The notes under the pieces: model-generated
Seen by the model: the letters and a program-made list of their open reading frames with translations, nothing else
Told to the model about the DNA's origin: nothing
Databases searched by the model: none
Shown: positions 1 through 64,000 of the stretch, piece by piece
Layout of the letters: the number at the start of each line of letters is the position of its first letter
Numbering within the stretch: position 1 is the stretch's first letter
From: an uncultured Rikenellaceae bacterium
GTDB taxonomy: Bacteria > Bacteroidota > Bacteroidia > Bacteroidales > Rikenellaceae
Length of the DNA: 64,000 nucleotides
NCBI GenBank assembly: GCA_964371475.1
Contig: CAYJMA010000001.1
Coordinates: 2,999-66,998 of the forward strand
Direction of reading: 5' to 3'
Position numbers and translations under genes: made by a program

Positions 1-30
1 TATTGTTTAATATAATCAAAGTACAAAGTT

Positions 31-891
31 ATGATTAAAAAGATTACTCTATTACTAACAATTCTATTATGCACTACCGCAACACTTCTTGCACAAGATT
101 CTAAAAAATATGCTGTGCTGTTAGACAACTTCTCACATCCAGCAGGTGTTACAAGGCAAGAGTGCGAAATGGTGCGCACAGCCTTTCTCGCCGGACTTAC
201 ACAAAGTGGAAGACTCAGTGTGGTCGATGTTGCCAATGTACAAGCAAGAGAGCTTAGCGAAAATCATAATGAAACCCCGTCGATCGAAAATATCTCTCGA
301 CAGTTTATGGAACAGACAGGAGGCACAAGACTTATATCCGCAACTGTTACCAACGTCGATGCAGTGAGAAAACGTGACAGTGATGGCGATACATACTATT
401 CTGGCATTGTCGTCTTTAGTGTCAATATTATTGATCTAACAACCGGAAACAGTATTGCCGGAGAGAGATACAATTTCTCGGACTATAGTGCCAAATCGGG
501 AGATACTTACGATGAAGCTGTTGTTAATACAATGTCATCAGTTCAAAATGCAGTAGAGAAATTAGTCGATGCACACTTTAAGGTGCAGACAAAAATTCTG
601 CAAATCGAAGAAACCGCTGGTAAAAAAGCAAAGAGTCTATATATCAATATAGGAAGCTCAATGGGGATTGAACCAGGACAGATCTTCTTGGTGTACTATA
701 CGCAAAATATAGCAGGGGTCGAATCTCGCAAAGAAGTTGGCAAGATTAGTGTAAAGGAAGTAAATGGAGCCGAGATCTCACTATGTAGAGTAGCAAACGG
801 AGGAGATCAAATACTTGAACTCTATAACAAAGGGATTGAACTAAAGGTGGAATCGGCAGGCAAGACATTTTTCTCAGGATTTTTTCAATAG
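31..891 (+). CDS. Secreted/periplasmic protein of unknown function. The N-terminal part has a CsgG/LpoB-like pattern (tentative).
   Basis: 286-aa ORF with an N-terminal signal peptide (MIKKITLLLTILLCTTATLLAQ). The segment YAVLLDNFS...VRTAFLAGLTQSGRLSVVD resembles the CsgG/LpoB-type lipoprotein fold pattern from memory. The next gene follows after 18 nt. Confidence 0.6.
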   Translation: MIKKITLLLTILLCTTATLLAQDSKKYAVLLDNFSHPAGVTRQECEMVRTAFLAGLTQSGRLSVVDVANVQARELSENHNETPSIENISRQFMEQTGGTRLISATVTNVDAVRKRDSDGDTYYSGIVVFSVNIIDLTTGNSIAGERYNFSDYSAKSGDTYDEAVVNTMSSVQNAVEKLVDAHFKVQTKILQIEETAGKKAKSLYINIGSSMGIEPGQIFLVYYTQNIAGVESRKEVGKISVKEVNGAEISLCRVANGGDQILELYNKGIELKVESAGKTFFSGFFQ

Positions 892-909
892 ACCAATAAC
901 ATAAAAAAA

Positions 910-2187
910 ATGAAAAAGTTATTATTAATTATTTTAGGACTGCTTCTCGTAATTCCTGCAAGTGCGCAAGAATATACAGCAGATGCTGAACTACTATCGG
1001 ATAATGGTAGTACAATTGTGGTTGTAAGCTCGGGAATGCACAAACAGAAAAAAAAGGCGGTGGAAATGGCTGTTCGCTCAGCATTCTATACATACCTAAC
1101 TGCTGGTATTGACGGTGTGAGCGATAGTAAACCACTCATTGATCCCAAACTCGTGGAAACAGAGTTTGCAGTGCAAAACTATATTAATAGTATGGTTGAG
1201 ACTCGCTACAATAACTTCGTGGGAGAGTACACTGAGTTAAGCAACGAACGCACCTTTAACAAGATGTACAAAGCTCAAGTACGCTTGCAGATCTATAAAG
1301 ACGCACTTGTAAAAGATGTTGCTAACCAAGGGTATGGCACAAAAAGCACTGAAGATATGACTCTTAGAGACACTGGCGAAGAGATGCTAATGCCCACCAT
1401 TATGGTTGTGCCTCGCACCGAGGACGGAGTGACCATAAAAGAGGCAATGGACAACGACCCTGAATATAGAGCCGTTATCGCCAAAATTGCTCAAGCATTC
1501 CTCGACGAAGGAGTTGAAACTAAGAACTTTGATGAGATGTACGATGCACTGTCTCGTACCGAAGCCCTTGCTCCAACGATGAGCAACGAAGATGTGATAC
1601 TATCTATGGGGTCAAAAGGAGTCGATGTGGTCGTGTATGCTGATATTCGTACTCATAATAGCAACAACGGACTATCGGTAAACCTATCACTGACCGCAGT
1701 TGATGCTGCTACTCGTTCAACACTCGCCGCAGTTAACGAAAGCTCAAAACCATTTAGAGGAAGTAGCGTGTCTACTCTTAGTGGTCTGCTCACAGAGGCG
1801 ATTGCACCAACATTTATGGAGCAAATCTCAACCTCGTTTGCCCGCAATACAACACGAGGACAGGGTATCTCAATTAGATTTTCATTAGACCCTAACTCCT
1901 CTGCCGACTTCTCAACAGAACTAAGCAGCGACGGACTTACCATTGGTGATATTACGCGCCTTTGGATTAAAGAGAATGCAAAAGGTGGGAAGTATCGCAT
2001 TGCTACACAAACCCCCACGCTTCTAATCTATGACCAAATCTACATACCCACCCAAAGCGAAGGTGGTGGCTATGCCGATGTTAATGACTTTGAACTCGAA
2101 CTACGACAGTATATGCGTGAGCAAGGTGTGGTCATTGCAAATAGACTACTCAATGGTAACGAAATTCTTTATACCCTAACATACTAA
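910..2187 (+). CDS. Secreted protein of unknown function
   Basis: 425-aa ORF with a signal peptide (MKKLLLIILGLLLVIPASAQ). No catalytic motif recognised. Tightly packed with its neighbours (6-nt gap to the next gene). Confidence 0.6.
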   Translation: MKKLLLIILGLLLVIPASAQEYTADAELLSDNGSTIVVVSSGMHKQKKKAVEMAVRSAFYTYLTAGIDGVSDSKPLIDPKLVETEFAVQNYINSMVETRYNNFVGEYTELSNERTFNKMYKAQVRLQIYKDALVKDVANQGYGTKSTEDMTLRDTGEEMLMPTIMVVPRTEDGVTIKEAMDNDPEYRAVIAKIAQAFLDEGVETKNFDEMYDALSRTEALAPTMSNEDVILSMGSKGVDVVVYADIRTHNSNNGLSVNLSLTAVDAATRSTLAAVNESSKPFRGSSVSTLSGLLTEAIAPTFMEQISTSFARNTTRGQGISIRFSLDPNSSADFSTELSSDGLTIGDITRLWIKENAKGGKYRIATQTPTLLIYDQIYIPTQSEGGGYADVNDFELELRQYMREQGVVIANRLLNGNEILYTLTY

Positions 2188-2193
2188 ATCACT

Positions 2194-3237
2194 ATGAAAA
2201 GGTTAATCTTAATACTAACACTTAGCTTTATTTCGATCGGCGTCAACGCACAATCAAACTGTGTGGCGTTCAAGGCTAAAGCTCCCATATCGGACGAACT
2301 CACCGAAGCTGATAAAGAGGCACTCAAGCTCAAGGTGCAACAAATACTTACTCGCAACAATGTAAGTACAACCACACTCTATGATGCCTTTGAAGTTGTA
2401 CCAACACTGATTACAGAACCAGCGGTTCAACTCGTTGGTGGTATTAAGGAGGTGGCAGTAATTGAGGGAGAACTGACCCTTGAGGCAATCAATAGTATTG
2501 ATGGTAGTGTCTATAACTCTGTCACAATCGAGGTTGAAGGTAACGGCTCAAGTAGAGATAGGGCAATATCGAGCCTCATTAAATCTATTCGCCCCAATAA
2601 TCCACTTTTTGTAAAGTTTGTGAAGACCTCGGTGGAAAGAATCACGGACTACTACACCGATAACATTCAGGTTATTATTACAAAGATAGAGACCTTGCTG
2701 GCAGAGGGCAAAAAGGAGGAAGCACTTAAATTTGCACGCACCGTGCCAGAGTGTGTGCCAGCGTATAGTCAGGTAGCCGATATGATCTCGCATATTGTGG
2801 CAAACGATGATGACCATTGCTGCCCACTCAAAGACTCTACAACGACGACCACAACCACAACACCAACAGATAAAGAACCGATACTTACCAAATCAATTAA
2901 GGTTGATAACGTAGAGGTTTCAGTTGTTAGTTGCTCTGGTAGCCTATCTTCAAACGAGGTGGTGATCAAAGTGCTGGTTAAAAACATCGGCGAGGTATCT
3001 ACCGAAGCAAGATTTGCTACGGTTACGAAAATCTATACCGATAAGAATGAAACATACAGTAGTAAGGATTATAGTGGTGGGACTGAAATCCCCAGCGGAA
3101 TATCTGTACAAAAGAGCTTTGAATTTCAAAAAGTACCTGCCTCAAACAAGTCTTGTACTGTGCTATTCAAAGTACGAGGTAATGATGGTAACTATAAGGA
3201 TGTAAAGTTCGAGAATGTAGAGATCACCTGGAACTAA
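2194..3237 (+). CDS. Secreted two-domain protein of unknown function with a poly-Thr linker
   Basis: 347-aa ORF with a signal peptide (MKRLILILTLSFISIGVNAQ). A T8 run (STTTTTTTTPT, nt 2839-2862) separates a mixed N-terminal domain from a beta-rich C-terminal domain. Confidence 0.6.
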   Translation: MKRLILILTLSFISIGVNAQSNCVAFKAKAPISDELTEADKEALKLKVQQILTRNNVSTTTLYDAFEVVPTLITEPAVQLVGGIKEVAVIEGELTLEAINSIDGSVYNSVTIEVEGNGSSRDRAISSLIKSIRPNNPLFVKFVKTSVERITDYYTDNIQVIITKIETLLAEGKKEEALKFARTVPECVPAYSQVADMISHIVANDDDHCCPLKDSTTTTTTTTPTDKEPILTKSIKVDNVEVSVVSCSGSLSSNEVVIKVLVKNIGEVSTEARFATVTKIYTDKNETYSSKDYSGGTEIPSGISVQKSFEFQKVPASNKSCTVLFKVRGNDGNYKDVKFENVEITWN

Positions 3238-3467
3238 GAAAAAGACCTATCGACGAGGTTGCTAAACACTCTATTTAGTTGCTTTAGTGCAATTTTTCCG
3301 AATAAGGGGTGTTAATGCATTTTTTAGAGTATATTCTACCTTAGAGCCGTTAATCTTTGATAGCCCTACTTGCTGTACCCAACAAGGAGAACCACAAAAA
3401 TATTATAGTGAACGTTAAGTGATGTTATATTAGCTTGACTCACCTGCACTTAAAAACAGACATAATT

Positions 3468-4778
3468 ATGAAACTAAAACACCTATTTGCAGTAGCAATC
3501 ATCGCACTCTTGCACACCTCGACAGTAGTTGCGCAAAATAGAGAGAAGGTAGTAGAACGTAACCCTCGTAAAATGCCAGAATGGGTTTACAGTACTGGCG
3601 GAGGACAGTTTGTCTCGACCAAAAGAGCAGCAACCATTGATGAAGCTCGTGAGATGTGCCTTGCAGACATCAAAGCACAAATAATCTCGGCAGTTGCAGA
3701 GAATATCCAAGCCGAAATATCGTTCGAGACCAGAGAACGTACACTCGAAGACGGAACGATGGCATATAGCGACGACTTTAAGCAGGAATTAGCCTCAAGC
3801 TCCGTAGTACTTCCATTTGTGAGTGGCATATCACTTAGCAAAGCAACTGGATTCTACTACGAGAAAATACAAAACAAAGATACAAAGGAGTATTCCTATA
3901 ATTATAGCGTGCTCTATCCATTCTCTGATGCTGAACTCTATATGCTTATCAGCGACTTTAACGATCTTGATAGATCGAAGGTGGCTATTCTTAACAGTCG
4001 AACAGAGGAACTTGCAACAAGTGAAATCACCTCTACAAATCAAATCGAGGCAGCAGTTAAAGAACTTGAGAGTCTACTAAACTACTTCTTCGACACTGAA
4101 CGTAAGGAGAGAACAGAAGCACTTATAGAATCTTACGAGGAGCTCTATTCGCGCATATCTATCGGACTTGTAGAGAGCTCGGCAGGTGAGTTTAGCTACA
4201 ACCTTCTACTTGATGGAAATGTTATTACAACACCTCTAAAGCCTCGTATTACATCAAACTGCGCACTGGCAATTGCTGTGAAAACAGGTGGGGGAGCAAC
4301 CATCAACGTAAGCTATGACAATGAAGGATGTATTGATGATGAGGCTAACTACTTCGATATATCGTACCTCTTTCCTAATAGCCCACTACGTGAACGTATA
4401 TTTCCAGTAATGACAGACCAAAAAATCGAAGTGGAAACTTACTCAACGATGGTAGTTAGCTATGATAGCCTAAATAGTGAAGGGTATGCTGAAGGGATAA
4501 CTATTGCCTTTGAACTTAAAAGCGCAAATGACGATGTTATAGTTACTGGAGTTAATGTGTCGATACCGGAGATTCAAGGCAAGCTGAACTTTAGTGAACT
4601 GAGCACCAAACTCTCGGCTGGAATAAATACCGTAGAGCTATGCGCCAAAGAACCTATGCGACTTGTGCCTCTGGGAACTAAACTACCATTCACAAAAGGT
4701 GCAATAACGCTTCAAAGTATCAGTGGAGGTGTGACACAGACGATCCCTTGTATTGTAAAGTATAGTATTGCAAATTAA
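3468..4778 (+). CDS. Secreted protein of unknown function with an LPP20-like N-terminal segment (tentative)
   Basis: The track ORF starts at a TTG at 3435. The ATG at 3468 gives a clean signal peptide (MKLKHLFAVAIIALLHTSTVVAQ). The segment MPEWVYS...IDEAREMCLADIKAQIISAVAENIQAEISFE is reminiscent of LPP20-type lipoprotein domains. Confidence 0.55.
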   Translation: MKLKHLFAVAIIALLHTSTVVAQNREKVVERNPRKMPEWVYSTGGGQFVSTKRAATIDEAREMCLADIKAQIISAVAENIQAEISFETRERTLEDGTMAYSDDFKQELASSSVVLPFVSGISLSKATGFYYEKIQNKDTKEYSYNYSVLYPFSDAELYMLISDFNDLDRSKVAILNSRTEELATSEITSTNQIEAAVKELESLLNYFFDTERKERTEALIESYEELYSRISIGLVESSAGEFSYNLLLDGNVITTPLKPRITSNCALAIAVKTGGGATINVSYDNEGCIDDEANYFDISYLFPNSPLRERIFPVMTDQKIEVETYSTMVVSYDSLNSEGYAEGITIAFELKSANDDVIVTGVNVSIPEIQGKLNFSELSTKLSAGINTVELCAKEPMRLVPLGTKLPFTKGAITLQSISGGVTQTIPCIVKYSIAN

Positions 4779-4820
4779 AGAACTACGACAAAGATTAACC
4801 AATAACTATAACCAACTAAA

Positions 4821-5489
4821 ATGAAAAAAGTACTAAAATCATTAATTGTTTTCCTCTGCCTGGCAGCAACCCCAATGATTGCTCAAGCCGACGAGGTTTT
4901 AGAAGAGCTGGCAAAAACCAGAGAGAAAGTAGCAAAGCTCAAAGAAAATCAACCGAAGCCATCCGGTAATGAAGCCGTTGACGCATATGTAGAGTCTATT
5001 TACGTGTGTATTGATCAATCAATCGAGCTCTCAACCAAAGTTGAGGAGCTCTATCTTAATGCAATTGCTATTGCGGGTAATCAAGACGGTGCAAAGGGAC
5101 TCGTAGAGAAGATGCCCGATATTGATGAATTGGACGATTTACAAACCGAGATTGTGGATCACGCATCACTGCTAACAGCTATTGCAACGACAGCTCTACC
5201 GGCTACCAATGCAGCAAAGAGTCAGAAAAATCCTATAAAAATTGCTCGCGATCTAAAGAATATTTATGTAGGAGGTAAGGCGTATGGTCAGCTTGTTGCA
5301 AGCTCCGCACAGCAAGTTGCAACTATTGCAGGGATCATAAAAAGTGCAGCCTCGGGCTACAAAGACGGCGTAGAGGTTGAAAAGACCCAGGAGAAGGAGA
5401 AGAAATCTAAGAAGAAGGAGTCAAAGAAGTCAGAAGAGAGCTCTGAGGTTGATCTGCCAAGCGACGAAACTTCAGAGAGTGAGAAATAA
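4821..5489 (+). CDS. Secreted helical protein with a K/E/S-rich acidic-basic tail
   Basis: 222-aa ORF with a signal peptide (..CLAATPMIAQA). The C-terminus is KEKKSKKKESKKSEESSEVDLPSDETSESEK. It is the last gene of the five-gene cluster and a hairpin terminator follows. Confidence 0.55.
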   Translation: MKKVLKSLIVFLCLAATPMIAQADEVLEELAKTREKVAKLKENQPKPSGNEAVDAYVESIYVCIDQSIELSTKVEELYLNAIAIAGNQDGAKGLVEKMPDIDELDDLQTEIVDHASLLTAIATTALPATNAAKSQKNPIKIARDLKNIYVGGKAYGQLVASSAQQVATIAGIIKSAASGYKDGVEVEKTQEKEKKSKKKESKKSEESSEVDLPSDETSESEK

Positions 5490-5513
5490 TTAATCGCAGA
5501 TTATCATATATAA

Positions 5514-5545
5514 ATAGGGTTGACAAATAGTTAACCCTATTTTTG
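5514..5545 (+). terminator. Intrinsic terminator-like hairpin after the five-gene secreted cluster
   Basis: ATAGGGTT (5514-5521) pairs with AACCCTAT (5533-5540) and is followed by TTTTT. Confidence 0.5.
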
Positions 5546-5592
5546 TGAAATTATACCCTAAAATAGGTAAACTAAATCTGATAAAAGTTCGT

Positions 5593-5600
5593 TATCTTTG
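5593..5600 (+). promoter_or_regulatory. Bacteroides-type -7 promoter box (TAnnTTTG) upstream of feoAB
   Basis: TATCTTTG at 5593-5600, 38 nt before the feoAB ATG. No clear -33 TTTG was seen. Confidence 0.4.
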
Positions 5601-5637
5601 TAGTTAATTTTTTTTATAGATAGGAGAGGATATATAT

Positions 5638-7989
5638 ATGAGGTTATCTGAGATACCAGTAGGGCAGAGTGCTACTGTTGTAAAGGTTTTGGGGTATGGT
5701 GCATTTCGACATCGTATCATAGAGATGGGTTTTGTCGGCGGTAAGCAGGTTGATGTACTTATGTCTACCCCTCTTGGAGACCCCATAGTGTATAATATTA
5801 TGGGATATGAGGTCTCTTTGCGCCGTAGTGAAGCAGAACTCATAGAGGTTAGCCTCGAAGAGGTTGCAAATAGTGCAGAGAGCCAAGTTTCGCTCGAAGC
5901 AAACGAGCAGATCAACCACACCTCAGCGCACACCAATCGAAAGACAATCAATATAGCCCTGGTAGGAAACCCGAACTGTGGTAAGACCTCGCTTTTTAAT
6001 CGAGCGAGCGGTAGTCGTGAACACGTGGGTAATTATAGCGGAGTTACCGTAGATGCCAAACGCGGAGAGTTTCACTACGACGGCTATACCTTTGTGGTGT
6101 ATGACCTCCCGGGCACCTATGCTCTGACAGCATATACCCCAGAGGAACTCTATGTTCGTAAGCATATAGCCGAACAAAAGCCAGATGTTATTGTCAACGT
6201 GGTTGCGTCCTCAAACCTTGAGAGAAACCTCTACCTAACTACCGAAATAATTGATATGGATTATCCATCTGTGGTGGCTCTCAATATGTATGATGAGCTT
6301 ACTCACAGTGGCGCAGAGCTTAATTATGAGCTTCTTGGAGGTATGCTCGGTGTGCCAATGGTGCCACTCAATTCCCGTGGCGGTGAAGGCTTTGAAGATC
6401 TGTACAGTACCATTATTGAGGTGTATGAGGGGCGTAACTCTACGGTTCGCCATATACATATAAACCACGCACCGACCCTCGAAAATGCTATTAATCCGCT
6501 CAAGGAAGAACTCAAAAAAGATAAGGATCTTACTACATATTTTTCTGCTCGCTTCGTTGCCATTAAGATGCTGACCGGCGATAACGAGATCGAGAAGTTG
6601 GTGAGAAAATATCCAGACTATGCCCACTGGTCAAAACTTCGAGATCGAATTGTCAAGGATACAGAGGCTACTCTGGGTGAAAACATTGATGGCGCGATAG
6701 TTAGCCACAAGTATGGTTTCATTAGTGGAGCATTGGCAGAGACCTACACAGCAGGGAAGAATGAGCGTAATGAAAAATCACGAGCGATCGACAGCGTAAT
6801 AACAAATAAGTTTTTGGGTATTCCTATATTTTTGGGTATTATGTGGTTGATGTTCGAGACTACATTCACACTCGGCGCCTTTCCAATGGAGTGGATTGAG
6901 AGTGGTGTGGGAGCTATCTCGGAGTTTGTTAGCGGTGTGATGAGCGATGGTATGCTAAAGGATTTGATCGTAGACGGAATTATCGGTGGAGTAGGAGGGG
7001 TTATAGTCTTTTTGCCAAACATAGTTATTCTCTATCTCTTTATTTCGTTTATGGAGGACTCTGGCTATATGGCAAGAGCTGCATTGATAATGGATAGAGT
7101 GATGCACTCGATGGGATTGCACGGCAAGTCCTTCATTCCGATGCTTATGGGCTTTGGGTGTAACGTGCCTGCTATTATCTCGACTCGAACCATTGAGAGT
7201 CGAAGCAGTAGATTAATTACAATTTTGATTAACCCGTTTATATCGTGTAGCGCAAGATTGCCAGTGTATCTTCTATTTGTGGGAGCATTCTTCAGTGAAT
7301 ATGCCGGCACGGTGCTATTTATGATATACCTCTTTGGTATTATTATGGCAGTGGTAACCGCAAAGCTTTTGCGTAAGCTGTTGTTTGGTAAGGATGAAAC
7401 ACCGTTTGTTATGGAACTACCTCCGTATCGAGTGCCGACGCTTCGCTCAGCCCTGCTTCATATGTGGGAGAAGAGCTATCAGTATCTTAAAAAGATGGGT
7501 GGGATCATACTTGTAGCCTCGATAGCTATATGGTTCTTAAGCTACTTCCCACGAGGTGAGGAGCAAGGCTCAGTGCAGCAACAGCAGAATTCATATCTTG
7601 GTGTTATTGGCAGTGCAATATCACCGGTAATGGAGCCATTGGGCTTTGATTGGAGAGCAAACATTGCTATTATGTCGTCTATGGCAGCCAAAGAAGTTGC
7701 GGTCAGTACGCTCGGAGTCCTGTATGAGGGAGACTCAGAGAGTGGAGTTGATCTCGGAGATAAACTAAAGAGTGTCGATCCACAGAGTGGTAAACCTTCA
7801 TTTACGCCTATCACAGCAATGTCGTTTATGGTATTCGTGCTATTGTGCTTCCCCTGTATTGCCTCTCTGGTAGCAATTGGATCGGAAAGTGGTAGCTGGA
7901 AGTGGGTTTTGGCAGTGATTTTGTATAACACATCACTTGCGTGGATAGCGGCCTGGGCGGTAAAACAAATTGGAGAACTAATCATATAG
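5638..7989 (+). CDS. feoB: Ferrous iron transporter, FeoA-FeoB fusion
   Basis: The N-terminal ~75 aa is FeoA-like (MRLSEIPVGQSATVVKVLG...). This is followed by the FeoB G-domain (INIALVGNPNCGKTSLFN, DLPGTY) and a long polytopic membrane domain. Confidence 0.93.
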   Translation: MRLSEIPVGQSATVVKVLGYGAFRHRIIEMGFVGGKQVDVLMSTPLGDPIVYNIMGYEVSLRRSEAELIEVSLEEVANSAESQVSLEANEQINHTSAHTNRKTINIALVGNPNCGKTSLFNRASGSREHVGNYSGVTVDAKRGEFHYDGYTFVVYDLPGTYALTAYTPEELYVRKHIAEQKPDVIVNVVASSNLERNLYLTTEIIDMDYPSVVALNMYDELTHSGAELNYELLGGMLGVPMVPLNSRGGEGFEDLYSTIIEVYEGRNSTVRHIHINHAPTLENAINPLKEELKKDKDLTTYFSARFVAIKMLTGDNEIEKLVRKYPDYAHWSKLRDRIVKDTEATLGENIDGAIVSHKYGFISGALAETYTAGKNERNEKSRAIDSVITNKFLGIPIFLGIMWLMFETTFTLGAFPMEWIESGVGAISEFVSGVMSDGMLKDLIVDGIIGGVGGVIVFLPNIVILYLFISFMEDSGYMARAALIMDRVMHSMGLHGKSFIPMLMGFGCNVPAIISTRTIESRSSRLITILINPFISCSARLPVYLLFVGAFFSEYAGTVLFMIYLFGIIMAVVTAKLLRKLLFGKDETPFVMELPPYRVPTLRSALLHMWEKSYQYLKKMGGIILVASIAIWFLSYFPRGEEQGSVQQQQNSYLGVIGSAISPVMEPLGFDWRANIAIMSSMAAKEVAVSTLGVLYEGDSESGVDLGDKLKSVDPQSGKPSFTPITAMSFMVFVLLCFPCIASLVAIGSESGSWKWVLAVILYNTSLAWIAAWAVKQIGELII

Positions 7990-7996
7990 AGAAACA

Positions 7997-8146
7997 GTGC
8001 AAGAATTTATAACATATATTGTCGGCGGAGTTGTAGCACTAATCATTGTGCTATATGTTGTACGCTCCGTACGTGGCAAAGGTAAGAGTATGTGCTCCGA
8101 TTGTCAAAATAGGAAATGTAAATCTAAGGAAGATAGCCAATGCTGA
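7997..8146 (+). CDS. FeoB-associated Cys-rich small membrane protein (49 aa, not in the ORF track)
   Basis: A GTG at 7997 lies 8 nt after the feoB stop. The translation is MQEFITYIVGGVVALIIVLYVVRSVRGKGKSMCSDCQNRKCKSKEDSQC, one TM helix plus a Cys-rich tail. This matches the typical architecture and genomic position of the family. Confidence 0.6.
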   Translation: MQEFITYIVGGVVALIIVLYVVRSVRGKGKSMCSDCQNRKCKSKEDSQC

Positions 8147-8198
8147 AAAATATGCGAAAACTACTTCCCTAAAATGTGAAAATTCCACGAAAAATTAG

Positions 8199-8206
8199 TA
8201 TATTTG
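8199..8206 (+). promoter_or_regulatory. Bacteroides-type -7 box upstream of ahpC
   Basis: TATATTTG at 8199-8206, 39 nt upstream of the ahpC ATG. Confidence 0.4.
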
Positions 8207-8244
8207 TGGGTAATATTATTTAACTAAAAAAAATTAAAATAACT

Positions 8245-8811
8245 ATGGAATCAATTATCAATTCAACAGTACCAGAATTTAAGGTTCAAGCCTTCCAAGG
8301 AGGTGAATTTAAGACAATTACAAACAAAGATCTTGAGGGAAAGTGGGCAATCTTTTTCTTCTACCCCGCAGACTTTACATTTGTATGCCCAACCGAACTG
8401 GTGGATATGGCAGAGAAGTATGAGCAGTTTAAGTCAATGGGCGTGGAGATCTACTCGGTTAGCACCGACACTCACTTTGTACACAAGGCGTGGTATGACA
8501 CCTCGGAGTCAATTCGTAAGATAAACTATCCTATGCTTGCAGACCCTACTGGACACCTATCGCGTGCCTTTGGCGTGATGATCGAAGAGGAAGGTATGGC
8601 ATATCGCGGAACATTTGTGGTTAACCCCGAGGGGCTAATTAAACTTGCCGAAATTCAGGACAACAGCATAGGACGTAACGCAGATGAACTTCTTCGTAAG
8701 GTGGAGGCAGCTCAATTCGTTGCATCGCATAGTGGTGAGGTGTGTCCAGCAAAGTGGAAAAAAGGTGCCGAAACACTTAAACCGAGCATTGACCTTGTAG
8801 GTAAAATCTAA
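8245..8811 (+). CDS. ahpC: Alkyl hydroperoxide reductase subunit C (2-Cys peroxiredoxin)
   Basis: 188 aa. Peroxidatic Cys motif FTFVCPTE and resolving Cys in GEVCPAKW. Followed by ahpF. Confidence 0.95.
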   Translation: MESIINSTVPEFKVQAFQGGEFKTITNKDLEGKWAIFFFYPADFTFVCPTELVDMAEKYEQFKSMGVEIYSVSTDTHFVHKAWYDTSESIRKINYPMLADPTGHLSRAFGVMIEEEGMAYRGTFVVNPEGLIKLAEIQDNSIGRNADELLRKVEAAQFVASHSGEVCPAKWKKGAETLKPSIDLVGKI

Positions 8812-8855
8812 GTCAAGGGAAGCAAAGTACCATAAATAATCTACAAAAGAAAAAG

Positions 8856-10415
8856 ATGTTAGATAGCGCTTTGAAAGAGCAGGTTAGAGAATTGTTCTCC
8901 AACCTGCTTGCGCACTATACGCTACGCCTTAGTGCGCCAAGCGGTAGCGGTGATACGCTTGATAGTGCAAAAGAACTGCTCGGCTCTCTTGCCGAGTGCT
9001 CAGAGAATGTTAGCCTTGAGATTGTAAATGGCAGTACGCTCTGTATTGAGCTGCTCAAGGATGGCAAGCAAACCGGAGTTTCGTTTAGAGCAGTGCCAGG
9101 TGGACACGAATTTACCTCGCTACTGCTTGCCATCCTCAATGCTGATGGAAAGGGTAAGAACCTTCCAGATCAATTCACAGCCTCTCGAATAGCGAGACTC
9201 AAGGGAAAAATAAAACTTACGACATATATGTCGTTGACCTGTACGAACTGTCCAGATGTGGTTCAGGCATTAAATGTAGTCGCTTTGATTGCCGATAATG
9301 TTGAGCACGAAGCCGTTGATGGTGCACTCTTTGAGTCTGAGGTCAATAGTCTCAATGTTCAGTCCGTGCCTACGGTATATGCAGATGGGAAGATGTTGCA
9401 CGTAGGTAGGGCAACTCTGGGTGAGTTGCTCGATAAGATAGAGGCTCAGTATGGCACCGATGAGGCGGCGGTTGGTTTCGACGGTGAGGCAAAGAACTAT
9501 GATGTGATAGTTGCAGGAGGAGGTCCAGCAGGTGTTACCGCGGCAATCTATTCGGCTCGTAAGGGACTCAGCGTTGCACTTGTTGCAGGTGCGGTAGGCG
9601 GTCAGGTTAAGGAAACAGTTGCCATCGAGAATTTTATAGCAACGCCTCAGACCACTGGTGCAGAGCTGGCGCAAAACCTGCGAGCACACCTTGGCGACTA
9701 CCAAATCGATGTGCTTGAGAATAGGCAAATCGAGAGTGTGACTATTGACGGCAGTGAGAAGGTCGTGATGGCACGCGGCGGCGAAGAGTTTCGATCTAAG
9801 TATTTGATAGTTGCAACCGGTGCGTCTTGGCGCAAACTTGGAGTTGCTGGCGAGGATGATTATATGGGGCGTGGAGTTGCCTACTGTCCGCACTGCGATG
9901 GACCATTCTATAAAGATAAAGAAGTGGCAGTGGTTGGCGGTGGAAACTCCGGCGTGGAGGCCGCTATTGATCTGGCTGGGATATGCTCCAAGGTTACTGT
10001 TCTTGAGTTTCTCGATGAACTGAAGGCCGATAGTGTACTTCAGGAGAAGTTGCGCTCATTGAGTAATGTTGAGATAAGAACAGGTGTTCAGACAACTGAG
10101 ATCGTTGGCAATGGCGATAAGGTTACGGGTGTTGCCATCAAGGATAGATCTACCGAGAGGGTAGATGAGATTTCACTAAGCGGAGTATTTGTACAGATCG
10201 GGCTTGTGCCAAATAGTGCAGCGGTTCGCGAGCTTGTGGAGGTAAATCGTGGAGGTGAGATCGTTGTTGATCGAAATGGTCGTAGCTCGGAGCTTGGTAT
10301 ATATGGTGCAGGTGATGTGACGGACGTTAGCTACAAACAGATCATTGTTGCAATGGGCGAGGGTGCTAAGGCGGCTCTCGCAGCGTTTGACGACAGGGTA
10401 AGAGGAGTACTATAA
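8856..10415 (+). CDS. ahpF: Alkyl hydroperoxide reductase subunit F
   Basis: 519 aa. N-terminal thioredoxin-like CTNCP motif, FAD site [14 protein letters not shown], redox-active CPHCDG, and second dinucleotide fold [14 protein letters not shown]. Confidence 0.95.
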
Positions 10416-10425
10416 GATAATAACA

Positions 10426-12492
10426 ATGGAGACAATCTACAACCGAGAGTTAAGTTGGTTGGAGTTTAACCGCAGAGTTATGCAAGAGGCAAAGGATCCA
10501 TCGGTTCCTTTGCTTCAGCGTTTGCGCTTTTTGGGTATATACTCCAACAATCAGGATGAGTTTATAAAGGTGCGAGTAGCAAATTTAATACGCTACTCAT
10601 CGCTGAGCGAGAAGCGACAACCCAAGATGACTGGCGGGTATAGCCCTGCCCACCTTCTGTCGCTTGTAAACGATAGAGTGAACACCTCTCAGCTGGAGTT
10701 TAGAGAGACCTACAATAGCATACTCTCAGAGCTCGAACAACAGGGCGTATATGTTGTAAATCACACGCAGATAAACGACCAACAGAGAGAGTTTTGTTAT
10801 GAGTACTTTAACTCAGTTGTAAGCGTTCGTATGGCACCGATACTGCTGCGTAAGGGTGTTGCTATGCCCTTTTTGCCCGATGGTAAGATCTACCTTGCCG
10901 TGAAGATGCATAGCGAGAAGCGTACTCGACACGCCGTTTTGCAGATACCCGTAAGTGCAGCCTCTCCACGATTCGTGGTACTCCCATCGGCGGAGGGTCG
11001 TACCGATATTATCTTCTTGGATGATATCATCAGGCTCTTTCTTGACGATATATTCTTTATGTTTCCATACACTACAATCTCGGCATATACCTTTAAGATT
11101 GTGCGCGATGCAGAGCTAACACTCGATGATGACGTATCTAAGAGTATGACCGAGAAGATCTTTAAGGGTATAACCAAGCGAGAGCACGGTCGCCCGGTTC
11201 GCTTGGTATATGATAGCGAGATGCCCTCGGATCTCCTTTCAGATATTGCTCGCAAGCTCGGTTTTCGTAGCATAGATCAGCTCCAGGCAGGTAGCCGATA
11301 CCACCTAATGAGCCATCTGATGAAGTTTCCTCGCGTGGCAAAGGAACTTGAGAGCAAGAGTCCCGTACCTATGGAGCATCCTCTGATAGCACCCTATGAG
11401 AGTATAATTAAAGTAATAAAGAAACAAGACATACTCCTTGCCTATCCTTACCATACTTTTAAGCATTTGCTTGATTTTCTTAGAGAAGCCGCCGTTGACC
11501 CTATGGTGCATACCATAAGTATTACTCTGTATCGCACTGCTGAGCACTCGAAGGTTATAACCGCACTGCTCAATGCAGTGAATAATGGCAAGAAGGTGAC
11601 AGCAATGGTGGAACTAAAGGCACGATTTGATGAAGAGGCCAACATCGACTCCACCGAACTATTGCAGCGAGGCGGAGTGAAGGTCATTCACAGTGATGAC
11701 ACTATGAAGGTACACAGTAAGCTAATTCTCATTGAGCGCTCCGAGGGTAGCAACCCAAGTAAAGGATATGTCTACGTTGGCACAGGTAATTTTAATGAAA
11801 ATACGGCTCATATATATAGTGATTTTGGACTTTTGACCTCCGATGATATAGTTGCTGATGATGCTCGTAAAATTTTTGACTACCTGCAAAACACTCATAA
11901 ACACTATAGTTTTAAGAGATTAGTTGTCGCACCCTACGATATGCGAGGCTATATCGAGAAACTTCTTGAGACCGAGATAGCAAATGCACGAAGTGGCAAA
12001 AAGGCATATTTCTACGGTAAGTTTAACTCGCTAACCGATGAGAAGCTCATACAACTTATGTATAGAGCATCAGCAGCAGGAGTGAAGATACGTCTTATAG
12101 TTCGTAGTGCTTGCTGTCTGAAGGCTGAGGTCGAAGGGTTGAGCGAGAACATAAAGGTTAGGAGCATAGTTGATAAGTTTCTCGAACACGCACGAATGAT
12201 AATCTGTTGTAATGGAGGTAAGCCGTTGAGCTATATTTCGAGCGCAGATATTATGACTCGCAACCTCAACCGAAGAGTAGAGGTAGGTGTTCCTATCAGC
12301 AATGGTAAGATTCATAGAACGTTGGTCGATTACTTTAATATTCAGTGGAGCGATAATGTTAAATCTCGTGTTATCGCTGCCCCATACGACAATATGTATG
12401 CTCGTAGTGGTGATGATCCTCACCGTAGCCAAGAGGAGTTATACGATTATTTTGCTCAACAACAACTAAACGCAGCTATAGAGAATGAATAG
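10426..12492 (+). CDS. ppk1: Polyphosphate kinase 1
   Basis: 688 aa. The N-terminus YNRELSWLEFNRRVMQEA and the overall PPK1 architecture with two PLD-like C-terminal domains (HSKL.., HARM..). Confidence 0.93.
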   Translation: METIYNRELSWLEFNRRVMQEAKDPSVPLLQRLRFLGIYSNNQDEFIKVRVANLIRYSSLSEKRQPKMTGGYSPAHLLSLVNDRVNTSQLEFRETYNSILSELEQQGVYVVNHTQINDQQREFCYEYFNSVVSVRMAPILLRKGVAMPFLPDGKIYLAVKMHSEKRTRHAVLQIPVSAASPRFVVLPSAEGRTDIIFLDDIIRLFLDDIFFMFPYTTISAYTFKIVRDAELTLDDDVSKSMTEKIFKGITKREHGRPVRLVYDSEMPSDLLSDIARKLGFRSIDQLQAGSRYHLMSHLMKFPRVAKELESKSPVPMEHPLIAPYESIIKVIKKQDILLAYPYHTFKHLLDFLREAAVDPMVHTISITLYRTAEHSKVITALLNAVNNGKKVTAMVELKARFDEEANIDSTELLQRGGVKVIHSDDTMKVHSKLILIERSEGSNPSKGYVYVGTGNFNENTAHIYSDFGLLTSDDIVADDARKIFDYLQNTHKHYSFKRLVVAPYDMRGYIEKLLETEIANARSGKKAYFYGKFNSLTDEKLIQLMYRASAAGVKIRLIVRSACCLKAEVEGLSENIKVRSIVDKFLEHARMIICCNGGKPLSYISSADIMTRNLNRRVEVGVPISNGKIHRTLVDYFNIQWSDNVKSRVIAAPYDNMYARSGDDPHRSQEELYDYFAQQQLNAAIENE

Positions 12493-13381
12493 AAAGACAC
12501 TTGCCGCAATAGATATAGGTTCTAATGCGATACGTTTGATGATAAATTATGTGGAACAGGCTGATGGTAATGAGGTTGTTTTTAAGCGAGCCGCCTTTTT
12601 GCGAGTCCCTATTCGTTTGGGAGAGGATGTCTTTACAATGGGTGAGATTAGCGATGTAAAGCTTGCGAGTTTGACCGAGGCTATGAAGAGTTTTGCGCAC
12701 TTGCTCAAGACATTCAATACGATTGGTTATCGAGCCTGTGCCACCAGTGCAATGCGTGAGGCACGGAACGGTCAATCGGTTATCGAACACATAGCAAAGG
12801 AGTGTGGCATACAGATCGAGATAATCTCTGGCAAGGAGGAGGCTCAAACAATCTTTGAGGCAGGCGATATGGCAGGATTGATGAACAGCGATCAGACCTA
12901 TCTCTATGTAGATGTTGGAGGGGGTAGCACCGAGGTAACTCTCTATGCAGATCGCAGGCCTGTTCTAAGCGAGTCGTTTCCTATCGGCACAGTTCGTATG
13001 ATTAGTGGTGCTGTTGGCAAGGAGGAGTTTGAGCGGTTTAAGCGTTGGCTCGCCGATATGGCGCTACCGTACTGCCCGGTGGCTATAATAGGCTCAGGTG
13101 GCAATATTAACAAGATTCATAAACTTTTGGGCAAAAAAGACCCCAAAGATCCACTTCGTTTTGTCGAAATGAAGATTCTCTACGACCAACTCAAGTCGAT
13201 GAGCTATGATCAACGCATAAAGAATATGGGCCTTAATGTCTATCGAGCTGATGTAATTATGCCCGCACTAAAGATTTTTCTTACCAGTGCAAAGGTATGC
13301 AAGATCGATAAGGTAATAGTTCCCAAGATCGGATTGGCAGATGGCGTAATCCACAAGTTGGCATTAGGAGCTTCATCCTAA
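12485..13381 (+). CDS. ppx: Exopolyphosphatase (Ppx/GppA family)
   Basis: 298 aa. ASKHA-fold N-terminus AAIDIGSNAIRL and DVGGGSTE. Overlaps the ppk1 stop by 8 nt. Confidence 0.88.
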   Translation: MNRKTLAAIDIGSNAIRLMINYVEQADGNEVVFKRAAFLRVPIRLGEDVFTMGEISDVKLASLTEAMKSFAHLLKTFNTIGYRACATSAMREARNGQSVIEHIAKECGIQIEIISGKEEAQTIFEAGDMAGLMNSDQTYLYVDVGGGSTEVTLYADRRPVLSESFPIGTVRMISGAVGKEEFERFKRWLADMALPYCPVAIIGSGGNINKIHKLLGKKDPKDPLRFVEMKILYDQLKSMSYDQRIKNMGLNVYRADVIMPALKIFLTSAKVCKIDKVIVPKIGLADGVIHKLALGASS

Positions 13382-13405
13382 GTCGCGGCAGTAGTAGAGT
13401 AGTAG

Positions 13406-13969
13406 TTAGTAGTATATTATCTCTATTTTTTTGCGAAATTCGGACTTTAGAATCCCCGCAATCTCTCGCATAACGTCCACGCGTCGTTCGAGAACTACCG
13501 GTAGTGTTGGATCAAGGTGCGCCTCATTTAGGCGAGTTCCAATGAGCATCGTAATGCTCCGATGGCAAAGCAATAGGTGCGCAATTCTACGATCAATGGT
13601 GTCATTTTTAGAGAAAGTAGTAGATCTATGGCTCGGTTTTGCAAACTCTTTTAGCAGGCTGCGGACGTGACCAAGCGTTATGATACCTTCGCTGGCAAGC
13701 GTAATGGTAGGTATTGAAAGTGCCAGAGGGAGTGTTACTCCACGAGGGTTTGGAATCGTTGATACTCTCAGTCCCAACTCTCTAGCAATAATCTTAGCTG
13801 TTGTACCACCAGATACAATTCTCTTGCCCCCCCACTCTCGAACAATCTGCGCAAACTCTCTATCTTCTTCCCTGTTTAGAGGTGCGCCTGAGCAGAAGAG
13901 TAGTCCAGCAGAGTCGTTCATATAGTTTGTTTGCTCTTCTTTGTAAGTTTGGTTAATCGTCGTTATCAA
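13406..13969 (-). CDS. Hypothetical protein that resembles only the C-terminal half of SpoIIE/PP2C-type regulatory phosphatases (tentative)
   Basis: 187-aa ORF. An alternative start, MNDSAG at 13921, would remove the overlap with the upstream gene. The segment GGKRIVSGGTTAKIIARELG...EGIITLGHV recalls the non-catalytic C-terminal half of hydrogenase-associated SpoIIE-family proteins. No PP2C catalytic half is present. Confidence 0.35.
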   Translation of the reverse strand: MITTINQTYKEEQTNYMNDSAGLLFCSGAPLNREEDREFAQIVREWGGKRIVSGGTTAKIIARELGLRVSTIPNPRGVTLPLALSIPTITLASEGIITLGHVRSLLKEFAKPSHRSTTFSKNDTIDRRIAHLLLCHRSITMLIGTRLNEAHLDPTLPVVLERRVDVMREIAGILKSEFRKKIEIIYY

Positions 13970-14279
13970 GAGTGTCGGTTATACCCTCGCTTTCTTTGAT
14001 CTGCGAGGCAACCTCCTGCTCATTATGCGAGAAAAGCTCCTTTTCAATCTCCTCGTGTCCTTTGTTATCTACCTTAACTGGTACTTTAACAAAATAGATA
14101 GCTTGGTCATCTTCGAGCGTAACACCATAGAAGAAATCACCGTTAGGTTTATCCACTCTGATCATATAGTCAGTGTAACCATCGGGATAGCTCTCCTTGA
14201 GGAGTGATTTGAGGTCATCGCCGAGATTCTCATAACTTATAACAACTCGTCGTTTTGCGGTTGCAGATACTTTAGGCAT
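13953..14279 (-). CDS. Small acidic hypothetical protein
   Basis: 108-aa ORF with good coding appearance. No motif recognised. Confidence 0.45.
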   Translation of the reverse strand: MPKVSATAKRRVVISYENLGDDLKSLLKESYPDGYTDYMIRVDKPNGDFFYGVTLEDDQAIYFVKVPVKVDNKGHEEIEKELFSHNEQEVASQIKESEGITDTLDNDD

Positions 14280-14541
14280 AACAGTTTTTGAAATTAAAAT
14301 AGTGTTTCATTACAACTACATTTGGTCATAGTCAACGCACAAATATATATAAAACCTTAAAAACTAAAACAAAAAAAATAAAAAAAAATGTAAAAAGACA
14401 TATTTTTCGTACTTTTGAGCTGGGAAATTAATAGATGGTAGAAACAAATCGCCATTAGCCTTGCTCAAAACAACACCAACAAGGATTTTCCAAAAGCAGG
14501 ATTATTGAATCAGAATTGATGCAAATAGGCACTACATTTAG

Positions 14542-16557
<2,016 letters not shown>

Positions 16558-16562
16558 ATATT

Positions 16563-17441
16563 ATGAAGAAATTTATGGGCGTAGGAGTTGCCCTTGTTAC
16601 TCCATTTGACAGTAGAGGTGAGGTAGACTACCGTGCATTGAGTGCACTGCTGGAGCATACCAGCGAAGTGGACTACTATGTTGCCTTGGGTACGACCTCC
16701 GAGAGTGCGACACTAAACCCTGAGGAGAAGAACTCCGTGTTGCAACAGATTGTTGAGTATGCCAAGGATAAAAAACCTGTTGTAGTTGGCGTCGGAGGCA
16801 ATAACACAAAGGATGTTGTAGCAGGGGTTGAGCGAGCCAATCAAAGCGGCGCCGATGCAATTCTCTCGGTTGTGCCATACTACAACAAACCCTCACAAGA
16901 GGGCATCTATGGTCACTATGCAGAGGTTCTCAATGCAGCGACACTACCAGTCATTCTCTATAACGTTCCAGGTAGGACGGGTGTCAATATGAGTGCAGAT
17001 ACAACGCTTCGGCTGGCTCACGACTTTCAAAACAAGGCGATAGGGATAAAGGAAGCTTCTGGCAATCTCGGTCAGGCTGCCTATATTCTTCGTGATAGGC
17101 CCGATGAATTTTTGTTCATATCTGGAGATGATAACCTCACACTGCCCATTATAGCATTGGGCGGCGATGGTGTAATTTCGGTTAGCGCCAATTGCTTTTG
17201 TTCAAAGATGTGTTCGATGGTTCACGCAGCTATGAGCGGTGAGTATAAACTCGCTGCAGAGTTAAGTGCAGAGCTTCACGAGGCTACCGATCTGCTCTTT
17301 GCTGAGGGAAATCCAGCTGGCGCAAAACTTGCTCTGCAACTAAAGGGTATCACAGATGCTGTGGTACGCTTGCCACTTGTTGCAGGTAGCGGTAAACTAA
17401 AAATAGAGTTGGAGAAACAGATCAAGAAATATGAACTCTAA
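16563..17441 (+). CDS. dapA: 4-hydroxy-tetrahydrodipicolinate synthase
   Basis: 292 aa. GVGVALVTPF, GTTSES, YNVPGRTG and the Schiff-base lysine context IGIKEASGN. Confidence 0.92.
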   Translation: MKKFMGVGVALVTPFDSRGEVDYRALSALLEHTSEVDYYVALGTTSESATLNPEEKNSVLQQIVEYAKDKKPVVVGVGGNNTKDVVAGVERANQSGADAILSVVPYYNKPSQEGIYGHYAEVLNAATLPVILYNVPGRTGVNMSADTTLRLAHDFQNKAIGIKEASGNLGQAAYILRDRPDEFLFISGDDNLTLPIIALGGDGVISVSANCFCSKMCSMVHAAMSGEYKLAAELSAELHEATDLLFAEGNPAGAKLALQLKGITDAVVRLPLVAGSGKLKIELEKQIKKYEL

Positions 17442-18180
17442 GATCATAATAATCATAGCCTTTTGCGCGGCCTCTCTCACTGCCGTAGCTCAAGGAGGGG
17501 CACCCAATATGGATGCCATAAGAGATTCTATATCTAATCCTTCGTCGTCTTTTTACTATCCGGAGCTATTTGGCAGATATCAAGTGCTCGATACGACCTT
17601 AACGCTTGAGCATTATCACTATCTATATTACGGCTACTGCGAACAACCAACCTATATGCCACTATTGGATAATAGCGCTCGTAAGGAATTAGAGTTTATT
17701 ATTGATTCTGGCGAAAACCCCACAGCCGAAGACTACAAACGAGCCATAGCGCTTACCAAGGCAATCCTCGAAATTGAGCCTTTCAATCCCCGCGATATCA
17801 ATGCTTTGGCCTATTTGTATGCTATGACCGGGAATGAGGTCGAGGCAGAGAAGTTAGGTCGTTCAATGTCTATGATCATAGCTACCATTATGTCGAGTGG
17901 CAGTGGCGTTAGCCGCAAGTCTCCGTGGTGGATTACGTACTTTAATCACGCCGAAGATGTGTTGAGTGTAGAGGGTCTTATCGGGCGAACCCCTATAATA
18001 CTTAGTCGTTCTATCGAGTTTATACCGGTGAAGAATATGCCTAAGAAGAAGCAGAAGGGTGTCTATTTTAATTATTCTGAGATCTATTCTCGAGATGTAA
18101 ACTATCTTGATGGAGTAAGTGCACCGAAGCGAAAGATGAATTTCAATCAGTTGGAGAATACCCCGAAATTTACATATTAA
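17431..18180 (+). CDS. Secreted hypothetical protein (DUF4919-like, tentative)
   Basis: 249 aa with a signal peptide (..ASLTAVAQG). Overlaps the dapA stop by 11 nt. The family assignment is from memory only. Confidence 0.5.
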   Translation: MNSKIIIIIAFCAASLTAVAQGGAPNMDAIRDSISNPSSSFYYPELFGRYQVLDTTLTLEHYHYLYYGYCEQPTYMPLLDNSARKELEFIIDSGENPTAEDYKRAIALTKAILEIEPFNPRDINALAYLYAMTGNEVEAEKLGRSMSMIIATIMSSGSGVSRKSPWWITYFNHAEDVLSVEGLIGRTPIILSRSIEFIPVKNMPKKKQKGVYFNYSEIYSRDVNYLDGVSAPKRKMNFNQLENTPKFTY

Positions 18181-18495
18181 CTTTGGTGTAGAGTTAAGTT
18201 AAGAGTCTGTTAGGGTGATCAAGTGAGAAGTCTCGCTACTTCTCACAATATTCTATAGAGCAGACTACTTAATGCGTAAGGTACCGAACGCTACTCGAAA
18301 TTTGGTAGTTTGCTCTAACTCAAGATGGGCTATCTCGGTGGATCACCGAGAAGATAGACTTTAGTGCTTCATTACGTAGGCGTATAACTGATAGAATAGT
18401 AGCATTTAGAGAGATAACCCTCTATCGACCACTACAGAGAAGAGCAAGGTAGTCTTTACGACACCCATACCCACAAATATAACTGTAGAAAATAC

Positions 18496-19662
18496 CTATG
18501 AAAAATAACTACGCAACTTATCAAAGATATTCTTAGACGATGTCTTTGACTTGGGCTTGAAATTCGCCGATGAACGCAATTTCTCAAGAATCTTTTTCTC
18601 CTCAGCAGATATCGACGTCGGTACAAAAATATCGACAACAACAAGAAGATCACCAACACCATAACCATTTACATCAGGCACGCCCTTGCCCTTGAGTCGT
18701 AGTACTTTGCCTGCATCCGTACCACCCGCAACCTTTACCTTTGCTCGCCCACCTACCGTTGGTATCTCAATCTCAGTACCCAGAGTTGCATCGATAATAC
18801 CAATAGTGAGGTTGTATATCAGGTCATTTCCATCGCGAATGAGCTCCGTGTCAGCCACCTCATCAATTACTACTATTAGATCTCCGTTTTGACCACCACC
18901 ACGTGCCGCATTTCCCTTGCCACTTACCGCCAATTGCATACCAGCGCTAACACCGGCTGGAATCTTAATCTCGACAATCTCCTCCCCACGCACAACACCA
19001 TTACCGCTACACTTCGTACACTTCTCGGTTATGACCTTACCTGCACCCTCACAAGTTGGGCATATGGTCTGAGCGGTTTGCCTTCCAAATATAGTGTTCA
19101 CCTCGCGAACAACACTCCCAGAACCGTTACAAGTGCTACAGGTCTTGTAGCTATTGCTATCCTTTGCACCTGTACCACCGCACTGATCACACTCAATGTT
19201 CTTCGTAATTTTGAGCTTCTTGGTAACGCCCTTTACAATCTCATCAAGAGTTAGAGTAACCTTAATTCTGATGTCTCCACCTCGTTTAACTCCACCACGA
19301 GAACCCCCGCCACCGCCAAAGCCACCACCACCAAAGATGTTGCCAAAACGCTCAAAAATATCATCCATCGAGAATCCTCCGCCACCACCAAATCCACCAA
19401 AGCCGCCAAACCCACCAGCTCCGCCAGAGGCTGAACCAGCACCTGCAGCGTGCCCAAACTGATCATAACGAGCACGTTTATTACCGTCCGATAGCACATC
19501 ATACGCCTCGGCTGCCTCCTTAAACTTATCTTCTGCTTCCTTGTTATCTGGATTCTTGTCAGGGTGATACTTTATAGCGGCCTTTCTATATGCCTTCTTA
19601 ATCTCCTCATCTGTGGCACTCTTGCTAACACCCAGCACCTCATAATAATCTCTTTTACTCAT
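18496..19662 (-). CDS. dnaJ: Molecular chaperone DnaJ
   Basis: J-domain (DYYEVLGV...HPDKN), G/F-rich region and four CxxCxGxG zinc motifs. Confidence 0.97.
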
Positions 19663-19711
19663 ACAAATTCTTAAAATTTAACCTTTTTACTCTCTTTTCA
19701 CAGCCCCACCG

Positions 19712-20257
19712 CTATTCATATACCACCACTTTGGCAAATCGCAGCACCTTATCTCCTATGGTATATCCCTTTTCGACAACATCCATAATAAGTCCTTTTT
19801 GATCGTCGCTCTGGGCAGGAACCTTGGCGATAGCCTCGGCAAAGTCCACATCGAAGGGCTTGCCAAGCACCTCCATCTCACTGACACCCTTGGAGTTCAA
19901 CCCCGAGAGGAACTTTTGATATATGAGTTCCACTCCCGATTTTGCCTCAGCGTCCGTGATATGCTGCAAAGCTCTATCGAAGTCGTCAGCAGTGCCAAGC
20001 ATCATAAGTAACACCTCTGCACCACCATACTGTGCAAGCTCTGCTTTCTCTTTTATGGTACGCTTACGAAAATTATCGAACTCGGCTGACAAACGCATAT
20101 ATTTATCCTGCCATTGTTGTGTTTCCTCTGTCATTTTGTCAGAGTTTTGCTCATCATCACCACTAATACAAACCTCTTCTGGGGTTGTTTGTGAATCAAT
20201 TTGTTCCTCGTTATCGTCCATAAATTGCTGATTTTCAGCTGATTGTTTCTTGTGCAT
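19712..20257 (-). CDS. grpE: Nucleotide exchange factor GrpE
   Basis: 181 aa. YMRLSAEFDNFRKR and a C-terminal beta domain. Immediately upstream of dnaJ on the same strand. Confidence 0.93.
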   Translation of the reverse strand: MHKKQSAENQQFMDDNEEQIDSQTTPEEVCISGDDEQNSDKMTEETQQWQDKYMRLSAEFDNFRKRTIKEKAELAQYGGAEVLLMMLGTADDFDRALQHITDAEAKSGVELIYQKFLSGLNSKGVSEMEVLGKPFDVDFAEAIAKVPAQSDDQKGLIMDVVEKGYTIGDKVLRFAKVVVYE

Positions 20258-20308
20258 TGTCTTTAGTTTAGTTATTCTACCACAATATCTTTTTCAAAAT
20301 CTGTACCA

Positions 20309-21067
20309 CTACACCCCAGTGCGACCTTTCCAGAACTCTCGTGTTTGCGAGCTCTTGTTCCAGCCGTGAACAGCCATCACATCGTCGGGATAGCAGACAG
20401 GAGTCATATCGGCACAGAAGTGAGACGCCTCCTCGGCACTCGGCTTACGCAACTTTGCCACCATTGACCAATATATATCTTCATTCAATCTGCCTCTTTG
20501 TGCACGTCTTGACAGGCGCATATCGGCACACTTCTCCAAAAATACACTCACCCTGCGCAACGAAAAACCACCATTGCCAACCTCCCCCCACTTAAACCAA
20601 TTTGTATGGTACACACCAATAGACCTCACCACCCTGCCAATAAACCTCTTAAACCATCCGAAGCCTCCCAGATCATAGTACCACGGTGCTCCAACATAGT
20701 CATACCCCCTCTCAACCCACTCGCTGAGCCTATCCTCGAAGACATAGCAATCACTCTGATAGATGAGCATATAATCATAACTGTTAAACAGCGAATAGAA
20801 GTGCCTGTCGAGCAACATTTTGTTGTACTGCCTGATACTTGACATCATCTTGGCATCAACTCGCACAGTGCTAAAATTGTTATACTTTTTTTCAATAGCA
20901 GTGATATCCAGACCAGCAGGGGCGATAATTACAATATCGTAGCAATTCCCCCAAATTTCTTGGCACCTATCCAGTGAAATGTATTCACTATCGGAGAGCT
21001 CGGCCCGGTAGATCGGAACAACGATAACTGTACTAAAAGTCGGAGCCATAACTCTCCAAGAATTCAT
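20309..21067 (-). CDS. Hypothetical protein (DUF5672-like, possible glycosyltransferase-related)
   Basis: 252-aa ORF that overlaps the 3' end of surE. An alternative start, MAPTF, lies at 21049. The family call is from memory and weak. Confidence 0.45.
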   Translation of the reverse strand: MNSWRVMAPTFSTVIVVPIYRAELSDSEYISLDRCQEIWGNCYDIVIIAPAGLDITAIEKKYNNFSTVRVDAKMMSSIRQYNKMLLDRHFYSLFNSYDYMLIYQSDCYVFEDRLSEWVERGYDYVGAPWYYDLGGFGWFKRFIGRVVRSIGVYHTNWFKWGEVGNGGFSLRRVSVFLEKCADMRLSRRAQRGRLNEDIYWSMVAKLRKPSAEEASHFCADMTPVCYPDDVMAVHGWNKSSQTREFWKGRTGV

Positions 21068-21818
21068 AATTAGTAAGATCCATCTGAACGGGGACTATTG
21101 TTACGTAGTTCTGAGCAAGGTACGCCTCGTCACTATCGACAGCCTCTGGCTCACCGTTATAGAATCCACCACTCATCCAATAGTAGTTTCGCCCTCGCGG
21201 ATCAACGTTGTGAAGGAAGTCTTCTCGCCACACTCCACGAGTTTGCCTCGCAAACTTTATACCCTTTATCTGATCTATTGCGACATCGGGAACGTTGACA
21301 TTCCAGCACAGCGTAGGGTTAAGCTGGGGTAGGCTAATGGCTCGCTCAATAATCTTACGTCCGTAGTGAATCGCTGCCTCAAGGCTTGAGTTATAGTCGT
21401 GCGAGCAGAGAGAAAATCCAATCGACGGTATTCCATAAAAGGCTCCTTCGGTGGCAGCACCCATCGTACCGCTATATATCACAGATATATTGGAGTTGCT
21501 ACCGTGGTTTACCCCCGAGAGGATCATATCGGGTAGTGAGTGTTTGATTATTTCGTCCAGCGCAAGTTTTATGCAATCTACCGGTGAACCACTACAAGCC
21601 CAAACCGATAGTTTTTTTCCATCCGGGCGCACTTCCTCATCAATTACACTCTCTAAAAACAGAGGAGAGTGCATTGTAATCGAGTGTGACATCCCCGAGT
21701 AGCACCTCTGGGGGGCAACGACAATCACCTCGTCGGCAAACTCCAGAGCAAGTTCCCACAGTGCTTTGATTCCCGGAGCGTCAACTCCGTCATCGTTTGA
21801 TACCAAAATTCTACGCAT
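21033..21818 (-). CDS. surE: 5'/3'-nucleotidase SurE
   Basis: N-terminus RILVSNDDGVDAPGI and GVNHGSN motifs. Confidence 0.93.
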   Translation of the reverse strand: MRRILVSNDDGVDAPGIKALWELALEFADEVIVVAPQRCYSGMSHSITMHSPLFLESVIDEEVRPDGKKLSVWACSGSPVDCIKLALDEIIKHSLPDMILSGVNHGSNSNISVIYSGTMGAATEGAFYGIPSIGFSLCSHDYNSSLEAAIHYGRKIIERAISLPQLNPTLCWNVNVPDVAIDQIKGIKFARQTRGVWREDFLHNVDPRGRNYYWMSGGFYNGEPEAVDSDEAYLAQNYVTIVPVQMDLTNYEFLESYGSDF

Positions 21819-21873
21819 AATCTATAACTATTGATATGAAATTAAACCACAAAGGTATAAAAAAAGTTAGATT

Positions 21874-23559
21874 CTACACCTCCGCATCTCTATACAGTTC
21901 CATTTCGCAAGCACTGCAGTCGAACTTTAGGTATATTCGCACGTGATTGTTGAGCAAATAGAGTGGTTGTCGAAGTGGGTTTTCTCTCAGGCATAGTCCC
22001 TTTTCTCGCAGTATGCAGTATCTGCTACGCATTAGCCACTCCATCTGTTTGTTGTCAAGCCCACGGCTTGATGTTGTTCTGCGCGACGTGAGCTCCTTGC
22101 CAGACTGCGATAGCAGGCAATGAAACTGCTCCAATAACTCTCTACGTATTGCATTTATAGAGCTTTGTGGCATAAACGGTACATCTCCAACCGCTATCTC
22201 AACGCCCACAACATTAAAGATCGTGCCCCCACTCTTGCTCAGCGATGAGTGGAGTGTGGCGCGAGCTCGATTCGGATCTTTTGCCCTCTCAAAGGTTGTT
22301 AAGTCAAGCGGCACTGAGCACTCTCTACCCAACTCATCTCGAACCAATATGTTGTGGTCGGTTACCACGATCTCAACACTAATTAGTCGCTGTGCGGAGG
22401 GTCTAAACGACATAGAACTATTACGGTATAGCCTCATACCAACCTGTAACCCCTCGGTCGATAATAAATAGAGCCTGCTACCATCAGCACGATTTACCCT
22501 CACGCCTTGTATGCGCAATTCGCTATCTCTGTACGATAGCCCATCGCCACTCTCAATCCTTATGTCCGTTTGAGTCTCAATGACAATAAATCTCTGTTCC
22601 ACTTGTAGAACCTTACCTACAAACTGACCAGGTACTGTGGCACTCTGTGCCAAACGCTCCTTAGCATTCACACCATCGAAGAACCACTCTGTAAAGCCTC
22701 GATTGAACGAAAGGTTTACATCGGGGGTGAATGTTGCAGTGGAGCTTCCCCACGACGTTCGAGCCACCCCCAAGGAGTTAAGTAGCGAGTTGTAGTGCGA
22801 AACAATATTGCAGACATAGTCTTTGTCTTTTAGTCTCCCCTCGATTTTGAGCGAGCTGACACCAGCATCAAGAAGTTCGGCTATCCTTTTGGAAAGATTG
22901 AGATCACGGGGAGATAGTAGTGCTTCGTCTCTAATAACGATACTTCCCTTGCCATCAATAAGGTTATAGCGGCTGCGACAGGGTTGGGCACACTGCCCAC
23001 GATTTCCACTCCTTTGAGCAAGGTGCTCCGACAGATAGCACACTCCACTGTACCCGACACAGATTGCACCGTGCACAAATGCTTCGAGCTCTACGGAGGT
23101 TGCTTGTGAGATTTCCCGAATCTCGTCAATACTCAATGCCCGTTCCAATACGATGCGACTAACGCCAGCCTTTTCAAAGAGTTTGGCACGCTGGGGTGTA
23201 AGCTGTGAGGTTTGCGTAGAGGCGTGCATTTCCACCGGTAGTTCCATATCGAGGAGTCGAACATCCTGAAAGATAATTGCATCAACACCAGCATCAATAG
23301 CCTCCATTGCCAAAGCCTTGGCTTCGATCAGTTCTTGGTCATAAAGCAGGGTGTTAAGAGCAAGGTAGACCCTAACTCCAAATGGTTTTGCACGCATACA
23401 AAGCTCCTTTATTTCCTCGGTAGTGCAACCCGCTGCCGAGCGTGCCGAAAAACTACGTGCGCCAACATACAGAGCATCTGCACCACTATCAATAGCTGCA
23501 ATTCCAGCCTCGAGCGAACCGGCAGGTGCAAGTAACTCAACTTTTTGATGAAAAATCAT
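21874..23559 (-). CDS. Peptidase U32 family protein with a long C-terminal extension
   Basis: 561 aa. The N-terminus VELLAPAGSLEAGIAAIDSGADALYVG and the conserved EAFVHGAICVGYSGVCYLS block are typical of the U32 (PrtC/RlhA-like) family. Confidence 0.85.
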   Translation of the reverse strand: MIFHQKVELLAPAGSLEAGIAAIDSGADALYVGARSFSARSAAGCTTEEIKELCMRAKPFGVRVYLALNTLLYDQELIEAKALAMEAIDAGVDAIIFQDVRLLDMELPVEMHASTQTSQLTPQRAKLFEKAGVSRIVLERALSIDEIREISQATSVELEAFVHGAICVGYSGVCYLSEHLAQRSGNRGQCAQPCRSRYNLIDGKGSIVIRDEALLSPRDLNLSKRIAELLDAGVSSLKIEGRLKDKDYVCNIVSHYNSLLNSLGVARTSWGSSTATFTPDVNLSFNRGFTEWFFDGVNAKERLAQSATVPGQFVGKVLQVEQRFIVIETQTDIRIESGDGLSYRDSELRIQGVRVNRADGSRLYLLSTEGLQVGMRLYRNSSMSFRPSAQRLISVEIVVTDHNILVRDELGRECSVPLDLTTFERAKDPNRARATLHSSLSKSGGTIFNVVGVEIAVGDVPFMPQSSINAIRRELLEQFHCLLSQSGKELTSRRTTSSRGLDNKQMEWLMRSRYCILREKGLCLRENPLRQPLYLLNNHVRIYLKFDCSACEMELYRDAEV

Positions 23560-23625
23560 TGTGCAAAATTAAAGAAAAATCGCTAAATTTGCTCGATAAA
23601 AGAACATTTGAGTCGCAAATAAATT

Positions 23626-25953
23626 ATGAAAGGCATCGTTCAAACACTTGTATTACTACTTATTGTAGGATGTAGCGCCACTAAATATGTGCCAGAGACG
23701 CAGTCCCTACTGGTGAAAAATCGAGTGATTATTGACGAACCTAAGGGAGCCGATGTCAACCGAGATGAACTCGCAAGCTACATACAACAACACCCCAATC
23801 GTAAACTATTTGGACTCGGCATATACCTCGGATTTTATAACAGCACTGATACATCAAAACATAGCGGATGGCACAAATTCTGGCGAGAAAAGGTAGGCGA
23901 AGCTCCCACGATACTCGATAGCACGAAGATAGCTAAGACTGTTGAGATGATGGGAATTTATCTCGAATCAATGGGGTTTCTTAACGCATCAATCAAGGAT
24001 ACTATTGAGATTAGCGACAAGCGCAAATCTCAGGTCAAGTACCAAATAAAGTCTAACGAGCCATATACTATAGCCTCAGTTAAGTATGTCATAGATGATG
24101 ACTTTATCAGGCCCATTGTCGAGCAAGATACTGTAAACTCACTGCTAAAGGTTTCGAAGAGATTTGAGCGCAAAATCCTTGAGGACGAACGTATGAGAAT
24201 TACCACCAACCTTCGTAATCAAGGTTTTTGGGGATTTAATCAAAACTATATCTCGTATGTTGCCGATTCGTCTCGCGGAGACAATACTGTTGCACTTACC
24301 GTGGAGCTAAAGCAGTTGGTGGCAGGCAAGGATAGTGAAGGGCAGGATATATTGATGAATCATCCAATTTATCGAATTAGCGATATTACGTTGAACTCGA
24401 ATTTCGATGCGTCGGCCTCTGCCGAGCAGCAGAAAACACTATATGATACTATCGAGTATAATGGTGTGAGTATTCTCTACAAAGATAGATTGTTGATCCG
24501 AGAGAGGATACTCTTAGAGCAGCTCGGTATGTCACCCGGTGAGATATTCGATCAACAAGGCATCGAGCAAACATACTCTAACGTACGCTCGTTAGGCTTT
24601 AACTCCTCGATCATATTTTCGCCACTGCCCATTGATAGCTCCAATATTGTATATGTTACGACCTTTGATGGTGAGGCATATACCACTCAGCGAGAGTTGA
24701 GCTGTATGATACAGTGTACGCCCATTGTGCGACAAGCCTTTTCGCTCGACTTTGAAACCTCGACCAATGAGAGTTACCTATCGCTGGCTCTAAAGTTCGG
24801 GTACCAGAATCGTAACTTGCTGCGAGGAGCCGAGGATTTCAACGTATCGCTCCGTGGAGCATACGAATTTCTGTGGTCAACCGAGCAACAAAACTCCTAT
24901 GAGTTTGAAATAGCAACATCACTGTCTGTGCCACGATTTTGGTTGCCCATCTCACCGGAGCTGATGCGTGAGTTTAAGAACTCATCCACTGAGCTATCTC
25001 TGTCGTACAGTATTCAGAATCGCCCGGACTATAAACGCTCGATTCTCAGCGCTGTCTTTGGTTATGGTTGGACCCTCAAGAACGGTGCACGCTTTACGAT
25101 AAACCCTGCCGATGTTAACCTCGTTAGCGTACCGTGGATAGACTCTACATTTTTGGCAGATATCGAAAATCCGTATCTCAGAAATAGTTATGAATCACAA
25201 CTTATCTCAGGTCTCTCGGCGTCGTACTACTACAACACAAATCCGAACCCTAAGTTGGATGGTTTTGCATTTAGAGTAACAGGTGATATCAACGGTAACC
25301 TCTTCTATGGACTGAGTTCACTGTTTGGAGCAACCAAGCATACAACAAGTGCAGGGGATAGTTACTATAATCTCTTTGGGCTTCGCTATGCGCAGTATGT
25401 GCGACTGATGGCTGAGGTAAGCAATAGGGTAAACGTAGGTAGGCGATCGCAGATTGCTTGGCGATTTCTCATAGGTGCGGGCTATGCGTATGGAAATTCG
25501 CAGGTGTTGCCCTTCGAGCGACAGTACTTTGCCGGTGGTGGAAACTCGATGAGGGGATGGCAAGTACGTACGCTTGGGCCCGGGGGAGTGCTACTCGATA
25601 GAGAAGATGAGTCATACCCCAATCAACTGGGTGATATGCGACTTGAGGCCAATTTTGAGTACAGAGTAAGTGTTGTGGGAGGGCTAAATCTTGCCTTTTT
25701 TGTCGACTGTGGCAATATTTGGATGAATGCAGCCGGTACAGAAGATATACAACGCTTTAAGTTAAACACGTTCTATAAACAGCTTGCACTAAACACAGGA
25801 GCAGGCATTCGTTATGACCTCAATTTCTTTATACTGAGGCTTGACTGGGGACTAAAACTCCGCAATCCGAATGCACCCGATGGTCAACAGTGGTTTACCG
25901 ATCTTGCCCTCAATCGAACGGCACTTCACTTTGCCATTGGATTGCCTTTTTAA
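23626..25953 (+). CDS. BamA/TamA-family outer membrane protein
   Basis: 775 aa with a lipoprotein-type signal (LLIVGCS). C-terminal Omp85 beta-barrel features (FAGGGNSMRGW ... terminal aromatic F). Confidence 0.8.
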   Translation: MKGIVQTLVLLLIVGCSATKYVPETQSLLVKNRVIIDEPKGADVNRDELASYIQQHPNRKLFGLGIYLGFYNSTDTSKHSGWHKFWREKVGEAPTILDSTKIAKTVEMMGIYLESMGFLNASIKDTIEISDKRKSQVKYQIKSNEPYTIASVKYVIDDDFIRPIVEQDTVNSLLKVSKRFERKILEDERMRITTNLRNQGFWGFNQNYISYVADSSRGDNTVALTVELKQLVAGKDSEGQDILMNHPIYRISDITLNSNFDASASAEQQKTLYDTIEYNGVSILYKDRLLIRERILLEQLGMSPGEIFDQQGIEQTYSNVRSLGFNSSIIFSPLPIDSSNIVYVTTFDGEAYTTQRELSCMIQCTPIVRQAFSLDFETSTNESYLSLALKFGYQNRNLLRGAEDFNVSLRGAYEFLWSTEQQNSYEFEIATSLSVPRFWLPISPELMREFKNSSTELSLSYSIQNRPDYKRSILSAVFGYGWTLKNGARFTINPADVNLVSVPWIDSTFLADIENPYLRNSYESQLISGLSASYYYNTNPNPKLDGFAFRVTGDINGNLFYGLSSLFGATKHTTSAGDSYYNLFGLRYAQYVRLMAEVSNRVNVGRRSQIAWRFLIGAGYAYGNSQVLPFERQYFAGGGNSMRGWQVRTLGPGGVLLDREDESYPNQLGDMRLEANFEYRVSVVGGLNLAFFVDCGNIWMNAAGTEDIQRFKLNTFYKQLALNTGAGIRYDLNFFILRLDWGLKLRNPNAPDGQQWFTDLALNRTALHFAIGLPF

Positions 25954-26007
25954 GTCGATAGTATCAAAGAAGATATCTCAAAAAATATATAATAACATTA
26001 AAATACA

Positions 26008-28071
26008 ATGGAAAAGACATCACACGGAGCTTGGTTCTTAGGGCCTAAGGCAGAGCAGCAATCGATCTGGGAGCAGTTTATTGTTTATATCTTGCACGAC
26101 CATACCCATTGGCGCAAGAACTATTTTCCGAGCGATAGCGTCGTAATTAGTCGCTCTCACATTCGTAAGAACGAACCGTGGATTGATAATATGAGCGATG
26201 AGTTGGATAAGATTCTCGCAGCCTTTAAGTCCAACAATCCGAACCACTCGCCACGTTACCTTGCGCATATGGTCTCGGAGCAGACCCTGCCATCGGTTGT
26301 AGGATACTTTGCAGGTATGCTCTATAACTCAAATAATGTTAGTGGAGAGAGCTCGCCTATTGCAGTTCCTATGGAGCTTGAGGTTGGCAAGATGTTGGCA
26401 ACTATGCTTGGCTATGATGGCGAAAAGGCGTGGACACACCTTACCTCAGGTGGTACTGTGGCAAATATCGAGGCGATGTGGGTGGCGCGTACCATTAAAT
26501 TCGTGCCCTTCATTATCCGAGAGTTTTGTGAGAGGCACAACATAGACTTTATGGTTACGACCCCCAATGGTCAGAGCATAAGGATTCAAGAGTGCGAAAA
26601 CAGAGTGATGCTTGGTCTTAGGAGTCGAGATGCTGTGTTTATGGTGCGAGACCTCACACGGTGGCTTGTGGAGCAGTGTAGTTGGCAGCTTGCAGACGCT
26701 ATTGCGGCCATTGCCGACGTTACCAAGCATAGCAAATATAATATCATTAAGGAGGGGTTGCATACGATTCTAAATCGTTTGGGTGTGGAGCCAGTAATAT
26801 TGGTATCTCCTTCGGCGCATTACAGCATTAAGAAGGCTGCTAACTTGCTTGGGTATGGCGAGCGAGCGGTGCGTCTTGTCGAGGTTGATAGTAACTTTAG
26901 GCTTAATGTTGCGAAGTTACAAGAAGCAGTTGAGAATCTGTCGGAGAATGAATACATAGCGGCGGTTATTGCCATAGCTGGTACAACCGAAGAGGGCGCA
27001 ATTGATCCCATTCACAAGATTGTGGAGGTGCGCTCGGAGCTTGAGCAGCAGCACAATCGCTCGTTTTGGTTGCACATAGATTCTGCTTGGGGAGGGTACA
27101 TTCGCACGCTTTTCTGCGGTTATAAGGTTGAAAACACATCGTCGGCAAAGGAGTATAGAAGTAAGATAAACTCCGATACGGTGGGCTCCACCAAGGAGAA
27201 GATCTGGGAGCACGATCCAGAGATATACCTTTCGTTGATGAACTTCTCGGAGTCAGATTCCATAACGATCGACCCTCACAAACTCGGATATACGCCATAT
27301 CCGGCAGGTGTCGTGTCGTTTAAGCACTCGGTGGTTGTCGAACACATTAAGCAGGAGGCGCCGTATGTTTTCATAGGCGAGATGTTTAAGGACTATAATG
27401 CCGCCCCCGATATTTCGGAGGTTGGTAGCTACATTCTTGAGGGTTCAAAGCCGGGAGCAACTGCCGCTTCGTGCTACCTTGCGCATAAGACCATCCCACT
27501 TACACTCTATGGGCACGGCAAGATTATTAAGGCATCGTTGCAGAGCACAATTCGTCTTCAGAGACTTATGGAGTCGCATCTGTCAAAGTTCGAGCAGTAT
27601 GAATTAAAGGCAGCCGAGAAGATGAAAATAGAGAATATCCCTCCGTCTACTCGCCGCTTTACAATCATACCACTGCATAAAGCAGATAGTAACCTGATAT
27701 GTTTTGTTGTGCGCCCTGTGACAGAAAACGGCGAGGTTGATGGCTCGATGTGCCTGCACGAGGCAAATAAATTTAACGAACGAATCTTTGTACGTATGGG
27801 AATCGACCATAAAGAGATTCTGCGCTCAAGCACTACGTATGACTACTTTGTGAGTAAGACAGCCTTCCGAGATAGTGTGTATGGGTATAGCTCAATCGAG
27901 CCGGTTCTTTCTCGACTGAAAATCAGCGAGCAGGAGTACAAGGAGCACGGACTATATGTGCTCAGGACAACCATTATGAATCCATTTTATCCGCTGGCTG
28001 CCAGAGGTGGTAAGGACTATCTTGACGAGTATGTGGCGTGTATTCACGCAAATGCCTGCGCCGAACTTTAG
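26008..28071 (+). CDS. PLP-dependent group II decarboxylase, tyrosine-decarboxylase (TyrDC) type
   Basis: 687 aa. N-terminal WFLGPKAEQ...HWRKNYFPSD...RYLAHMVSEQTLPS..MLYNSNNVSGESSP, then SGGTVANIEAMW and the PLP lysine context SITIDPHKLGYTPYPAGVV. This resembles enterococcal TyrDC from memory. Confidence 0.75.
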   Translation: MEKTSHGAWFLGPKAEQQSIWEQFIVYILHDHTHWRKNYFPSDSVVISRSHIRKNEPWIDNMSDELDKILAAFKSNNPNHSPRYLAHMVSEQTLPSVVGYFAGMLYNSNNVSGESSPIAVPMELEVGKMLATMLGYDGEKAWTHLTSGGTVANIEAMWVARTIKFVPFIIREFCERHNIDFMVTTPNGQSIRIQECENRVMLGLRSRDAVFMVRDLTRWLVEQCSWQLADAIAAIADVTKHSKYNIIKEGLHTILNRLGVEPVILVSPSAHYSIKKAANLLGYGERAVRLVEVDSNFRLNVAKLQEAVENLSENEYIAAVIAIAGTTEEGAIDPIHKIVEVRSELEQQHNRSFWLHIDSAWGGYIRTLFCGYKVENTSSAKEYRSKINSDTVGSTKEKIWEHDPEIYLSLMNFSESDSITIDPHKLGYTPYPAGVVSFKHSVVVEHIKQEAPYVFIGEMFKDYNAAPDISEVGSYILEGSKPGATAASCYLAHKTIPLTLYGHGKIIKASLQSTIRLQRLMESHLSKFEQYELKAAEKMKIENIPPSTRRFTIIPLHKADSNLICFVVRPVTENGEVDGSMCLHEANKFNERIFVRMGIDHKEILRSSTTYDYFVSKTAFRDSVYGYSSIEPVLSRLKISEQEYKEHGLYVLRTTIMNPFYPLAARGGKDYLDEYVACIHANACAEL

Positions 28072-28110
28072 GGTAAATTATATTTCAATTATAAATTCAT
28101 AGATATCAAT

Positions 28111-29196
28111 ATGAAGACAACATTACTATCACTTTTGACCCTCTTTGTTGTTGCCACATCGTGCACATCGAGCAAGGTTACTGGAGATCGCACCGAGGAT
28201 GGTACACCGATCATCTACTTTAGTCGCCACATTAGTGGTGATTCGATACTGATTCTCTTTGAGCGTTTGGGCATCAAACCCGAAGGGAAGGTTGGCTTAA
28301 AGCTCCACTTTGGCGAGAGCGGCAACCCTAATCATCTGAGTGCTGAGCTATCTAAACCCCTTACGCTTGCCTATGACGCAACGCTTGTCGAGACCAATGT
28401 TGCATATAGTGGCGAGCGTGCAAAGAGCGATACACATAAAGCACTTGCCAAGCGTCACGGTTTTGACTTTGCGCCAATCGACATCCAGGACGAGTTTGGA
28501 GACACGACCATTGCGTGCGACACGAAACACTACACGAGTGTTAGTGCAGGGAAGAGCTTTTTTGATTATGATAGCTACATAATCTTTAGTCACTTCAAGG
28601 GACACGGTAGTTCGGGCTATGGCGGTGCAATAAAGAATATAGCGATGGGGCTTGCCTCCCCCTCGGGCAAGCGTGCTCAGCACTCAGGCGATATTCCGAG
28701 TGTTGATCCCGAGAAGTGCCTCGATTGTGGACTATGTGCAAGGTATTGCGCTCAGGAGGCAATAACGAACCGTCCGATGCAGATCAATGGTTCGAAGTGT
28801 AATGGCTGCGGACAGTGCGTGACAGAGTGCCCGTATGATGCACTATATAAGATAGAGTACTCAAGGGAGCTCTTTATGGAGCGACTCGTGGACTATACCA
28901 AGGGGCTAATCGCTCAGAGGCCGATGTACTATGTGAATGTTATGGCTAACATCTCGGCACTGTGCGATTGCGCTCGAACGTACCAAAAGCCATTTATGAA
29001 TGACGTGGGCGTTGTTGTCGGCACAGATATTGTGGCAGTAGAGCAAGCTGCCTATGACCTTGTAAACAAAGCCCACGGCACAGAAGATGCCTTTGAAAAC
29101 GGAGGTAAAGGAACCGGTAAGCACCAAATTACCTATGCCGAACAAGAGGGACTTGGAACTACAAAATATATACTAATAGACATAGACAAAGAGTAA
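28111..29196 (+). CDS. DUF362 domain protein with a 4Fe-4S ferredoxin insert, lipoprotein signal
   Basis: 361 aa with signal/lipobox VVATSC. Two CxxCxxCxxxCP clusters (CLDCGLCARYC, CNGCGQCVTECP). Confidence 0.7.
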   Translation: MKTTLLSLLTLFVVATSCTSSKVTGDRTEDGTPIIYFSRHISGDSILILFERLGIKPEGKVGLKLHFGESGNPNHLSAELSKPLTLAYDATLVETNVAYSGERAKSDTHKALAKRHGFDFAPIDIQDEFGDTTIACDTKHYTSVSAGKSFFDYDSYIIFSHFKGHGSSGYGGAIKNIAMGLASPSGKRAQHSGDIPSVDPEKCLDCGLCARYCAQEAITNRPMQINGSKCNGCGQCVTECPYDALYKIEYSRELFMERLVDYTKGLIAQRPMYYVNVMANISALCDCARTYQKPFMNDVGVVVGTDIVAVEQAAYDLVNKAHGTEDAFENGGKGTGKHQITYAEQEGLGTTKYILIDIDKE

Positions 29197-29201
29197 AGCG
29201 T

Positions 29202-30395
29202 ATGAGAATTAAAGTAAGCGACACACTATATTATATAGGTGTGAATGACAGAAAGAAATCACTATTCGAGAATATATGGCCACTTCCCAGCGGAGTTAGT
29301 TATAACTCCTATGTGATACGAGATCAAAAGACAGCACTGCTAGATACCGTAGAGTTGGGTACGGGAGGTAAGCCGTTTTTGAGTAGCGTGGAGGAGATAT
29401 TAGATGGTCGGGAGTTGGACTATTTGGTTATAAATCATATGGAGCTTGACCACGCAGGTGAGATAGGTGCCGTGGTTCGTCGCTGGCCTGATGTTAAAAT
29501 AGTGGGTAACTCAAAGACTTTCAAGGTTTTGGAGGGTTACTATGGCATCACGGAGAATTTGATGGAGGTAAAGGACGGTGAGGAACTAAACCTTGGTAAG
29601 CATAACCTTCGATTTATATTCACGCCGTGGGTGCACTGGCCAGAAACAATGATGACCTATTGTACTGAAGAGAAGATACTCTTTTCGGCAGACGCCTTTG
29701 GAACGTTTGGAACACTCGACGGTGGAGTCTTCGACGATGAGATCGATGTGAACGACTATCTTGACGAGATGCGTAGATACTACTCAAACATAGTTGGGAA
29801 GTACTCAGGTATGGTGCAGAAAGCATTTGCGAAGCTCTCAGCGGTTGAGATAAAGATGATTTGCCCTTTGCACGGTCCGATATGGCGAGCAAACCCTATG
29901 CAAGTGGTGGATCTATATGATAAGTGGAGTAGGTATGAGGCCGAAGAGAATGGTGTTGTGATAATCTATGCATCGATGTATGGTAATGGTGAGCAGATGG
30001 CAGACTATATTGCTCGTAGGTTGTGCGAGAATGGTGTTCGAAAGATAAAGATTCACGATGTGAGCAAGACCCATATTTCGTATCTTATTTCCGATATATG
30101 GAAGTACAGAGGTGTGATTCTCGGCTCGTGTGCCTATAACACGCAGATGTTTCCGCTGATGGACAACCTGTGTAGAGAGTTGCAACATATGGGTGTTAAG
30201 GAGCGATTGCTTGGTCTATTCGGGTCGTATAGTTGGAGTGGTGGTGGAGTGCGAAATTTGAATACCTTTGCAGAGAATATTTGCTGGGATTTGGTTGCCC
30301 CTGCCGTCGATATGCTCGGTGCTCCAACGCCTGAGAAGCTTGCAAAATGTGATGAAATAGCCGCCGCAATGGCACAAAAAATAGAAGCAAAATGA
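29202..30395 (+). CDS. FprA-family flavodiiron protein (metallo-beta-lactamase plus flavodoxin domains)
   Basis: 397 aa. Di-iron motif HMELDHAG and a C-terminal flavodoxin-like domain (VVIIYASMYGNGEQMA). Confidence 0.88.
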   Translation: MRIKVSDTLYYIGVNDRKKSLFENIWPLPSGVSYNSYVIRDQKTALLDTVELGTGGKPFLSSVEEILDGRELDYLVINHMELDHAGEIGAVVRRWPDVKIVGNSKTFKVLEGYYGITENLMEVKDGEELNLGKHNLRFIFTPWVHWPETMMTYCTEEKILFSADAFGTFGTLDGGVFDDEIDVNDYLDEMRRYYSNIVGKYSGMVQKAFAKLSAVEIKMICPLHGPIWRANPMQVVDLYDKWSRYEAEENGVVIIYASMYGNGEQMADYIARRLCENGVRKIKIHDVSKTHISYLISDIWKYRGVILGSCAYNTQMFPLMDNLCRELQHMGVKERLLGLFGSYSWSGGGVRNLNTFAENICWDLVAPAVDMLGAPTPEKLAKCDEIAAAMAQKIEAK

Positions 30396-30730
30396 AAGTA
30401 GAATTAAAACACACCGCATTGGAGCTTGGCTCTGGTGATATGGAAGTCTTTGGCACTCCTGCAATGGTTGCACTGATGGAAAATGCCGCAATGAGGGCCG
30501 CTCAAAGCCACTGTCAAGATGGCGAGACCACAGTTGGCATAGCCCTAAATATTATCCATAGCAAGGCGACACCCCTTGGAGATGAAGTTGCCGCCACGGC
30601 TACCCTTATCGGTAGTGAAGGTCGGAAACTAAGCTACGAGGTAGTTGCGCACGACAGTAGTGGCGAAATTGGGAGAGGTACGCACGATAGATTTATAGTA
30701 AATCGTGCAAAATTCATAGCAAAGTTGTAA
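30392..30730 (+). CDS. Hotdog-fold thioesterase (FlK-like family)
   Basis: 112 aa. FGTPAMVALMENAA...GTHDRFIV pattern. ATGA overlap with the upstream gene. Confidence 0.65.
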   Translation: MKVELKHTALELGSGDMEVFGTPAMVALMENAAMRAAQSHCQDGETTVGIALNIIHSKATPLGDEVAATATLIGSEGRKLSYEVVAHDSSGEIGRGTHDRFIVNRAKFIAKL

Positions 30731-30807
30731 AAAAAATCATAACTTTACGGCAATTCAAAGTATCGAATTATTAAAAAAAATTAACAAATAAATTACTCAA
30801 AAAAACA

Positions 30808-31875
30808 ATGGACAAAAGATTTCCAGCTGGCGTACTCACCGGCGACAAAGTAGGCGAACTATTTGCATACGCAAAAGAGAAAGGATTTGCAATTCCTGCA
30901 GTAAACGTAACGGGTACAGACACCATTAACGCAGTTATAGAGACCGCAGCATCTGTTAATTCACCAGTGATCATTCAGCTATCCAATGGTGGAGCTGCGT
31001 TTTACGCAGGCAAAGGCATCAAGGTTGAAGGTCAAGGCGCAGCCATTTTAGGTGGTATTGCAGCCGCGAAACACGTACATACTGTTGCTGAGGCCTATGG
31101 TGTGCCAGTAATTCTACATACTGACCACGCTGCAAAAAAACTTCTTCCTTGGATTGATGGTCTGCTTGATGCCTCGGAAAAACACTTCGCACTAACAGGA
31201 ACTCCGCTCTTTAGCTCGCATATGCTTGATTTGTCTGAGGAGTCGCTTGCCGAGAACCTCGAAATCTGTGCTGCATACCTAACTCGTATGGCTAAGATGG
31301 GTATGACCCTTGAAATCGAACTTGGTATTACCGGCGGTGAGGAAGATGGTGTAGACAATAGCCACGTAGATGTTTCGAAGCTCTATACTCAACCCGAGGA
31401 GGTGTGCGAGGCGTATGAAGTGCTATCTAAGATTAGCCCCAATTTTACAATCGCAGCGTCGTTTGGAAACGTGCACGGTGTCTACAAACCTGGCAACGTA
31501 GTGCTAAACCCAAAAATTCTTGACGCCTCACAAAAGTATATTGCAGAGAAGCACTCGACAGTAGCCAAACCAGTGAACTTTGTATTCCACGGCGGTTCGG
31601 GATCAACCCAAGAGGAGATTCGTGAGTCAATAGGCTATGGTGTAATTAAGATGAACCTTGACACAGATATGCAGTGGGCATTCTGGAGTGGTATCAAGAA
31701 CTTCTACACTGCCAATGAAGCATATTTGCAAGCCCAACTTGGCAACCCCGAGGGTGAAGAAAAACCGAATAAGAAATATTACGATCCACGTGTATGGTTG
31801 CGCAAAGGTGAGGAGTCTATCATAGCTCGTCTCAAGGAGTCGTTCGAGGATCTTAACTGTATTGACGTACTATAA
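30808..31875 (+). CDS. fba: Fructose-bisphosphate aldolase, class II
   Basis: 355 aa. FAIPAVNV, ILHTDH and FHGGSGS motifs. Confidence 0.93.
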   Translation: MDKRFPAGVLTGDKVGELFAYAKEKGFAIPAVNVTGTDTINAVIETAASVNSPVIIQLSNGGAAFYAGKGIKVEGQGAAILGGIAAAKHVHTVAEAYGVPVILHTDHAAKKLLPWIDGLLDASEKHFALTGTPLFSSHMLDLSEESLAENLEICAAYLTRMAKMGMTLEIELGITGGEEDGVDNSHVDVSKLYTQPEEVCEAYEVLSKISPNFTIAASFGNVHGVYKPGNVVLNPKILDASQKYIAEKHSTVAKPVNFVFHGGSGSTQEEIRESIGYGVIKMNLDTDMQWAFWSGIKNFYTANEAYLQAQLGNPEGEEKPNKKYYDPRVWLRKGEESIIARLKESFEDLNCIDVL

Positions 31876-31895
31876 GAGATTTTAAGTGTAGAACT

Positions 31896-33113
31896 ATGAA
31901 ACAATCAGTTGCAATACTATGTGCAGGTGGACCTGCACCAGGAATAAATACCGTAATTGGTGCCGTGACAAAGATCTTTACTCAAAACGGTTTCCAAGTC
32001 ATTGGTCTAAATGGAGGCTATAAGAGTCTCTTTGCCGAGGAGCCCGATTTTGTATATCTCGATTTTGAGTTTGCAGATTCTATCTACTCTCGTGGAGGTT
32101 CAGCTCTGGTTATGAGCCGCTATAAACCACAGGATAAGGAATTTAAGAGTGATTTTTTTGAGCGTTACAATGTAAAATGTCTTGTGACAATCGGAGGTGA
32201 TGACACAGCGTCTACTGCAAACCGCCTTAGCAAATGGCTCAAAGAAAAGAGCATAGATGTGAAGAGTATCCACGTGCCTAAGACCATCGATAATGACCTT
32301 CCACTACCTGCAGGTTACCCAACCTTTGGCTATAATTCTGCCAAGGAAGAGGGCGTAAAGCTCGCTACGACTCTATACGAGGATGCTCGTACGAGCGGTA
32401 ACTGGTTTGTGGTATCGGCAATGGGTCGTGAGGCTGGACACCTTGCCTTTGGTATAGGTTCGGCGTGCCACTATCCTATGATCGTTATCCCTGAGATGTT
32501 CAACAAAACGCAGATGACCTTTGACAAAATCGCTCGACTCGTTATCTCCTCTATGGTTAAACGTCGATTGATGGGTATTCCATACGGTGTGGCAATCATC
32601 TCAGAAGGGGTGTTCCACTTTATGACCGATGAGGATGTTATTGGAACGGGTGTGAACTTCACGTACGACGACCACGGACACCCCGAACTGGGTAATGTAA
32701 GCAAGTCGCATATCTTCAATATGCTTGTTCAAGCTCGCTTGAAGAATTTGCGCATAAAGGTTAAGAGCCGCCCTAATGAAATGGGGTATGAGCTGCGCTG
32801 TTGCAGGCCTATTGCCTATGACCTCTCGTATGCCACTCGACTTGGACTTGGTGTCTACGAGCTATACTGTAAGGAGCATACGGGATGTATGGTCACCGTA
32901 GGGCGTGATGGCTCTATTGCACCACTATTTATGGATAGTGTGGCAGATAAAAATGGAAAGATCAAACCTCGTCTCGTTGATGTAGATACAGACAAATTTA
33001 AGCTCATTGCTCTAAATAACCTGCACTACATTACTCCGCAGGACTACAAAAAAGCTGCAAAGTATGTGGATAACCCTGAGGAGTATGACTTTATGAAAAT
33101 CCTTGAATGGTAA
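31896..33113 (+). CDS. pfp: Phosphofructokinase, probably PPi-dependent (diphosphate-fructose-6-phosphate 1-phosphotransferase)
   Basis: 405 aa. ILCAGGPAPGIN and PKTIDNDL. The motif is GGDDT rather than GGDGS, the signature associated with PPi rather than ATP use. Confidence 0.8.
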   Translation: MKQSVAILCAGGPAPGINTVIGAVTKIFTQNGFQVIGLNGGYKSLFAEEPDFVYLDFEFADSIYSRGGSALVMSRYKPQDKEFKSDFFERYNVKCLVTIGGDDTASTANRLSKWLKEKSIDVKSIHVPKTIDNDLPLPAGYPTFGYNSAKEEGVKLATTLYEDARTSGNWFVVSAMGREAGHLAFGIGSACHYPMIVIPEMFNKTQMTFDKIARLVISSMVKRRLMGIPYGVAIISEGVFHFMTDEDVIGTGVNFTYDDHGHPELGNVSKSHIFNMLVQARLKNLRIKVKSRPNEMGYELRCCRPIAYDLSYATRLGLGVYELYCKEHTGCMVTVGRDGSIAPLFMDSVADKNGKIKPRLVDVDTDKFKLIALNNLHYITPQDYKKAAKYVDNPEEYDFMKILEW

Positions 33114-33139
33114 TATATTGGTAAGGGTTTTGCTTAATG

Positions 33140-33185
33140 GATACTGAGGTGATAACAATAGAGTTTCGCCTCGGTATCTTTTACT
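33140..33185 (+). terminator. Terminator-like hairpin after pfp
   Basis: GATACTGAGG (33140-33149) pairs with CCTCGGTATC (33169-33178), with one G-U pair, followed by a T-rich tract. Confidence 0.45.
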
Positions 33186-33220
33186 TTTATTAGGTTTATT
33201 TTTTTACACACATTGACTTT

Positions 33221-34423
33221 ATGTTTATAATAATCGTATTCTCCTTTATAGCACTTGCACTTATTGCTGAGCTTGGGATATACTTTGCACTAATTTCGCG
33301 CAAAGGTAAAACAATCAAAAGGCTATATCTTCTCCAAGCACTGGTTTGTAACCTTCCTGTTATGATCCTGATGGTATTTTCAAGAAACATAACACTTGAT
33401 CCATTCTGGGGAGTGGTGCTAATGTGGGCAAACTACATCTTTATGGTGAGCGTTTTTCCAAAAATAACACTCAATGTTTTTCTGTTGATTCGGAGGTTGT
33501 TACGTTTATTAGTACGTAGGTGGAGTTTTATGTTTGTGCAATATATCGGTTATGGATTAAGCCTTGTGGTTCTCTCTGTTATGTTGTACGGCGGTCTATG
33601 GGGTAGGACAGATCTCAGAGTTGAGGAGCTTACGATATATAACGAGAATTTACCCTCAGCCTTTGATGGTTTCAAGGTAGCGATGTTTACCGATGCGCAC
33701 GTTGGTAATTTTGGTACCTCGTATGGACTTTTGGAGGAGATGGTCGAGGAGATAAATGGCTATGATGTAGACGCAGTGATGCAGGGAGGCGATCTTGTGA
33801 ATTTGCACAGCGGTGAGCTTACCGAAGAGGTAGTCGAAATACTGAGCGATATCGAAGCACCGGTTTACTCCGTGCTGGGTAATCACGACTTGGCGTATTA
33901 CATAGCCGATACTCTTCAGATCAGCCCCTCGGGAAGTAGAGCAGAGCTTGCTCACAAGCAGCTTTCTATGGGTTGGAATCTGTTGCTCAATGACGGAGAG
34001 TGGATCTATCGAGGCGCAGATAGCATATATATCGGGGGGACTACCTATCCGAGTAATAATCCGCACAATGGTTTCCGTTCGGATGCTGGCACAAGCGATA
34101 TACGCTCGGTTATGCGCCCTGTCAGCCATAGCAATTATAGCATTGTTGTGGCGCATACTCCAAAGTTGTTTGATTCGATCTACACCGATATGGTTCGACC
34201 AGATTTGATGCTGAGCGGACATACACACTCTATGCAATTTAAGTTAAAGTGTGGTGATTGGCAGTGGAGTCCTGCCGAGTGGCTCTACGAGAACTATTCT
34301 GGACTCTATAACGATGGTAAAAAATTACTTTATGTAAATGACGGATTGGGCTATGTCGGCATACCGTTTCGTTTTGGAGCTCGGCCAGAATTAACTATCT
34401 TTACACTAAAATCAACAAAATGA
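33221..34423 (+). CDS. Membrane-anchored metallophosphoesterase
   Basis: 400 aa with several N-terminal TM helices. Calcineurin-like motifs (FTDAHVG, GGDLVN, GNHD, GHTH). Confidence 0.8.
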   Translation: MFIIIVFSFIALALIAELGIYFALISRKGKTIKRLYLLQALVCNLPVMILMVFSRNITLDPFWGVVLMWANYIFMVSVFPKITLNVFLLIRRLLRLLVRRWSFMFVQYIGYGLSLVVLSVMLYGGLWGRTDLRVEELTIYNENLPSAFDGFKVAMFTDAHVGNFGTSYGLLEEMVEEINGYDVDAVMQGGDLVNLHSGELTEEVVEILSDIEAPVYSVLGNHDLAYYIADTLQISPSGSRAELAHKQLSMGWNLLLNDGEWIYRGADSIYIGGTTYPSNNPHNGFRSDAGTSDIRSVMRPVSHSNYSIVVAHTPKLFDSIYTDMVRPDLMLSGHTHSMQFKLKCGDWQWSPAEWLYENYSGLYNDGKKLLYVNDGLGYVGIPFRFGARPELTIFTLKSTK

Positions 34424-34995
34424 TGAACAAAGGCAAGGTTATAATATTTTCGGCACCCTCGGGAAGTGGCAAAACAACAATAATACGACACCTACTGTTG
34501 CACCACCCAAATCTAAAGTTTTCAGTGTCAGCCACCTCTCGTGCTCCTCGTGGCAACGAGGTGTGTGGCACCGACTATCACTTTATGAGCAGTGAGGAGT
34601 TTAGCGAGGCGGTCTCGGCAGGTAAGTTCATTGAGTGGGAGGAGGTCTATGCAGGCACGTGCTATGGGACGCTTCACAGCGAGGTTGAAAGGTTGTGGCA
34701 AGAGGGCACAACGGTGCTATTTGATGTGGACGTGGTTGGGGGCATACGCCTCAAGGAGCACTTCGGTAGTGAAGCCTTGTCGCTCTTCATTATGCCACCA
34801 TCTATCGAGGAGTTGACCCATAGGCTTACATCTCGTGGTACGGACACAGCAGAGCAAATCGAAAAACGCATTGCAAAGGCTCAGATTGAGATAGCCTATG
34901 CCGAAAAATTTGACAAAATCATCATCAACGACATACTTGAAGTTGCTCAGGAGGCAGCCGAGACTTCGGTTGTGGAGTTTCTCACAGAGGACTAG
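34420..34995 (+). CDS. gmk: Guanylate kinase
   Basis: 191 aa. P-loop SAPSGSGKTT and TSRAPRGNE. ATGA overlap with the upstream gene. Confidence 0.93.
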   Translation: MMNKGKVIIFSAPSGSGKTTIIRHLLLHHPNLKFSVSATSRAPRGNEVCGTDYHFMSSEEFSEAVSAGKFIEWEEVYAGTCYGTLHSEVERLWQEGTTVLFDVDVVGGIRLKEHFGSEALSLFIMPPSIEELTHRLTSRGTDTAEQIEKRIAKAQIEIAYAEKFDKIIINDILEVAQEAAETSVVEFLTED

Positions 34996-36386
34996 TACCC
35001 CAAGATGCGCATCATCGAGCGGTAGGATTGCTCCTTTGCAAAGAGGCGAGTGTTATATTCACCAGTCTCCTTGTCCACATCTATTATTATATGCTTAGGA
35101 GCCGGTATGAGGCAGTGTTGAATGCCACCATATCCGCCCAGTGATTCTTGGTATGCTCCGGTGTGGAAAAAACCGACATACTGTGGCTCATTGTCCTGAA
35201 GTTTGGGCAAGTAGATAGCATTTTGATGCGCCTCGGCGTTGTAATAATCCTCGCTGTCGCAGGTAAGTCCACCAAGGAATACACGTTGGTACTCCTTTTC
35301 CCAGTTGTTTATCGAGAGCATTATATAGCGTTGACTTATGCCCCACGTATCTGGTAGCGTTGTCATAAACGACGAGTCTATCATATACCACCTCTCTTTG
35401 TCGTTTTGTTGGCGTTGGTTGATGATCGAGTATAGCGTTGCGCCACTTTCGCCAACGGTGTAGGATCCAAACTCGGTGAAGATGTGTGGTTCATCAATCT
35501 CATATTGATTGCAGTAGGATTTGGTTTGTGCTACGATCTCTTCGGTCATATACTCATAGTCGTAGTCAAAGGCCAGGGAGCTTCTAATGGGGAATCCACC
35601 TCCGATGTTCAAGGAATCGAGCTCTGGGCAAATCTTCTTTAGCTCAACATAAACGCTCAAACATTTATTCAGTTCGCTCCAGTAGTAGGCGGTGTCTCTA
35701 ATACCAGTGTTGATGAAGAAGTGGAGCATTTTGAGTTGGAACTTCTTGTTGGTTTTTATCTTCTTTTTGTAGAAGTCCAGTATTTCGGAGTATCGAATTC
35801 CGAGTCGTGAGGTATAGAAGTCAAACTTTGGTTCTTCTTCCGATGCGATGCGTATGCCGAGCTTACAGGGGCGATCTAGCTCGGCATCGAGCAGATCGAG
35901 ATCGTCCATACCATCCAGCACAGGGATAGTGTTATAGTAGCCATCTCGCACCAGTCCGGCGATGTTGTCTACATACTGTGGACGCTTATATCCATTACAT
36001 ACAATGTATATGTCTTTGCTCAAGAGTCCTTGCTCTTCGAGTGCTCGCAGGAGGTGGATGTCATATGCCGAGGAGGTTTCTATATGTACATTATTTTTTA
36101 GCACTTCCTCCATAACGAAGCTAAAGTGAGAGCTTTTAGTACAGTAACAATAGTTGTACGTACCCTTGTAATCTACCTTTGCCATTGCCACAGCAAAGAG
36201 CTTGCGTGCGCGATCAATCTGCGTACCTATGCGAGGTAGGTACGTAACCTTTAGTGGTGTGCCATACTGCTTGATGATGTCCATAAGAGGCACATCGTTC
36301 CAGTTTAGCTCGCCATCTTCGACGTTAAATTCGTCGTTTGGAAATTCAAATGTTTGGTCAATGAGGTCAGAGTATTTAGTCTTCAT
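34992..36386 (-). CDS. Fold-type III PLP-dependent decarboxylase (arginine/ornithine/DAP decarboxylase family, probably arginine decarboxylase)
   Basis: 464 aa. YGTPLKVTYL N-terminus, NIGGGFPI and C-terminal GAYQES motifs typical of the Orn/DAP/Arg decarboxylase family. Substrate is not determinable by eye. Confidence 0.7.
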   Translation of the reverse strand: MKTKYSDLIDQTFEFPNDEFNVEDGELNWNDVPLMDIIKQYGTPLKVTYLPRIGTQIDRARKLFAVAMAKVDYKGTYNYCYCTKSSHFSFVMEEVLKNNVHIETSSAYDIHLLRALEEQGLLSKDIYIVCNGYKRPQYVDNIAGLVRDGYYNTIPVLDGMDDLDLLDAELDRPCKLGIRIASEEEPKFDFYTSRLGIRYSEILDFYKKKIKTNKKFQLKMLHFFINTGIRDTAYYWSELNKCLSVYVELKKICPELDSLNIGGGFPIRSSLAFDYDYEYMTEEIVAQTKSYCNQYEIDEPHIFTEFGSYTVGESGATLYSIINQRQQNDKERWYMIDSSFMTTLPDTWGISQRYIMLSINNWEKEYQRVFLGGLTCDSEDYYNAEAHQNAIYLPKLQDNEPQYVGFFHTGAYQESLGGYGGIQHCLIPAPKHIIIDVDKETGEYNTRLFAKEQSYRSMMRILGY

Positions 36387-36526
36387 CGCTAAGTTTTTTG
36401 AAGTTAATTTGGGTGTTTCTTTTCAATCCAACTCTGGCGCATTGTCTCTATATTGTCAATCTAACGTAGTCGGATATTCAAAATTACCAGCAGCAAAGTT
36501 AATTACTTTGCCTCAAACCTCCAAAT

Positions 36527-37324
36527 TTATAGCGTAATAATGGTACCCTTAAATAGTCTGTGGGCTTCCTCAATGCCACTTGAGACGAATTCAAGGCGAT
36601 GGGCGTCGGAGTTGATAATCACTGGGATTTGTAGCTCTGCAATGCGCTTGAAGTAGTCCTGTGAGGGGTAAAAAGTGCCTCTTGAGGCGTATGCCTTGGT
36701 GTTTATCTCAATGACTGTACTGTGAGTTGCGCAGTGGCATAAGAACTCCTCCACAAGGTCTTTGTACCAGCTCTTCTGGGCAATCTTTGAGCTTAGTTGC
36801 GATGCATTGGAGTGTATTTTGTCGCTGTGTGCAATGAAGTCAAAGCCACGCACCTCCACCAACTCTCGCATCGAGCGATAGTATGCCTCTACGATTCGCT
36901 GCAGTGAACCTCCATAGTGCATCTCCACCATTCGACTAAAGCGCTTTACCTCGCAGTCAACATCGAGAATTTCGCCATCGACAGGCGAACGAAGAAGGTG
37001 TACAGATCCAATGCGATAGTCGAGTGGAAGACCTTGAAAATACTCTATCGAGGGGTTGAACTCACTGTCAATATAGTCTATTTCCATACCACACAACACT
37101 CTAATCTTTGGTGCGTATTTCTTCTTTAGAGTGCTCACCTCTGCTATGTAGCTATCAACGTGATCGATCTTCATAGCCCACGGAGCGTGCTTTAACATAG
37201 GTAAGGGGCAATGCGGTGAGACCCCCCACGCCGAGAATCCAACCTCTATGGCACGACCAATAAACTCCTCGATTGTAGCCCTGCCGTCGCAGTATTGAGT
37301 GTGGCTATGGTAATTTGTCAACAT
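36527..37324 (-). CDS. Histidinol-phosphatase, PHP family
   Basis: 265 aa. N-terminal YHSHTQYCDG and later H/D metal ligands (GSVH, SDAH). Confidence 0.75.
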   Translation of the reverse strand: MLTNYHSHTQYCDGRATIEEFIGRAIEVGFSAWGVSPHCPLPMLKHAPWAMKIDHVDSYIAEVSTLKKKYAPKIRVLCGMEIDYIDSEFNPSIEYFQGLPLDYRIGSVHLLRSPVDGEILDVDCEVKRFSRMVEMHYGGSLQRIVEAYYRSMRELVEVRGFDFIAHSDKIHSNASQLSSKIAQKSWYKDLVEEFLCHCATHSTVIEINTKAYASRGTFYPSQDYFKRIAELQIPVIINSDAHRLEFVSSGIEEAHRLFKGTIITL

Positions 37325-37343
37325 ATTTTATTATCTTTACGCT

Positions 37344-37742
37344 ATGGATAAACTATTAAAACGTGCCATAGAGGCTTCATCCACAGCTTATGCTCCATAC
37401 TCTGGCTTCTGTGTTGGTGCGGCAGTAGAGTTAGAGAGTGGAGAAATCGTAGTGGGTAGCAATCAAGAGTGCGCCTCGTACTCGCTTACCATCTGCGCCG
37501 AAAGAGTAGCACTTGCCGCTGCTCTTTCCAACTTCCCGAACGGTGTAGTTCGCCGAATTGCAATCTACTCGCCACAATCACCCTCGGGCATTGCCCCTTG
37601 TGGAGCGTGTAGAGAGTTTATTATGGAGTGTGCACGCCGAGGTGAGGTAGACATAGAGATTATTGGCATCGATGGAGAGCATACTACAACAATTTCTGCT
37701 CTCTTGCCACACTCTTTTATCCTTCCCAAAAACTCACTATAG
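37344..37742 (+). CDS. cdd: Cytidine deaminase
   Basis: 132 aa. Zinc motifs CAERVAL and PCGACREF. Confidence 0.92.
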   Translation: MDKLLKRAIEASSTAYAPYSGFCVGAAVELESGEIVVGSNQECASYSLTICAERVALAAALSNFPNGVVRRIAIYSPQSPSGIAPCGACREFIMECARRGEVDIEIIGIDGEHTTTISALLPHSFILPKNSL

Positions 37743-38804
37743 TCTCACCGAAAGCTCCGAGCCAATCTCTTCGAGATCCTTCACCACAGCATCGATTAGA
37801 GATATCCCATCGTTCATTATCTTCTCCTTCTTTTCTCTCTCAATATCACCGGGGATATAGACTCTTTGTTGTCCTTTTGCGGGAGTTGCACCTCTGAATG
37901 TCTCTATCCAGCTATCCATCGAAGCCTTAAATTCACTTGCAGGGCGGAATGCATCTACTCTCATTGCACCGAAGAAGTGCCCAAGCCCCTCGCCTACACT
38001 CTTGTCAAGCAGCGGCAAGTAGGGCACTTGGGGAGGAACGAAAGGTCCGAAGTTTGCTCCAGAGAATACTGCCGAGAATATGTCAATCAACGCACCCATA
38101 CAGTAACCCTTGTGGCTACCGTGCTCGTAATCTCCGCCAAGGGGGACAATAGCACCACCGCGAGTAATTATATCAGGATCGGTTGATGGCACACCCTCTG
38201 CATCTTGCACATAGCCCAATGGAGCACTCTCACCCTTTTTGCCCATTATGGCGAGTTTGCCTCTCGCAATTGGAGTTGTCGCAAAGTCGGCTACAAATGG
38301 AGGTTGCTTGTCTGTGGGGATGGCAACAGCCAGTGGGTTTGTTCCAAGTAGACGGCTTACCGAAAACGTAGGTGCAACAAGTGGGTTGGCATTAGTCATT
38401 GCGATGCCCACCATATCGTGCTCAAGTGCCATCTCGGAGTAGTAACCCGCTATGCCAAAGTGGTTCGAATTTTTTACCGCAACCCATCCAGTACCACACT
38501 TCTCAGCCTTGTCAATAGCCACCTTCATTGCATAATGCGCTGCCACTATTCCAATTGCTCCATCGCCATCGACAGTTGCCGTCGATGGTGATTCGTGTAC
38601 TATCTTAGGCTCTGGTTTGACATTTATGCGACCTGCCTTCCACAACCCATAGATATCCTTTACGCGAAGCATTCCGTGCGAACTGAGTCCGTGTAGCTCC
38701 GCTGCGAGAAGTACCTCGGTTATGATCTTAGCATCAGCCTCGGGGCAACCCATTGCCCGAAAAAGTGAATTATTAAAGTCAAAAAGTTGTTGATAGCTAT
38801 ACAT
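37737..38804 (-). CDS. Ldh_2 family oxidoreductase (malate/L-lactate/sulfolactate dehydrogenase type 2)
   Basis: 355 aa. HGLSSHGMLRV, NSNHFGIAGYY and GSHKGY motifs. Confidence 0.8.
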   Translation of the reverse strand: MYSYQQLFDFNNSLFRAMGCPEADAKIITEVLLAAELHGLSSHGMLRVKDIYGLWKAGRINVKPEPKIVHESPSTATVDGDGAIGIVAAHYAMKVAIDKAEKCGTGWVAVKNSNHFGIAGYYSEMALEHDMVGIAMTNANPLVAPTFSVSRLLGTNPLAVAIPTDKQPPFVADFATTPIARGKLAIMGKKGESAPLGYVQDAEGVPSTDPDIITRGGAIVPLGGDYEHGSHKGYCMGALIDIFSAVFSGANFGPFVPPQVPYLPLLDKSVGEGLGHFFGAMRVDAFRPASEFKASMDSWIETFRGATPAKGQQRVYIPGDIEREKKEKIMNDGISLIDAVVKDLEEIGSELSVRL

Positions 38805-38838
38805 TTCCCTTTATATGTTTTGTATTAATAAAAAATTA

Positions 38839-40260
38839 CTATTTATCGCCCAGTGCCTGAACCTGTCTTGTGGCAACCTTTGGATTTGCAATAACATTGC
38901 ACCCATTGACGCAACCACCCTCACACGCCATTACCTCTACCATATTTCCGGGGCAGTGGTTAACAAATCCGCGTAAATCTCGTATGCTCTCCTTTGATAT
39001 GCCATTGATAACAATAGGTGTCATTTCGGCTCTATTGCCCACCATCTTTTGCACCGCTTTGGCAACTCCAGAGGTGGCAGCATAGCCACGCGAAGTGGGG
39101 TTTATAGCACTGTCCAGCTCTTCGGTCGATGGGTCATTGATGTTTATCCCCAGAGCTACAAGTGTGGTGCCCACCTCCTCAAACGATAGTACATAGTCGA
39201 CCAATGGATCGCTATATGCTTCAAATCGCTTAGCAAGACAAGGCCCTATGAATACTATTGTAGCATCAGGGTTCTTACTCTTCACAATCTCAGCAGCGTA
39301 GTGCATCGGCGAGCGCGTATGCGACACGTAGGGTATTATCTCTGGTATGTGTTTTCCTGCGAGTCGGTAGTATGACGGGCAACAAGACGTTGTCATAAAC
39401 TTTTCGCCATTTTTCATCTTTTCGATAAACTCTTCTGCCTCACGTTCAGTTGTCACATCGGCACCCATAGCAACTTCGAGGACTTGGTCGAATCCGATCT
39501 TCTTAATTGCCGAGAGTATGCTCTCAAGTGGAGCTTTGAACTGACCCGCGATAGCTGGAGCAACTATTGCAATGACCCTTTTATTATTATCTTTTAGTTG
39601 TTTGTAGATATCAACAATGTGTGAGCGTTCCATAATTGCGCCAAATGGGCACGCAGATATGCAACGACCACAGTATATACACTTAGAGTGGTCGATAACC
39701 TCTTTTCCGTTTTCATTTTTGGAGATAGCTCCCACAGGGCAACTCTCCTCGCACGGTACTGGTTGGTAGATAATTGCGTGGAAGGGGCAGTTCTTGAGAC
39801 ATAGTCCGCAGTTTACACACTTGCTACTCTCGATTTGTGCTTTGCCGTTGGCAAAAAATATTGCTTTTTTGGGACAGTTCGTCTCACACGGACGAGCCAC
39901 ACACCCTCTACACATATTGGTTACAACGTAGTTGTCCTTGACACAAGCCGAGCATGCTTCGTCCATTACAGACATTGGTGTTTTACCAACGGTGGTTCGA
40001 TTAAACGCCTCGCTACAATATTCACTGAGTCGTGCACGCTCGTCCTTCTCGTCATCGATGCCATAACCCAGTACACCCATTGCACGATACTTGAGCATTG
40101 CGCGATCCTTGTAGATGCAACATCTGGTGATTTCGCCATTTCGCGGCCGCATTAGGTATGGTATATCGTCCACGTTTTCGAGTAGCGTGCCTGCATCAAG
40201 GTGGCGGATAATTCTTGTTATAAGTTCTCTTCGTAGTATGTCTGTATTGTTTGTTGCCAT
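38839..40260 (-). CDS. [FeFe]-hydrogenase family protein (H-domain plus N-terminal 4Fe-4S clusters)
   Basis: 473 aa. Two ferredoxin-type CxxCxxCxxxCP motifs plus extra Cys clusters. H-cluster-like motifs TTSCCPSY (L1), GPCLAKRFE (L2) and EVMACEGGCVNGC (L3). Confidence 0.8.
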   Translation of the reverse strand: MATNNTDILRRELITRIIRHLDAGTLLENVDDIPYLMRPRNGEITRCCIYKDRAMLKYRAMGVLGYGIDDEKDERARLSEYCSEAFNRTTVGKTPMSVMDEACSACVKDNYVVTNMCRGCVARPCETNCPKKAIFFANGKAQIESSKCVNCGLCLKNCPFHAIIYQPVPCEESCPVGAISKNENGKEVIDHSKCIYCGRCISACPFGAIMERSHIVDIYKQLKDNNKRVIAIVAPAIAGQFKAPLESILSAIKKIGFDQVLEVAMGADVTTEREAEEFIEKMKNGEKFMTTSCCPSYYRLAGKHIPEIIPYVSHTRSPMHYAAEIVKSKNPDATIVFIGPCLAKRFEAYSDPLVDYVLSFEEVGTTLVALGININDPSTEELDSAINPTSRGYAATSGVAKAVQKMVGNRAEMTPIVINGISKESIRDLRGFVNHCPGNMVEVMACEGGCVNGCNVIANPKVATRQVQALGDK

Positions 40261-40293
40261 TGGTTTTCTTGCCTCCTTTTACAATTAAAACTC

Positions 40294-40560
40294 TTATAAT
40301 TCACAATTTAGTTGGGCTCGAATCTCAGCTATGATCTTGTCGTTATTCGCGCCACTTATTACCCTCTCCCCGACCATAGCATATGGAGCTTTCGTTTTGG
40401 TCTCTTGACTCTTTTGGCAGAGATCCAGACAGGGCACTGCACGTATGTTAACCATCCCATTTAGATCCTCAGGAAGATAATCTTCGAGGAGTTGCAAGTC
40501 TGCACCTCCCATTACGTAGCACATCGTGCCACAACATAATTTTACTACAACCTTTTTCAT
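40294..40560 (-). CDS. Thioredoxin-like [2Fe-2S] ferredoxin (NuoE/HndA-like)
   Basis: 88 aa. Cys pattern CCGTMCYVMGG ... VPCLDLCQ. Directly upstream of the hydrogenase-like gene. Confidence 0.7.
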   Translation of the reverse strand: MKKVVVKLCCGTMCYVMGGADLQLLEDYLPEDLNGMVNIRAVPCLDLCQKSQETKTKAPYAMVGERVISGANNDKIIAEIRAQLNCEL

Positions 40561-40601
40561 ACCATTTTGATGTTATTCTACCTTAAAAAGTGATAATTTA
40601 A

Positions 40602-42095
40602 TTATTTTTCGGGACGCATCTGTGGGAAGAATAGCACCTCCTGTATTGAGCTTTGCCCCGTGAGGAACATAGTAAGTCTATCAATGCCAATACCCATACC
40701 CGAGCAGGTTGGCATACCATACTCCAGGGCACGTAGAAAGTCGTGATCAATAAACATCGCTTCGTCATCCCCCTTCTTGCTAAGTTCGAGTTGCTCTTCA
40801 AATCGCTCACGTTGTTCAATCGGATCGTTGAGCTCGCTATATGCATTTGCAACCTCTTTACCGCCTACGAATAGCTCGAAACGCTCGGTAAGGTGTGGTT
40901 CTGAACGGTGGCGTTTGGTCAGTGGCGACATCTCAACAGGGTAGTCCGTAATGAAGGTTGGTTGTTCCAACATCTCCTCACACTTCTCACCAAAGATAGC
41001 GTCAATGAGCTTGCCAACCCCCATACTCTTGTCGGTGTGAATACCAAGCTCTGCGCACTTGGCACGAAGCTCATCTTCGCTCTTACCGGTAATGTCAAAT
41101 CCTGTTTGTTGCTTGATAGCGTCAGTCATTGTAAGCCTGCGGAATGGAGCCTTGAAGTTGAAGGTCTTATCGCCAAAGTTAACCTCGGTTGTACCGTGCA
41201 GGGCGAGAGCAACCTTCTCGATCATATTTTCTGTAAACTCCATCATCCACAAGTAGTCTTTATAGGCTACATATATCTCCATTACGGTAAACTCAGGGTT
41301 GTGAGTTCTGTCCATTCCCTCATTGCGGAAGTCTTTAGCAAATTCATACACGCCCTCAAAACCGCCTACGATCAAACGCTTTAGGTATAGCTCATTTGCA
41401 ATACGAAGATATAGTGGCATATCCAGAGCATTGTGGTGAGTGATAAAGGGTCGAGCTGCGGCTCCACCTGCAATTGATTGTAAGATCGGAGTCTCCACCT
41501 CCAGATAGCCGTGGTCATTGAAGTACTCGCGCATAGTATTGATAATCTTTGTGCGCTTGAGGAAGGTATCACGAACCTCGCTGTTGACTATCAAGTCCAC
41601 ATATCGCATACGATACCTAAGCTCAGGATCACTAAAGGCATCGTATATCTTACCATCCTGTTCCTTCACTATGGGAAGTGGGCGTAGCGATTTGCTGAGC
41701 AGAACAAACCTTTGACAGTGTACCGAAAGCTGCCCAGTTTGTGTAATAAAGGAAAAACCCTCAACGCCGACAATATCACCAATGTCCAGTAATTTTTTGA
41801 ACACTGTATTATAAAGCGTTGGATCTCCCTCGGGGCAAACCTCATCACGCTTTATATAGACTTGGATACGGCCGGTGGAGTCCTGAAGCTCAAAAAACGA
41901 GGCATTGCCCATAATCCTACGACTCATAATTCGCCCTGCAATCAAGAGTTTTTGCTCGGGTTTTGCTCCCTCTTGAATTATCTCTGCCGTGGTATGGCTA
42001 ACTGCAAACTCTGCAGCAGGGTAGGGGTCGATGCCCAACTCTCTGAGTTTTTCCAACGATTGTCTGCGAATGATTTCCTGTTCTGATAGTTCCAT
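40602..42095 (-). CDS. lysS: Lysine-tRNA ligase (class II)
   Basis: 497 aa. OB-fold N-terminal domain and class II motifs ([19 protein letters not shown]). Confidence 0.95.
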
Positions 42096-42110
42096 AAATG
42101 TATTGTGTCT

Positions 42111-44900
42111 TTATTGTTTTGATCGTGTAAATAATCTGCCAAACTCACCAACCCACAGTACAATCGAGGTTGCACCTATGGCAATAAGCCAGTTTTGGAG
42201 CGTTAGGGGTTCAACCCTAAAGACCTCACCACCGAAGGTTACGATAAGCCACTGTCCTATGATAATGAGCAGCCCAACGGTTATAAATCCTGTTGCTTTG
42301 CCAAGTGCCGATACTCCAAACCTGCCTGATTTGTATGCCTTGGCGTTAAACATATTCCAAAACTGAAGCATTACAAATATGGTAAAGAAGAGTGTTTGGT
42401 TTTGTCGTGTGATAGCTCCTGTCGAGTCTTGGAAGAAGAACAGAAGTGCAATCATAGCCACAACGAAGGATACACCAACTGTGATAATTTGTAGTCCCAT
42501 TGGTTTGGATATTATAAAGTCCTTATTACTTCGTGGTTTCTTGCGCATAACTCGCTCATCGGGAGGCAGAGATGCCAGAGCACCAGCTGCAAAGGTGTCC
42601 ATAATTAGGTTTACCCACAGCATCTGAGTTACGGTTAGTGGAAGATCGAAACCGAGCACCGCTCCGATAAGTACAATTAGCAGTGCTGCAACGTTTATTG
42701 TGAGTTGAAAGAGCACGAATCGCTGAATGTTTAGATATACAGATCGCCCCCACATCACAGCACGTGCAATGCTTGCAAAGCTATCATCGAGCAGTGTTAT
42801 GTCGCTTGCCTCCTTGGCAACCGAGGTGCCAGATCCCATCGACAAACCTACATTTGCAAAGTTTAGGGCTGGGGCATCGTTGGTACCATCCCCTGTTACG
42901 GCTACAACCTCGCCTCTCTTCTGAAGGAGTTGTACGAGGCGCTGCTTGTCTTGAGGGCGAGCGCGAGCCATTATCTTGAGCAGTGGGGCACGCTCATACG
43001 CATCCTCATCGCTTAGTGCATCCCACTCTGGACCTGTGATTGCATTAACCTCGCTATCTGTTGCATCATCCCAAAGACCTACCTGGCGAGCAATCTCACG
43101 CGCAGTAGCCGGAGTATCTCCGGTAACCATCTTAATGGTAATACCAGCACTCATACAGCTTGCAACAGCGGCAGGTACATCATCTCGTACGGGGTCAGCA
43201 ATAGCTGCAACAGCCTGTAGAGTGAGATTATTTAGTTCATCTTCGATATCCCCTCCAGTCGTATAGTCCTTGATGGCAAAGGCAAGCGTACGCATAGCTT
43301 TGTTTTGGAATTCAAGTAACTTCGCCTTGGCTGCCACTGTGTCGCCACTGGTACATCGCTCCAAAACATACTCTGGTGCACCCTTAACAAACAAAATCTT
43401 CTTGCCATCGACCTCCGCCACAGTTGCCATCATCTTAACCTTGGAGCTAAACGGCATTTGAGACTCAGCTCCAACTCGCAACTCTGAGTAATCGACACCA
43501 TTGTCGTTTAGCCATAGTATGAGTGCTCCCTCAGTGGGGTTTCCTATTGCTTTACCCTCGGCATCGAGATTTGCTGTTGAGTTTACGGCAATGGCACGGT
43601 TTAGAAGTGCGTTGTTGTCGATATAGGTGACAAAATCGGCAACACGCATCTCATTCTTTGTGAGTGTTCCTGTCTTATCGGTACATATAACAGTGGTTGC
43701 TCCAATTGTTTCCGAGGCGTGCATCTTACGCACGAGGTTGTTTGCCCGAAGCATCTTGCGCATTGATAGAGCAAGCGACAGTGTTACACTCATTGGCAAA
43801 CCCTCTGGTACGGATACCACAATGAGCGTTACACATATCATAAAGCTATCTAATATGGACTTTGCCATATCGAGCGATATCCACGCACTGCCATCTATGG
43901 CCTTCACACCAAACGGGAGTCCAGCAAGGGCAAATGCACCGAAGGTCAGCAGTCCGAGTATTATCCAATAGAGAAACCCCATTTTTTTGATATGAGTGGG
44001 CAACTCTTTTTCTTTGCCTGCGAGCTTTAGCCCGTCATAAACAACCGGCACCCACACTCGACCAAGCATAATAAAGAGCCCAAGTAGTGCGGCTCCTAAT
44101 AGTCCCTTTTGCCCGAGTGTAGCGCTGCTTATCTCACCCCAAAAAACACTCTTAATGGTTAGTGCCGTGAAGGTTACAAAGGCTATCGAAAAGCCTACCA
44201 CTCCGATTAGTTTGGCAAGTCTATCGAGTTGCTTTGTGAGTGGTGTAGTTTCACTATTTTTTTCAGTAGCGAGTGTAGCGACTTTGCCATATTCGGTGGC
44301 ATCTCCCACTCGTATTATTTCTGCCGTACAGTTTCCCTCAATGATTGTCGTGCTACGCAGGATGTGGTTACTGGGATATGTTGCCTCTTTGTCAAACTCT
44401 GCTTCATTTGTACTTTTGTGCATTTGGAGCTCACCGGTAAGTGTAGATTCGTTAACCGATAGCTCGGTGGCTTCGAGCAGTATGCAATCGGCAGGAATCT
44501 CTTCACCGCTGTCCAGCACTACTATATCACCCACAACAAGATTTTGTTTCTCTACTTGCTTCAGCTCTCCATCACGCCACACCTTGTACAATGTTTGTTC
44601 GTTGATTTGATTGAGTAGTTCAAATTTCTTGGCAGCATCTCGTTCGAAGTAAAAGGCGATGGTGGTTGACAGTAGTATGGCAACGATGATTCCGATCGTT
44701 TCGTAGTACTCGCCGTGCGCAATTGAAATAGCAAATGATAGCACCGCCGCTATGATTAGGATGCGAATTACAGGGTCATTAAACTTCTCAAGAAATAATT
44801 TCCACAGCGGCTCTTTTTTTGGTGGGGTGAGTATATTTCTGCCGTGCTTCTCAATGCTTTGTTCTATTTGTTGGTTGGTTAGCCCTTGAAATTTAGACAT
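42111..44900 (-). CDS. Calcium-translocating P-type ATPase (P2 type)
   Basis: 929 aa. Phosphorylation motif CTDKTGTLT, plus TGES-like TGEL, MVTGD and GDGTNDAPAL. About 10 TM helices. Confidence 0.9.
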   Translation of the reverse strand: MSKFQGLTNQQIEQSIEKHGRNILTPPKKEPLWKLFLEKFNDPVIRILIIAAVLSFAISIAHGEYYETIGIIVAILLSTTIAFYFERDAAKKFELLNQINEQTLYKVWRDGELKQVEKQNLVVGDIVVLDSGEEIPADCILLEATELSVNESTLTGELQMHKSTNEAEFDKEATYPSNHILRSTTIIEGNCTAEIIRVGDATEYGKVATLATEKNSETTPLTKQLDRLAKLIGVVGFSIAFVTFTALTIKSVFWGEISSATLGQKGLLGAALLGLFIMLGRVWVPVVYDGLKLAGKEKELPTHIKKMGFLYWIILGLLTFGAFALAGLPFGVKAIDGSAWISLDMAKSILDSFMICVTLIVVSVPEGLPMSVTLSLALSMRKMLRANNLVRKMHASETIGATTVICTDKTGTLTKNEMRVADFVTYIDNNALLNRAIAVNSTANLDAEGKAIGNPTEGALILWLNDNGVDYSELRVGAESQMPFSSKVKMMATVAEVDGKKILFVKGAPEYVLERCTSGDTVAAKAKLLEFQNKAMRTLAFAIKDYTTGGDIEDELNNLTLQAVAAIADPVRDDVPAAVASCMSAGITIKMVTGDTPATAREIARQVGLWDDATDSEVNAITGPEWDALSDEDAYERAPLLKIMARARPQDKQRLVQLLQKRGEVVAVTGDGTNDAPALNFANVGLSMGSGTSVAKEASDITLLDDSFASIARAVMWGRSVYLNIQRFVLFQLTINVAALLIVLIGAVLGFDLPLTVTQMLWVNLIMDTFAAGALASLPPDERVMRKKPRSNKDFIISKPMGLQIITVGVSFVVAMIALLFFFQDSTGAITRQNQTLFFTIFVMLQFWNMFNAKAYKSGRFGVSALGKATGFITVGLLIIIGQWLIVTFGGEVFRVEPLTLQNWLIAIGATSIVLWVGEFGRLFTRSKQ

Positions 44901-44988
44901 ATTTTTAATTTTGGATAATACTTAAGTGCGGTATAAACGACAAAAATAGTTATTTTTACACAAAATTCACTCAAATAATCGACAGAAA

Positions 44989-45411
44989 ATGGATAATCGC
45001 ATAATAAAATTTCTTAGTTCAAGACAGGTTATGTCATTGGCAACACGCTATGGAGATGGAACTTGGAGCGCAAATCTTTTTTATGTGTTTGATTTTCAGC
45101 GCAATAGATTGATTTTTACGTCTTCCGCCGAAAGTTTGCATATTGTGCAGGGGCAGAGGTATGCAGAGGTAAGTTGCGCCATTGTTGGGCGAAGTAGGGT
45201 AGTATCTCGACTCAGGGGGGCTCAGATTGTGGGGGTGTTGCGTAGCACGCAAAACAGGGATGAGGAGTTTAAGTATTGCAAGCAGGTGTTTTCTAAGAGG
45301 TTTCCGCTTTACTCTACGAAGCTTAAAGAGATGTGGTATGTAGAGATTCGCAGTGTGAAGTACACTGACAATAGATTAGGCTTTGGTACAAAAATTATTT
45401 TTTCTTCATAA
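44989..45411 (+). CDS. Pyridoxamine 5'-phosphate oxidase-fold protein (YhbP/UPF0306-like)
   Basis: 140 aa. MSLATRYGDGTWSANLFY..F.S pattern. Confidence 0.6.
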   Translation: MDNRIIKFLSSRQVMSLATRYGDGTWSANLFYVFDFQRNRLIFTSSAESLHIVQGQRYAEVSCAIVGRSRVVSRLRGAQIVGVLRSTQNRDEEFKYCKQVFSKRFPLYSTKLKEMWYVEIRSVKYTDNRLGFGTKIIFSS

Positions 45412-45678
45412 AGGGCAGGTGTTTTTTTATGGCGAATTAATGCAATAATATTAACATTATAGTAGGTAGCCAAAAGTTTGCTTTTTTCAGAAGCGAAGCC
45501 ACCGTCAGGCAGTGCGAGCTGGTTATGCCAAGACGGTCGCGTGGGGTGGCGACCGTCCGCAATTGGTACTTTGCACGCACAGACGTACGACTCCGAGAAA
45601 TAAAATGAATGATTATTAGAGTGATTTGAATAGCATTGTTATTATTCTTTTCAGCCTATTGCTGTTGGAGTAAGTATC

Positions 45679-45722
45679 AAAAAAAAAGAGTTTTGCGAGA
45701 ACTTACGCTCTGGCAAAACTCT
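45679..45722 (-). terminator. Intrinsic terminator of the lipocalin-like lipoprotein gene
   Basis: AGAGTTTTGC (45687-45696) pairs with GCAAAACTCT (45713-45722). The A-run on the plus strand gives a U-tract after the stem on the minus strand. Confidence 0.6.
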
Positions 45723-45741
45723 ATGCTAAAGTTCAGGTATG

Positions 45742-46116
45742 CTATTTTTTTGTAAAAATTACAGTTGTTGCGCCAATTTCGGATGTTGTAATTAATGACA
45801 TCTTATTACCACTAACCGTGCCTCTAAGTGTTACGATATTGCCATCTGTCGCATTTAGAGTGCCTGCCATAGTTGTACCATCAAATGTGTAAGAACCATT
45901 GAAGTTTCCAAGTAGCGTGCCGTCATCAACGTCAACAACCCTGTAATTAAAAGTGTCCTCAGCAAACGTAATTGTTGCGGTTGCTGTCACTCCTCCACCT
46001 GTTTCTGTTGCTTCCCACGCTGTCCCAGCGAGTGAATTTGATGAATCCTTTTCGCAAGATGTGAAAATGCCTATTGAAAGGGTTAGTGCAACGATAAAAG
46101 ATAAGATTTTTTTCAT
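45742..46116 (-). CDS. Small lipocalin-like lipoprotein
   Basis: The track ORF extends to 46170. The ATG at 46116 gives MKKILSFIVALTLSIGIFTSC (lipobox). The mature part is beta-rich and G/T-rich (AGTAWEATE...). Confidence 0.6.
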   Translation of the reverse strand: MKKILSFIVALTLSIGIFTSCEKDSSNSLAGTAWEATETGGGVTATATITFAEDTFNYRVVDVDDGTLLGNFNGSYTFDGTTMAGTLNATDGNIVTLRGTVSGNKMSLITTSEIGATTVIFTKK

Positions 46117-46171
46117 AGTTTTATTGTTAAAATTAAAATTGTAAGACACTACCATTAGTGGTGAATTCATA

Positions 46172-46179
46172 CAAAGATA
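46172..46179 (-). promoter_or_regulatory. Bacteroides-type -7 box for the lipocalin-like gene
   Basis: The minus strand reads TATCTTTG. A second TATATTTG lies just upstream. Confidence 0.4.
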
Positions 46180-46241
46180 ACAAATATATACGAATTATCC
46201 AAAAAGGCTCAACCCCTAAGTCGAAATTATCGAAATAAAGA

Positions 46242-46249
46242 GTATATTT
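46242..46249 (+). promoter_or_regulatory. Bacteroides-type -7 box for the flippase gene
   Basis: TATATTTG at 46242-46249, only ~10 nt before the ATG at 46260. This implies a very short leader. Confidence 0.35.
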
Positions 46250-46259
46250 GCAGGTAATT

Positions 46260-47693
46260 ATGAGTTCAAAATTACTGAAAAATAGTATTATATATGCTGT
46301 GGGTGATATTATCCCACGCGTTATAATTTTTCTCATATTCCCAGTCCTAACTACGCACCTCTCACCAGCTGACTACGGAATTGTAAACTACGTAAATATG
46401 TTTATAACCCTCTTTGCGATTGTTAGCATATTGGGGCTGAATACCTACTATTTGGTTCACTATTTTAAGGTTGGAGATGTCGTTGCACAGCGCAAATTGC
46501 TGGGCAATATCACTCAATTTGTTGTGGGCATAAATCTCATATTGACCATACTGCTACTACTACTGGGCTACATTGCACCAACTGCATTTAGCTCAAATAT
46601 CGACTTTTTCCCCTATATCGCACTCGGTGTGGGGACGAACTTCTTTAATGTCTTTTCCATCCTACCCTCAGCACTATATCGAGTGCAAGAGCGCCCGCTA
46701 CCACTAGCAACTATAAACATTATAAAGGGTATTGTAACAATGGGGCTTACGCTAACGCTTGTAGTGGGTTTTGGATTTTCCGCCAAGGGTGTCCTCTGGG
46801 CGAACTTCGTGGTGTCGCTTCTTTTTGCACTGATATTTATAGCCATTACGCTCCGAAATATGGAGTTTAACCTCAACTGGCCGCAGATTAAATCCGCACT
46901 GCGATTCTCAATGCCTCTGGTACCCGGAGCAATTGCATACTTTGCGCTGTCTATGTCCGACAGATACTTCATAGATAAATACCTAAGCCTCACAGAATTA
47001 GGTATCTATACTACCGCCTCTACGCTTGCTATGATACTGAGCATCGTGTCGTATGGAGCCTATCGAGCATTTGAGCCATACTTCTTTAAGATATATGGTA
47101 GCGAAACCTTTACGCGTCAGTATAAAAACATTCAAAATCTATATCTCTTTGTCATTCTCTTCGGTGGAGCAGGTTTGAGTATATATGCCAGAGAGTTTTT
47201 TGAATTGTTTGCATCGAGTTCATACTCAATGGTCTACCTTTACGTTCCGATGGTTCAGGTCAGCGTCATCTTTATGGCAATGTCACTGCTCTTTGCAACC
47301 ATTGTTACGGCACAAGGAAAAACCAAGATCAATGCCCTGGCAAACATAATTGGTGGAGGGCTTAGCATTGCGCTCAACATACTCCTTATCCCACGTTTTG
47401 GTATTGTAGCATCGTGTATTGCCTCGTCGGTGGCAACGGCAACGATTATGATTATACTCTTTCGTAGCGCACGCCTCGGTGTGTCGTATGTTGCGCCAAT
47501 TGCCGCGTTTTTGCTCACCGCAACCTCAGTTGCACTCTGTGTGTACACCATTGATTTTGATGGTACGCTCTATGATATACTATTCAAAAGCGCGGTGCTC
47601 ATCATAACGATGATTGTTAACCTGCTGATTCTAAAAATCGATGTGCGAAAATATATATTTAGACACACCGCCACAAACATTACAAGACAATGA
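46260..47693 (+). CDS. wzx: Polysaccharide/oligosaccharide flippase (Wzx-like, MOP superfamily)
   Basis: About 477 aa, starting from the ATG at 46260 (the track begins at a TTG at 46248). N-terminal LLKNSIIYAVGDII and ~12-14 TM helices. Confidence 0.8.
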   Translation: MSSKLLKNSIIYAVGDIIPRVIIFLIFPVLTTHLSPADYGIVNYVNMFITLFAIVSILGLNTYYLVHYFKVGDVVAQRKLLGNITQFVVGINLILTILLLLLGYIAPTAFSSNIDFFPYIALGVGTNFFNVFSILPSALYRVQERPLPLATINIIKGIVTMGLTLTLVVGFGFSAKGVLWANFVVSLLFALIFIAITLRNMEFNLNWPQIKSALRFSMPLVPGAIAYFALSMSDRYFIDKYLSLTELGIYTTASTLAMILSIVSYGAYRAFEPYFFKIYGSETFTRQYKNIQNLYLFVILFGGAGLSIYAREFFELFASSSYSMVYLYVPMVQVSVIFMAMSLLFATIVTAQGKTKINALANIIGGGLSIALNILLIPRFGIVASCIASSVATATIMIILFRSARLGVSYVAPIAAFLLTATSVALCVYTIDFDGTLYDILFKSAVLIITMIVNLLILKIDVRKYIFRHTATNITRQ

Positions 47694-48721
47694 AACACCT
47701 TTTTGTAGTCCACTCAAACTTAACATACCTTGCTGCGCTTGCCACTGTTTACAAAGAGAATTTATGCCCTGAGGATGTTGTAATACTCGGCGATAAGTTT
47801 AGTGCGAGCTATCCCATCGAGACGCAGTTGGTGAAATCATTATCTGGAAATCAACTTTTGCGCTCTCCACGCCGAGCTCTCTTTTCGATTGGATATGTGG
47901 ATAAAATAATCAAACGAACTACAAATAGTGAACCATATGTGCTCTACGTTGCGGCGCTATATAATGTGCAAAGAATATGCTTTTCAAACTCTAAGTGTCA
48001 GGGGCTAAATTTTATAGAAGAGGGTTTGTCAGTCTATCTGTCCACTGTATCACTGTCGAGAATATTGTCAAACAACGAACAAACAAAATCACTGCGTAAT
48101 AGATCGTGTCGAACCTTTTTCAAAGACCTTTTTAAGTTGATTAAAGGATATAGCTACAAGATGCAAGCGTTGCCGTTTCTGTACAATGGCTACTCTAATC
48201 TTGAGGGTGTGAAGTTCTATGGTTTTAACAAAGAGTCGTTTTGTGGAGTGGATGATGTTCAGCAACTGTCATTTGTAGATACTATCAATCATTTTGATAT
48301 GAGATCTCAATTGGAGCTTGCTGGCGGTAATTTATGGATAGGGTCAAATATTGTATCGCTGGGCTTAGAGCCGCTTGAGAGTTATCTGAGCGCCATCAAA
48401 GAGGGTGTTGTAGAGTGTTTTGCTCATTCGAGCGGCACCCGCGCCTTTGTAAAGTTCCACCCAGCTGAGTGTGAGGCATCACGGAATGGCACTCTTAAGC
48501 TATTTGCTGATGCAGGTATAGAACCAGTTGTGGTGGATGATAGTGTGATCATTGAGGTAGAGATATTTTCAAATACGGGGGTTACGGTATGGGGAGTAGA
48601 TTCCAGTATTATGTACTACGCATCGTCGGCTGGCGTACGTTGCAAGTCGATAGTTGATCGATTGGTGAACTATCCTAAGGCAACACTTCCATTCTTTTGG
48701 GAGCGTGTTGAGACGGTATAG
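47690..48721 (+). CDS. Hypothetical protein, possibly a GT52-like or capsule glycosyltransferase (weak)
   Basis: 343 aa with an ATGA overlap with wzx. The N-terminus MKHLFVVHSNLTYLAALA resembles the start of GT52/sialyltransferase-like proteins from memory. No firm motif. Confidence 0.35.
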   Translation: MKHLFVVHSNLTYLAALATVYKENLCPEDVVILGDKFSASYPIETQLVKSLSGNQLLRSPRRALFSIGYVDKIIKRTTNSEPYVLYVAALYNVQRICFSNSKCQGLNFIEEGLSVYLSTVSLSRILSNNEQTKSLRNRSCRTFFKDLFKLIKGYSYKMQALPFLYNGYSNLEGVKFYGFNKESFCGVDDVQQLSFVDTINHFDMRSQLELAGGNLWIGSNIVSLGLEPLESYLSAIKEGVVECFAHSSGTRAFVKFHPAECEASRNGTLKLFADAGIEPVVVDDSVIIEVEIFSNTGVTVWGVDSSIMYYASSAGVRCKSIVDRLVNYPKATLPFFWERVETV

Positions 48722-48750
48722 AGCCTGTGCACCACCTATATCTAATGGTT

Positions 48751-49821
48751 TTAGAGAAGTTTTTCCTTAGCGATTACCTTTGCACAGGCAATAAATCCTG
48801 TTAGGAGTACAAGTAGTATTATTATCAATATTTTATTTGGCGAGGAGCTTCCAATAGGTCTTGTTGCAGGTTCAATTACCACGTAGACAGGAGTTTCGTT
48901 CTGCATTTTAAGTTTTGCATCTTCAAGGTTTTGCGCCAAGGTACTGTACACAGAGTAGTCAATATCTTTTTCTTCTTCGAGTCGTTGTAGCGATGTTAGA
49001 GCAAGCTGCGAGGTGTAGTTCCTACTATGGTCAGCAACCTTTGCCCAATTATTTAGCGACTCGTGATACTTTTGCTTGGCTTCGTCATACATCTGTTGGG
49101 TGAAGCGTAGAGTTTCCTTTGCCTTTTTGGTGCGATAGTCTACAATGTATCTCTGGATGTTCTGCACCACAACCTCTGCAATATCGCACGACACCTGAGG
49201 ATCTTGCATCTCCACGAAAACTGAAATTACAGAGGTGTTTTCGTCAATTGCAAGATAGATTCTACTCTCAATGGCCTGAAATATGGAGTACTGTTTGAGC
49301 GTAAGTGCCTGAATGTTGATTGAGTCAGCAGCAGCATTTTTGTCTTCGTCTTCCTCAGCGGAGGTAACCCACGATATGAGTTTGAGGGGTGCTCCGAGTA
49401 TGTAGCTCCACCACGGTGCTCTTTGTTCGTCGAGCATATAGTTGTACAGTGTGGAGGTGTACTCTCCATTTAGGGTTGTCACCTCAACGTTGAATAGATC
49501 TGTTATGAAGGGCAAACTGCTTACTACCTCTGGGTATAGCTCAGCAGAGATTGCATCGCCCCCCCCTGAACTCTGAGAGTCAAAGTCAATTCCAGCCATT
49601 GCCGCAAATCCACCCAGTGATCCAAGTCCTGAAAGGGATGATTGTATTTCGGGTGCTAATGTAACAGTTGTGGTGTACTCTCGCGGTATGCTAAATCCAA
49701 TGATTAGCCCCGCAACGACTCCACAAACACCCCATTTCATTATATACTTGCGCCGCTTCCACAACGTGGTTATAATCTTTGCAATATCAATTTCTTTGTC
49801 AAAGTTACTCTCCGCTTTCAT
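48751..49821 (-). CDS. wzz: Wzz-type chain length determinant protein
   Basis: 356 aa. IDIAKIITTLWKRRKYI followed by TM1, a long coiled periplasmic region, and a C-terminal TM preceded by the Pro-rich PATRPIGSSSPNK. Confidence 0.8.
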   Translation of the reverse strand: MKAESNFDKEIDIAKIITTLWKRRKYIMKWGVCGVVAGLIIGFSIPREYTTTVTLAPEIQSSLSGLGSLGGFAAMAGIDFDSQSSGGGDAISAELYPEVVSSLPFITDLFNVEVTTLNGEYTSTLYNYMLDEQRAPWWSYILGAPLKLISWVTSAEEDEDKNAAADSINIQALTLKQYSIFQAIESRIYLAIDENTSVISVFVEMQDPQVSCDIAEVVVQNIQRYIVDYRTKKAKETLRFTQQMYDEAKQKYHESLNNWAKVADHSRNYTSQLALTSLQRLEEEKDIDYSVYSTLAQNLEDAKLKMQNETPVYVVIEPATRPIGSSSPNKILIIILLVLLTGFIACAKVIAKEKLL

Positions 49822-49855
49822 TAATCTTAGGCTGGTTAATTTGTGTAAATATACA

Positions 49856-49863
49856 CAAAAGTA
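49856..49863 (-). promoter_or_regulatory. Bacteroides-type -7 box for wzz
   Basis: The minus strand reads TACTTTTG, ~35 nt upstream of the wzz ATG. Confidence 0.4.
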
Positions 49864-50084
49864 CTATTTTTTTCGACGATGTGCAAATGCACCAGTGTCT
49901 TGATGGTGCACATCCTGCCCAAGAGCAGGGATATACAGTACGTTGTGTTTTAATGTAGTAATCGGAGATAATGCGATGTGGATTGATGAGCACAGCAATT
50001 GGGCATCGGAGTGTGTGTGTGAAGCGATGTTATAAATTATGGCGAAGATACCAACAAAGAAATCGAGGTAAACTAACTTTAATA

Positions 50085-50111
50085 TAAAAAAGAGCCTATT
50101 GTTTAGGCTCT
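50085..50111 (-). terminator. Intrinsic terminator closing the glycine-zipper module
   Basis: On the minus strand, AGAGCCTA-aacaa-TAGGCTCT is followed by TTTTTT. The stop codon of the 76-aa ORF lies inside the 3' arm of the stem. Confidence 0.65.
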
Positions 50112-50326
50112 TTTCTAATTTTAACTAAAGTAATTATTCTAAGAATAACTATTGATATGGCAAGAACAATTGTAGATACAAATAAGACTTTCCCTAATGT
50201 CATTAATGGTGATATTGTGAAATTCTCTATTTCAGTTATCACTAAATTAGCAATGATTAGTGCAAAGATAATCACCAAAATGGTCAAATGGGTTCTACCT
50301 CCTATAAAGTTTTCAAAAGTTTTCAT
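50096..50326 (-). CDS. 76-aa two-TM membrane protein (candidate immunity/partner protein)
   Basis: MKTFENFIGGRTHLTILVIIFALIIANLVITEIENFTISPLMTLGKVLFVSTIVLAISIVILRIITLVKIRKEPKQ. Its ATG (50324-50326) shares one base with the TAA stop of the upstream gene (TAATG). The longer track ORF up to 50518 is an out-of-frame read of the Gly-rich region. Confidence 0.6.
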   Translation of the reverse strand: MKTFENFIGGRTHLTILVIIFALIIANLVITEIENFTISPLMTLGKVLFVSTIVLAISIVILRIITLVKIRKEPKQ

Positions 50327-51090
50327 TATTCCCAAAACCAATCCCAAATTTGTTTTACAGCATACTCTGCGGAATTTGCAACACCTCCTGTTAAACCACC
50401 AACAATAGCACCAGGGACAGCGCCAGCTCCTCCTGCAAGTGATCCAACTCCAGCTCCTACCACAGCTCCTGCAACTGCGCCTGATACATCTTGACCACCA
50501 AACTCTTTCCAGCTCCATTCTGCACGAGTTAACACTCTTGTATTTGCACCAGTAATAGCTTCAACCCATTTTGCCGTATTTTTCTCCCAGTATATCAGAG
50601 TGTTTTTAGCAACAGATGCGCCACATAATAATGCAGACAAATCACTGCCTGTGCAGTTTAACTTTATCTCCTCTTCGATTGCTTCGATATGTTCAATAGC
50701 ATCTTTTGAATTTGAGAATTCAGAACTATAAAAAACTTTCTGAATTTTAGCATAATAGATTTTTGCAGTTGAGTCTGACAGTTCCGCAACAGATTCGTTT
50801 AATTCGCTTGCGCTACGTGTTATTACACTTTCGTACCCAGTATTGATATTATTATTATTTAAGAATTTTTCTATCGCATTATCAATAAATTGTCTTGAGA
50901 TTTCTCTCACACCATTCTTTGTAGTAGGCTGGGATTTAATTTCTTCGAGAATAAAATCTAATCCTTCATTGTGTAGTTCTCCAACCATTTCATAGTCAAG
51001 TGTATGACTTTTCGTTGTTTCAACATTGGACTTGCAAGATGCAAAAGCAATGCTTGAAAGTGTTAGTAAAGTGAGTAATAATTTTTTCAT
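50326..51090 (-). CDS. Lipoprotein with a helical N-terminal domain and a C-terminal glycine-zipper segment
   Basis: 254 aa with lipobox IAFASC. The C-terminus is GGQDVSGAVAGAVVGAGVGSLAGGAGAVPGAIVGGLTGGVANSAEYAVKQIWDWFWE (repeated GxxxG/A). Confidence 0.7.
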   Translation of the reverse strand: MKKLLLTLLTLSSIAFASCKSNVETTKSHTLDYEMVGELHNEGLDFILEEIKSQPTTKNGVREISRQFIDNAIEKFLNNNNINTGYESVITRSASELNESVAELSDSTAKIYYAKIQKVFYSSEFSNSKDAIEHIEAIEEEIKLNCTGSDLSALLCGASVAKNTLIYWEKNTAKWVEAITGANTRVLTRAEWSWKEFGGQDVSGAVAGAVVGAGVGSLAGGAGAVPGAIVGGLTGGVANSAEYAVKQIWDWFWE

Positions 51091-51127
51091 TTTGTAATTA
51101 AATTGTTTAATAGTTTGTTATTTTTCA

Positions 51128-51423
51128 AAAAGTGCACTTATTTCGGATGCAAAGGTATTATTATTATTATTATTTACAAAATTATATACAAAAAATTTTA
51201 TAAAAAATATGTAAAAGGAGTGTAGTAGCAGATTAGGCAGAGGTTGCCGCCAAGCAGAGCATCATCAGCCAAACCTATAAGAGACAATTGCAAAACAACT
51301 ATATGTTCGAGTAGCTCAAAGATTTTTAGCTCTTTTCTCGATTCAGGAATCGAGACTCGCTCATATCTGACACTATCTGAATAACAGTGAATTTACCCCA
51401 AAAAATATTGACTAACCACCGTG
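51128..51423. repeat. 296-bp direct repeat, copy 1 (appears identical to 55535-55830)
   Basis: Base-by-base reading shows the same 296 nt at both sites, with an offset of 4407 bp. The flanks diverge immediately on both sides. Confidence 0.9.
51150..51180 (-). promoter_or_regulatory. Canonical Bacteroides promoter (-33 TTTG, 19-nt spacer, -7 TACCTTTG) inside repeat copy 1
   Basis: The minus strand reads TTTG (51180-51177), then 19 nt, then TACCTTTG (51157-51150). The start codon of the glycine-zipper gene is at 51090. Confidence 0.6.
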
Positions 51424-51524
51424 CGGAGCTCTGAATTGGTTAATCGCCCGAGGGCATATATTGCGCACTTTATTGCCAAGAATCTTATGCATATCGGTGT
51501 TTGTGACAAGTGCTAAGTGCAGAT

Positions 51525-52018
51525 TTACTTTGATGTAGGCGTGCCGATAGATCTTATACGTTTCTTATACGCTTCCCAAATCATAGGATAGAAAATAGGA
51601 CTGCCACTCATTAAAACACTTCCTTTTGAGTCCACTAGAAATATATGTTTATGGGATCTTCTGGCAAGTTATTGTCCCTTTCAAAGTTGCCACTGGGATC
51701 AAAAATTATTGGGTGCGTAAACTTTAATAGCGTTATGTTTTGCTTTATCTCCACACTTTAAGAGTCAGCGTTTAGGATGTAAATAAAGCTAACGGGCAGA
51801 GAGTCCTTCGAGGCATTTTTCATAAGCCACTTCCACCTGCTTAGTTCTTTTATTCTACACGAAGCACATCCCTGAGCATCAAAATAAGCAACAATACGAT
51901 AGTTATTATCTACAACAATAGAATCATCAAAATGAATATTTGTGGGGATACTATTGTTTGATAAACAACTATTCATAATGCTGAGAAGCAGACCTATGAA
52001 AAACAATCTTACCCTCAT
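51525..52018 (-). pseudogene. Decayed thioredoxin-fold (TlpA/ResA-like) lipoprotein gene
   Basis: The 86-aa ORF (lipobox IMNSC, CASC motif) ends at an in-frame TAA (51758-51760). The same frame continues as SVEIKQNITLLKFTHPIIFDPSGNFERDNNLPEDPINIYF and then hits a stop. After a 1-nt frame change it reads VDSKGSVLMSGSPIFYPMIWEAYKKRIRSIGTPTSK*. Confidence 0.65.
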
Positions 52019-52020
52019 AA

Positions 52021-53043
52021 TTAAATTCCATATTTGGAGTCTAAGTATTCATATGTTTTAATTATTACGGAGTCCTCGTAGTGAGTGAGATAATCATTAT
52101 CAACATAGATGTCGGGCACTACACCTATGCCTTCCAGCGGAATCATACCTGGAGTTAAAACCCTCTCTACCGAGAATGTATATGTCCAGCCATTGGGCAA
52201 AATCCCACTAATGGGTGCAGAGTACGATCCACTCGTTGTAGCACCAATAAATGTACATTCGTCAAATTGCTTTGCACATAATAAAAAACGTTCCGATGCG
52301 CTCTGTGTTAGCTTATTAGTTAGTACAACAGTTACCTTGTCGCTGAGGCTATTTTCGTGGAGATAATTATGATGTGCTTGTGGTGGACTAAAATCGTTAC
52401 TACCTGCCCCAGTTTTCTTTTGCGTGTAATGTACAGTATTCTGATTCATCGCAAAATAAGATGCCAAATAAAAGGCATTATAGGTCATTCCGCCAGGGTT
52501 GGCTCTAAGGTCAATTATAATTGCATCGCACATAGAGACTTTGCTAAGCAACTTGTCAATATCACTAAGAGTATAGTTTCCCTCATCGAAAGTTGAAATG
52601 TGTATGTACCCGATATTTCGCACAAAATCATATATCCAATATAGTGCCCCATTAGAATTCATATCGTGCAGGGAATAACCAAGTGTGTACCCAACTTCCA
52701 CTATATCAAAACTATTAAAATCACTTATACTACCAGCTGAATTGAAATATTTCCTTGGGTGAAAACCATTGGGATTTGACATTGATACGTGTGCATCATT
52801 TAGGTGGCGCATCATCGATGACATAACGTCCCATAGGCTGTCCTGGCTTATACCATCAGTCACACGGGGGCGATAAACTTGGTAGAGGCTATCCCAGTTT
52901 ACACCTCTATCCTCAAAGACCGCATAGTGGGTATTCATTTCTTCCCAATAGGTCTCAAATACATCAAGGTTGGTCGTAGTCGGAGCTTTATAGCAACTCG
53001 ATGCAACAAAAAGCGTTGCAAGGCTGTAAAAAATCTTTTTCAT
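52021..53043 (-). CDS. S41-family peptidase lipoprotein
   Basis: 340 aa with lipobox FVASSC. S41 signature IIIDLRANPGGM and a downstream Ser/Lys region (TQSASERF). Confidence 0.75.
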   Translation of the reverse strand: MKKIFYSLATLFVASSCYKAPTTTNLDVFETYWEEMNTHYAVFEDRGVNWDSLYQVYRPRVTDGISQDSLWDVMSSMMRHLNDAHVSMSNPNGFHPRKYFNSAGSISDFNSFDIVEVGYTLGYSLHDMNSNGALYWIYDFVRNIGYIHISTFDEGNYTLSDIDKLLSKVSMCDAIIIDLRANPGGMTYNAFYLASYFAMNQNTVHYTQKKTGAGSNDFSPPQAHHNYLHENSLSDKVTVVLTNKLTQSASERFLLCAKQFDECTFIGATTSGSYSAPISGILPNGWTYTFSVERVLTPGMIPLEGIGVVPDIYVDNDYLTHYEDSVIIKTYEYLDSKYGI

Positions 53044-53825
53044 AATCTAAATCTCACTTTTGCCATTAGTGTGTTGTCGATGATAGATACAGCAGAGGGT
53101 TTTAAGTATTGTGTGGTACGAAGCTCATAACTCACGCCAACAGCCACGACATTTGATAACGCATAACAGTATTCAACTCCAAGATTCAAATCCCAGAATT
53201 GTCCTATTGTGGCGAAATCACCGCTAAAAAATTCACCAAGTATATACTCGCAATAATCATGTGGTTGATCGTCATAGTTGGGGAGACGACTATATGGTGG
53301 GCGAGAAACAAAGCCGAGCAGATGAAAATCAAGCCTCGTGGAAATATTGTTTCGATTGAAATTCCAGTTACCTTGGATAATTGGACGAAGACTGTGCGAG
53401 GCGATGTAGCTGTATAGCGAGAGTGTTCGTAGCGAAAAATCAATCCTCATCTGATACCCACCACCCGCAAGCATAGTGAAGTTGTTCCAATTTCCCACCT
53501 TTACGAGGTAATTTGCAAATAGGTTGAAGTTATAGTTATCTGTGGCGGTATATCTACTGGGCGCACTAATTTGACCAATTGCACCGCCGAAGCCAAATTC
53601 AATAACAGAACCACACTGCCAACTATATCCGGCCGAAATGGTGGTGGCAAAATCTGACTTTATATAGTTCAGAGGACTGAGTGTCTTATCGTGAAAGTAC
53701 CCAGCTCTATACCCTGTTCCCATATCAATGTTCCATCCTTTTGTCTGACTGAAACCTACAGTAGAGAGTAGCGTAAAGACGACTGTTGCTAAAAATCTCA
53801 TAAAAAATTTGTGCTGTATCTTCAT
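53040..53825 (-). CDS. Predicted outer-membrane beta-barrel protein of unknown function
   Basis: 261 aa with a signal peptide (..LLSTVGFSQ). Alternating hydrophobic/aromatic beta-strand pattern throughout. ATGA overlap with the S41 gene. Confidence 0.55.
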   Translation of the reverse strand: MKIQHKFFMRFLATVVFTLLSTVGFSQTKGWNIDMGTGYRAGYFHDKTLSPLNYIKSDFATTISAGYSWQCGSVIEFGFGGAIGQISAPSRYTATDNYNFNLFANYLVKVGNWNNFTMLAGGGYQMRIDFSLRTLSLYSYIASHSLRPIIQGNWNFNRNNISTRLDFHLLGFVSRPPYSRLPNYDDQPHDYCEYILGEFFSGDFATIGQFWDLNLGVEYCYALSNVVAVGVSYELRTTQYLKPSAVSIIDNTLMAKVRFRL

Positions 53826-53891
53826 TGCAAAGATACAAATTAATTTGGAGCTACTATTAATATAAATAAACCATTTCAGTCTTTGTTCATA

Positions 53892-54755
53892 CTAAATTAC
53901 TGTTATATCCCTAACTAATACAAATGTAAGGAGATTTGCTGTACTACCTGATAATTTATAAGTGGTCTCATCAACAGTGGTCTCGGCAATATTTCCTCTA
54001 AGTAATGTAAGATTAATTATTGCAGAATCCGGAATACCATCAAGCAACTTAGGATCTAAAACTACTTTCCCATTATCATTGGCGATAAACTCGGTTCTTC
54101 TTACACTGGATGACTCACAAGAGCCATCATACATAGTGCGTCCATCCCATTCTATAACAAGTAGTAGACCATTATTATTATCCATATCAGCATTCCAACT
54201 TACAGATAAATTTTTGTAATAACATAGTGGGTATAAATCTTCCTCAGTTGTAATTTTAGGAGAAGTAATAGTAATTTCTTCAGGTACATACATATTAATT
54301 GTTGTATCAGAACTACCTCCGCCCTTGGTTAAACTATTAGCGGTAAGCTTAAATTGAACGTTATTTCCATATAAACTATTGAAATCAATGTCATTAGCCT
54401 TTGCAACAGATCTTGTTGAACTATAACTATTAATAGTCACACCATTTACACTAATTATGCAATTCTGATTAGGCAGTGTGCCTCTAGTCAAAAGAGCAAG
54501 ATCAGGAATGGTAATCGCAGAATGTACGTTTTCTCCAATAGGAGTGTCTTTTACTGATTGGATTGACACTGTATAGTTGGCAGGAGAAAAATGCTTTTCA
54601 TACACACCTGCTGAATCTGAAATAAAGCTCTCCTCTACTATGGGGTCAATTTGAGTTTGCGATGTAAAATTATTATCTGCTGTGTCAACCTTAACTGACT
54701 GACAAGAGGTCGTGAAAAATACAGCGCATAGTATTGTGTAAATGTATATCTTCAT
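53892..54755 (-). CDS. Lipoprotein of unknown function (beta-rich)
   Basis: 287 aa with lipobox FFTTSC. No motif recognised. Confidence 0.55.
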   Translation of the reverse strand: MKIYIYTILCAVFFTTSCQSVKVDTADNNFTSQTQIDPIVEESFISDSAGVYEKHFSPANYTVSIQSVKDTPIGENVHSAITIPDLALLTRGTLPNQNCIISVNGVTINSYSSTRSVAKANDIDFNSLYGNNVQFKLTANSLTKGGGSSDTTINMYVPEEITITSPKITTEEDLYPLCYYKNLSVSWNADMDNNNGLLLVIEWDGRTMYDGSCESSSVRRTEFIANDNGKVVLDPKLLDGIPDSAIINLTLLRGNIAETTVDETTYKLSGSTANLLTFVLVRDITVI

Positions 54756-54780
54756 AACTATTTTATTGTTTTATTAATAT

Positions 54781-55482
54781 TTAGAATGCTATCATACTTA
54801 GAGTGCTTTTGTGTCTTTGCCTGTATTCATCTTCCACATAAATATCCCTGACAGGAACATCAGGATTAAGACGTGTAGTTCCATCCCAAAGAACATCTGT
54901 AATAAGCCTACCTGGTTTTGGGACAATATCATAACTGTATTGTGAGAAAACAAATTGATTACGCAGAGTAAGGTTAAACTCCCATTCTACATGTCGTTCC
55001 ATAGATTTTAGATGCTCGTGATCCTTCCAGGATTTAGACTTTATAAGAATTCTAATTGTGCTTGTGCCAGGAGTATAACCAACATTTTTGATTTCACAAA
55101 ACTGACCATTCTCGTGCGTGTTCATTTGCGTTGGAGACAAGATTGTCTTGACAGCCTCGCCTTCACAAGTAGCGGCACTAACTCGAATCTCCATTTTGGA
55201 TTGGTTTGCATAATTAAATAGTTCAGAAATAGTACCGCCGGTATAGGTGTTACTATATGTGTTTATTATGCCACTTGCACTCAAGGCTGACTTGCCAGCA
55301 GCAGATAAGGTCCAATCCTTATCATAAAATGTGACAGGAACATCCCTTAGTATTAAATTGTTGTGACTATTACTAAAAAAACTGCTACATTTTTCTCTTG
55401 TGCCTGTACATTTATTACTCATCAGTAATAAGCACGTAAACACACCAAGCATTAACAGAAATCCGGGTTTCATTCTTTTCAT
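54781..55482 (-). CDS. Secreted protein or lipoprotein of unknown function
   Basis: 233 aa with a hydrophobic signal containing Cys residues (GVFTCLLLMSNKC). First gene after repeat copy 2. Confidence 0.55.
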   Translation of the reverse strand: MKRMKPGFLLMLGVFTCLLLMSNKCTGTREKCSSFFSNSHNNLILRDVPVTFYDKDWTLSAAGKSALSASGIINTYSNTYTGGTISELFNYANQSKMEIRVSAATCEGEAVKTILSPTQMNTHENGQFCEIKNVGYTPGTSTIRILIKSKSWKDHEHLKSMERHVEWEFNLTLRNQFVFSQYSYDIVPKPGRLITDVLWDGTTRLNPDVPVRDIYVEDEYRQRHKSTLSMIAF

Positions 55483-55534
55483 AGTCGTGAATTATTAAAG
55501 TGATTAATATTAAAATAATAATGTAATTTGGAAT

Positions 55535-55830
55535 AAAAGTGCACTTATTTCGGATGCAAAGGTATTATTATTATTATTATTTACAAAATTATATACAAAA
55601 AATTTTATAAAAAATATGTAAAAGGAGTGTAGTAGCAGATTAGGCAGAGGTTGCCGCCAAGCAGAGCATCATCAGCCAAACCTATAAGAGACAATTGCAA
55701 AACAACTATATGTTCGAGTAGCTCAAAGATTTTTAGCTCTTTTCTCGATTCAGGAATCGAGACTCGCTCATATCTGACACTATCTGAATAACAGTGAATT
55801 TACCCCAAAAAATATTGACTAACCACCGTG
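55535..55830. repeat. 296-bp direct repeat, copy 2 (appears identical to 51128-51423)
   Basis: See copy 1. Confidence 0.9.
55557..55587 (-). promoter_or_regulatory. Canonical Bacteroides promoter (-33 TTTG / -7 TACCTTTG) inside repeat copy 2
   Basis: Same sequence as 51150-51180. The start codon of the 233-aa gene is at 55482. Confidence 0.6.
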
Positions 55831-55865
55831 TACTGGTCTCCCAGCACGGGTAAGGTTGTGTGGTG

Positions 55866-55907
55866 CAAAAAACAAAAAGGGTAGGGGGTGTATCTCCCCC
55901 TACCCTT
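55866..55907 (-). terminator. Intrinsic terminator of the ABC efflux operon
   Basis: A 12-bp perfect stem, AAGGGTAGGGGG (55877-55888) with CCCCCTACCCTT (55896-55907). On the minus strand it is followed by TTTTTGTTTTTT. Confidence 0.75.
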
Positions 55908-55945
55908 GTCCCAAATAGATTCTCACCTATATATATATATATTTA

Positions 55946-56626
55946 CTACATCTCTCCCTCGATGCTATCCACAATGTGACCATCAAGAAGGTTTACCACA
56001 CGGTGAGCATAACGGCTATCACGCTGAGAGTGAGTCACCATCACGATTGTCGAACCGCTTTGGTTTAACTCCGAGAGTAGCGCCATTACTTCTCTTCCGT
56101 TTTTAGTGTCGAGATTACCGGTGGGTTCGTCGGCAAGTACAATCTTCGGCTCGCTGACCACTGCCCGTGCAATAGCAACGCGTTGTTGCTGTCCTCCAGA
56201 TAGTTGCTGTGGGTAGTGCCCAGCACGGTGAGAAATTGCCATACGCTTGAGTATTGCATCGACACGAACTTTACGCTCCTTGGGAGGTACGCCAAGATAG
56301 ATGAGCGGAAGCTCCACGTTCTCGAATACCGAAAGTTCGTCAATAAGGTTGAAGCTCTGAAATATAAAGCCGATGTTACCCTTGCGGGTTGTTGAACGCT
56401 TACCCTCGCTGAGATTTCCGACCTCCTTGCCGTCGAGTATATAACTTCCTGAGGTCGCTCCGTCGAGGAGTCCGAGTATGTTCATAAAGGTCGATTTACC
56501 ACAACCGGATGGACCCATAATGGCTACAAACTCACCCTTCTCAATCTCAAGCGATACGCCGCCAAGTGCTACTGTTTCGATTTCTTCGGTACGAAAGATT
56601 TTCTCGATGTTTTTTACTTTAATCAT
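55946..56626 (-). CDS. ABC transporter ATP-binding protein (MacB/LolD type)
   Basis: 226 aa. Walker A GPSGCGKST, signature LSGGQQQRVAIARA and Walker B VLADEPTGNLD. Confidence 0.92.
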   Translation of the reverse strand: MIKVKNIEKIFRTEEIETVALGGVSLEIEKGEFVAIMGPSGCGKSTFMNILGLLDGATSGSYILDGKEVGNLSEGKRSTTRKGNIGFIFQSFNLIDELSVFENVELPLIYLGVPPKERKVRVDAILKRMAISHRAGHYPQQLSGGQQQRVAIARAVVSEPKIVLADEPTGNLDTKNGREVMALLSELNQSGSTIVMVTHSQRDSRYAHRVVNLLDGHIVDSIEGEM

Positions 56627-56667
56627 TGTCTTCTTAGGTTTTTAATTGTTAGTGTATTTATGTATAT

Positions 56668-58998
56668 TTATTCAGATTTTAAGGATTGTATCGGATTGCG
56701 GTTCGCAACGCTGTAACATTGGAAGGTTACCACGGCTATGACCAGTGTGGTAATCACCACAAATACTATCACAAAGACCCACCAGTATAGTGGCACTCGA
56801 TAGCTAAAACTCTCTAACCACCAGTTCGTACCCCACAGAGCAAGCGGTACTGCTACGACAAAACTCACAAGTAGAGTGGTTAGCACCGAGCGGTTGAATC
56901 TCACTAGCAGCCCCCATACTGTCGAACCATAGACTTTGCGTAGCGCGATCTCTTTGTAGCGATGCTGCATATCGAATAGCACCATTCCGAAGATTCCCAT
57001 TAGCGAGATTATAAACGTTACGATAGAAAATAGCGTTACAAGCTCTTCGTTGCTTTGCTCCTTGCCGTACATCTCCTCGATGTGTTGGTTCAGCGGTACT
57101 ATTCTGCGACTTTGGGCCTGAGAGTTTGCATCTAAGTCCTGTAATGTGTTGCGCAGGAGCTTCTCCACTTCACTATATTTTGCCGTAGGGCTTAGTCGCA
57201 TATAGAGTTGCTCGGCGTAGGGTTTGATATTTTCCGGAGTGGTGATAAATGCCATTGGAGCTACCACATCTCGTAGCGAGGAAGCGTGTACATCACCCAC
57301 AACGCCGACGACCTCCATATCAACTCCATCGATAATGTCTCCAACCTTGAGATCATATGCCTCTTGCATACTCTTGTTTATTATCACCTTGCCACCGCCC
57401 ATATCATCTCTAAATGCCTCACCCTCCAAGACCTCAATGCCCAGAACATCGAGCGTGTGGGCATCACAATACAGAGCGGTATAGCGCTTCTCTGCACCCT
57501 CTTTGTCCTTGGTGTATGACCACGCCGGGTATTCGTTCACAATGTTCCCCATCATTAGACTTGCATTTTCTATCATTGGGCTTTTTAGCAGCTCTTTTCT
57601 GAATGTTTCAAGGTTAAAGTTGGAGTTTTGTAGCGACATAGTTACCACCCTATCCCTGTCGAAGCCATAGTCATACTCTCTTAGGTAGTTGTTCTGCAGG
57701 ATAATAAACAGAGCAATCACCGCAAATACAAACGACACGACAAATTGCACAGCAGAGAGTCCAGCACGAAGCACTCTACCACTTTTTGAGCGTCCAAACG
57801 AGCCTTTGAGTACCAGCGTAGGTTTGAACTTGGTGATATAGAATGCAGGGAAGAGTCCTATAACAAGCCCAAGTAAGATGATTAATCCCACGCCAAGTAG
57901 CAGAGGGTAGAGCACCTCGGTTACGGAGATCGGCACGCGGAAGAGCTCTGCTATGTAGCTCTGCGAAGCGAGCTGGATCCACACCACGCTAATGGCATAG
58001 CTCAACAACATAAATAATAGTGCCTCGAATATAATATTTGCCCGAAGTGCCGCTACCGGTGCTCCAAAGACCTTGTTGATGTTCACCGCACGGATGCGAA
58101 TAGGTACAAGAGACATAAAGAAGTTCAGGTAGTTGATAATTGCAAGGGCAATGATAATAATGGCAATGATTATCGAGATAAGCGTTACTGTCATATTGCC
58201 CCCCATTGGGAAAATGGGAGAAAAATACTCCTCGCCTACCGCCTCAAAGCGCACTATGTCGTGAGTAAGCTCTGGCATCTGCAATTTTTCCTTGATGTCA
58301 TTACTCGTAAGCTCGATCATCTCTGCAAGCGCAGCGTTATGATCTACCCCTTCCTTTAGTTTGTAGTAGTATGAGAAGGACCAGTGCCCGAAGTCGTCAA
58401 TGAGCAGATCTCCTATATTTACAAGTGCCATATCGTTTATTCGGTTATTGGAGGGTAGTGGCTCATAGACTGCAACGACTCTTAGGGTATCACCACCGCA
58501 GAGGATTAGTTCACCGACGGGGGACTCCTCCACCTCGAATAGCTTTTGGCTAAGTGTGAGGGGTAGAATCACCGTGTTTTCGCTATTGAAGTCCTCGAAT
58601 CTGCCCTCTAAGCACTTCAGTCCGAAGGTCGAGGGTACTCCATACGAGGCTCTGTACGTTCCGTGTATAAACTCTTTATCAGAGTTCAAGCGATTAAAGA
58701 CAGGGTCGTTGAATCCGATGAAGGTGCCGTAGCTCTCCACGGCAGGGGAGGAGATGCCCAACTTTTCGCCCATAGGTCGTGAAACCGATGGCCAGTACTT
58801 ATCTGCATCAACGGAGCCAAGCACACGATAGATACGCTCGTGATCGGGAATCGAACGGTTGTATGAGAGCTCCCACCATACCTGCGAGGCGAGGATGATA
58901 AAGACCGCAAAGGCAATCGATAGTCCAAGGAGGTTGAGCACCGATGCGACTCTGAACCGCGTGAGCGTTACCCAAAAGTTTTTCAGTATGTTTTTCAT
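56668..58998 (-). CDS. FtsX/MacB-type ABC transporter permease
   Basis: The start was moved to MKNILKNFWVTLTRFRVASVLNLLGLS (58998), which parallels the N-terminus of the upstream paralog. The track's 68-aa extension overlaps that gene. Duplicated FtsX 4-TM modules with large periplasmic domains. Confidence 0.85.
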   Translation of the reverse strand: MKNILKNFWVTLTRFRVASVLNLLGLSIAFAVFIILASQVWWELSYNRSIPDHERIYRVLGSVDADKYWPSVSRPMGEKLGISSPAVESYGTFIGFNDPVFNRLNSDKEFIHGTYRASYGVPSTFGLKCLEGRFEDFNSENTVILPLTLSQKLFEVEESPVGELILCGGDTLRVVAVYEPLPSNNRINDMALVNIGDLLIDDFGHWSFSYYYKLKEGVDHNAALAEMIELTSNDIKEKLQMPELTHDIVRFEAVGEEYFSPIFPMGGNMTVTLISIIIAIIIIALAIINYLNFFMSLVPIRIRAVNINKVFGAPVAALRANIIFEALLFMLLSYAISVVWIQLASQSYIAELFRVPISVTEVLYPLLLGVGLIILLGLVIGLFPAFYITKFKPTLVLKGSFGRSKSGRVLRAGLSAVQFVVSFVFAVIALFIILQNNYLREYDYGFDRDRVVTMSLQNSNFNLETFRKELLKSPMIENASLMMGNIVNEYPAWSYTKDKEGAEKRYTALYCDAHTLDVLGIEVLEGEAFRDDMGGGKVIINKSMQEAYDLKVGDIIDGVDMEVVGVVGDVHASSLRDVVAPMAFITTPENIKPYAEQLYMRLSPTAKYSEVEKLLRNTLQDLDANSQAQSRRIVPLNQHIEEMYGKEQSNEELVTLFSIVTFIISLMGIFGMVLFDMQHRYKEIALRKVYGSTVWGLLVRFNRSVLTTLLVSFVVAVPLALWGTNWWLESFSYRVPLYWWVFVIVFVVITTLVIAVVTFQCYSVANRNPIQSLKSE

Positions 58999-59030
58999 TG
59001 ATTTGATAGTATTAATTCTATTGATACAGT

Positions 59031-61439
59031 TTATGAATTGCGCAGAACATTGATAGGGTTTTGAGTTGTAGCTTTGTAGGTTTGCATAATTACAGTTCCT
59101 GCGACAATTGTTGCCACAATTGCCACTGCAACGACAAATACCCAGAGGTAGAGTTCGGTGCGATATGCATAGCTCTCCAGCCACCACAAAATTCCATACC
59201 ACGACAGTGGAATTGCGATCACTGCACTAAGTGCAACGACCAATAAATATCCTTTGAGCATCTTGACAAGGAGTTGCGATATGGATGATCCATAGACCTT
59301 GCGCAGTGCTATTTCCTTGCGCCGATGGAAGGTCTCAAAGATCACCATACCAAAGACACCGACCAGAGAGATCATCACCGCTATGGCAGCAAATAGAGTT
59401 ATAAGCAAGCTGGTGTTTTGCTCCTTGTGGTAGATCGTCTGGAGTTGTTCGTCAAAGAACCTCGCCTCGATTGTTTCAGGATTACGCTCGGGTGATAATT
59501 CCTTAATTACACGCTCGATGTACTCCATAGTCTGGGCAATGTTCGCCCCGGGGGCAATACGCACGTAAACCGTACTGGGAGCTCTCCACCCATCGCTACC
59601 AAACTCATAGAGGCACATTGGCTCAACCTCGCTCTGAAGTGAACGGAAGTTAAAATCCTTGACAATACCCACCACATCGGCAGGCTCGTCTGCGTGCCCC
59701 ATGAATGTGTCGCCCACGTTTATGTTGTACTTTTTGGCGGCAGTTTCGTTGAAAATCACCGTGCCATTGATTTTGGTAGCATCCGTCTCTATAAAAGTTC
59801 GCCCCTCTACAATCTCCATACCCATAAGCTCGGGATAGTTCCACGACGAGGGGAATGAGTATACTGTTGCAGATTCACCATTTATATTTCGCCCCCAGCG
59901 CATACCAAAGTCCATTAAGTTGCCATCTCCAAACGCCACGTCCTCGATGGCGCTATTCTCCTTCAGGCGGTTTTTGAGCGTGGTGGGGTCATTTGCGAGC
60001 ACACCGACATCTGCTGTGGCAATTCTATCTCGCTTAAAGCCATAGTCGTAATTCATCATATAGTTGTTTTGGATCACCACGAATAGCGAGGCTATAATCA
60101 GTGATATCGAGATCACAAACTGAAAGGAGGTAAGCACCGCACGATACCTTTGCCCTCGCTTACTACGCCCAAAAGAGCCTTTGAGAGTAAGCGTTGGCGG
60201 AAACTTGGTGATGTAAAAGGCTGGGAAAAGTCCAGAGAATATGCCTACTGCCACGGCAAATCCCAACGAGCAAGCTATTATTGCGATATTGTCTCCAAAG
60301 GCAAGCGAAGAGCTAACCAGCTCTGCTATAAAACTCCCCGAGAGTAGGTAGAAGATAAGCAGTGATAGGGAGAAGGAGAGTAGCATAATGCCCACAGCTT
60401 CGCCTATGATGTTGGCGCGGAGTGCCGCCACTGGTGCACCAAAGACCTTGTTGATGTTTACAGCACGGATACGTACCGGTACGAGCACCATAAAGAAGTT
60501 TATGTAGTTTATAACCGCAATGATTACAATAAGTAGCGCAATGAGTAGTAGCGTGAGCGAGAGGGTGCTATTACCCAAGTAGAGCCCGCTAAGCTCGCCG
60601 CCGAAGTAGGTATCCAGAAGCGGAATATAGCTCAAATATCCCTCCGTTACGCTCTCCATCTCCTTGTCTAAATCTTCCTTGCTGACACCATAACGGTTGA
60701 CTATCAGCTCCACGAGGTTGGGCGTAACTGCCTCTGCCACAGCCTCGGGAGATACCCCCTTTCGTAGCTTTACAAGGTAGAGGTAGCTCCACTCGCTGGT
60801 GCTCTCCAAGCCCATATCCCAAATGTCGACAAGCACGGGATTTTCCGCCTCCTTGCCGCCCAAGAGTGTGTTGTCTGGCATATCCTCATATATTGCCACC
60901 ACCTCGTAGCTATTTTTTCCCTCCTTTATGATCTTTCCCATTGCGCTTAGGTACTCATCGCCAAGCATAGCACGCGCCATACTAAGGGGGATAGCCGCGG
61001 CATCTGCCTTTTCGATAGCTGCAAAATTACCGCTTACGATTTCGAGGTTCATCACCTCTGCAAAGGCAGGCGATACATAAGCAGTGGAGCGTGAGAGGAT
61101 TTTGTCGTTCCCATCAACGGTGAAATCCCTCGGCCAATACACCCAAATAGGACTATATGCCTCCACCTCGGGCGTGCTGGTGCAAATCACCTCGGCAAAG
61201 GGACGAGCAACAAAGGTAGCATAGCCGTCGTCGCCAAAACCAGATAGTTTGTTGTGAATACCCACGATGTGTACCTGCCCTTCGGGGTCGTGCGCACGGT
61301 TAAAGGTGTGCTCCCACCAAAGCTGCGAGCCAATAATCATAAGAACCGCAAAGGCAACGGATAACCCCAAGATGTTAAGCAACGATGCGATCCTAAAGCG
61401 AGTGAGCGTTACCCAAAAGTTTTTTAGAATGTTTTTCAT
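59031..61439 (-). CDS. FtsX/MacB-type ABC transporter permease (paralog)
   Basis: 802 aa. MKNILKNFWVTLTRFRIASLLNILGLS. The conserved block NINKVFGAPVAALRANII is shared with the downstream paralog. Confidence 0.88.
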   Translation of the reverse strand: MKNILKNFWVTLTRFRIASLLNILGLSVAFAVLMIIGSQLWWEHTFNRAHDPEGQVHIVGIHNKLSGFGDDGYATFVARPFAEVICTSTPEVEAYSPIWVYWPRDFTVDGNDKILSRSTAYVSPAFAEVMNLEIVSGNFAAIEKADAAAIPLSMARAMLGDEYLSAMGKIIKEGKNSYEVVAIYEDMPDNTLLGGKEAENPVLVDIWDMGLESTSEWSYLYLVKLRKGVSPEAVAEAVTPNLVELIVNRYGVSKEDLDKEMESVTEGYLSYIPLLDTYFGGELSGLYLGNSTLSLTLLLIALLIVIIAVINYINFFMVLVPVRIRAVNINKVFGAPVAALRANIIGEAVGIMLLSFSLSLLIFYLLSGSFIAELVSSSLAFGDNIAIIACSLGFAVAVGIFSGLFPAFYITKFPPTLTLKGSFGRSKRGQRYRAVLTSFQFVISISLIIASLFVVIQNNYMMNYDYGFKRDRIATADVGVLANDPTTLKNRLKENSAIEDVAFGDGNLMDFGMRWGRNINGESATVYSFPSSWNYPELMGMEIVEGRTFIETDATKINGTVIFNETAAKKYNINVGDTFMGHADEPADVVGIVKDFNFRSLQSEVEPMCLYEFGSDGWRAPSTVYVRIAPGANIAQTMEYIERVIKELSPERNPETIEARFFDEQLQTIYHKEQNTSLLITLFAAIAVMISLVGVFGMVIFETFHRRKEIALRKVYGSSISQLLVKMLKGYLLVVALSAVIAIPLSWYGILWWLESYAYRTELYLWVFVVAVAIVATIVAGTVIMQTYKATTQNPINVLRNS

Positions 61440-61458
61440 ATATTTTTGTTGTTTATTT

Positions 61459-62703
61459 TTAGTTTAGTGTAATAACCTCGCTGTCGCCAAAGCTCTGGTA
61501 GGAGCTAATGATGACCTTTTCTCCAGCCTCAAGTCCTTCTGTAACCTCGTAGTGTTGAGGGTTTTGACGGCTGATCTTAATCGTGCGTTTGACTGCCTTG
61601 TCGCCCTCCACGACATAGATCCACTGACCGCCCGTGGTTTGAAAGAACCCACCGCGAGGGATAATAATAGCCTCGGTCGGTTGCCCAAGCTCAAGGTTAA
61701 CGTAGTAGGTCTGCCCCGTGCGAATGTTCTCGGGCCGCGCGCCGCTAAAGGTCAACCACGTGCGAAACTTACCATCTCGAACCTCAGGAAAAACTCGACT
61801 CACCTGCAACTCATACCGCTCACCACCTCGCTCAAAGGTAGCACTAAGACCTCGACTTACTCTATCTATGTAGTGCTCATCAATTAGAGCCTCGATCTTA
61901 AAGTCGCTAAGGTCGTTGATCTGCCCCAACTTCTGACCCGATACAATAGATTGACCCAACACAACATCCAACTGACCAAGCTCACCATCAATTATCGAAC
62001 GCACGTTGAGATTCTCCACACGCTGACGTACAAGCTCCATATTACGCTGCATCGACACGAGGTTCTGCTCCAAATTCCCCACCTGCAACTCCCGAAATAT
62101 AGAATCCTGCTTCTCACGCTCACGCAACAGTGCACCATTCTTTACCGAATACTCATAATCCTCCTTCGCCACCAAGTACTCCTCCTCGGATATCAATGCC
62201 TCTTCCCATAGTGCCATATTTTGCTCATACTTCCTGCCCTTGCGAGCAATCTCCATATCGACAAGCAACATCTCACGGCGAATACTCAGCTTCTCTTGCT
62301 CCATCTGCACACGGGTGTTGCGAAGGAAGTTCTCCTTCTCGGCAAGAGATGCCTCGCTCTCAAGAATCTGAATGTTGAGTTGAGGGTTGCTCAGTCGCAG
62401 TATCACATCGCCCTTGGCAACTGTCGAACCCTCCTCAATGATGCGCTCCTCGACAATACCCCCCTCAAGAGGTGTTACCTGAACCACTGTTATCGGAGTA
62501 ACCGAACCGTTAACTCGCACAAAATCATTAAACTCACCACGCTCAACACTTGCTATGGTAACCATATCACCGTCAACTCGCAGCGATGCCCTATGGTCGC
62601 CAAATATAAACCACGCACCAAGTGAAACTACAATTAGTGCAACTACTCCCCAACCGATGTGCTTCTTGCGAAACGGTGTCTTGTGTTCAATCTTTCTATC
62701 CAT
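61459..62703 (-). CDS. HlyD-family efflux periplasmic adaptor
   Basis: 414 aa. N-terminal TM, lipoyl-like hairpin (GDVILRLSNPQL), long coiled coil and a beta-barrel C-terminus. Confidence 0.85.
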   Translation of the reverse strand: MDRKIEHKTPFRKKHIGWGVVALIVVSLGAWFIFGDHRASLRVDGDMVTIASVERGEFNDFVRVNGSVTPITVVQVTPLEGGIVEERIIEEGSTVAKGDVILRLSNPQLNIQILESEASLAEKENFLRNTRVQMEQEKLSIRREMLLVDMEIARKGRKYEQNMALWEEALISEEEYLVAKEDYEYSVKNGALLREREKQDSIFRELQVGNLEQNLVSMQRNMELVRQRVENLNVRSIIDGELGQLDVVLGQSIVSGQKLGQINDLSDFKIEALIDEHYIDRVSRGLSATFERGGERYELQVSRVFPEVRDGKFRTWLTFSGARPENIRTGQTYYVNLELGQPTEAIIIPRGGFFQTTGGQWIYVVEGDKAVKRTIKISRQNPQHYEVTEGLEAGEKVIISSYQSFGDSEVITLN

Positions 62704-62877
62704 TTTTGTTTTTTATTTTACTTGTAATTCTCTCTCTCTCTCTGTACTTGGTAGTGTGCCAAAGGCGTGCCACTATTGTTTTTTAACTCATTATCAATTA
62801 TTTAGCCCTATCAAGGCTCTTTGTATATGTCTAAAAATTAGACACAGAGTGTATTATTATTTGACACTCCGGTCAAC

Positions 62878-64000
62878 CTACACCTTGCCGATTAGACGTA
62901 CGTACTCACGACGTGCAATTCGCCGAGTATTGTAGTATATCACCAAAAATATAATCAAGCCAACCATAACAGTACCACTCACTATCAACCACCAACTAAG
63001 CTCAATGCCGTGTGGAAGTATCGAGATGAGAGTCGAAAGGATGTAATACCCACCAATCGTGGCAAATACCGCTGCAATGCCCGATACGATAAAGAGTCGC
63101 TTGCCTACGAGCATCACAATGTTTGCAATCGATGCACCATAGGTGCGACGTATGACGATCTGGCGTTGACGAGCCTTGATCTCGGTCGAAATGTAGCTTA
63201 CAACACCAATAAATGTGGTGATAATCAGTATCAGAGCCCCTACACCTATACCATCTCGAACTTCGCGAATCTCGATGTTCATACCCTCTATGTCTTGTTC
63301 ATAGGTCGTTGCCTCAAACTTCTTGGTGGGGTGGAGTCGATCTGTTATCTCCTGAATTTTAGCACGCACCTCACCGTTTGCTTCATCCACGCCTTTGATT
63401 ATCATAACATTGCGTTGCCAATCTACCTGAGCGTTGCGCTCAAAGATTACCATCGGAGTCAGCGGACTGTACACATTCTGTTTGATGTTCCTAAAGGTTC
63501 CAACAGCCCTGCCCGAGGTCTCAAAACCATAGGCGTCCTGCTGAAGAGTCGTTCCCAAAACATCGAGCAGATGCTCATTGACCAAAGGATCTTCATAGCT
63601 CATCATAGAGGCACTTCCCTCCAAGAGCTCAATACCCAGTAGGCTAAAGAAGTTTGAGTCGACTCTATTCTCCCTTGAGGAAAGCAACATCTCGCCACTC
63701 GCTCTACTATGCACGCCCATTCCGCTCCATCCCTCAATGAGCGGAGTGCTTATAATCGTTATGTCATCTATTTCGGGGAGTTGCATTATTTGGCTCTTGA
63801 GAGTTTGTGCCTCCTCCTCGCTTAGACTGTTGTAGATGTAGAGGGTGTAGAGTTTGTCGTGATTGTAGCCAAGGTCGAGGTTCATTGCGTGGCTATACTG
63901 TAGCCAAGCGCCGAGGGTGACCGTTATAACGGTCATAGCGGCCAACACCTCGGTAAAGAGTAAGACTTGTTTCCACCATAGATTAGTACTGCGTAGGTTG
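62878..64000 (-). CDS. FtsX/MacB-type ABC permease, C-terminal part (gene continues beyond the window edge)
   Basis: The reading frame stays open from 63948 to 64000 (..NLRSTNLWWKQVLLFTEVLAAMTV..). The C-terminal FtsX module is similar to the two paralogs. Confidence 0.8.
   Translation of the reverse strand, partial: NLRSTNLWWKQVLLFTEVLAAMTVITVTLGAWLQYSHAMNLDLGYNHDKLYTLYIYNSLSEEEAQTLKSQIMQLPEIDDITIISTPLIEGWSGMGVHSRASGEMLLSSRENRVDSNFFSLLGIELLEGSASMMSYEDPLVNEHLLDVLGTTLQQDAYGFETSGRAVGTFRNIKQNVYSPLTPMVIFERNAQVDWQRNVMIIKGVDEANGEVRAKIQEITDRLHPTKKFEATTYEQDIEGMNIEIREVRDGIGVGALILIITTFIGVVSYISTEIKARQRQIVIRRTYGASIANIVMLVGKRLFIVSGIAAVFATIGGYYILSTLISILPHGIELSWWLIVSGTVMVGLIIFLVIYYNTRRIARREYVRLIGKV

Follow-up and report, generated by a model that had tools for sequence, protein, structure and literature searches.

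The window, as we call the whole 64-kb stretch of DNA that was analysed, contains a two-gene cassette in which the gene of a 254-aa lipoprotein with a C-terminal glycine zipper is followed by that of a 76-aa protein with two transmembrane (TM) helices. The lipoprotein belongs to a large family that is undescribed and has no Pfam or NCBIfam model, and its partnership with a small protein is obligatory, since a small ORF is tightly linked to the lipoprotein gene in 15/15 loci. We propose that the pair may be a self-contained cassette of a Sec/lipoprotein-exported glycine-zipper membrane toxin and its inner-membrane immunity partner, a reading that we give about an even chance of being right.

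The lipoprotein and the two-TM protein are encoded by one cassette

Both ORFs lie where the initial annotation had placed them (Table 1), and the TAATG overlap that it described is present: the TAA stop of the lipoprotein gene (50328-50326) and the ATG of the small ORF (50326-50324) have base 50326 in common. To judge from this overlap, the 76-aa ORF is translationally coupled to the lipoprotein gene. A 140-aa ORF (50096-50518) was considered as a long form of the small gene and rejected, since its upstream part reads the Gly-rich region in another frame, and homology to the closest relative (locus L001) starts only at the MKTF/MKSF start. The plus-strand ORFs 50157-50408 and 50288-50494 were dismissed as antisense artefacts of the region of the pair.

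Table 1. Features of the two-gene cassette and its flanks, in positions of the window.
Feature	Position	Strand	Basis
254-aa glycine-zipper lipoprotein gene	50326-51090, stop codon included	minus	ORF list
76-aa two-TM protein gene	50096-50326	minus	ORF list and sequence
Signal peptide with lipobox AFAS-C19, residues 1-19	51034-51090	minus	PG1828 lipoprotein model match
Predicted all-helical N-domain, residues ~30-190	50521-51003	minus	AlphaFold and 85-sequence alignment
Predicted glycine-zipper hairpin (194-240) and amphipathic aromatic tail (241-254)	50329-50511	minus	AlphaFold helices
Promoter-like motif, Bacteroides type	51150-51180	minus	read from sequence
Repeat copy 1, 296 nt	51128-51423	not assigned	repeat search
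Intrinsic terminator hairpin	50088-50114	minus	terminator scan and RNA fold

The pair had also been credited with its own promoter, in repeat copy 1, and with its own terminator. The repeat is direct and perfect (100% identity), with its second copy at 55535-55830 and a spacing of 4407 nt, and its core has exactly 2 occurrences in the window, with 0 expected by chance. Copy 1 makes up the upstream region of the pair, and copy 2 lies upstream of another operon. About 60 nt 5' of the lipoprotein ATG, inside the 3' end of copy 1, the sequence reads TTTG-N19-TACCTTTG, with the -33 TTTG at 51180-51177, a 19-nt spacer and the -7 TACCTTTG at 51157-51150. This motif fits the Bacteroides promoter consensus TTTG/TAnnTTTG, and we take it to be a candidate promoter. 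A sigma-70 scan gave no enrichment in the region upstream of the pair, and Rfam has no match in the repeat or the leader. The terminator was recovered as a strong hairpin, with a stem of 14 bp and a U-run behind it (dG -18.5 kcal/mol, z -4.24; 0/200 shuffles fold as well), and the stop codon of the small ORF falls within it.

The lipoprotein is predicted to be all-helical and ends in a glycine zipper

From its sequence, the product of the first gene is a lipoprotein exported by Sec and signal peptidase II. Its N-terminus aligns with the PG1828 lipoprotein model over the signal peptide and lipobox (E 7e-7), and the lipobox Cys19 is kept in 79/85 homologs; in the closest homolog, Tyr replaces the lipid Cys. 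Relative to this homolog, the lipoprotein gene has a dN/dS of 0.18.

The AlphaFold model is confident (pLDDT 85) and all-helical, in agreement with the helical N-terminal domain described initially. Bar two isolated single-residue bridge marks it is all-alpha, without any strand of at least 3 residues. The pLDDT is mostly 92-97 in the N-domain, whose conserved motifs lie around H40-N41 and Y167-W168...W175 in the 85-sequence alignment, and 81-92 in the C-terminal hairpin of helices 194-218 and 224-253. Because of the hairpin pLDDT and a whole-chain pTM of 0.80, the model suggests that the hairpin is docked on the helical bundle. The novel helical domain and the conserved, moderately hydrophobic zipper hairpin are predicted as one compact fold, and a docked hairpin would equal the layout of soluble alpha-pore-formers.

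The initial annotation could not place the two-gene architecture with its long helical N-domain in a described family, and the searches leave it there: no model in Pfam, NCBIfam, PHROG or PADLOC covers the lipoprotein family, residues 1-190 of the lipoprotein contain neither an LXG nor any other Pfam domain, and a profile search of PDB sequences fails to place it. Foldseek searches, which had been suggested for the AlphaFold model, returned nothing significant with two models against the PDB (best E 0.13) or with the better model against BFVD (best E 0.06). AhlB and SmhB, the best PDB matches, are not significant (E 0.13-0.5, probability at most 0.15), and the matches to the alpha-pore-formers AhlB, SmhB and MakA were discarded as evidence at a TM-score of ~0.14.

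Both the zipper and the aromatic tail reported at the outset, SGAVAGAVVGAGVGSLAGGAGAVPGAIVGGLTGGVANS and WDWFWE, are found in the lipoprotein, which ends in ...QIWDWFWE. Within residues 196-240 there are 8 GxxxG and 19 small-xxx-small motifs and a Gly+Ala content of 53%; the mean hydropathy of the hairpin arms is 1.57 and, in the weakly hydrophobic second arm, 1.04. Conservation in the lipoprotein family is highest in the C-terminal zipper, with D201, G204, G208 and S240 near-invariant in the 85-homolog alignment. Residues 201-240 give sub-threshold Pfam matches to Gly-zipper_Omp (PF13488; 21.1 bits vs a cut-off of 25, E 3e-4), Gly-zipper_YMGG (17.2 bits vs 28.9) and DUF6861, while Gly-zipper_OmpA reaches 11.7 bits vs a cut-off of 27. 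Zipper-only matches are also seen to YiaD and, in the PDB profile search, to SlyB (7ojf, E 0.045). None of the zipper matches reaches the curated cut-offs, and they span only ~40 residues; the zipper Pfam models are matched by 5-10 of the 85 homologs at E<=0.01. Matches to PHROG 'endolysin' and 'tape measure' models were rejected as low-complexity, being limited to the Gly-rich stretch. Glycine zippers are also present in harmless outer-membrane lipoproteins, e.g., SlyB, OsmB and Pcp. DUF6861 is a glycine-zipper membrane domain that is fused to polymorphic toxin domains (bioRxiv 10.1101/2022.08.23.504947).

The lipoprotein family is large and hypervariable

A word-indexed protein search returned 9 relatives of the lipoprotein, one of them above 50% identity, and left the impression of an orphan; such isolation had also been implied by the initial annotation. 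This was overturned by an exhaustive profile search, which found a very large family of 4,555 cluster representatives; of these, 217 match at full length with E below 1e-30. The clusters, thousands in number, are 50%-identity clusters, and the family profile scores 232 bits against the window lipoprotein. Little was gained from the word-indexed search with the 85-sequence profile, which was swamped by Gly-rich words, and a 10-sequence alignment was too divergent for search patterns. Each of the 10 clusters checked at 90% identity contains 1-2 sequences; by this measure the family is hypervariable and each variant rare.

The lipoproteins align with each other over their full length. Among the 85 homologs, the near-invariant positions include the glycines of the zipper, the Cys of the lipobox and several residues of the N-domain. 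Because of this near-invariance and the conservation of the small ORF, the features of the pair are beyond chance. An additional chitin-binding, CBM_14-like module is found in 5/85 members. PADLOC matches neither window protein and gives one homolog a weak partial match to LeoBC (E 1e-4). A GTDB genome scan with the window lipoprotein found no close relative, and tblastn against a plasmid collection no match.

A small ORF accompanies the lipoprotein gene in all readable loci

The 76-aa protein has two hydrophobic segments and a basic C-terminal tail. In the closest relative, a homolog of the small ORF occupies the same position, with 51% amino-acid identity and a dN/dS of 0.46. Conservation of the small ORF beside homologs had been set beforehand as the test on which the toxin/immunity idea could fail. 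In 15/15 loci with readable downstream DNA, an ORF of 53-76 aa starts between -19 and +43 nt from the lipoprotein stop, as compared with 0/820 background ORFs of at least 200 aa, judged by the same criteria, in 80 Bacteroidales loci. Two clear TM helices and basic termini are found in 14 of the 15 linked ORFs. Since both ends of the two-TM protein are basic, they would be cytoplasmic by the positive-inside rule, and the partner is probably a small hairpin protein of the inner membrane. Most of the partners cannot be aligned with one another, and in the word-indexed search of 5.8 bn proteins the only match of the window partner is itself.

N-termini and genomic neighbourhoods

The motif C-x-K-(D/E)2 is a surface-export and vesicle-packing signal of Bacteroidota (PMC5080379, PMC6222051). 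After the lipid Cys, 49% of the members have K at +3, 43% have D/E at +4 and 46% have D/E at +5. At least 2 acidic residues in +2..+7 occur in 67% of the lipidated members vs 16% of control lipoprotein-like N-termini, and the strict motif in 11/79 members. The N-terminus thus appears surface-export-signal-like in about two thirds of the lipidated members but not in the window copy, whose C-KSNVET has a single acidic residue and makes a poor export signal.

A further 39 ORFs, which make up most of the large ORFs of the window, were annotated with Pfam; the genes identified are housekeeping, capsule and MacB genes, with none of a T6SS among them. The site of the pair is a core-chromosome region that adjoins polysaccharide genes (Wzz, flippase), with no obvious mobile island. 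The nearby ABC system, in a separate operon, is MacB/FtsX-type and not C39-type, and a T1SS pair is absent from both the cassette and the related loci. A genome scan with the neighbouring ABC ATPase gave a best match of 77%, in a Mucinivorans MAG; it indicates a Gram-negative Bacteroidales host that lacks a close representative, and did not yield a syntenic locus without the pair. Across the family, the neighbourhoods of the cassettes vary and include toxin-antitoxin genes (ParE, PIN, HipA), regulators that are LexA-like or, in several loci, of the XRE type, and a transposase. A Wzy_C gene is directly downstream of the pair in two other loci, and one locus (L006) has the pair beside a LexA/CI-like repressor and a small HTH gene. 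In another (L013) there are two paralogous cassettes, and each has a two-TM ORF of its own (hhalign probability 96.8%). No arrays of orphan immunity genes were seen, nor a consistently adjacent cognate toxin or regulator.

A putative toxin and its immunity protein

According to the toxin/immunity reading, the hairpin, once released from the helical domain, would insert into a lipid bilayer, where inserted hairpins would oligomerise by GxxxG packing and depolarise or permeabilise the membrane. Such damage has been shown for the glycine-zipper toxins CdzC/D, Tse4, TelE, EsxX and LXG-T2. The producer would be at risk as long as the prolipoprotein remains anchored on the periplasmic side of its inner membrane; there the two-TM partner would intercept the hairpin, and the same interception would block attack by sibling cells. 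In most members, the export-signal-like N-terminus would place the toxin on the cell surface and on outer-membrane vesicles, a step that is doubtful for the window's own copy.

Several lines of evidence argue for this reading. The pairing is obligatory, in clear excess over the background. Immunity genes are typically fast-diverging small membrane partners, and the non-alignable partners found beside lipoproteins that align over their full length may be of this kind. The best-conserved part of the lipoprotein is a zipper that appears nearest to Gly-zipper_Omp, Gly-zipper_YMGG and DUF6861, and the export-signal-like N-termini and the docked-hairpin model would suit an exported toxin. The apparent hypervariability of the family, the rarity of each variant and the variable neighbourhoods, with toxin-antitoxin genes, XRE or LexA-like regulators, a transposase and the double cassette, also point to a toxin. 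Published precedents for a helical N-domain, a C-terminal zipper and an immediately downstream membrane immunity gene are LXG-T2/Imm2 (PMC12955049), EsxX/ExiCD (PMC12744356) and CdzC/D/CdzI (PMC5380434).

Of the toxin/immunity pair as first suggested, the linked small ORF holds, whereas homology to an experimentally proven toxin was not found by PDB profile search or by Foldseek against the PDB and BFVD. Other points also count against it. The putative toxic part is conserved and the putative immunity proteins are unalignable, contrary to tight toxin-immunity co-evolution. The window copy has the poor export signal C-KSNVET and a weakly hydrophobic second arm, its closest homolog has Tyr for Cys, its core-chromosome site is beside polysaccharide genes, and no orphan immunity arrays were seen. 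Moreover, we know of no route by which a surface or vesicle lipoprotein would reach the inner membrane of a Gram-negative target. Extended to a widespread Bacteroidota/FCB-group class of alpha-helical toxins, in which surface lipoproteins on vesicles would carry a pro-domain-solubilised hairpin and be matched by two-helix immunity proteins, the proposal is a tentative one that falls somewhat short of an even chance.

The conserved zipper beside an unconserved partner would also suit generic membrane insertion, and the pair may be a non-toxic envelope module, which we consider rather unlikely. Its zipper hairpin would reside in the producer's outer membrane and serve SlyB/OsmB/Pcp-like stress protection or membrane organisation, with the small inner-membrane protein as a dedicated biogenesis, holding or regulatory factor. 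The sole sequence similarities found for the lipoprotein are to the zipper of outer-membrane lipoproteins (Gly-zipper_Omp, Gly-zipper_YMGG, YiaD, SlyB), and the location beside Wzz and a flippase in the window, and next to Wzy_C in two other loci, would fit an envelope function. However, these matches are short and below the cut-offs, the model has no SlyB-type beta-sandwich and places the zipper C-terminally after a 170-aa helical domain, and the export-signal-like N-termini point outwards and not to the periplasmic leaflet. Singleton variants with a patchy spread among toxin-antitoxin genes and transposases are unexpected for a housekeeping factor, and no SlyB-type gene is known to depend on a coupled two-TM partner.

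A two-component device that is located at the surface or spans the envelope, but is not a weapon, is in our view improbable; it would comprise a sensor, adhesin or receptor-masking lipoprotein held by or signalling through the two-TM partner, or a protective surface lipoprotein in the manner of BcdI, a Bacteroidales surface lipoprotein that blocks CDCL pores (PMC11169675). The invariant H40-N41 and Y167-W168/W175 might form a binding site, and the CBM_14-like modules and nearby XRE regulators are in line with such a role. Yet after export a lipoprotein at the surface would be out of reach of a hairpin protein in the inner membrane, the family lacks a consistently adjacent cognate toxin or regulator, and in the cytoplasm the partner has just a short basic tail and therefore no output module. 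A phage-derived lysis or exclusion cassette is very improbable: the size, two TM helices and charged C-tail of the small protein resemble those of class II holins, and the lipobox with a C-terminal membrane segment a unimolecular spanin (or the lipoprotein could act in superinfection exclusion), and one pair adjoins a LexA/CI-like repressor, but the PHROG endolysin and tape-measure matches do not extend beyond the Gly-rich stretch, neither the window nor most loci contain endolysin or phage structural genes, no endolysin adjoins the window pair, and neither a full-length family member in 2.9 million IMG/VR viral contigs nor a tblastn match in 50,697 phage genomes was found.

Should the toxin reading hold, the family would represent a large unannotated Bacteroidota arsenal of alpha-helical membrane toxins, comprising thousands of 50%-identity clusters and delivered by the ordinary lipoprotein/surface/vesicle route and not by T6SS, T9SS or diffusible MACPF/CDC proteins. 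It would add a mechanism of antagonism to the ecology of gut and environmental Bacteroidota, offer a minimal two-gene model of how glycine-zipper hairpins are kept harmless during export, and bring a new protein fold together with a new family of very small immunity proteins, which are often missed by gene callers. If the pair is an envelope module instead, it would be the counterpart, in Bacteroidota, of SlyB-type membrane organisers and, unexpectedly, have an obligatory partner in the inner membrane. On either reading, a family this large without a Pfam or NCBIfam model merits definition.

Comparison with known systems

SlyB, Pcp and OsmB are lipoproteins with a zipper as membrane-embedded helical hairpin, which in SlyB is transmembrane (as quoted in PMC12955049), and they provide the best sub-threshold sequence matches. 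However, they are 70-155 aa long and face the periplasm, their zipper is near the lipid anchor and they lack a coupled two-TM partner, whereas the window lipoprotein combines a predicted novel helical domain of 170 aa with a C-terminal zipper (194-240 of 254) and an obligatory partner, and its family has export-signal-like N-termini. SlyB also has a ~10-kDa beta-sandwich domain, which is not predicted here. Of the marks of the SlyB family, the window protein shows the lipobox Cys but neither an HMM score above the cut-off nor the architecture. Clear homology to SlyB-like lipoproteins, which had been named as evidence against a toxin, was not found; the matches are sub-threshold and confined to the zipper (21.1 vs 25 bits; E 0.045).

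The T6SS effectors Tse4 and Ssp6, to which the lipoprotein had initially been compared, insert into membranes by a GxxxG-rich region and are encoded next to their cognate immunity genes (as cited in PMC12955049). They are delivered by T6SS and have no signal peptide. The comparison fails, since the window lipoprotein carries a signal peptide with a lipobox and no T6SS genes were found among the annotated ORFs of the window. Class II (IIb/IIc) GxxxG bacteriocins likewise have a small membrane gene directly downstream, the position of the 76-aa ORF with its putative immunity role. They are smaller than 10 kDa, with a double-glycine leader and a C39-peptidase ABC exporter, as opposed to 254 aa and Sec/SPII for the window lipoprotein, which has no match to the Pfam model Bacteriocin_IIc.

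Among antibacterial pore-forming proteins of Bacteroidales, BSAP MACPF and CDCL/BcdI are beta-barrel proteins of the MACPF/CDC fold (PMC11169675, PMC12853789). They belong to the same phylum and use a surface-lipoprotein and vesicle route, or surface-lipoprotein immunity, in interbacterial antagonism; their immunity is by receptor replacement or a surface lipoprotein and not by a two-TM inner-membrane protein. In Caulobacter, Cdz is a contact-dependent, surface-retained zipper killer whose small multi-TM immunity protein CdzI, encoded in the same operon, has no sequence homologs (PMC5380434). The window pair resembles it in combining a glycine-zipper protein and a small membrane partner in one operon. 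CdzC and CdzD, however, are 85-aa peptides with an RTX-like leader and adjacent type I export that form amyloid-like aggregates, whereas the window cassette encodes a 254-aa Sec/SPII lipoprotein, no dedicated transporter and a partner with 2 TM helices, not 3.

The T7SS LXG glycine-zipper toxins TelE/TipE, EsxX/ExiCD and LXG-T2/Imm2, whose proven activity is membrane depolarisation (PMC10434224, PMC12744356, PMC12955049), share with the window pair a ~200-aa helical N-domain, a ~50-aa C-terminal glycine zipper and an immediately downstream gene for a membrane protein. They differ in being Gram-positive and T7SS-secreted, with an LXG domain and no signal peptide; the window protein has a lipoprotein signal peptide, another helical domain and a Bacteroidota host, and Pfam, PDB profile and Foldseek searches detected no sequence or fold homology to them. 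Pore-forming colicins carry a hydrophobic helical hairpin in a soluble helical bundle, and their immunity protein is in the inner membrane. Their hairpin is not a glycine zipper and they are not lipoproteins, and the window lipoprotein has no Foldseek match to them and no receptor-binding or translocation domains, but the predicted model suggests a shared design logic. If the tentative extension to a widespread toxin class is correct, the family would be the lipoprotein-borne counterpart of colicin-type and LXG-type pore formers, without a dedicated secretion machine.

A lipoprotein gene coupled to a small two-TM gene

The window encodes a lipoprotein of 254 amino acids (aa) whose signal peptide closes in the lipobox AFAS-C19 and whose N-terminus aligns with the PG1828 lipoprotein model in its signal/lipobox region (E 7e-7). 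Its residues 196-240 hold 8 GxxxG and 19 small-xxx-small motifs, are 53% Gly+Ala and are followed by a C-terminal WDWFWE tail. The TAA stop shares base 50326 with the ATG of a 76-aa ORF (TAATG overlap), whose product comprises two hydrophobic segments followed by a basic C-terminal tail. Both ORFs, their coupling, the lipoprotein character, the zipper stretch, the aromatic tail and the terminator are thus present as the initial annotation described them. It also gave the pair a promoter of its own: copy 1 of a direct repeat does lie upstream, and the motif at its 3' end, which we take to agree with the Bacteroides -33/-7 consensus, is a putative promoter.

Features around the gene pair, in window positions
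Feature	Position	Strand	Remarks
Terminator hairpin	50088-50114	-	14-bp stem, then U-run; takes in the stop codon of the small ORF; fold -18.5 kcal/mol, z -4.2
Small two-TM gene, 76 aa	50096-50326	-	ORF
Lipoprotein gene, 254 aa	50326-51090	-	ORF
Direct repeat, 296 nt, copies 1 and 2	51128-51423 and 55535-55830		perfect (100%); copies 4407 nt apart
Promoter-like motif TTTG-N19-TACCTTTG	51180-51150	-	3' end of repeat
Five-gene operon under repeat copy 2	51758-55482	-	
ATPase gene	55946-56626		
MacB-type permease ORF, 844 aa	56668-59202	-	overlaps the next ORF as listed
MacB-type permease ORF, 802 aa	59031-61439	-	overlaps the preceding ORF as listed
HlyD-like gene	61459-62703		

Each repeat copy lies directly upstream of one minus-strand operon, the glycine-zipper pair or the five-gene operon, and the two repeat copies end in the same promoter-like motif. 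The repeat contains the hairpin GAGTCTCGATTCCTGAATCGAGA and has no Rfam match; it may have arisen by duplication or gene conversion, or when one operon was inserted along with a copy of the regulatory region. Three products of the five-gene operon have no Pfam family: a secreted protein of 233 aa, a lipoprotein of 287 aa and a protein of 261 aa whose C-terminus is beta-barrel-like. The other two are lipoproteins, one an S41 peptidase and one of 86 aa that carries a CxxC motif (DAQGCASC). Just upstream of copy 2, both permeases form a MacB-type efflux operon with the HlyD-like and ATPase genes; since the permease ORFs overlap by about 170 nt, the downstream one (56668-59202) probably starts at a later codon.

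The small partner accompanies the lipoprotein in all loci read

Downstream DNA was read for every family member whose contig reached far enough, which gave 15 distinct loci: the window, L001, L002, L006, L007, L008, L010, L012, L013, L095, L097, L100, L101, L103 and L104. In each of the 15, an ATG ORF of 53-76 aa starts -19 to +43 nt from the lipoprotein stop, and in 14 its product has two clear hydrophobic segments and a net positive charge at both ends, the exception being L008, where one segment is strong and the other weak. By these criteria, none of 820 ORFs of at least 200 aa from 80 Bacteroidales loci was a match, and among 42 ORFs of the window the lipoprotein gene was the sole match. 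The initial annotation had made its toxin/immunity proposal depend on the small ORF being kept beside homologs, and in these 15 loci it is. Under the positive-inside rule, the two ends of the partner would lie in the cytoplasm, making it a hairpin in the inner membrane.

The window and L001 partners are 51% identical with a dN/dS of 0.46, compared to 0.18 for the corresponding lipoproteins, so both genes are real and under constraint. By eye, no alignment could be made among the remaining partners. The L001 lipoprotein (P0002, 163-915), the closest homolog with 55-57% identity, has Tyr in place of the lipobox Cys, a one-base change that may be a sequencing error or mark a secreted variant without lipidation; there, a 4-nt gap replaces the overlap.

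The lipoprotein belongs to a large, unannotated family

A word-indexed search recovered nine relatives of the lipoprotein, only one of them above 50% identity, and none of the small ORF. This near-orphan impression was overturned by an exhaustive profile search, in which 4,555 representatives of clusters made at 50% identity reached E<=1e-3 (1,992 at <=1e-10 and 217 at <=1e-30). Among the 150 matches listed, proteins are 228-414 aa long, mostly 250-350, and nearly all cover almost the whole profile. The 90%-identity clusters hold one or two sequences in all ten checked, all metagenomic. Few members are named; these are entries called 'hypothetical protein' in two MAGs, one of Hanamia (Chitinophagaceae) and one of Ignavibacteriales. 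The window itself is from Bacteroidales, its ABC ATPase being 77% identical to its best match, in a Mucinivorans MAG. In an 85-sequence alignment the lipobox Cys, H40-N41, Y167-W168, W175, D201, G204, G208 and S240 are near-invariant.

The N-domain, the helical residues ~30-190, is covered by no Pfam, NCBIfam, PHROG or PADLOC model, and residues 201-240 are touched solely by sub-threshold zipper models (Gly-zipper_Omp, Gly-zipper_YMGG, DUF6861). DUF6861, a glycine-zipper membrane domain that has been described in fusion with polymorphic toxin domains, is the Pfam model matched most often in the family (11 of 85 members, best E 6e-8). An extra Cys-rich N-terminal module in five of the 85, such as P0008 (L010 5001-6053), matches CBM_14 (chitin-binding peritrophin-A; best E 4e-9) and may have been added to the common scaffold for targeting or binding. 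One viral and three metagenome contigs (L094 5001-5093; L098, L099, L102) were rejected as full-length members, since they match over 30-40 zipper residues alone (50-58% identity); judged by these matches, the zipper module evidently also occurs in other protein contexts.

AlphaFold, given the 85-sequence alignment, predicts an all-helical protein (mean pLDDT 85, pTM 0.80; no strands of at least 3 residues) whose C-terminal part, H194-218 and H224-253, forms a helical hairpin; the second arm is only weakly hydrophobic. The high whole-chain pTM points to docking of the hairpin onto the helical bundle. Foldseek returned nothing significant against the PDB (best E 0.13, TM-score about 0.15) or BFVD (best E 0.06); ClyA-type pore formers recurred atop its list and, their matches being non-significant, were not counted as evidence. 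The two-gene architecture, which the initial annotation could place in no described family, is thus placed by none of these libraries either.

N-termini across the family resemble an export signal

The lipid Cys is present in 79 of the 85 aligned homologs. Of these 79, 49% have K at +3, 43% and 46% have D or E at +4 and +5, and 67% have at least two acidic residues within +2 to +7, compared to 8%, 12%, 10% and 16% among 101 lipoprotein-like N-termini taken from Bacteroidales loci as a crude control. The pattern resembles the Bacteroidota lipoprotein export signal, whose optimum is C-x-K-(D/E)2-x; among Capnocytophaga surface lipoproteins, 72% have K at +3, 48% have D at +4 and 44% have D at +5 (PMC5080379). 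In Bacteroides the signal also drives packing into outer-membrane vesicles (PMC6222051). The strict motif occurs in just 11 of the 79 members. Much of the family is thus likely to be displayed on the surface. For the window copy, which reads C-KSNVET with a single acidic residue and whose closest homolog has Tyr instead of the Cys, display is uncertain.

Genomic neighbourhood

Nothing else is conserved around the cassette. Its neighbours include a two-component system and a Wzy_C/TPR membrane protein (L002, L095), a LexA/CI-like repressor (L006), a ParE toxin pair (L007), an XRE regulator with a DDE transposase (L010, L011) or a PIN toxin gene (L103), and a HipA module (L104). L013 has two cassettes, the second lipoprotein-like protein being a distant relative (hhalign probability 96.8%) with its own 60-aa two-TM ORF. 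This locus (1536-8245) looks like a multi-cassette arrangement, in which cassettes of 247 aa + 60 aa and 256 aa + 53 aa stand amid repeated sets of paralogous secreted proteins: 142/143 aa; an 84-aa protein resembling the N-terminus of a 385-aa one; and 206/178 aa, terminating in YY(I/L)LNCDLQ..W.

The window around the pair is core chromosome (LigA, DapA, DnaJ, FeoB, Ppk, glycolysis genes, LysRS), and no T6SS or phage genes are annotated there. The MacB-type efflux operon is followed by the operon of hypothetical lipoproteins with the S41 peptidase; on the other side of the pair are Wzz, a polysialyltransferase-like gene (PF07388) and a flippase (46248-49821). In two related loci the gene for the Wzy_C (O-antigen-ligase-like)/TPR protein follows the cassette (L002 4974-6638, L095 6057-7613). 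Proximity to surface-polysaccharide genes may be a recurrent association or a matter of chance.

Discussion

A toxin plus its immunity protein is the best explanation of the pair, one to which we give an even chance. An exported helical domain would carry a conserved, predicted membrane-inserting hairpin, and the coupled, fast-diverging partner would protect the inner membrane of the producer, which is likely exposed while the prolipoprotein is still anchored there. Against this stand the absence of homology to a proven toxin, the weak hydrophobicity of the second hairpin arm and the window copy's lack of a good export signal. Moreover, it is the supposed toxic part that is conserved, while the partners are not alignable, and we know of no delivery route into a Gram-negative target.

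The main rival is rather unlikely: a non-toxic lipoprotein that would organise membranes in a SlyB-like way, assisted by a dedicated inner-membrane protein. Membership in the SlyB family, one form of the alternative in the initial annotation, failed its tests, SlyB appearing in a PDB sequence-profile search at E 0.045 over the zipper region alone; SlyB-like action is what survives of it. A sensor or protective device is less likely still, and a phage lysis or exclusion cassette very improbable: the 2.9 million contigs of IMG/VR hold no full-length family member, and tblastn against phage and plasmid collections gave no family match.

The toxin/immunity reading is preferred because the anatomy of the cassette, its rarity per variant and its position among toxin-antitoxin genes and regulators are most like those of glycine-zipper membrane toxins with membrane immunity proteins, namely CdzC/D with CdzI (PMC5380434), LXG-T2 with Imm2 (PMC12955049), TelE with TipE (PMC10434224), EsxX with ExiCD (PMC12744356), and Tse4. 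Systems that pair a glycine-zipper membrane protein with a small membrane protein are a known kind; new relative to the libraries and papers searched are the family, its helical fold, the proposed delivery as a lipoprotein with an export signal, and the uniform two-TM partner.

Follow-up and report, generated by a model that had tools for sequence, protein, structure and literature searches.

A perfect 296-bp direct repeat with a predicted promoter precedes two unrelated envelope gene modules in an uncultured Rikenellaceae bacterium

A low-GC island of ~6 kb lies within the 64-kb window, the whole stretch of Rikenellaceae DNA analysed here, with a GC content of 0.37 compared to 0.44 for the window and GC3 values of 0.23-0.40 in its genes compared to 0.44-0.56 in the flanks. 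An ABC ATPase gene lies at one end of the gene array and a Wzz gene at the other; within it are two lipoprotein-rich modules, each found downstream of one copy of a non-coding repeat, R (Table 1). The two modules are unrelated to each other, both are low in GC, and the island has a similar composition throughout. Their envelope nature is indicated by an S41 peptidase, a β-barrel model and signal peptides with a lipobox in the translated sequences. The DNA of the R block was found in one genome only, an uncultured Rikenellaceae; the nearest Rikenellaceae genomes do not carry the 6-kb block, retain the HlyD-permease-ATPase operon and have nothing downstream in common.

Table 1. Features of the repeat-bearing block, in window coordinates.
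Feature	Position	Strand	Description
Terminator closing block	50088..50114		dG -15 kcal/mol, T-run
Module 1 gene 2	50096..50326	-	76-aa membrane partner
Module 1 gene 1	50326..51090	-	254-aa lipoprotein, C-terminal glycine zipper; ATG at 51090
Repeat R copy 1	51128..51423	-	296-bp non-coding cassette with predicted promoter, upstream of module 1
Core promoter copy 1 (predicted)	51150..51180	-	-33 TTTG, 19-nt spacer, -7 TACCTTTG
Microsatellite copy 1	51156..51174		(AAT)6/(TAT)6, promoter spacer
Palindrome copy 1	51336..51355		perfect, 20 bp, TCTCGATTCAGGAATCGAGA
Unique spacer	51424..51634	-	module 2 to copy 1
Module 2 gene 5	51635..52018	-	CxxC lipoprotein, 86 aa; in-frame TAA 51758-51760, 40 further codons
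Module 2 gene 4	52021..53043	-	340-aa S41 peptidase lipoprotein; Pfam Peptidase_S41 5.9e-27
Module 2 gene 3	53040..53825	-	261-aa outer-membrane beta-barrel
Module 2 gene 2	53892..54755	-	287-aa lipoprotein
Module 2 gene 1	54781..55482	-	233-aa secreted/lipoprotein-like orphan; ATG at 55482
Repeat R copy 2	55535..55830	-	296-bp non-coding cassette with predicted promoter, upstream of module 2
Core promoter copy 2 (predicted)	55557..55587	-	-33 TTTG, 19-nt spacer, -7 TACCTTTG
Microsatellite copy 2	55563..55581		(AAT)6/(TAT)6, promoter spacer
Palindrome copy 2	55743..55762		perfect, 20 bp, TCTCGATTCAGGAATCGAGA
Terminator of upstream MacB-type ABC operon	55877..55907	-	strong, dG -20.7 kcal/mol; insulates copy 2

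Module 1 consists of a 254-aa lipoprotein and a 76-aa membrane partner, the start of the smaller gene overlapping the stop codon of the larger. Pfam matches of the lipoprotein to Gly-zipper families fall below threshold; the C-terminus is conserved in its family (n=10), and AF2 predicts an entirely helical structure (pLDDT 81), with no significant match in a fold search. A 55%-identical homologue at a second locus, L002, keeps the two-gene Gly-zipper unit, which is bounded there by 30-nt inverted repeats.

Module 2 was first annotated as a five-gene unit, of which four genes are intact and the fifth is broken by an in-frame TAA. The 233-aa protein that opens the module has no family match, and homologues of the 287-aa lipoprotein (29-39% identity) sit in different gene contexts. 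The 261-aa protein is modelled by AF2 as an all-β structure (pLDDT 90) whose best PDB folds are the 10-stranded barrels Pla/OmpT/OpcA (E 2e-8, TM ~0.6), and its family is small, with 62 representatives. The S41 peptidase and barrel genes share 4 nt, and the two are also adjacent on L023, a Rikenellaceae MAG. As the barrel and S41 pair and the 287-aa lipoprotein occur apart in other genomes, module 2 looks composite. The broken CxxC lipoprotein gene is probably a pseudogene; its product has no Pfam match, and a thioredoxin-like reading of it would have the CASC motif as its sole basis.

That a 296-bp repeat with a predicted promoter occurs twice, before unrelated envelope gene sets, is real. 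Comparison of the two stretches confirms the identity that had first been read by eye: the two copies of R are in direct orientation with start-to-start spacing of 4407 bp and agree at 296/296 positions (100%). Zero differences over 296 sites place the 95% upper bound on divergence at ~1%, although the perfect identity may be slightly overstated, as short-read assemblers collapse near-identical copies. The flanks diverge at once, as had also been noted: the bases directly outside R differ between the copies on both sides (TTTTTCA/CGGAGCT at copy 1, TTGGAAT/TACTGGT at copy 2), in-register identity over 20-100 nt is 20-24%, as expected by chance, and when the flanks are aligned locally their score does not exceed that of shuffled sequence. 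R has a GC content of 33% and is indeed without coding sequence, its longest ORF being at most 46 aa with stop codons throughout all six frames; no RNA family was matched in Rfam, and folding z-scores are ~0 on both strands.

A promoter is predicted at the same position in each copy by its match to consensus. The primary-sigma (σABfr) consensus of Bacteroidota is formed by a -33 TTTG and a -7 TAnnTTTG at a spacing of ~19-21 nt (PMC7366714), and TTTG-N19-TACCTTTG in both copies fits it, in agreement with the minus-strand promoter with TTTG and 19-nt spacer described in the first-pass annotation. The motif occurs 8 times in the window compared to 1.3 expected, mostly just before gene starts; other matches precede Wzz, a 142-aa gene and a 464-aa gene. 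R ends on the minus strand 22 nt past the promoter motif, such that ~15-18 nt of predicted transcript fall inside it, close to the ~15 nt estimated at first. The first gene follows R by 37 nt at copy 1 and by 52 nt at copy 2, and the ATG lies 59 nt and 74 nt, respectively, from the end of the -7 box on the same strand.

The upstream regulatory DNA shared by the copies amounts to 243 bp and includes a 20-bp palindrome, TCTCGATTCAGGAATCGAGA, located 156-175 nt upstream of the -33 element. This palindrome is matched twice in the window, compared to 0.03 expected, both times in R, and is a candidate operator for a dimeric regulator. Both modules would begin transcription at the same promoter and under the same upstream regulatory DNA.

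R copy 2 starts 46 nt past the hairpin that terminates the ABC operon. Between the modules, a search of the unique spacer for a hairpin with a T-run revealed no terminator, so transcription from copy 2 probably reads through into module 1; the spacer does not resemble the sequence that precedes copy 2. Copy 1 is thus probably an internal promoter within a single long transcription block; it would act as a booster for module 1, which would also receive the read-through from copy 2.

The possibility that R is mobile was examined with a Pfam scan in which ORFs of at least 110 aa were taken as the genes of the window and alternative-frame ORFs were skipped. No phage integrase, recombinase, resolvase or transposase was found in the 64 kb, and the window has no tRNA genes. 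The two ends of R (CACGGTGG... and ...GTGCACTTTT) lack complementarity and so do not form terminal inverted repeats; comparison of the flanks revealed no target-site duplication at either copy, and a search for inverted-repeat pairs around R (at least 10/12) returned only AT-rich pairs attributable to chance at copy 1 and nothing at copy 2, so that no pair is shared. These results speak against R as an IS element or MITE (in 64 kb no transposase, and at neither copy terminal inverted repeats or a target-site duplication), as an inverton (no shared inverted-repeat pair, no tyrosine or serine recombinase in 64 kb), as an integron-like array (no XerD-family or IntI recombinase in the window) and as an att site (no integrase or tRNA in the window). 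The initial view that integrases, transposases and flanking inverted repeats are missing here, and that R is neither a classic IS element nor an invertible promoter, therefore stands.

It is unlikely, but would account for the sharp borders, the lack of coding sequence and the outward promoter at one end, that R is one member of a dispersed, multi-copy family of promoter-bearing repeats, either MITE-like or resembling cassettes of B. thetaiotaomicron, of which the window happens to hold two. Both BLASTN and nhmmer recovered only the two copies in the window, the remaining 63 kb holding neither a further exact copy nor a diverged one, and a 34-mer taken from R had 2 matches where 0.00 were expected. 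A dispersed family is also opposed by the missing terminal inverted repeats, target-site duplications, recombinase and transposase, and by searches with fragments of R, which matched nothing in GTDB representative genomes, IMG/VR or JGI metagenomes save one chance 22-mer; no match was found in plasmids or phages.

The cassettes invoked by such a family are well described: in B. thetaiotaomicron, near-identical 301-bp invertible promoter cassettes precede eight S-layer lipoprotein/OmpA β-barrel loci (Porter et al., 10.1101/521070). R resembles them as a non-coding segment of ~300 bp with a near-consensus promoter, repeated before lipoprotein/barrel operons; it is an identical cassette in two copies, and module 2 holds lipoproteins and a β-barrel. 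The cassettes of B. thetaiotaomicron, however, have paired 17-nt imperfect palindromes and adjoining tyrosine recombinase genes and undergo inversion, while R has neither shared inverted repeats nor a recombinase in 64 kb. They also precede paralogous genes whereas the modules after R are unrelated, and the copies of R differ in being tandem-direct, 4.4 kb apart and contained in one terminator-bounded block.

Two further readings would have R inserted by site-specific recombination. In the first, R is the junction of an integron-like or rAID-1-like cassette array into which a recombinase encoded elsewhere inserts R-led cassettes. The rAID-1 elements of Bacteroidales are defined by a XerD-family recombinase, which is conserved, and by arrays in which small immunity-type genes number up to 31 (Ross et al., 10.1101/471110), and the R block is similar to them as an accessory gene array with skewed GC and repetitive intergenic sequence (R, twice), two of the three hallmarks. 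Both modules are self-contained, and the recurrence of the Gly-zipper pair within inverted repeats on L002 would also suit a cassette. A junction of this kind is nevertheless highly unlikely, as the window has no XerD-type or other tyrosine recombinase and no immunity-type gene array, defence and immunity families have no match, no attC-like or dif-like site is seen in R by eye, and there are two cassettes only. In the second, module 2 is a non-autonomous island that integrated site-specifically, and the integration duplicated R as its attL and attR. Direct repeats do bracket a 4.1-kb low-GC segment; yet at 296 bp R is much longer than att cores usually are, an integrase is missing both within the segment and near it, neither a tRNA nor a gene 3' end is present as target, and module 1, outside the supposed island, is equally low in GC, making integration of this type extremely unlikely.

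The tandem layout could also be an artefact of assembly, the true structure being either A-R-C with a separate 4407-bp circle (R and module 2, B) or a mixture of strains, and the identity arising from graph collapse. The DNA comes from one 87-kb NCBI contig, probably of a MAG, from an organism otherwise unsampled, and A-R-B-R-C should share one assembly graph with A-R-C plus an R-B loop. However, genes for replication or mobilisation are missing from module 2, which makes a free replicon unlikely; building the contig required B-to-R and A-to-R junctions in reads, and composition is alike across the whole island. An artefact is therefore regarded as quite unlikely.

The explanation preferred here, held with a little more confidence than doubt, is that R is a recently duplicated promoter cassette, placed before two envelope modules by recombination within R and giving them shared control. 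Full identity, razor-sharp borders and flanks without homology point to one recent, discrete DNA event. Recent duplication and gene conversion had both been proposed; duplication is favoured by the identity and the sharp borders, and gene conversion acting on paralogous regions of older date is unlikely given that no residual homology extends past the borders. The simplest event would be a recombination inside R: Campbell-type insertion of a circular unit of R and module, or unequal exchange, would have put the 4407-bp unit of R and module 2 beside an existing R-module 1, or the reverse. A Campbell-type origin requires an undocumented donor with R already beside module 2. Transposition, site-specific inversion and slow concerted evolution are poorer fits.

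If true, recent duplication of R would represent a clean natural case of a gut or host-associated Bacteroidales genome wiring newly acquired envelope genes into expression, in which a complete promoter/regulatory cassette was copied rather than a new promoter evolved. IS-borne promoters activate cfiA/nim genes in Bacteroides, and promoter capture by duplication is seen for rnk-citT in E. coli; like these, R would be a ready-made promoter copied before a gene set otherwise without one. R differs from them in having no transposase, TIR or TSD, and in that only the 296-bp regulatory segment is duplicated, with no neighbouring genes. RecA recombination acts between direct repeats of ~300 bp, so the 4407-bp unit would be deletable or tandemly amplifiable, and one module could be lost or amplified by a single recombination step.

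The spacer of the predicted promoter is itself unusual, as (AAT)6 makes up 18 of its 19 nt, a simple repeat in a core promoter as in SSR contingency loci. The two (AAT)6 tracts are the only trinucleotide repeats of at least 5 units in the window, and none of this length occurs in 319 kb of related loci. Slippage in 3-bp steps could alter promoter strength; the tract has six units in both copies of R, with no polymorphism between them. More speculatively, R may be a portable, recombinase-free Rikenellaceae cassette, acting as a RecA homology patch to swap, pop out or amplify surface modules and as an (AAT)n switch setting the -33/-7 spacing, which we consider a long shot. The switch, if true, would be slipped-strand phase variation in Bacteroidales, in which to our knowledge phase variation is otherwise ascribed almost wholly to DNA inversion, with invertases dominating the field.

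A similar arrangement is seen in the vlhA lipoprotein genes of Mycoplasma gallisepticum, where conserved promoter regions carry (GAA)n and the number of repeats gates expression (PMC6258824). In both systems, different lipoprotein genes each follow a conserved promoter with a trinucleotide microsatellite, although vlhA belongs to another phylum and uses another sigma factor. The GAA tract lies ~40 nt upstream of the transcription start, in comparison to the AAT tract of R between the promoter elements. The vlhA genes are dozens of paralogs with documented length variation, while R precedes two unrelated operons with tracts of equal length; its (AAT)6 spacer would be a candidate for slippage-based tuning of Bacteroidales surface genes.

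The 296-bp non-coding repeat R is most likely a cassette of promoter and regulatory DNA that was duplicated recently and would place two unrelated, horizontally acquired envelope modules under identical transcriptional control. Its two copies are in direct orientation at a spacing of 4407 bp, copy 1 preceding a two-gene glycine-zipper module (module 1) and copy 2 a module containing β-barrel and S41 peptidase genes (module 2). The copies are perfectly identical, as the first-pass annotation had read by eye, matching at 296/296 positions, and the zero differences place their divergence below about 1% at 95% confidence. The immediate divergence of the flanks was borne out as well: the adjoining bases differ on both sides, in-register identity is 20–24%, and local alignment scores are not above those of shuffled sequence. 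A 34-mer from R has 2 matches in the window versus 0.00 expected, and the proposed self-search of the 64-kb window by BLASTN and nhmmer returned the two copies, with no third or diverged copy. The duplicated feature is confirmed and was described accurately; it makes biological sense, is somewhat unusual, and is one occurrence in a single uncultured genome. As a promoter-bearing repeat, R could belong to a dispersed family with further copies elsewhere in the genome, which we consider unlikely; a 25-mer of R had no match among GTDB representatives, three R fragments had none in IMG/VR, and no comparable long intergenic repeats were found among related loci. A 22-mer had one match in JGI metagenomes, which was rejected as a chance match since alignment placed it in unrelated GC-rich DNA.

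In agreement with the first description, R is without coding sequence; its longest ORF is 46 aa (TTG start), and stops throughout all six frames rule out a coding remnant. An RNA gene or riboswitch was rejected, as Rfam gave no match at gathering thresholds and nothing beyond noise at E≤10, and the folding z-scores of the two strands (-0.36 and +0.43) are no better than those of shuffled sequence. The gene-proximal end of R carries TTTG-N19-TACCTTTG, the promoter originally claimed, which corresponds to the -33/-7 consensus for the primary sigma factor of Bacteroidota (PMC7366714). This motif occurs 8 times in the window versus 1.3 expected, and 5 of the 8 matches closely precede genes that start on the minus strand (the two R copies, Wzz, a 142-aa gene and a 464-aa gene); given this enrichment and siting, it appears to be a sign of genuine promoters in the organism. 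R extends 22 nt beyond the -7 box, so the common transcript is predicted to be only about 15–18 nt, consistent with the earlier view that little transcript lies inside the repeat; the distance from the end of R to the ATG is 37 nt for copy 1 and 52 nt for copy 2.

Other elements within R were unreported in the first-pass annotation. An (AAT)6/(TAT)6 microsatellite makes up 18 of the 19 spacer nucleotides between -33 and -7, with six AAT units in both copies. The two tracts are the only trinucleotide repeats of at least five units in the 64-kb window, and none of that length occurs in a comparison set of Bacteroidales loci totalling 319 kb. A primary-sigma promoter requires about 19–21 nt between its elements. 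AAT slippage in steps of ±3 nt would bring the spacer to 16 or 22 nt, and the microsatellite spacer is plausibly a tuning device and a candidate slipped-strand site. Further upstream, 156–175 nt from the -33 element, is a perfect 20-bp palindrome, TCTCGATTCAGGAATCGAGA, unique to R in the window (2 matches versus 0.03 expected); it has the shape of a dimeric-regulator operator and may be a candidate operator, and no regulator gene is found near it. Exactly on the gene-proximal edge of R is an imperfect 14–16-nt palindrome around GTGCAC, for which no partner was found elsewhere.

Features in and around the two copies of R, in window positions
Feature	Position	Strand	Remarks
Three tandem FtsX/MacB-type permease genes with an HlyD-family gene and one ATPase gene	56668-63948	-	Permeases: two full-length paralogues (37% identity) and one shorter
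(TA)7 dinucleotide repeat	55928-55941		Between ABC-ATPase stop codon and terminator hairpin
Strong terminator of ABC operon	55907-55877	-
R copy 2	55535-55830	-
20-bp palindrome, copy 2	55743-55762
-33/-7 promoter motif, copy 2	55587-55557	-
(AAT)6/(TAT)6 tract, copy 2	55563-55581
Module 2, 233-aa protein			Orphan
Module 2, 287-aa protein			Lipoprotein
Module 2, 261-aa protein			Outer-membrane β-barrel (AF2 model, pLDDT 90)
Module 2, 340-aa protein			S41 peptidase lipoprotein; gene overlaps barrel gene by 4 nt
Module 2, CxxC lipoprotein gene	51635-52018	-	CASC motif
R copy 1	51128-51423	-
20-bp palindrome, copy 1	51336-51355
-33/-7 promoter motif, copy 1	51180-51150	-
(AAT)6/(TAT)6 tract, copy 1	51156-51174
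Module 1, 254-aa protein			Lipoprotein, conserved C-terminal glycine zipper
Module 1, 76-aa protein			Membrane protein; start overlaps stop codon of 254-aa lipoprotein
Terminator closing the two-module block	50114-50088	
Wzz's own consensus promoter	49887-49856	-	Past the terminator, before the Wzz gene
Adjoining fragmentary polysaccharide locus	45742-49821		Wzx-like flippase, 343-aa protein, Wzz chain-length determinant

All genes in the surroundings of R are on the minus strand, with an operon of HlyD, two FtsX-MacB permeases and an ABC-ATPase upstream of copy 2. The DNA repeat families D2 and D3 in the window are paralogous permease gene segments, and relatives carry two to four such permeases. 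Downstream of copy 2, the genes of module 2 are closely packed; of the five genes first assigned to it the first four stand, whereas the fifth, encoding the CxxC lipoprotein, is broken by an in-frame TAA (51758-51760) after codon 86, followed by 40 further open codons, which probably reflects recent pseudogene formation or an error in sequencing. The CxxC lipoprotein had no match in Pfam; the best fold matches of the 261-aa barrel model are the 10-stranded barrels Pla/OmpT/OpcA (E 2e-8). The AF2 model of the 254-aa lipoprotein from module 1 is all-helical (pLDDT 81), and its fold search against the PDB gave nothing significant (best E 0.49); its likeness to α-pore-forming toxins is weak and not significant, and its sequence match to the glycine zipper of SlyB reaches an E of only 0.045. 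No paralogy was found between modules 1 and 2, and no defence-system family was matched. A unique 211-bp spacer containing no terminator-like hairpin separates module 2 from copy 1; with terminators at the ends of the block and none in the spacer, both modules therefore belong to one terminator-bounded block, in which transcription begun at copy 2 is expected to continue past copy 1 and reach module 1.

Across its 64 kb the window carries ordinary chromosomal genes (FeoB, AhpC/F, Ppk, LigA, DnaJ/GrpE, BamA-like, glycolysis, LysRS etc.) and, as noted at first reading, holds no integrase or transposase, nor a resolvase, so that a mobile element supplying enzymes of its own was rejected. The island as a whole had no BLASTN match in plasmid and phage collections. 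No tRNA genes are present in the 64 kb; an att duplication, which would account for direct repeats on either side of module 2, lacks at least one tested defining feature and is exceedingly improbable. R has neither terminal inverted repeats nor target-site duplications, which speaks against an IS or MITE and upholds the original statement that this is not a classic IS. It is not an invertible promoter either, since no promoter-flanking inverted-repeat pair is common to both copies, copy 2 having none at 10/12 or better. The S-layer promoter cassettes of B. thetaiotaomicron are strikingly like R in size, genomic role and downstream gene type; however, they are invertons with 17-nt imperfect palindromes at their borders and adjacent tyrosine recombinases, both of which were looked for at R and not found, and their downstream genes are paralogous to one another. 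The rAID-1 arrays (10.1101/471110) resemble the R island in that their intergenic DNA is repetitive and their GC skewed, but they require a XerD-family recombinase; a recombinase-driven cassette array lacks at least one tested defining feature at R and is very improbable. In Mycoplasma gallisepticum, too, the vlhA lipoprotein genes (PMC6258824) have conserved promoters that include a trinucleotide repeat, though the phylum is another one and the repeat sits at another position. Given these mismatches, R acts like a shared promoter cassette while being a member of none of these systems; duplicated promoter cassettes before surface-gene operons are an already known kind, to which R would belong.

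Full identity, sharp borders and the lack of homology beyond them argue for one recent discrete event and not for concerted evolution of old paralogous regions; gene conversion between such upstream regions, offered earlier as one possibility, is judged unlikely as the homology ends abruptly with no diverged extension. The simplest single event yielding the order A-R-B-R-C, in which B is module 2, would be recombination within R: either a circular R+B unit inserting in Campbell fashion, or an unequal crossover with another molecule, sister or donor, bearing R beside the other module. RecA acts efficiently on direct repeats of about 300 bp, so deletion or amplification of the 4407-bp unit should occur appreciably often; the arrangement is thus expected to be either young or held by selection. 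An artefact of assembly topology, in which A-R-C and a 4.4-kb circle, or a mixture of strains, would be rendered as A-R-B-R-C, has a slim chance of being correct.

The block at 49.8–55.9 kb reads as an accessory island: it has a GC content of 0.37 versus 0.44 for the window, and the GC3 of the island genes is 0.23–0.40 versus 0.44–0.56 in flanking genes; the six window proteins checked were all singleton clusters. With the permease as query, the nearest GTDB genomes are uncultured Rikenellaceae MAGs (permease identity 42–61%, ATPase 78–82%), which keep the ABC operon and have nothing in common with the window downstream of the ATPase. No R-like sequence lies upstream of the glycine-zipper, barrel and 287-aa homologues. 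The two glycine-zipper module genes are found together again, with 55% identity, on a 1216-bp Logan contig (L002). The ends of this contig (1-35 and 1182-1216) are inverted copies of one another over roughly 30 nt, matching at 26/30 positions and with the core TTGGACAACAATATAT, a motif absent from the window; this suggests that inverted repeats enclose the gene pair in the L002 organism. Module 2 looks composite in sequence comparisons; homologues of the 287-aa lipoprotein are found elsewhere without the barrel and S41 pair, and this pair, with the identical 4-nt overlap, recurs in one of the nearest MAGs (L023) in other gene context. A 99-nt stretch is repeated in L023 at 75% identity (5226-5324 and 7485-7583), once where a split Phage_integrase gene starts and once directly after the S41 gene; the barrel and S41 pair may thus sit near integrase remnants in that locus.
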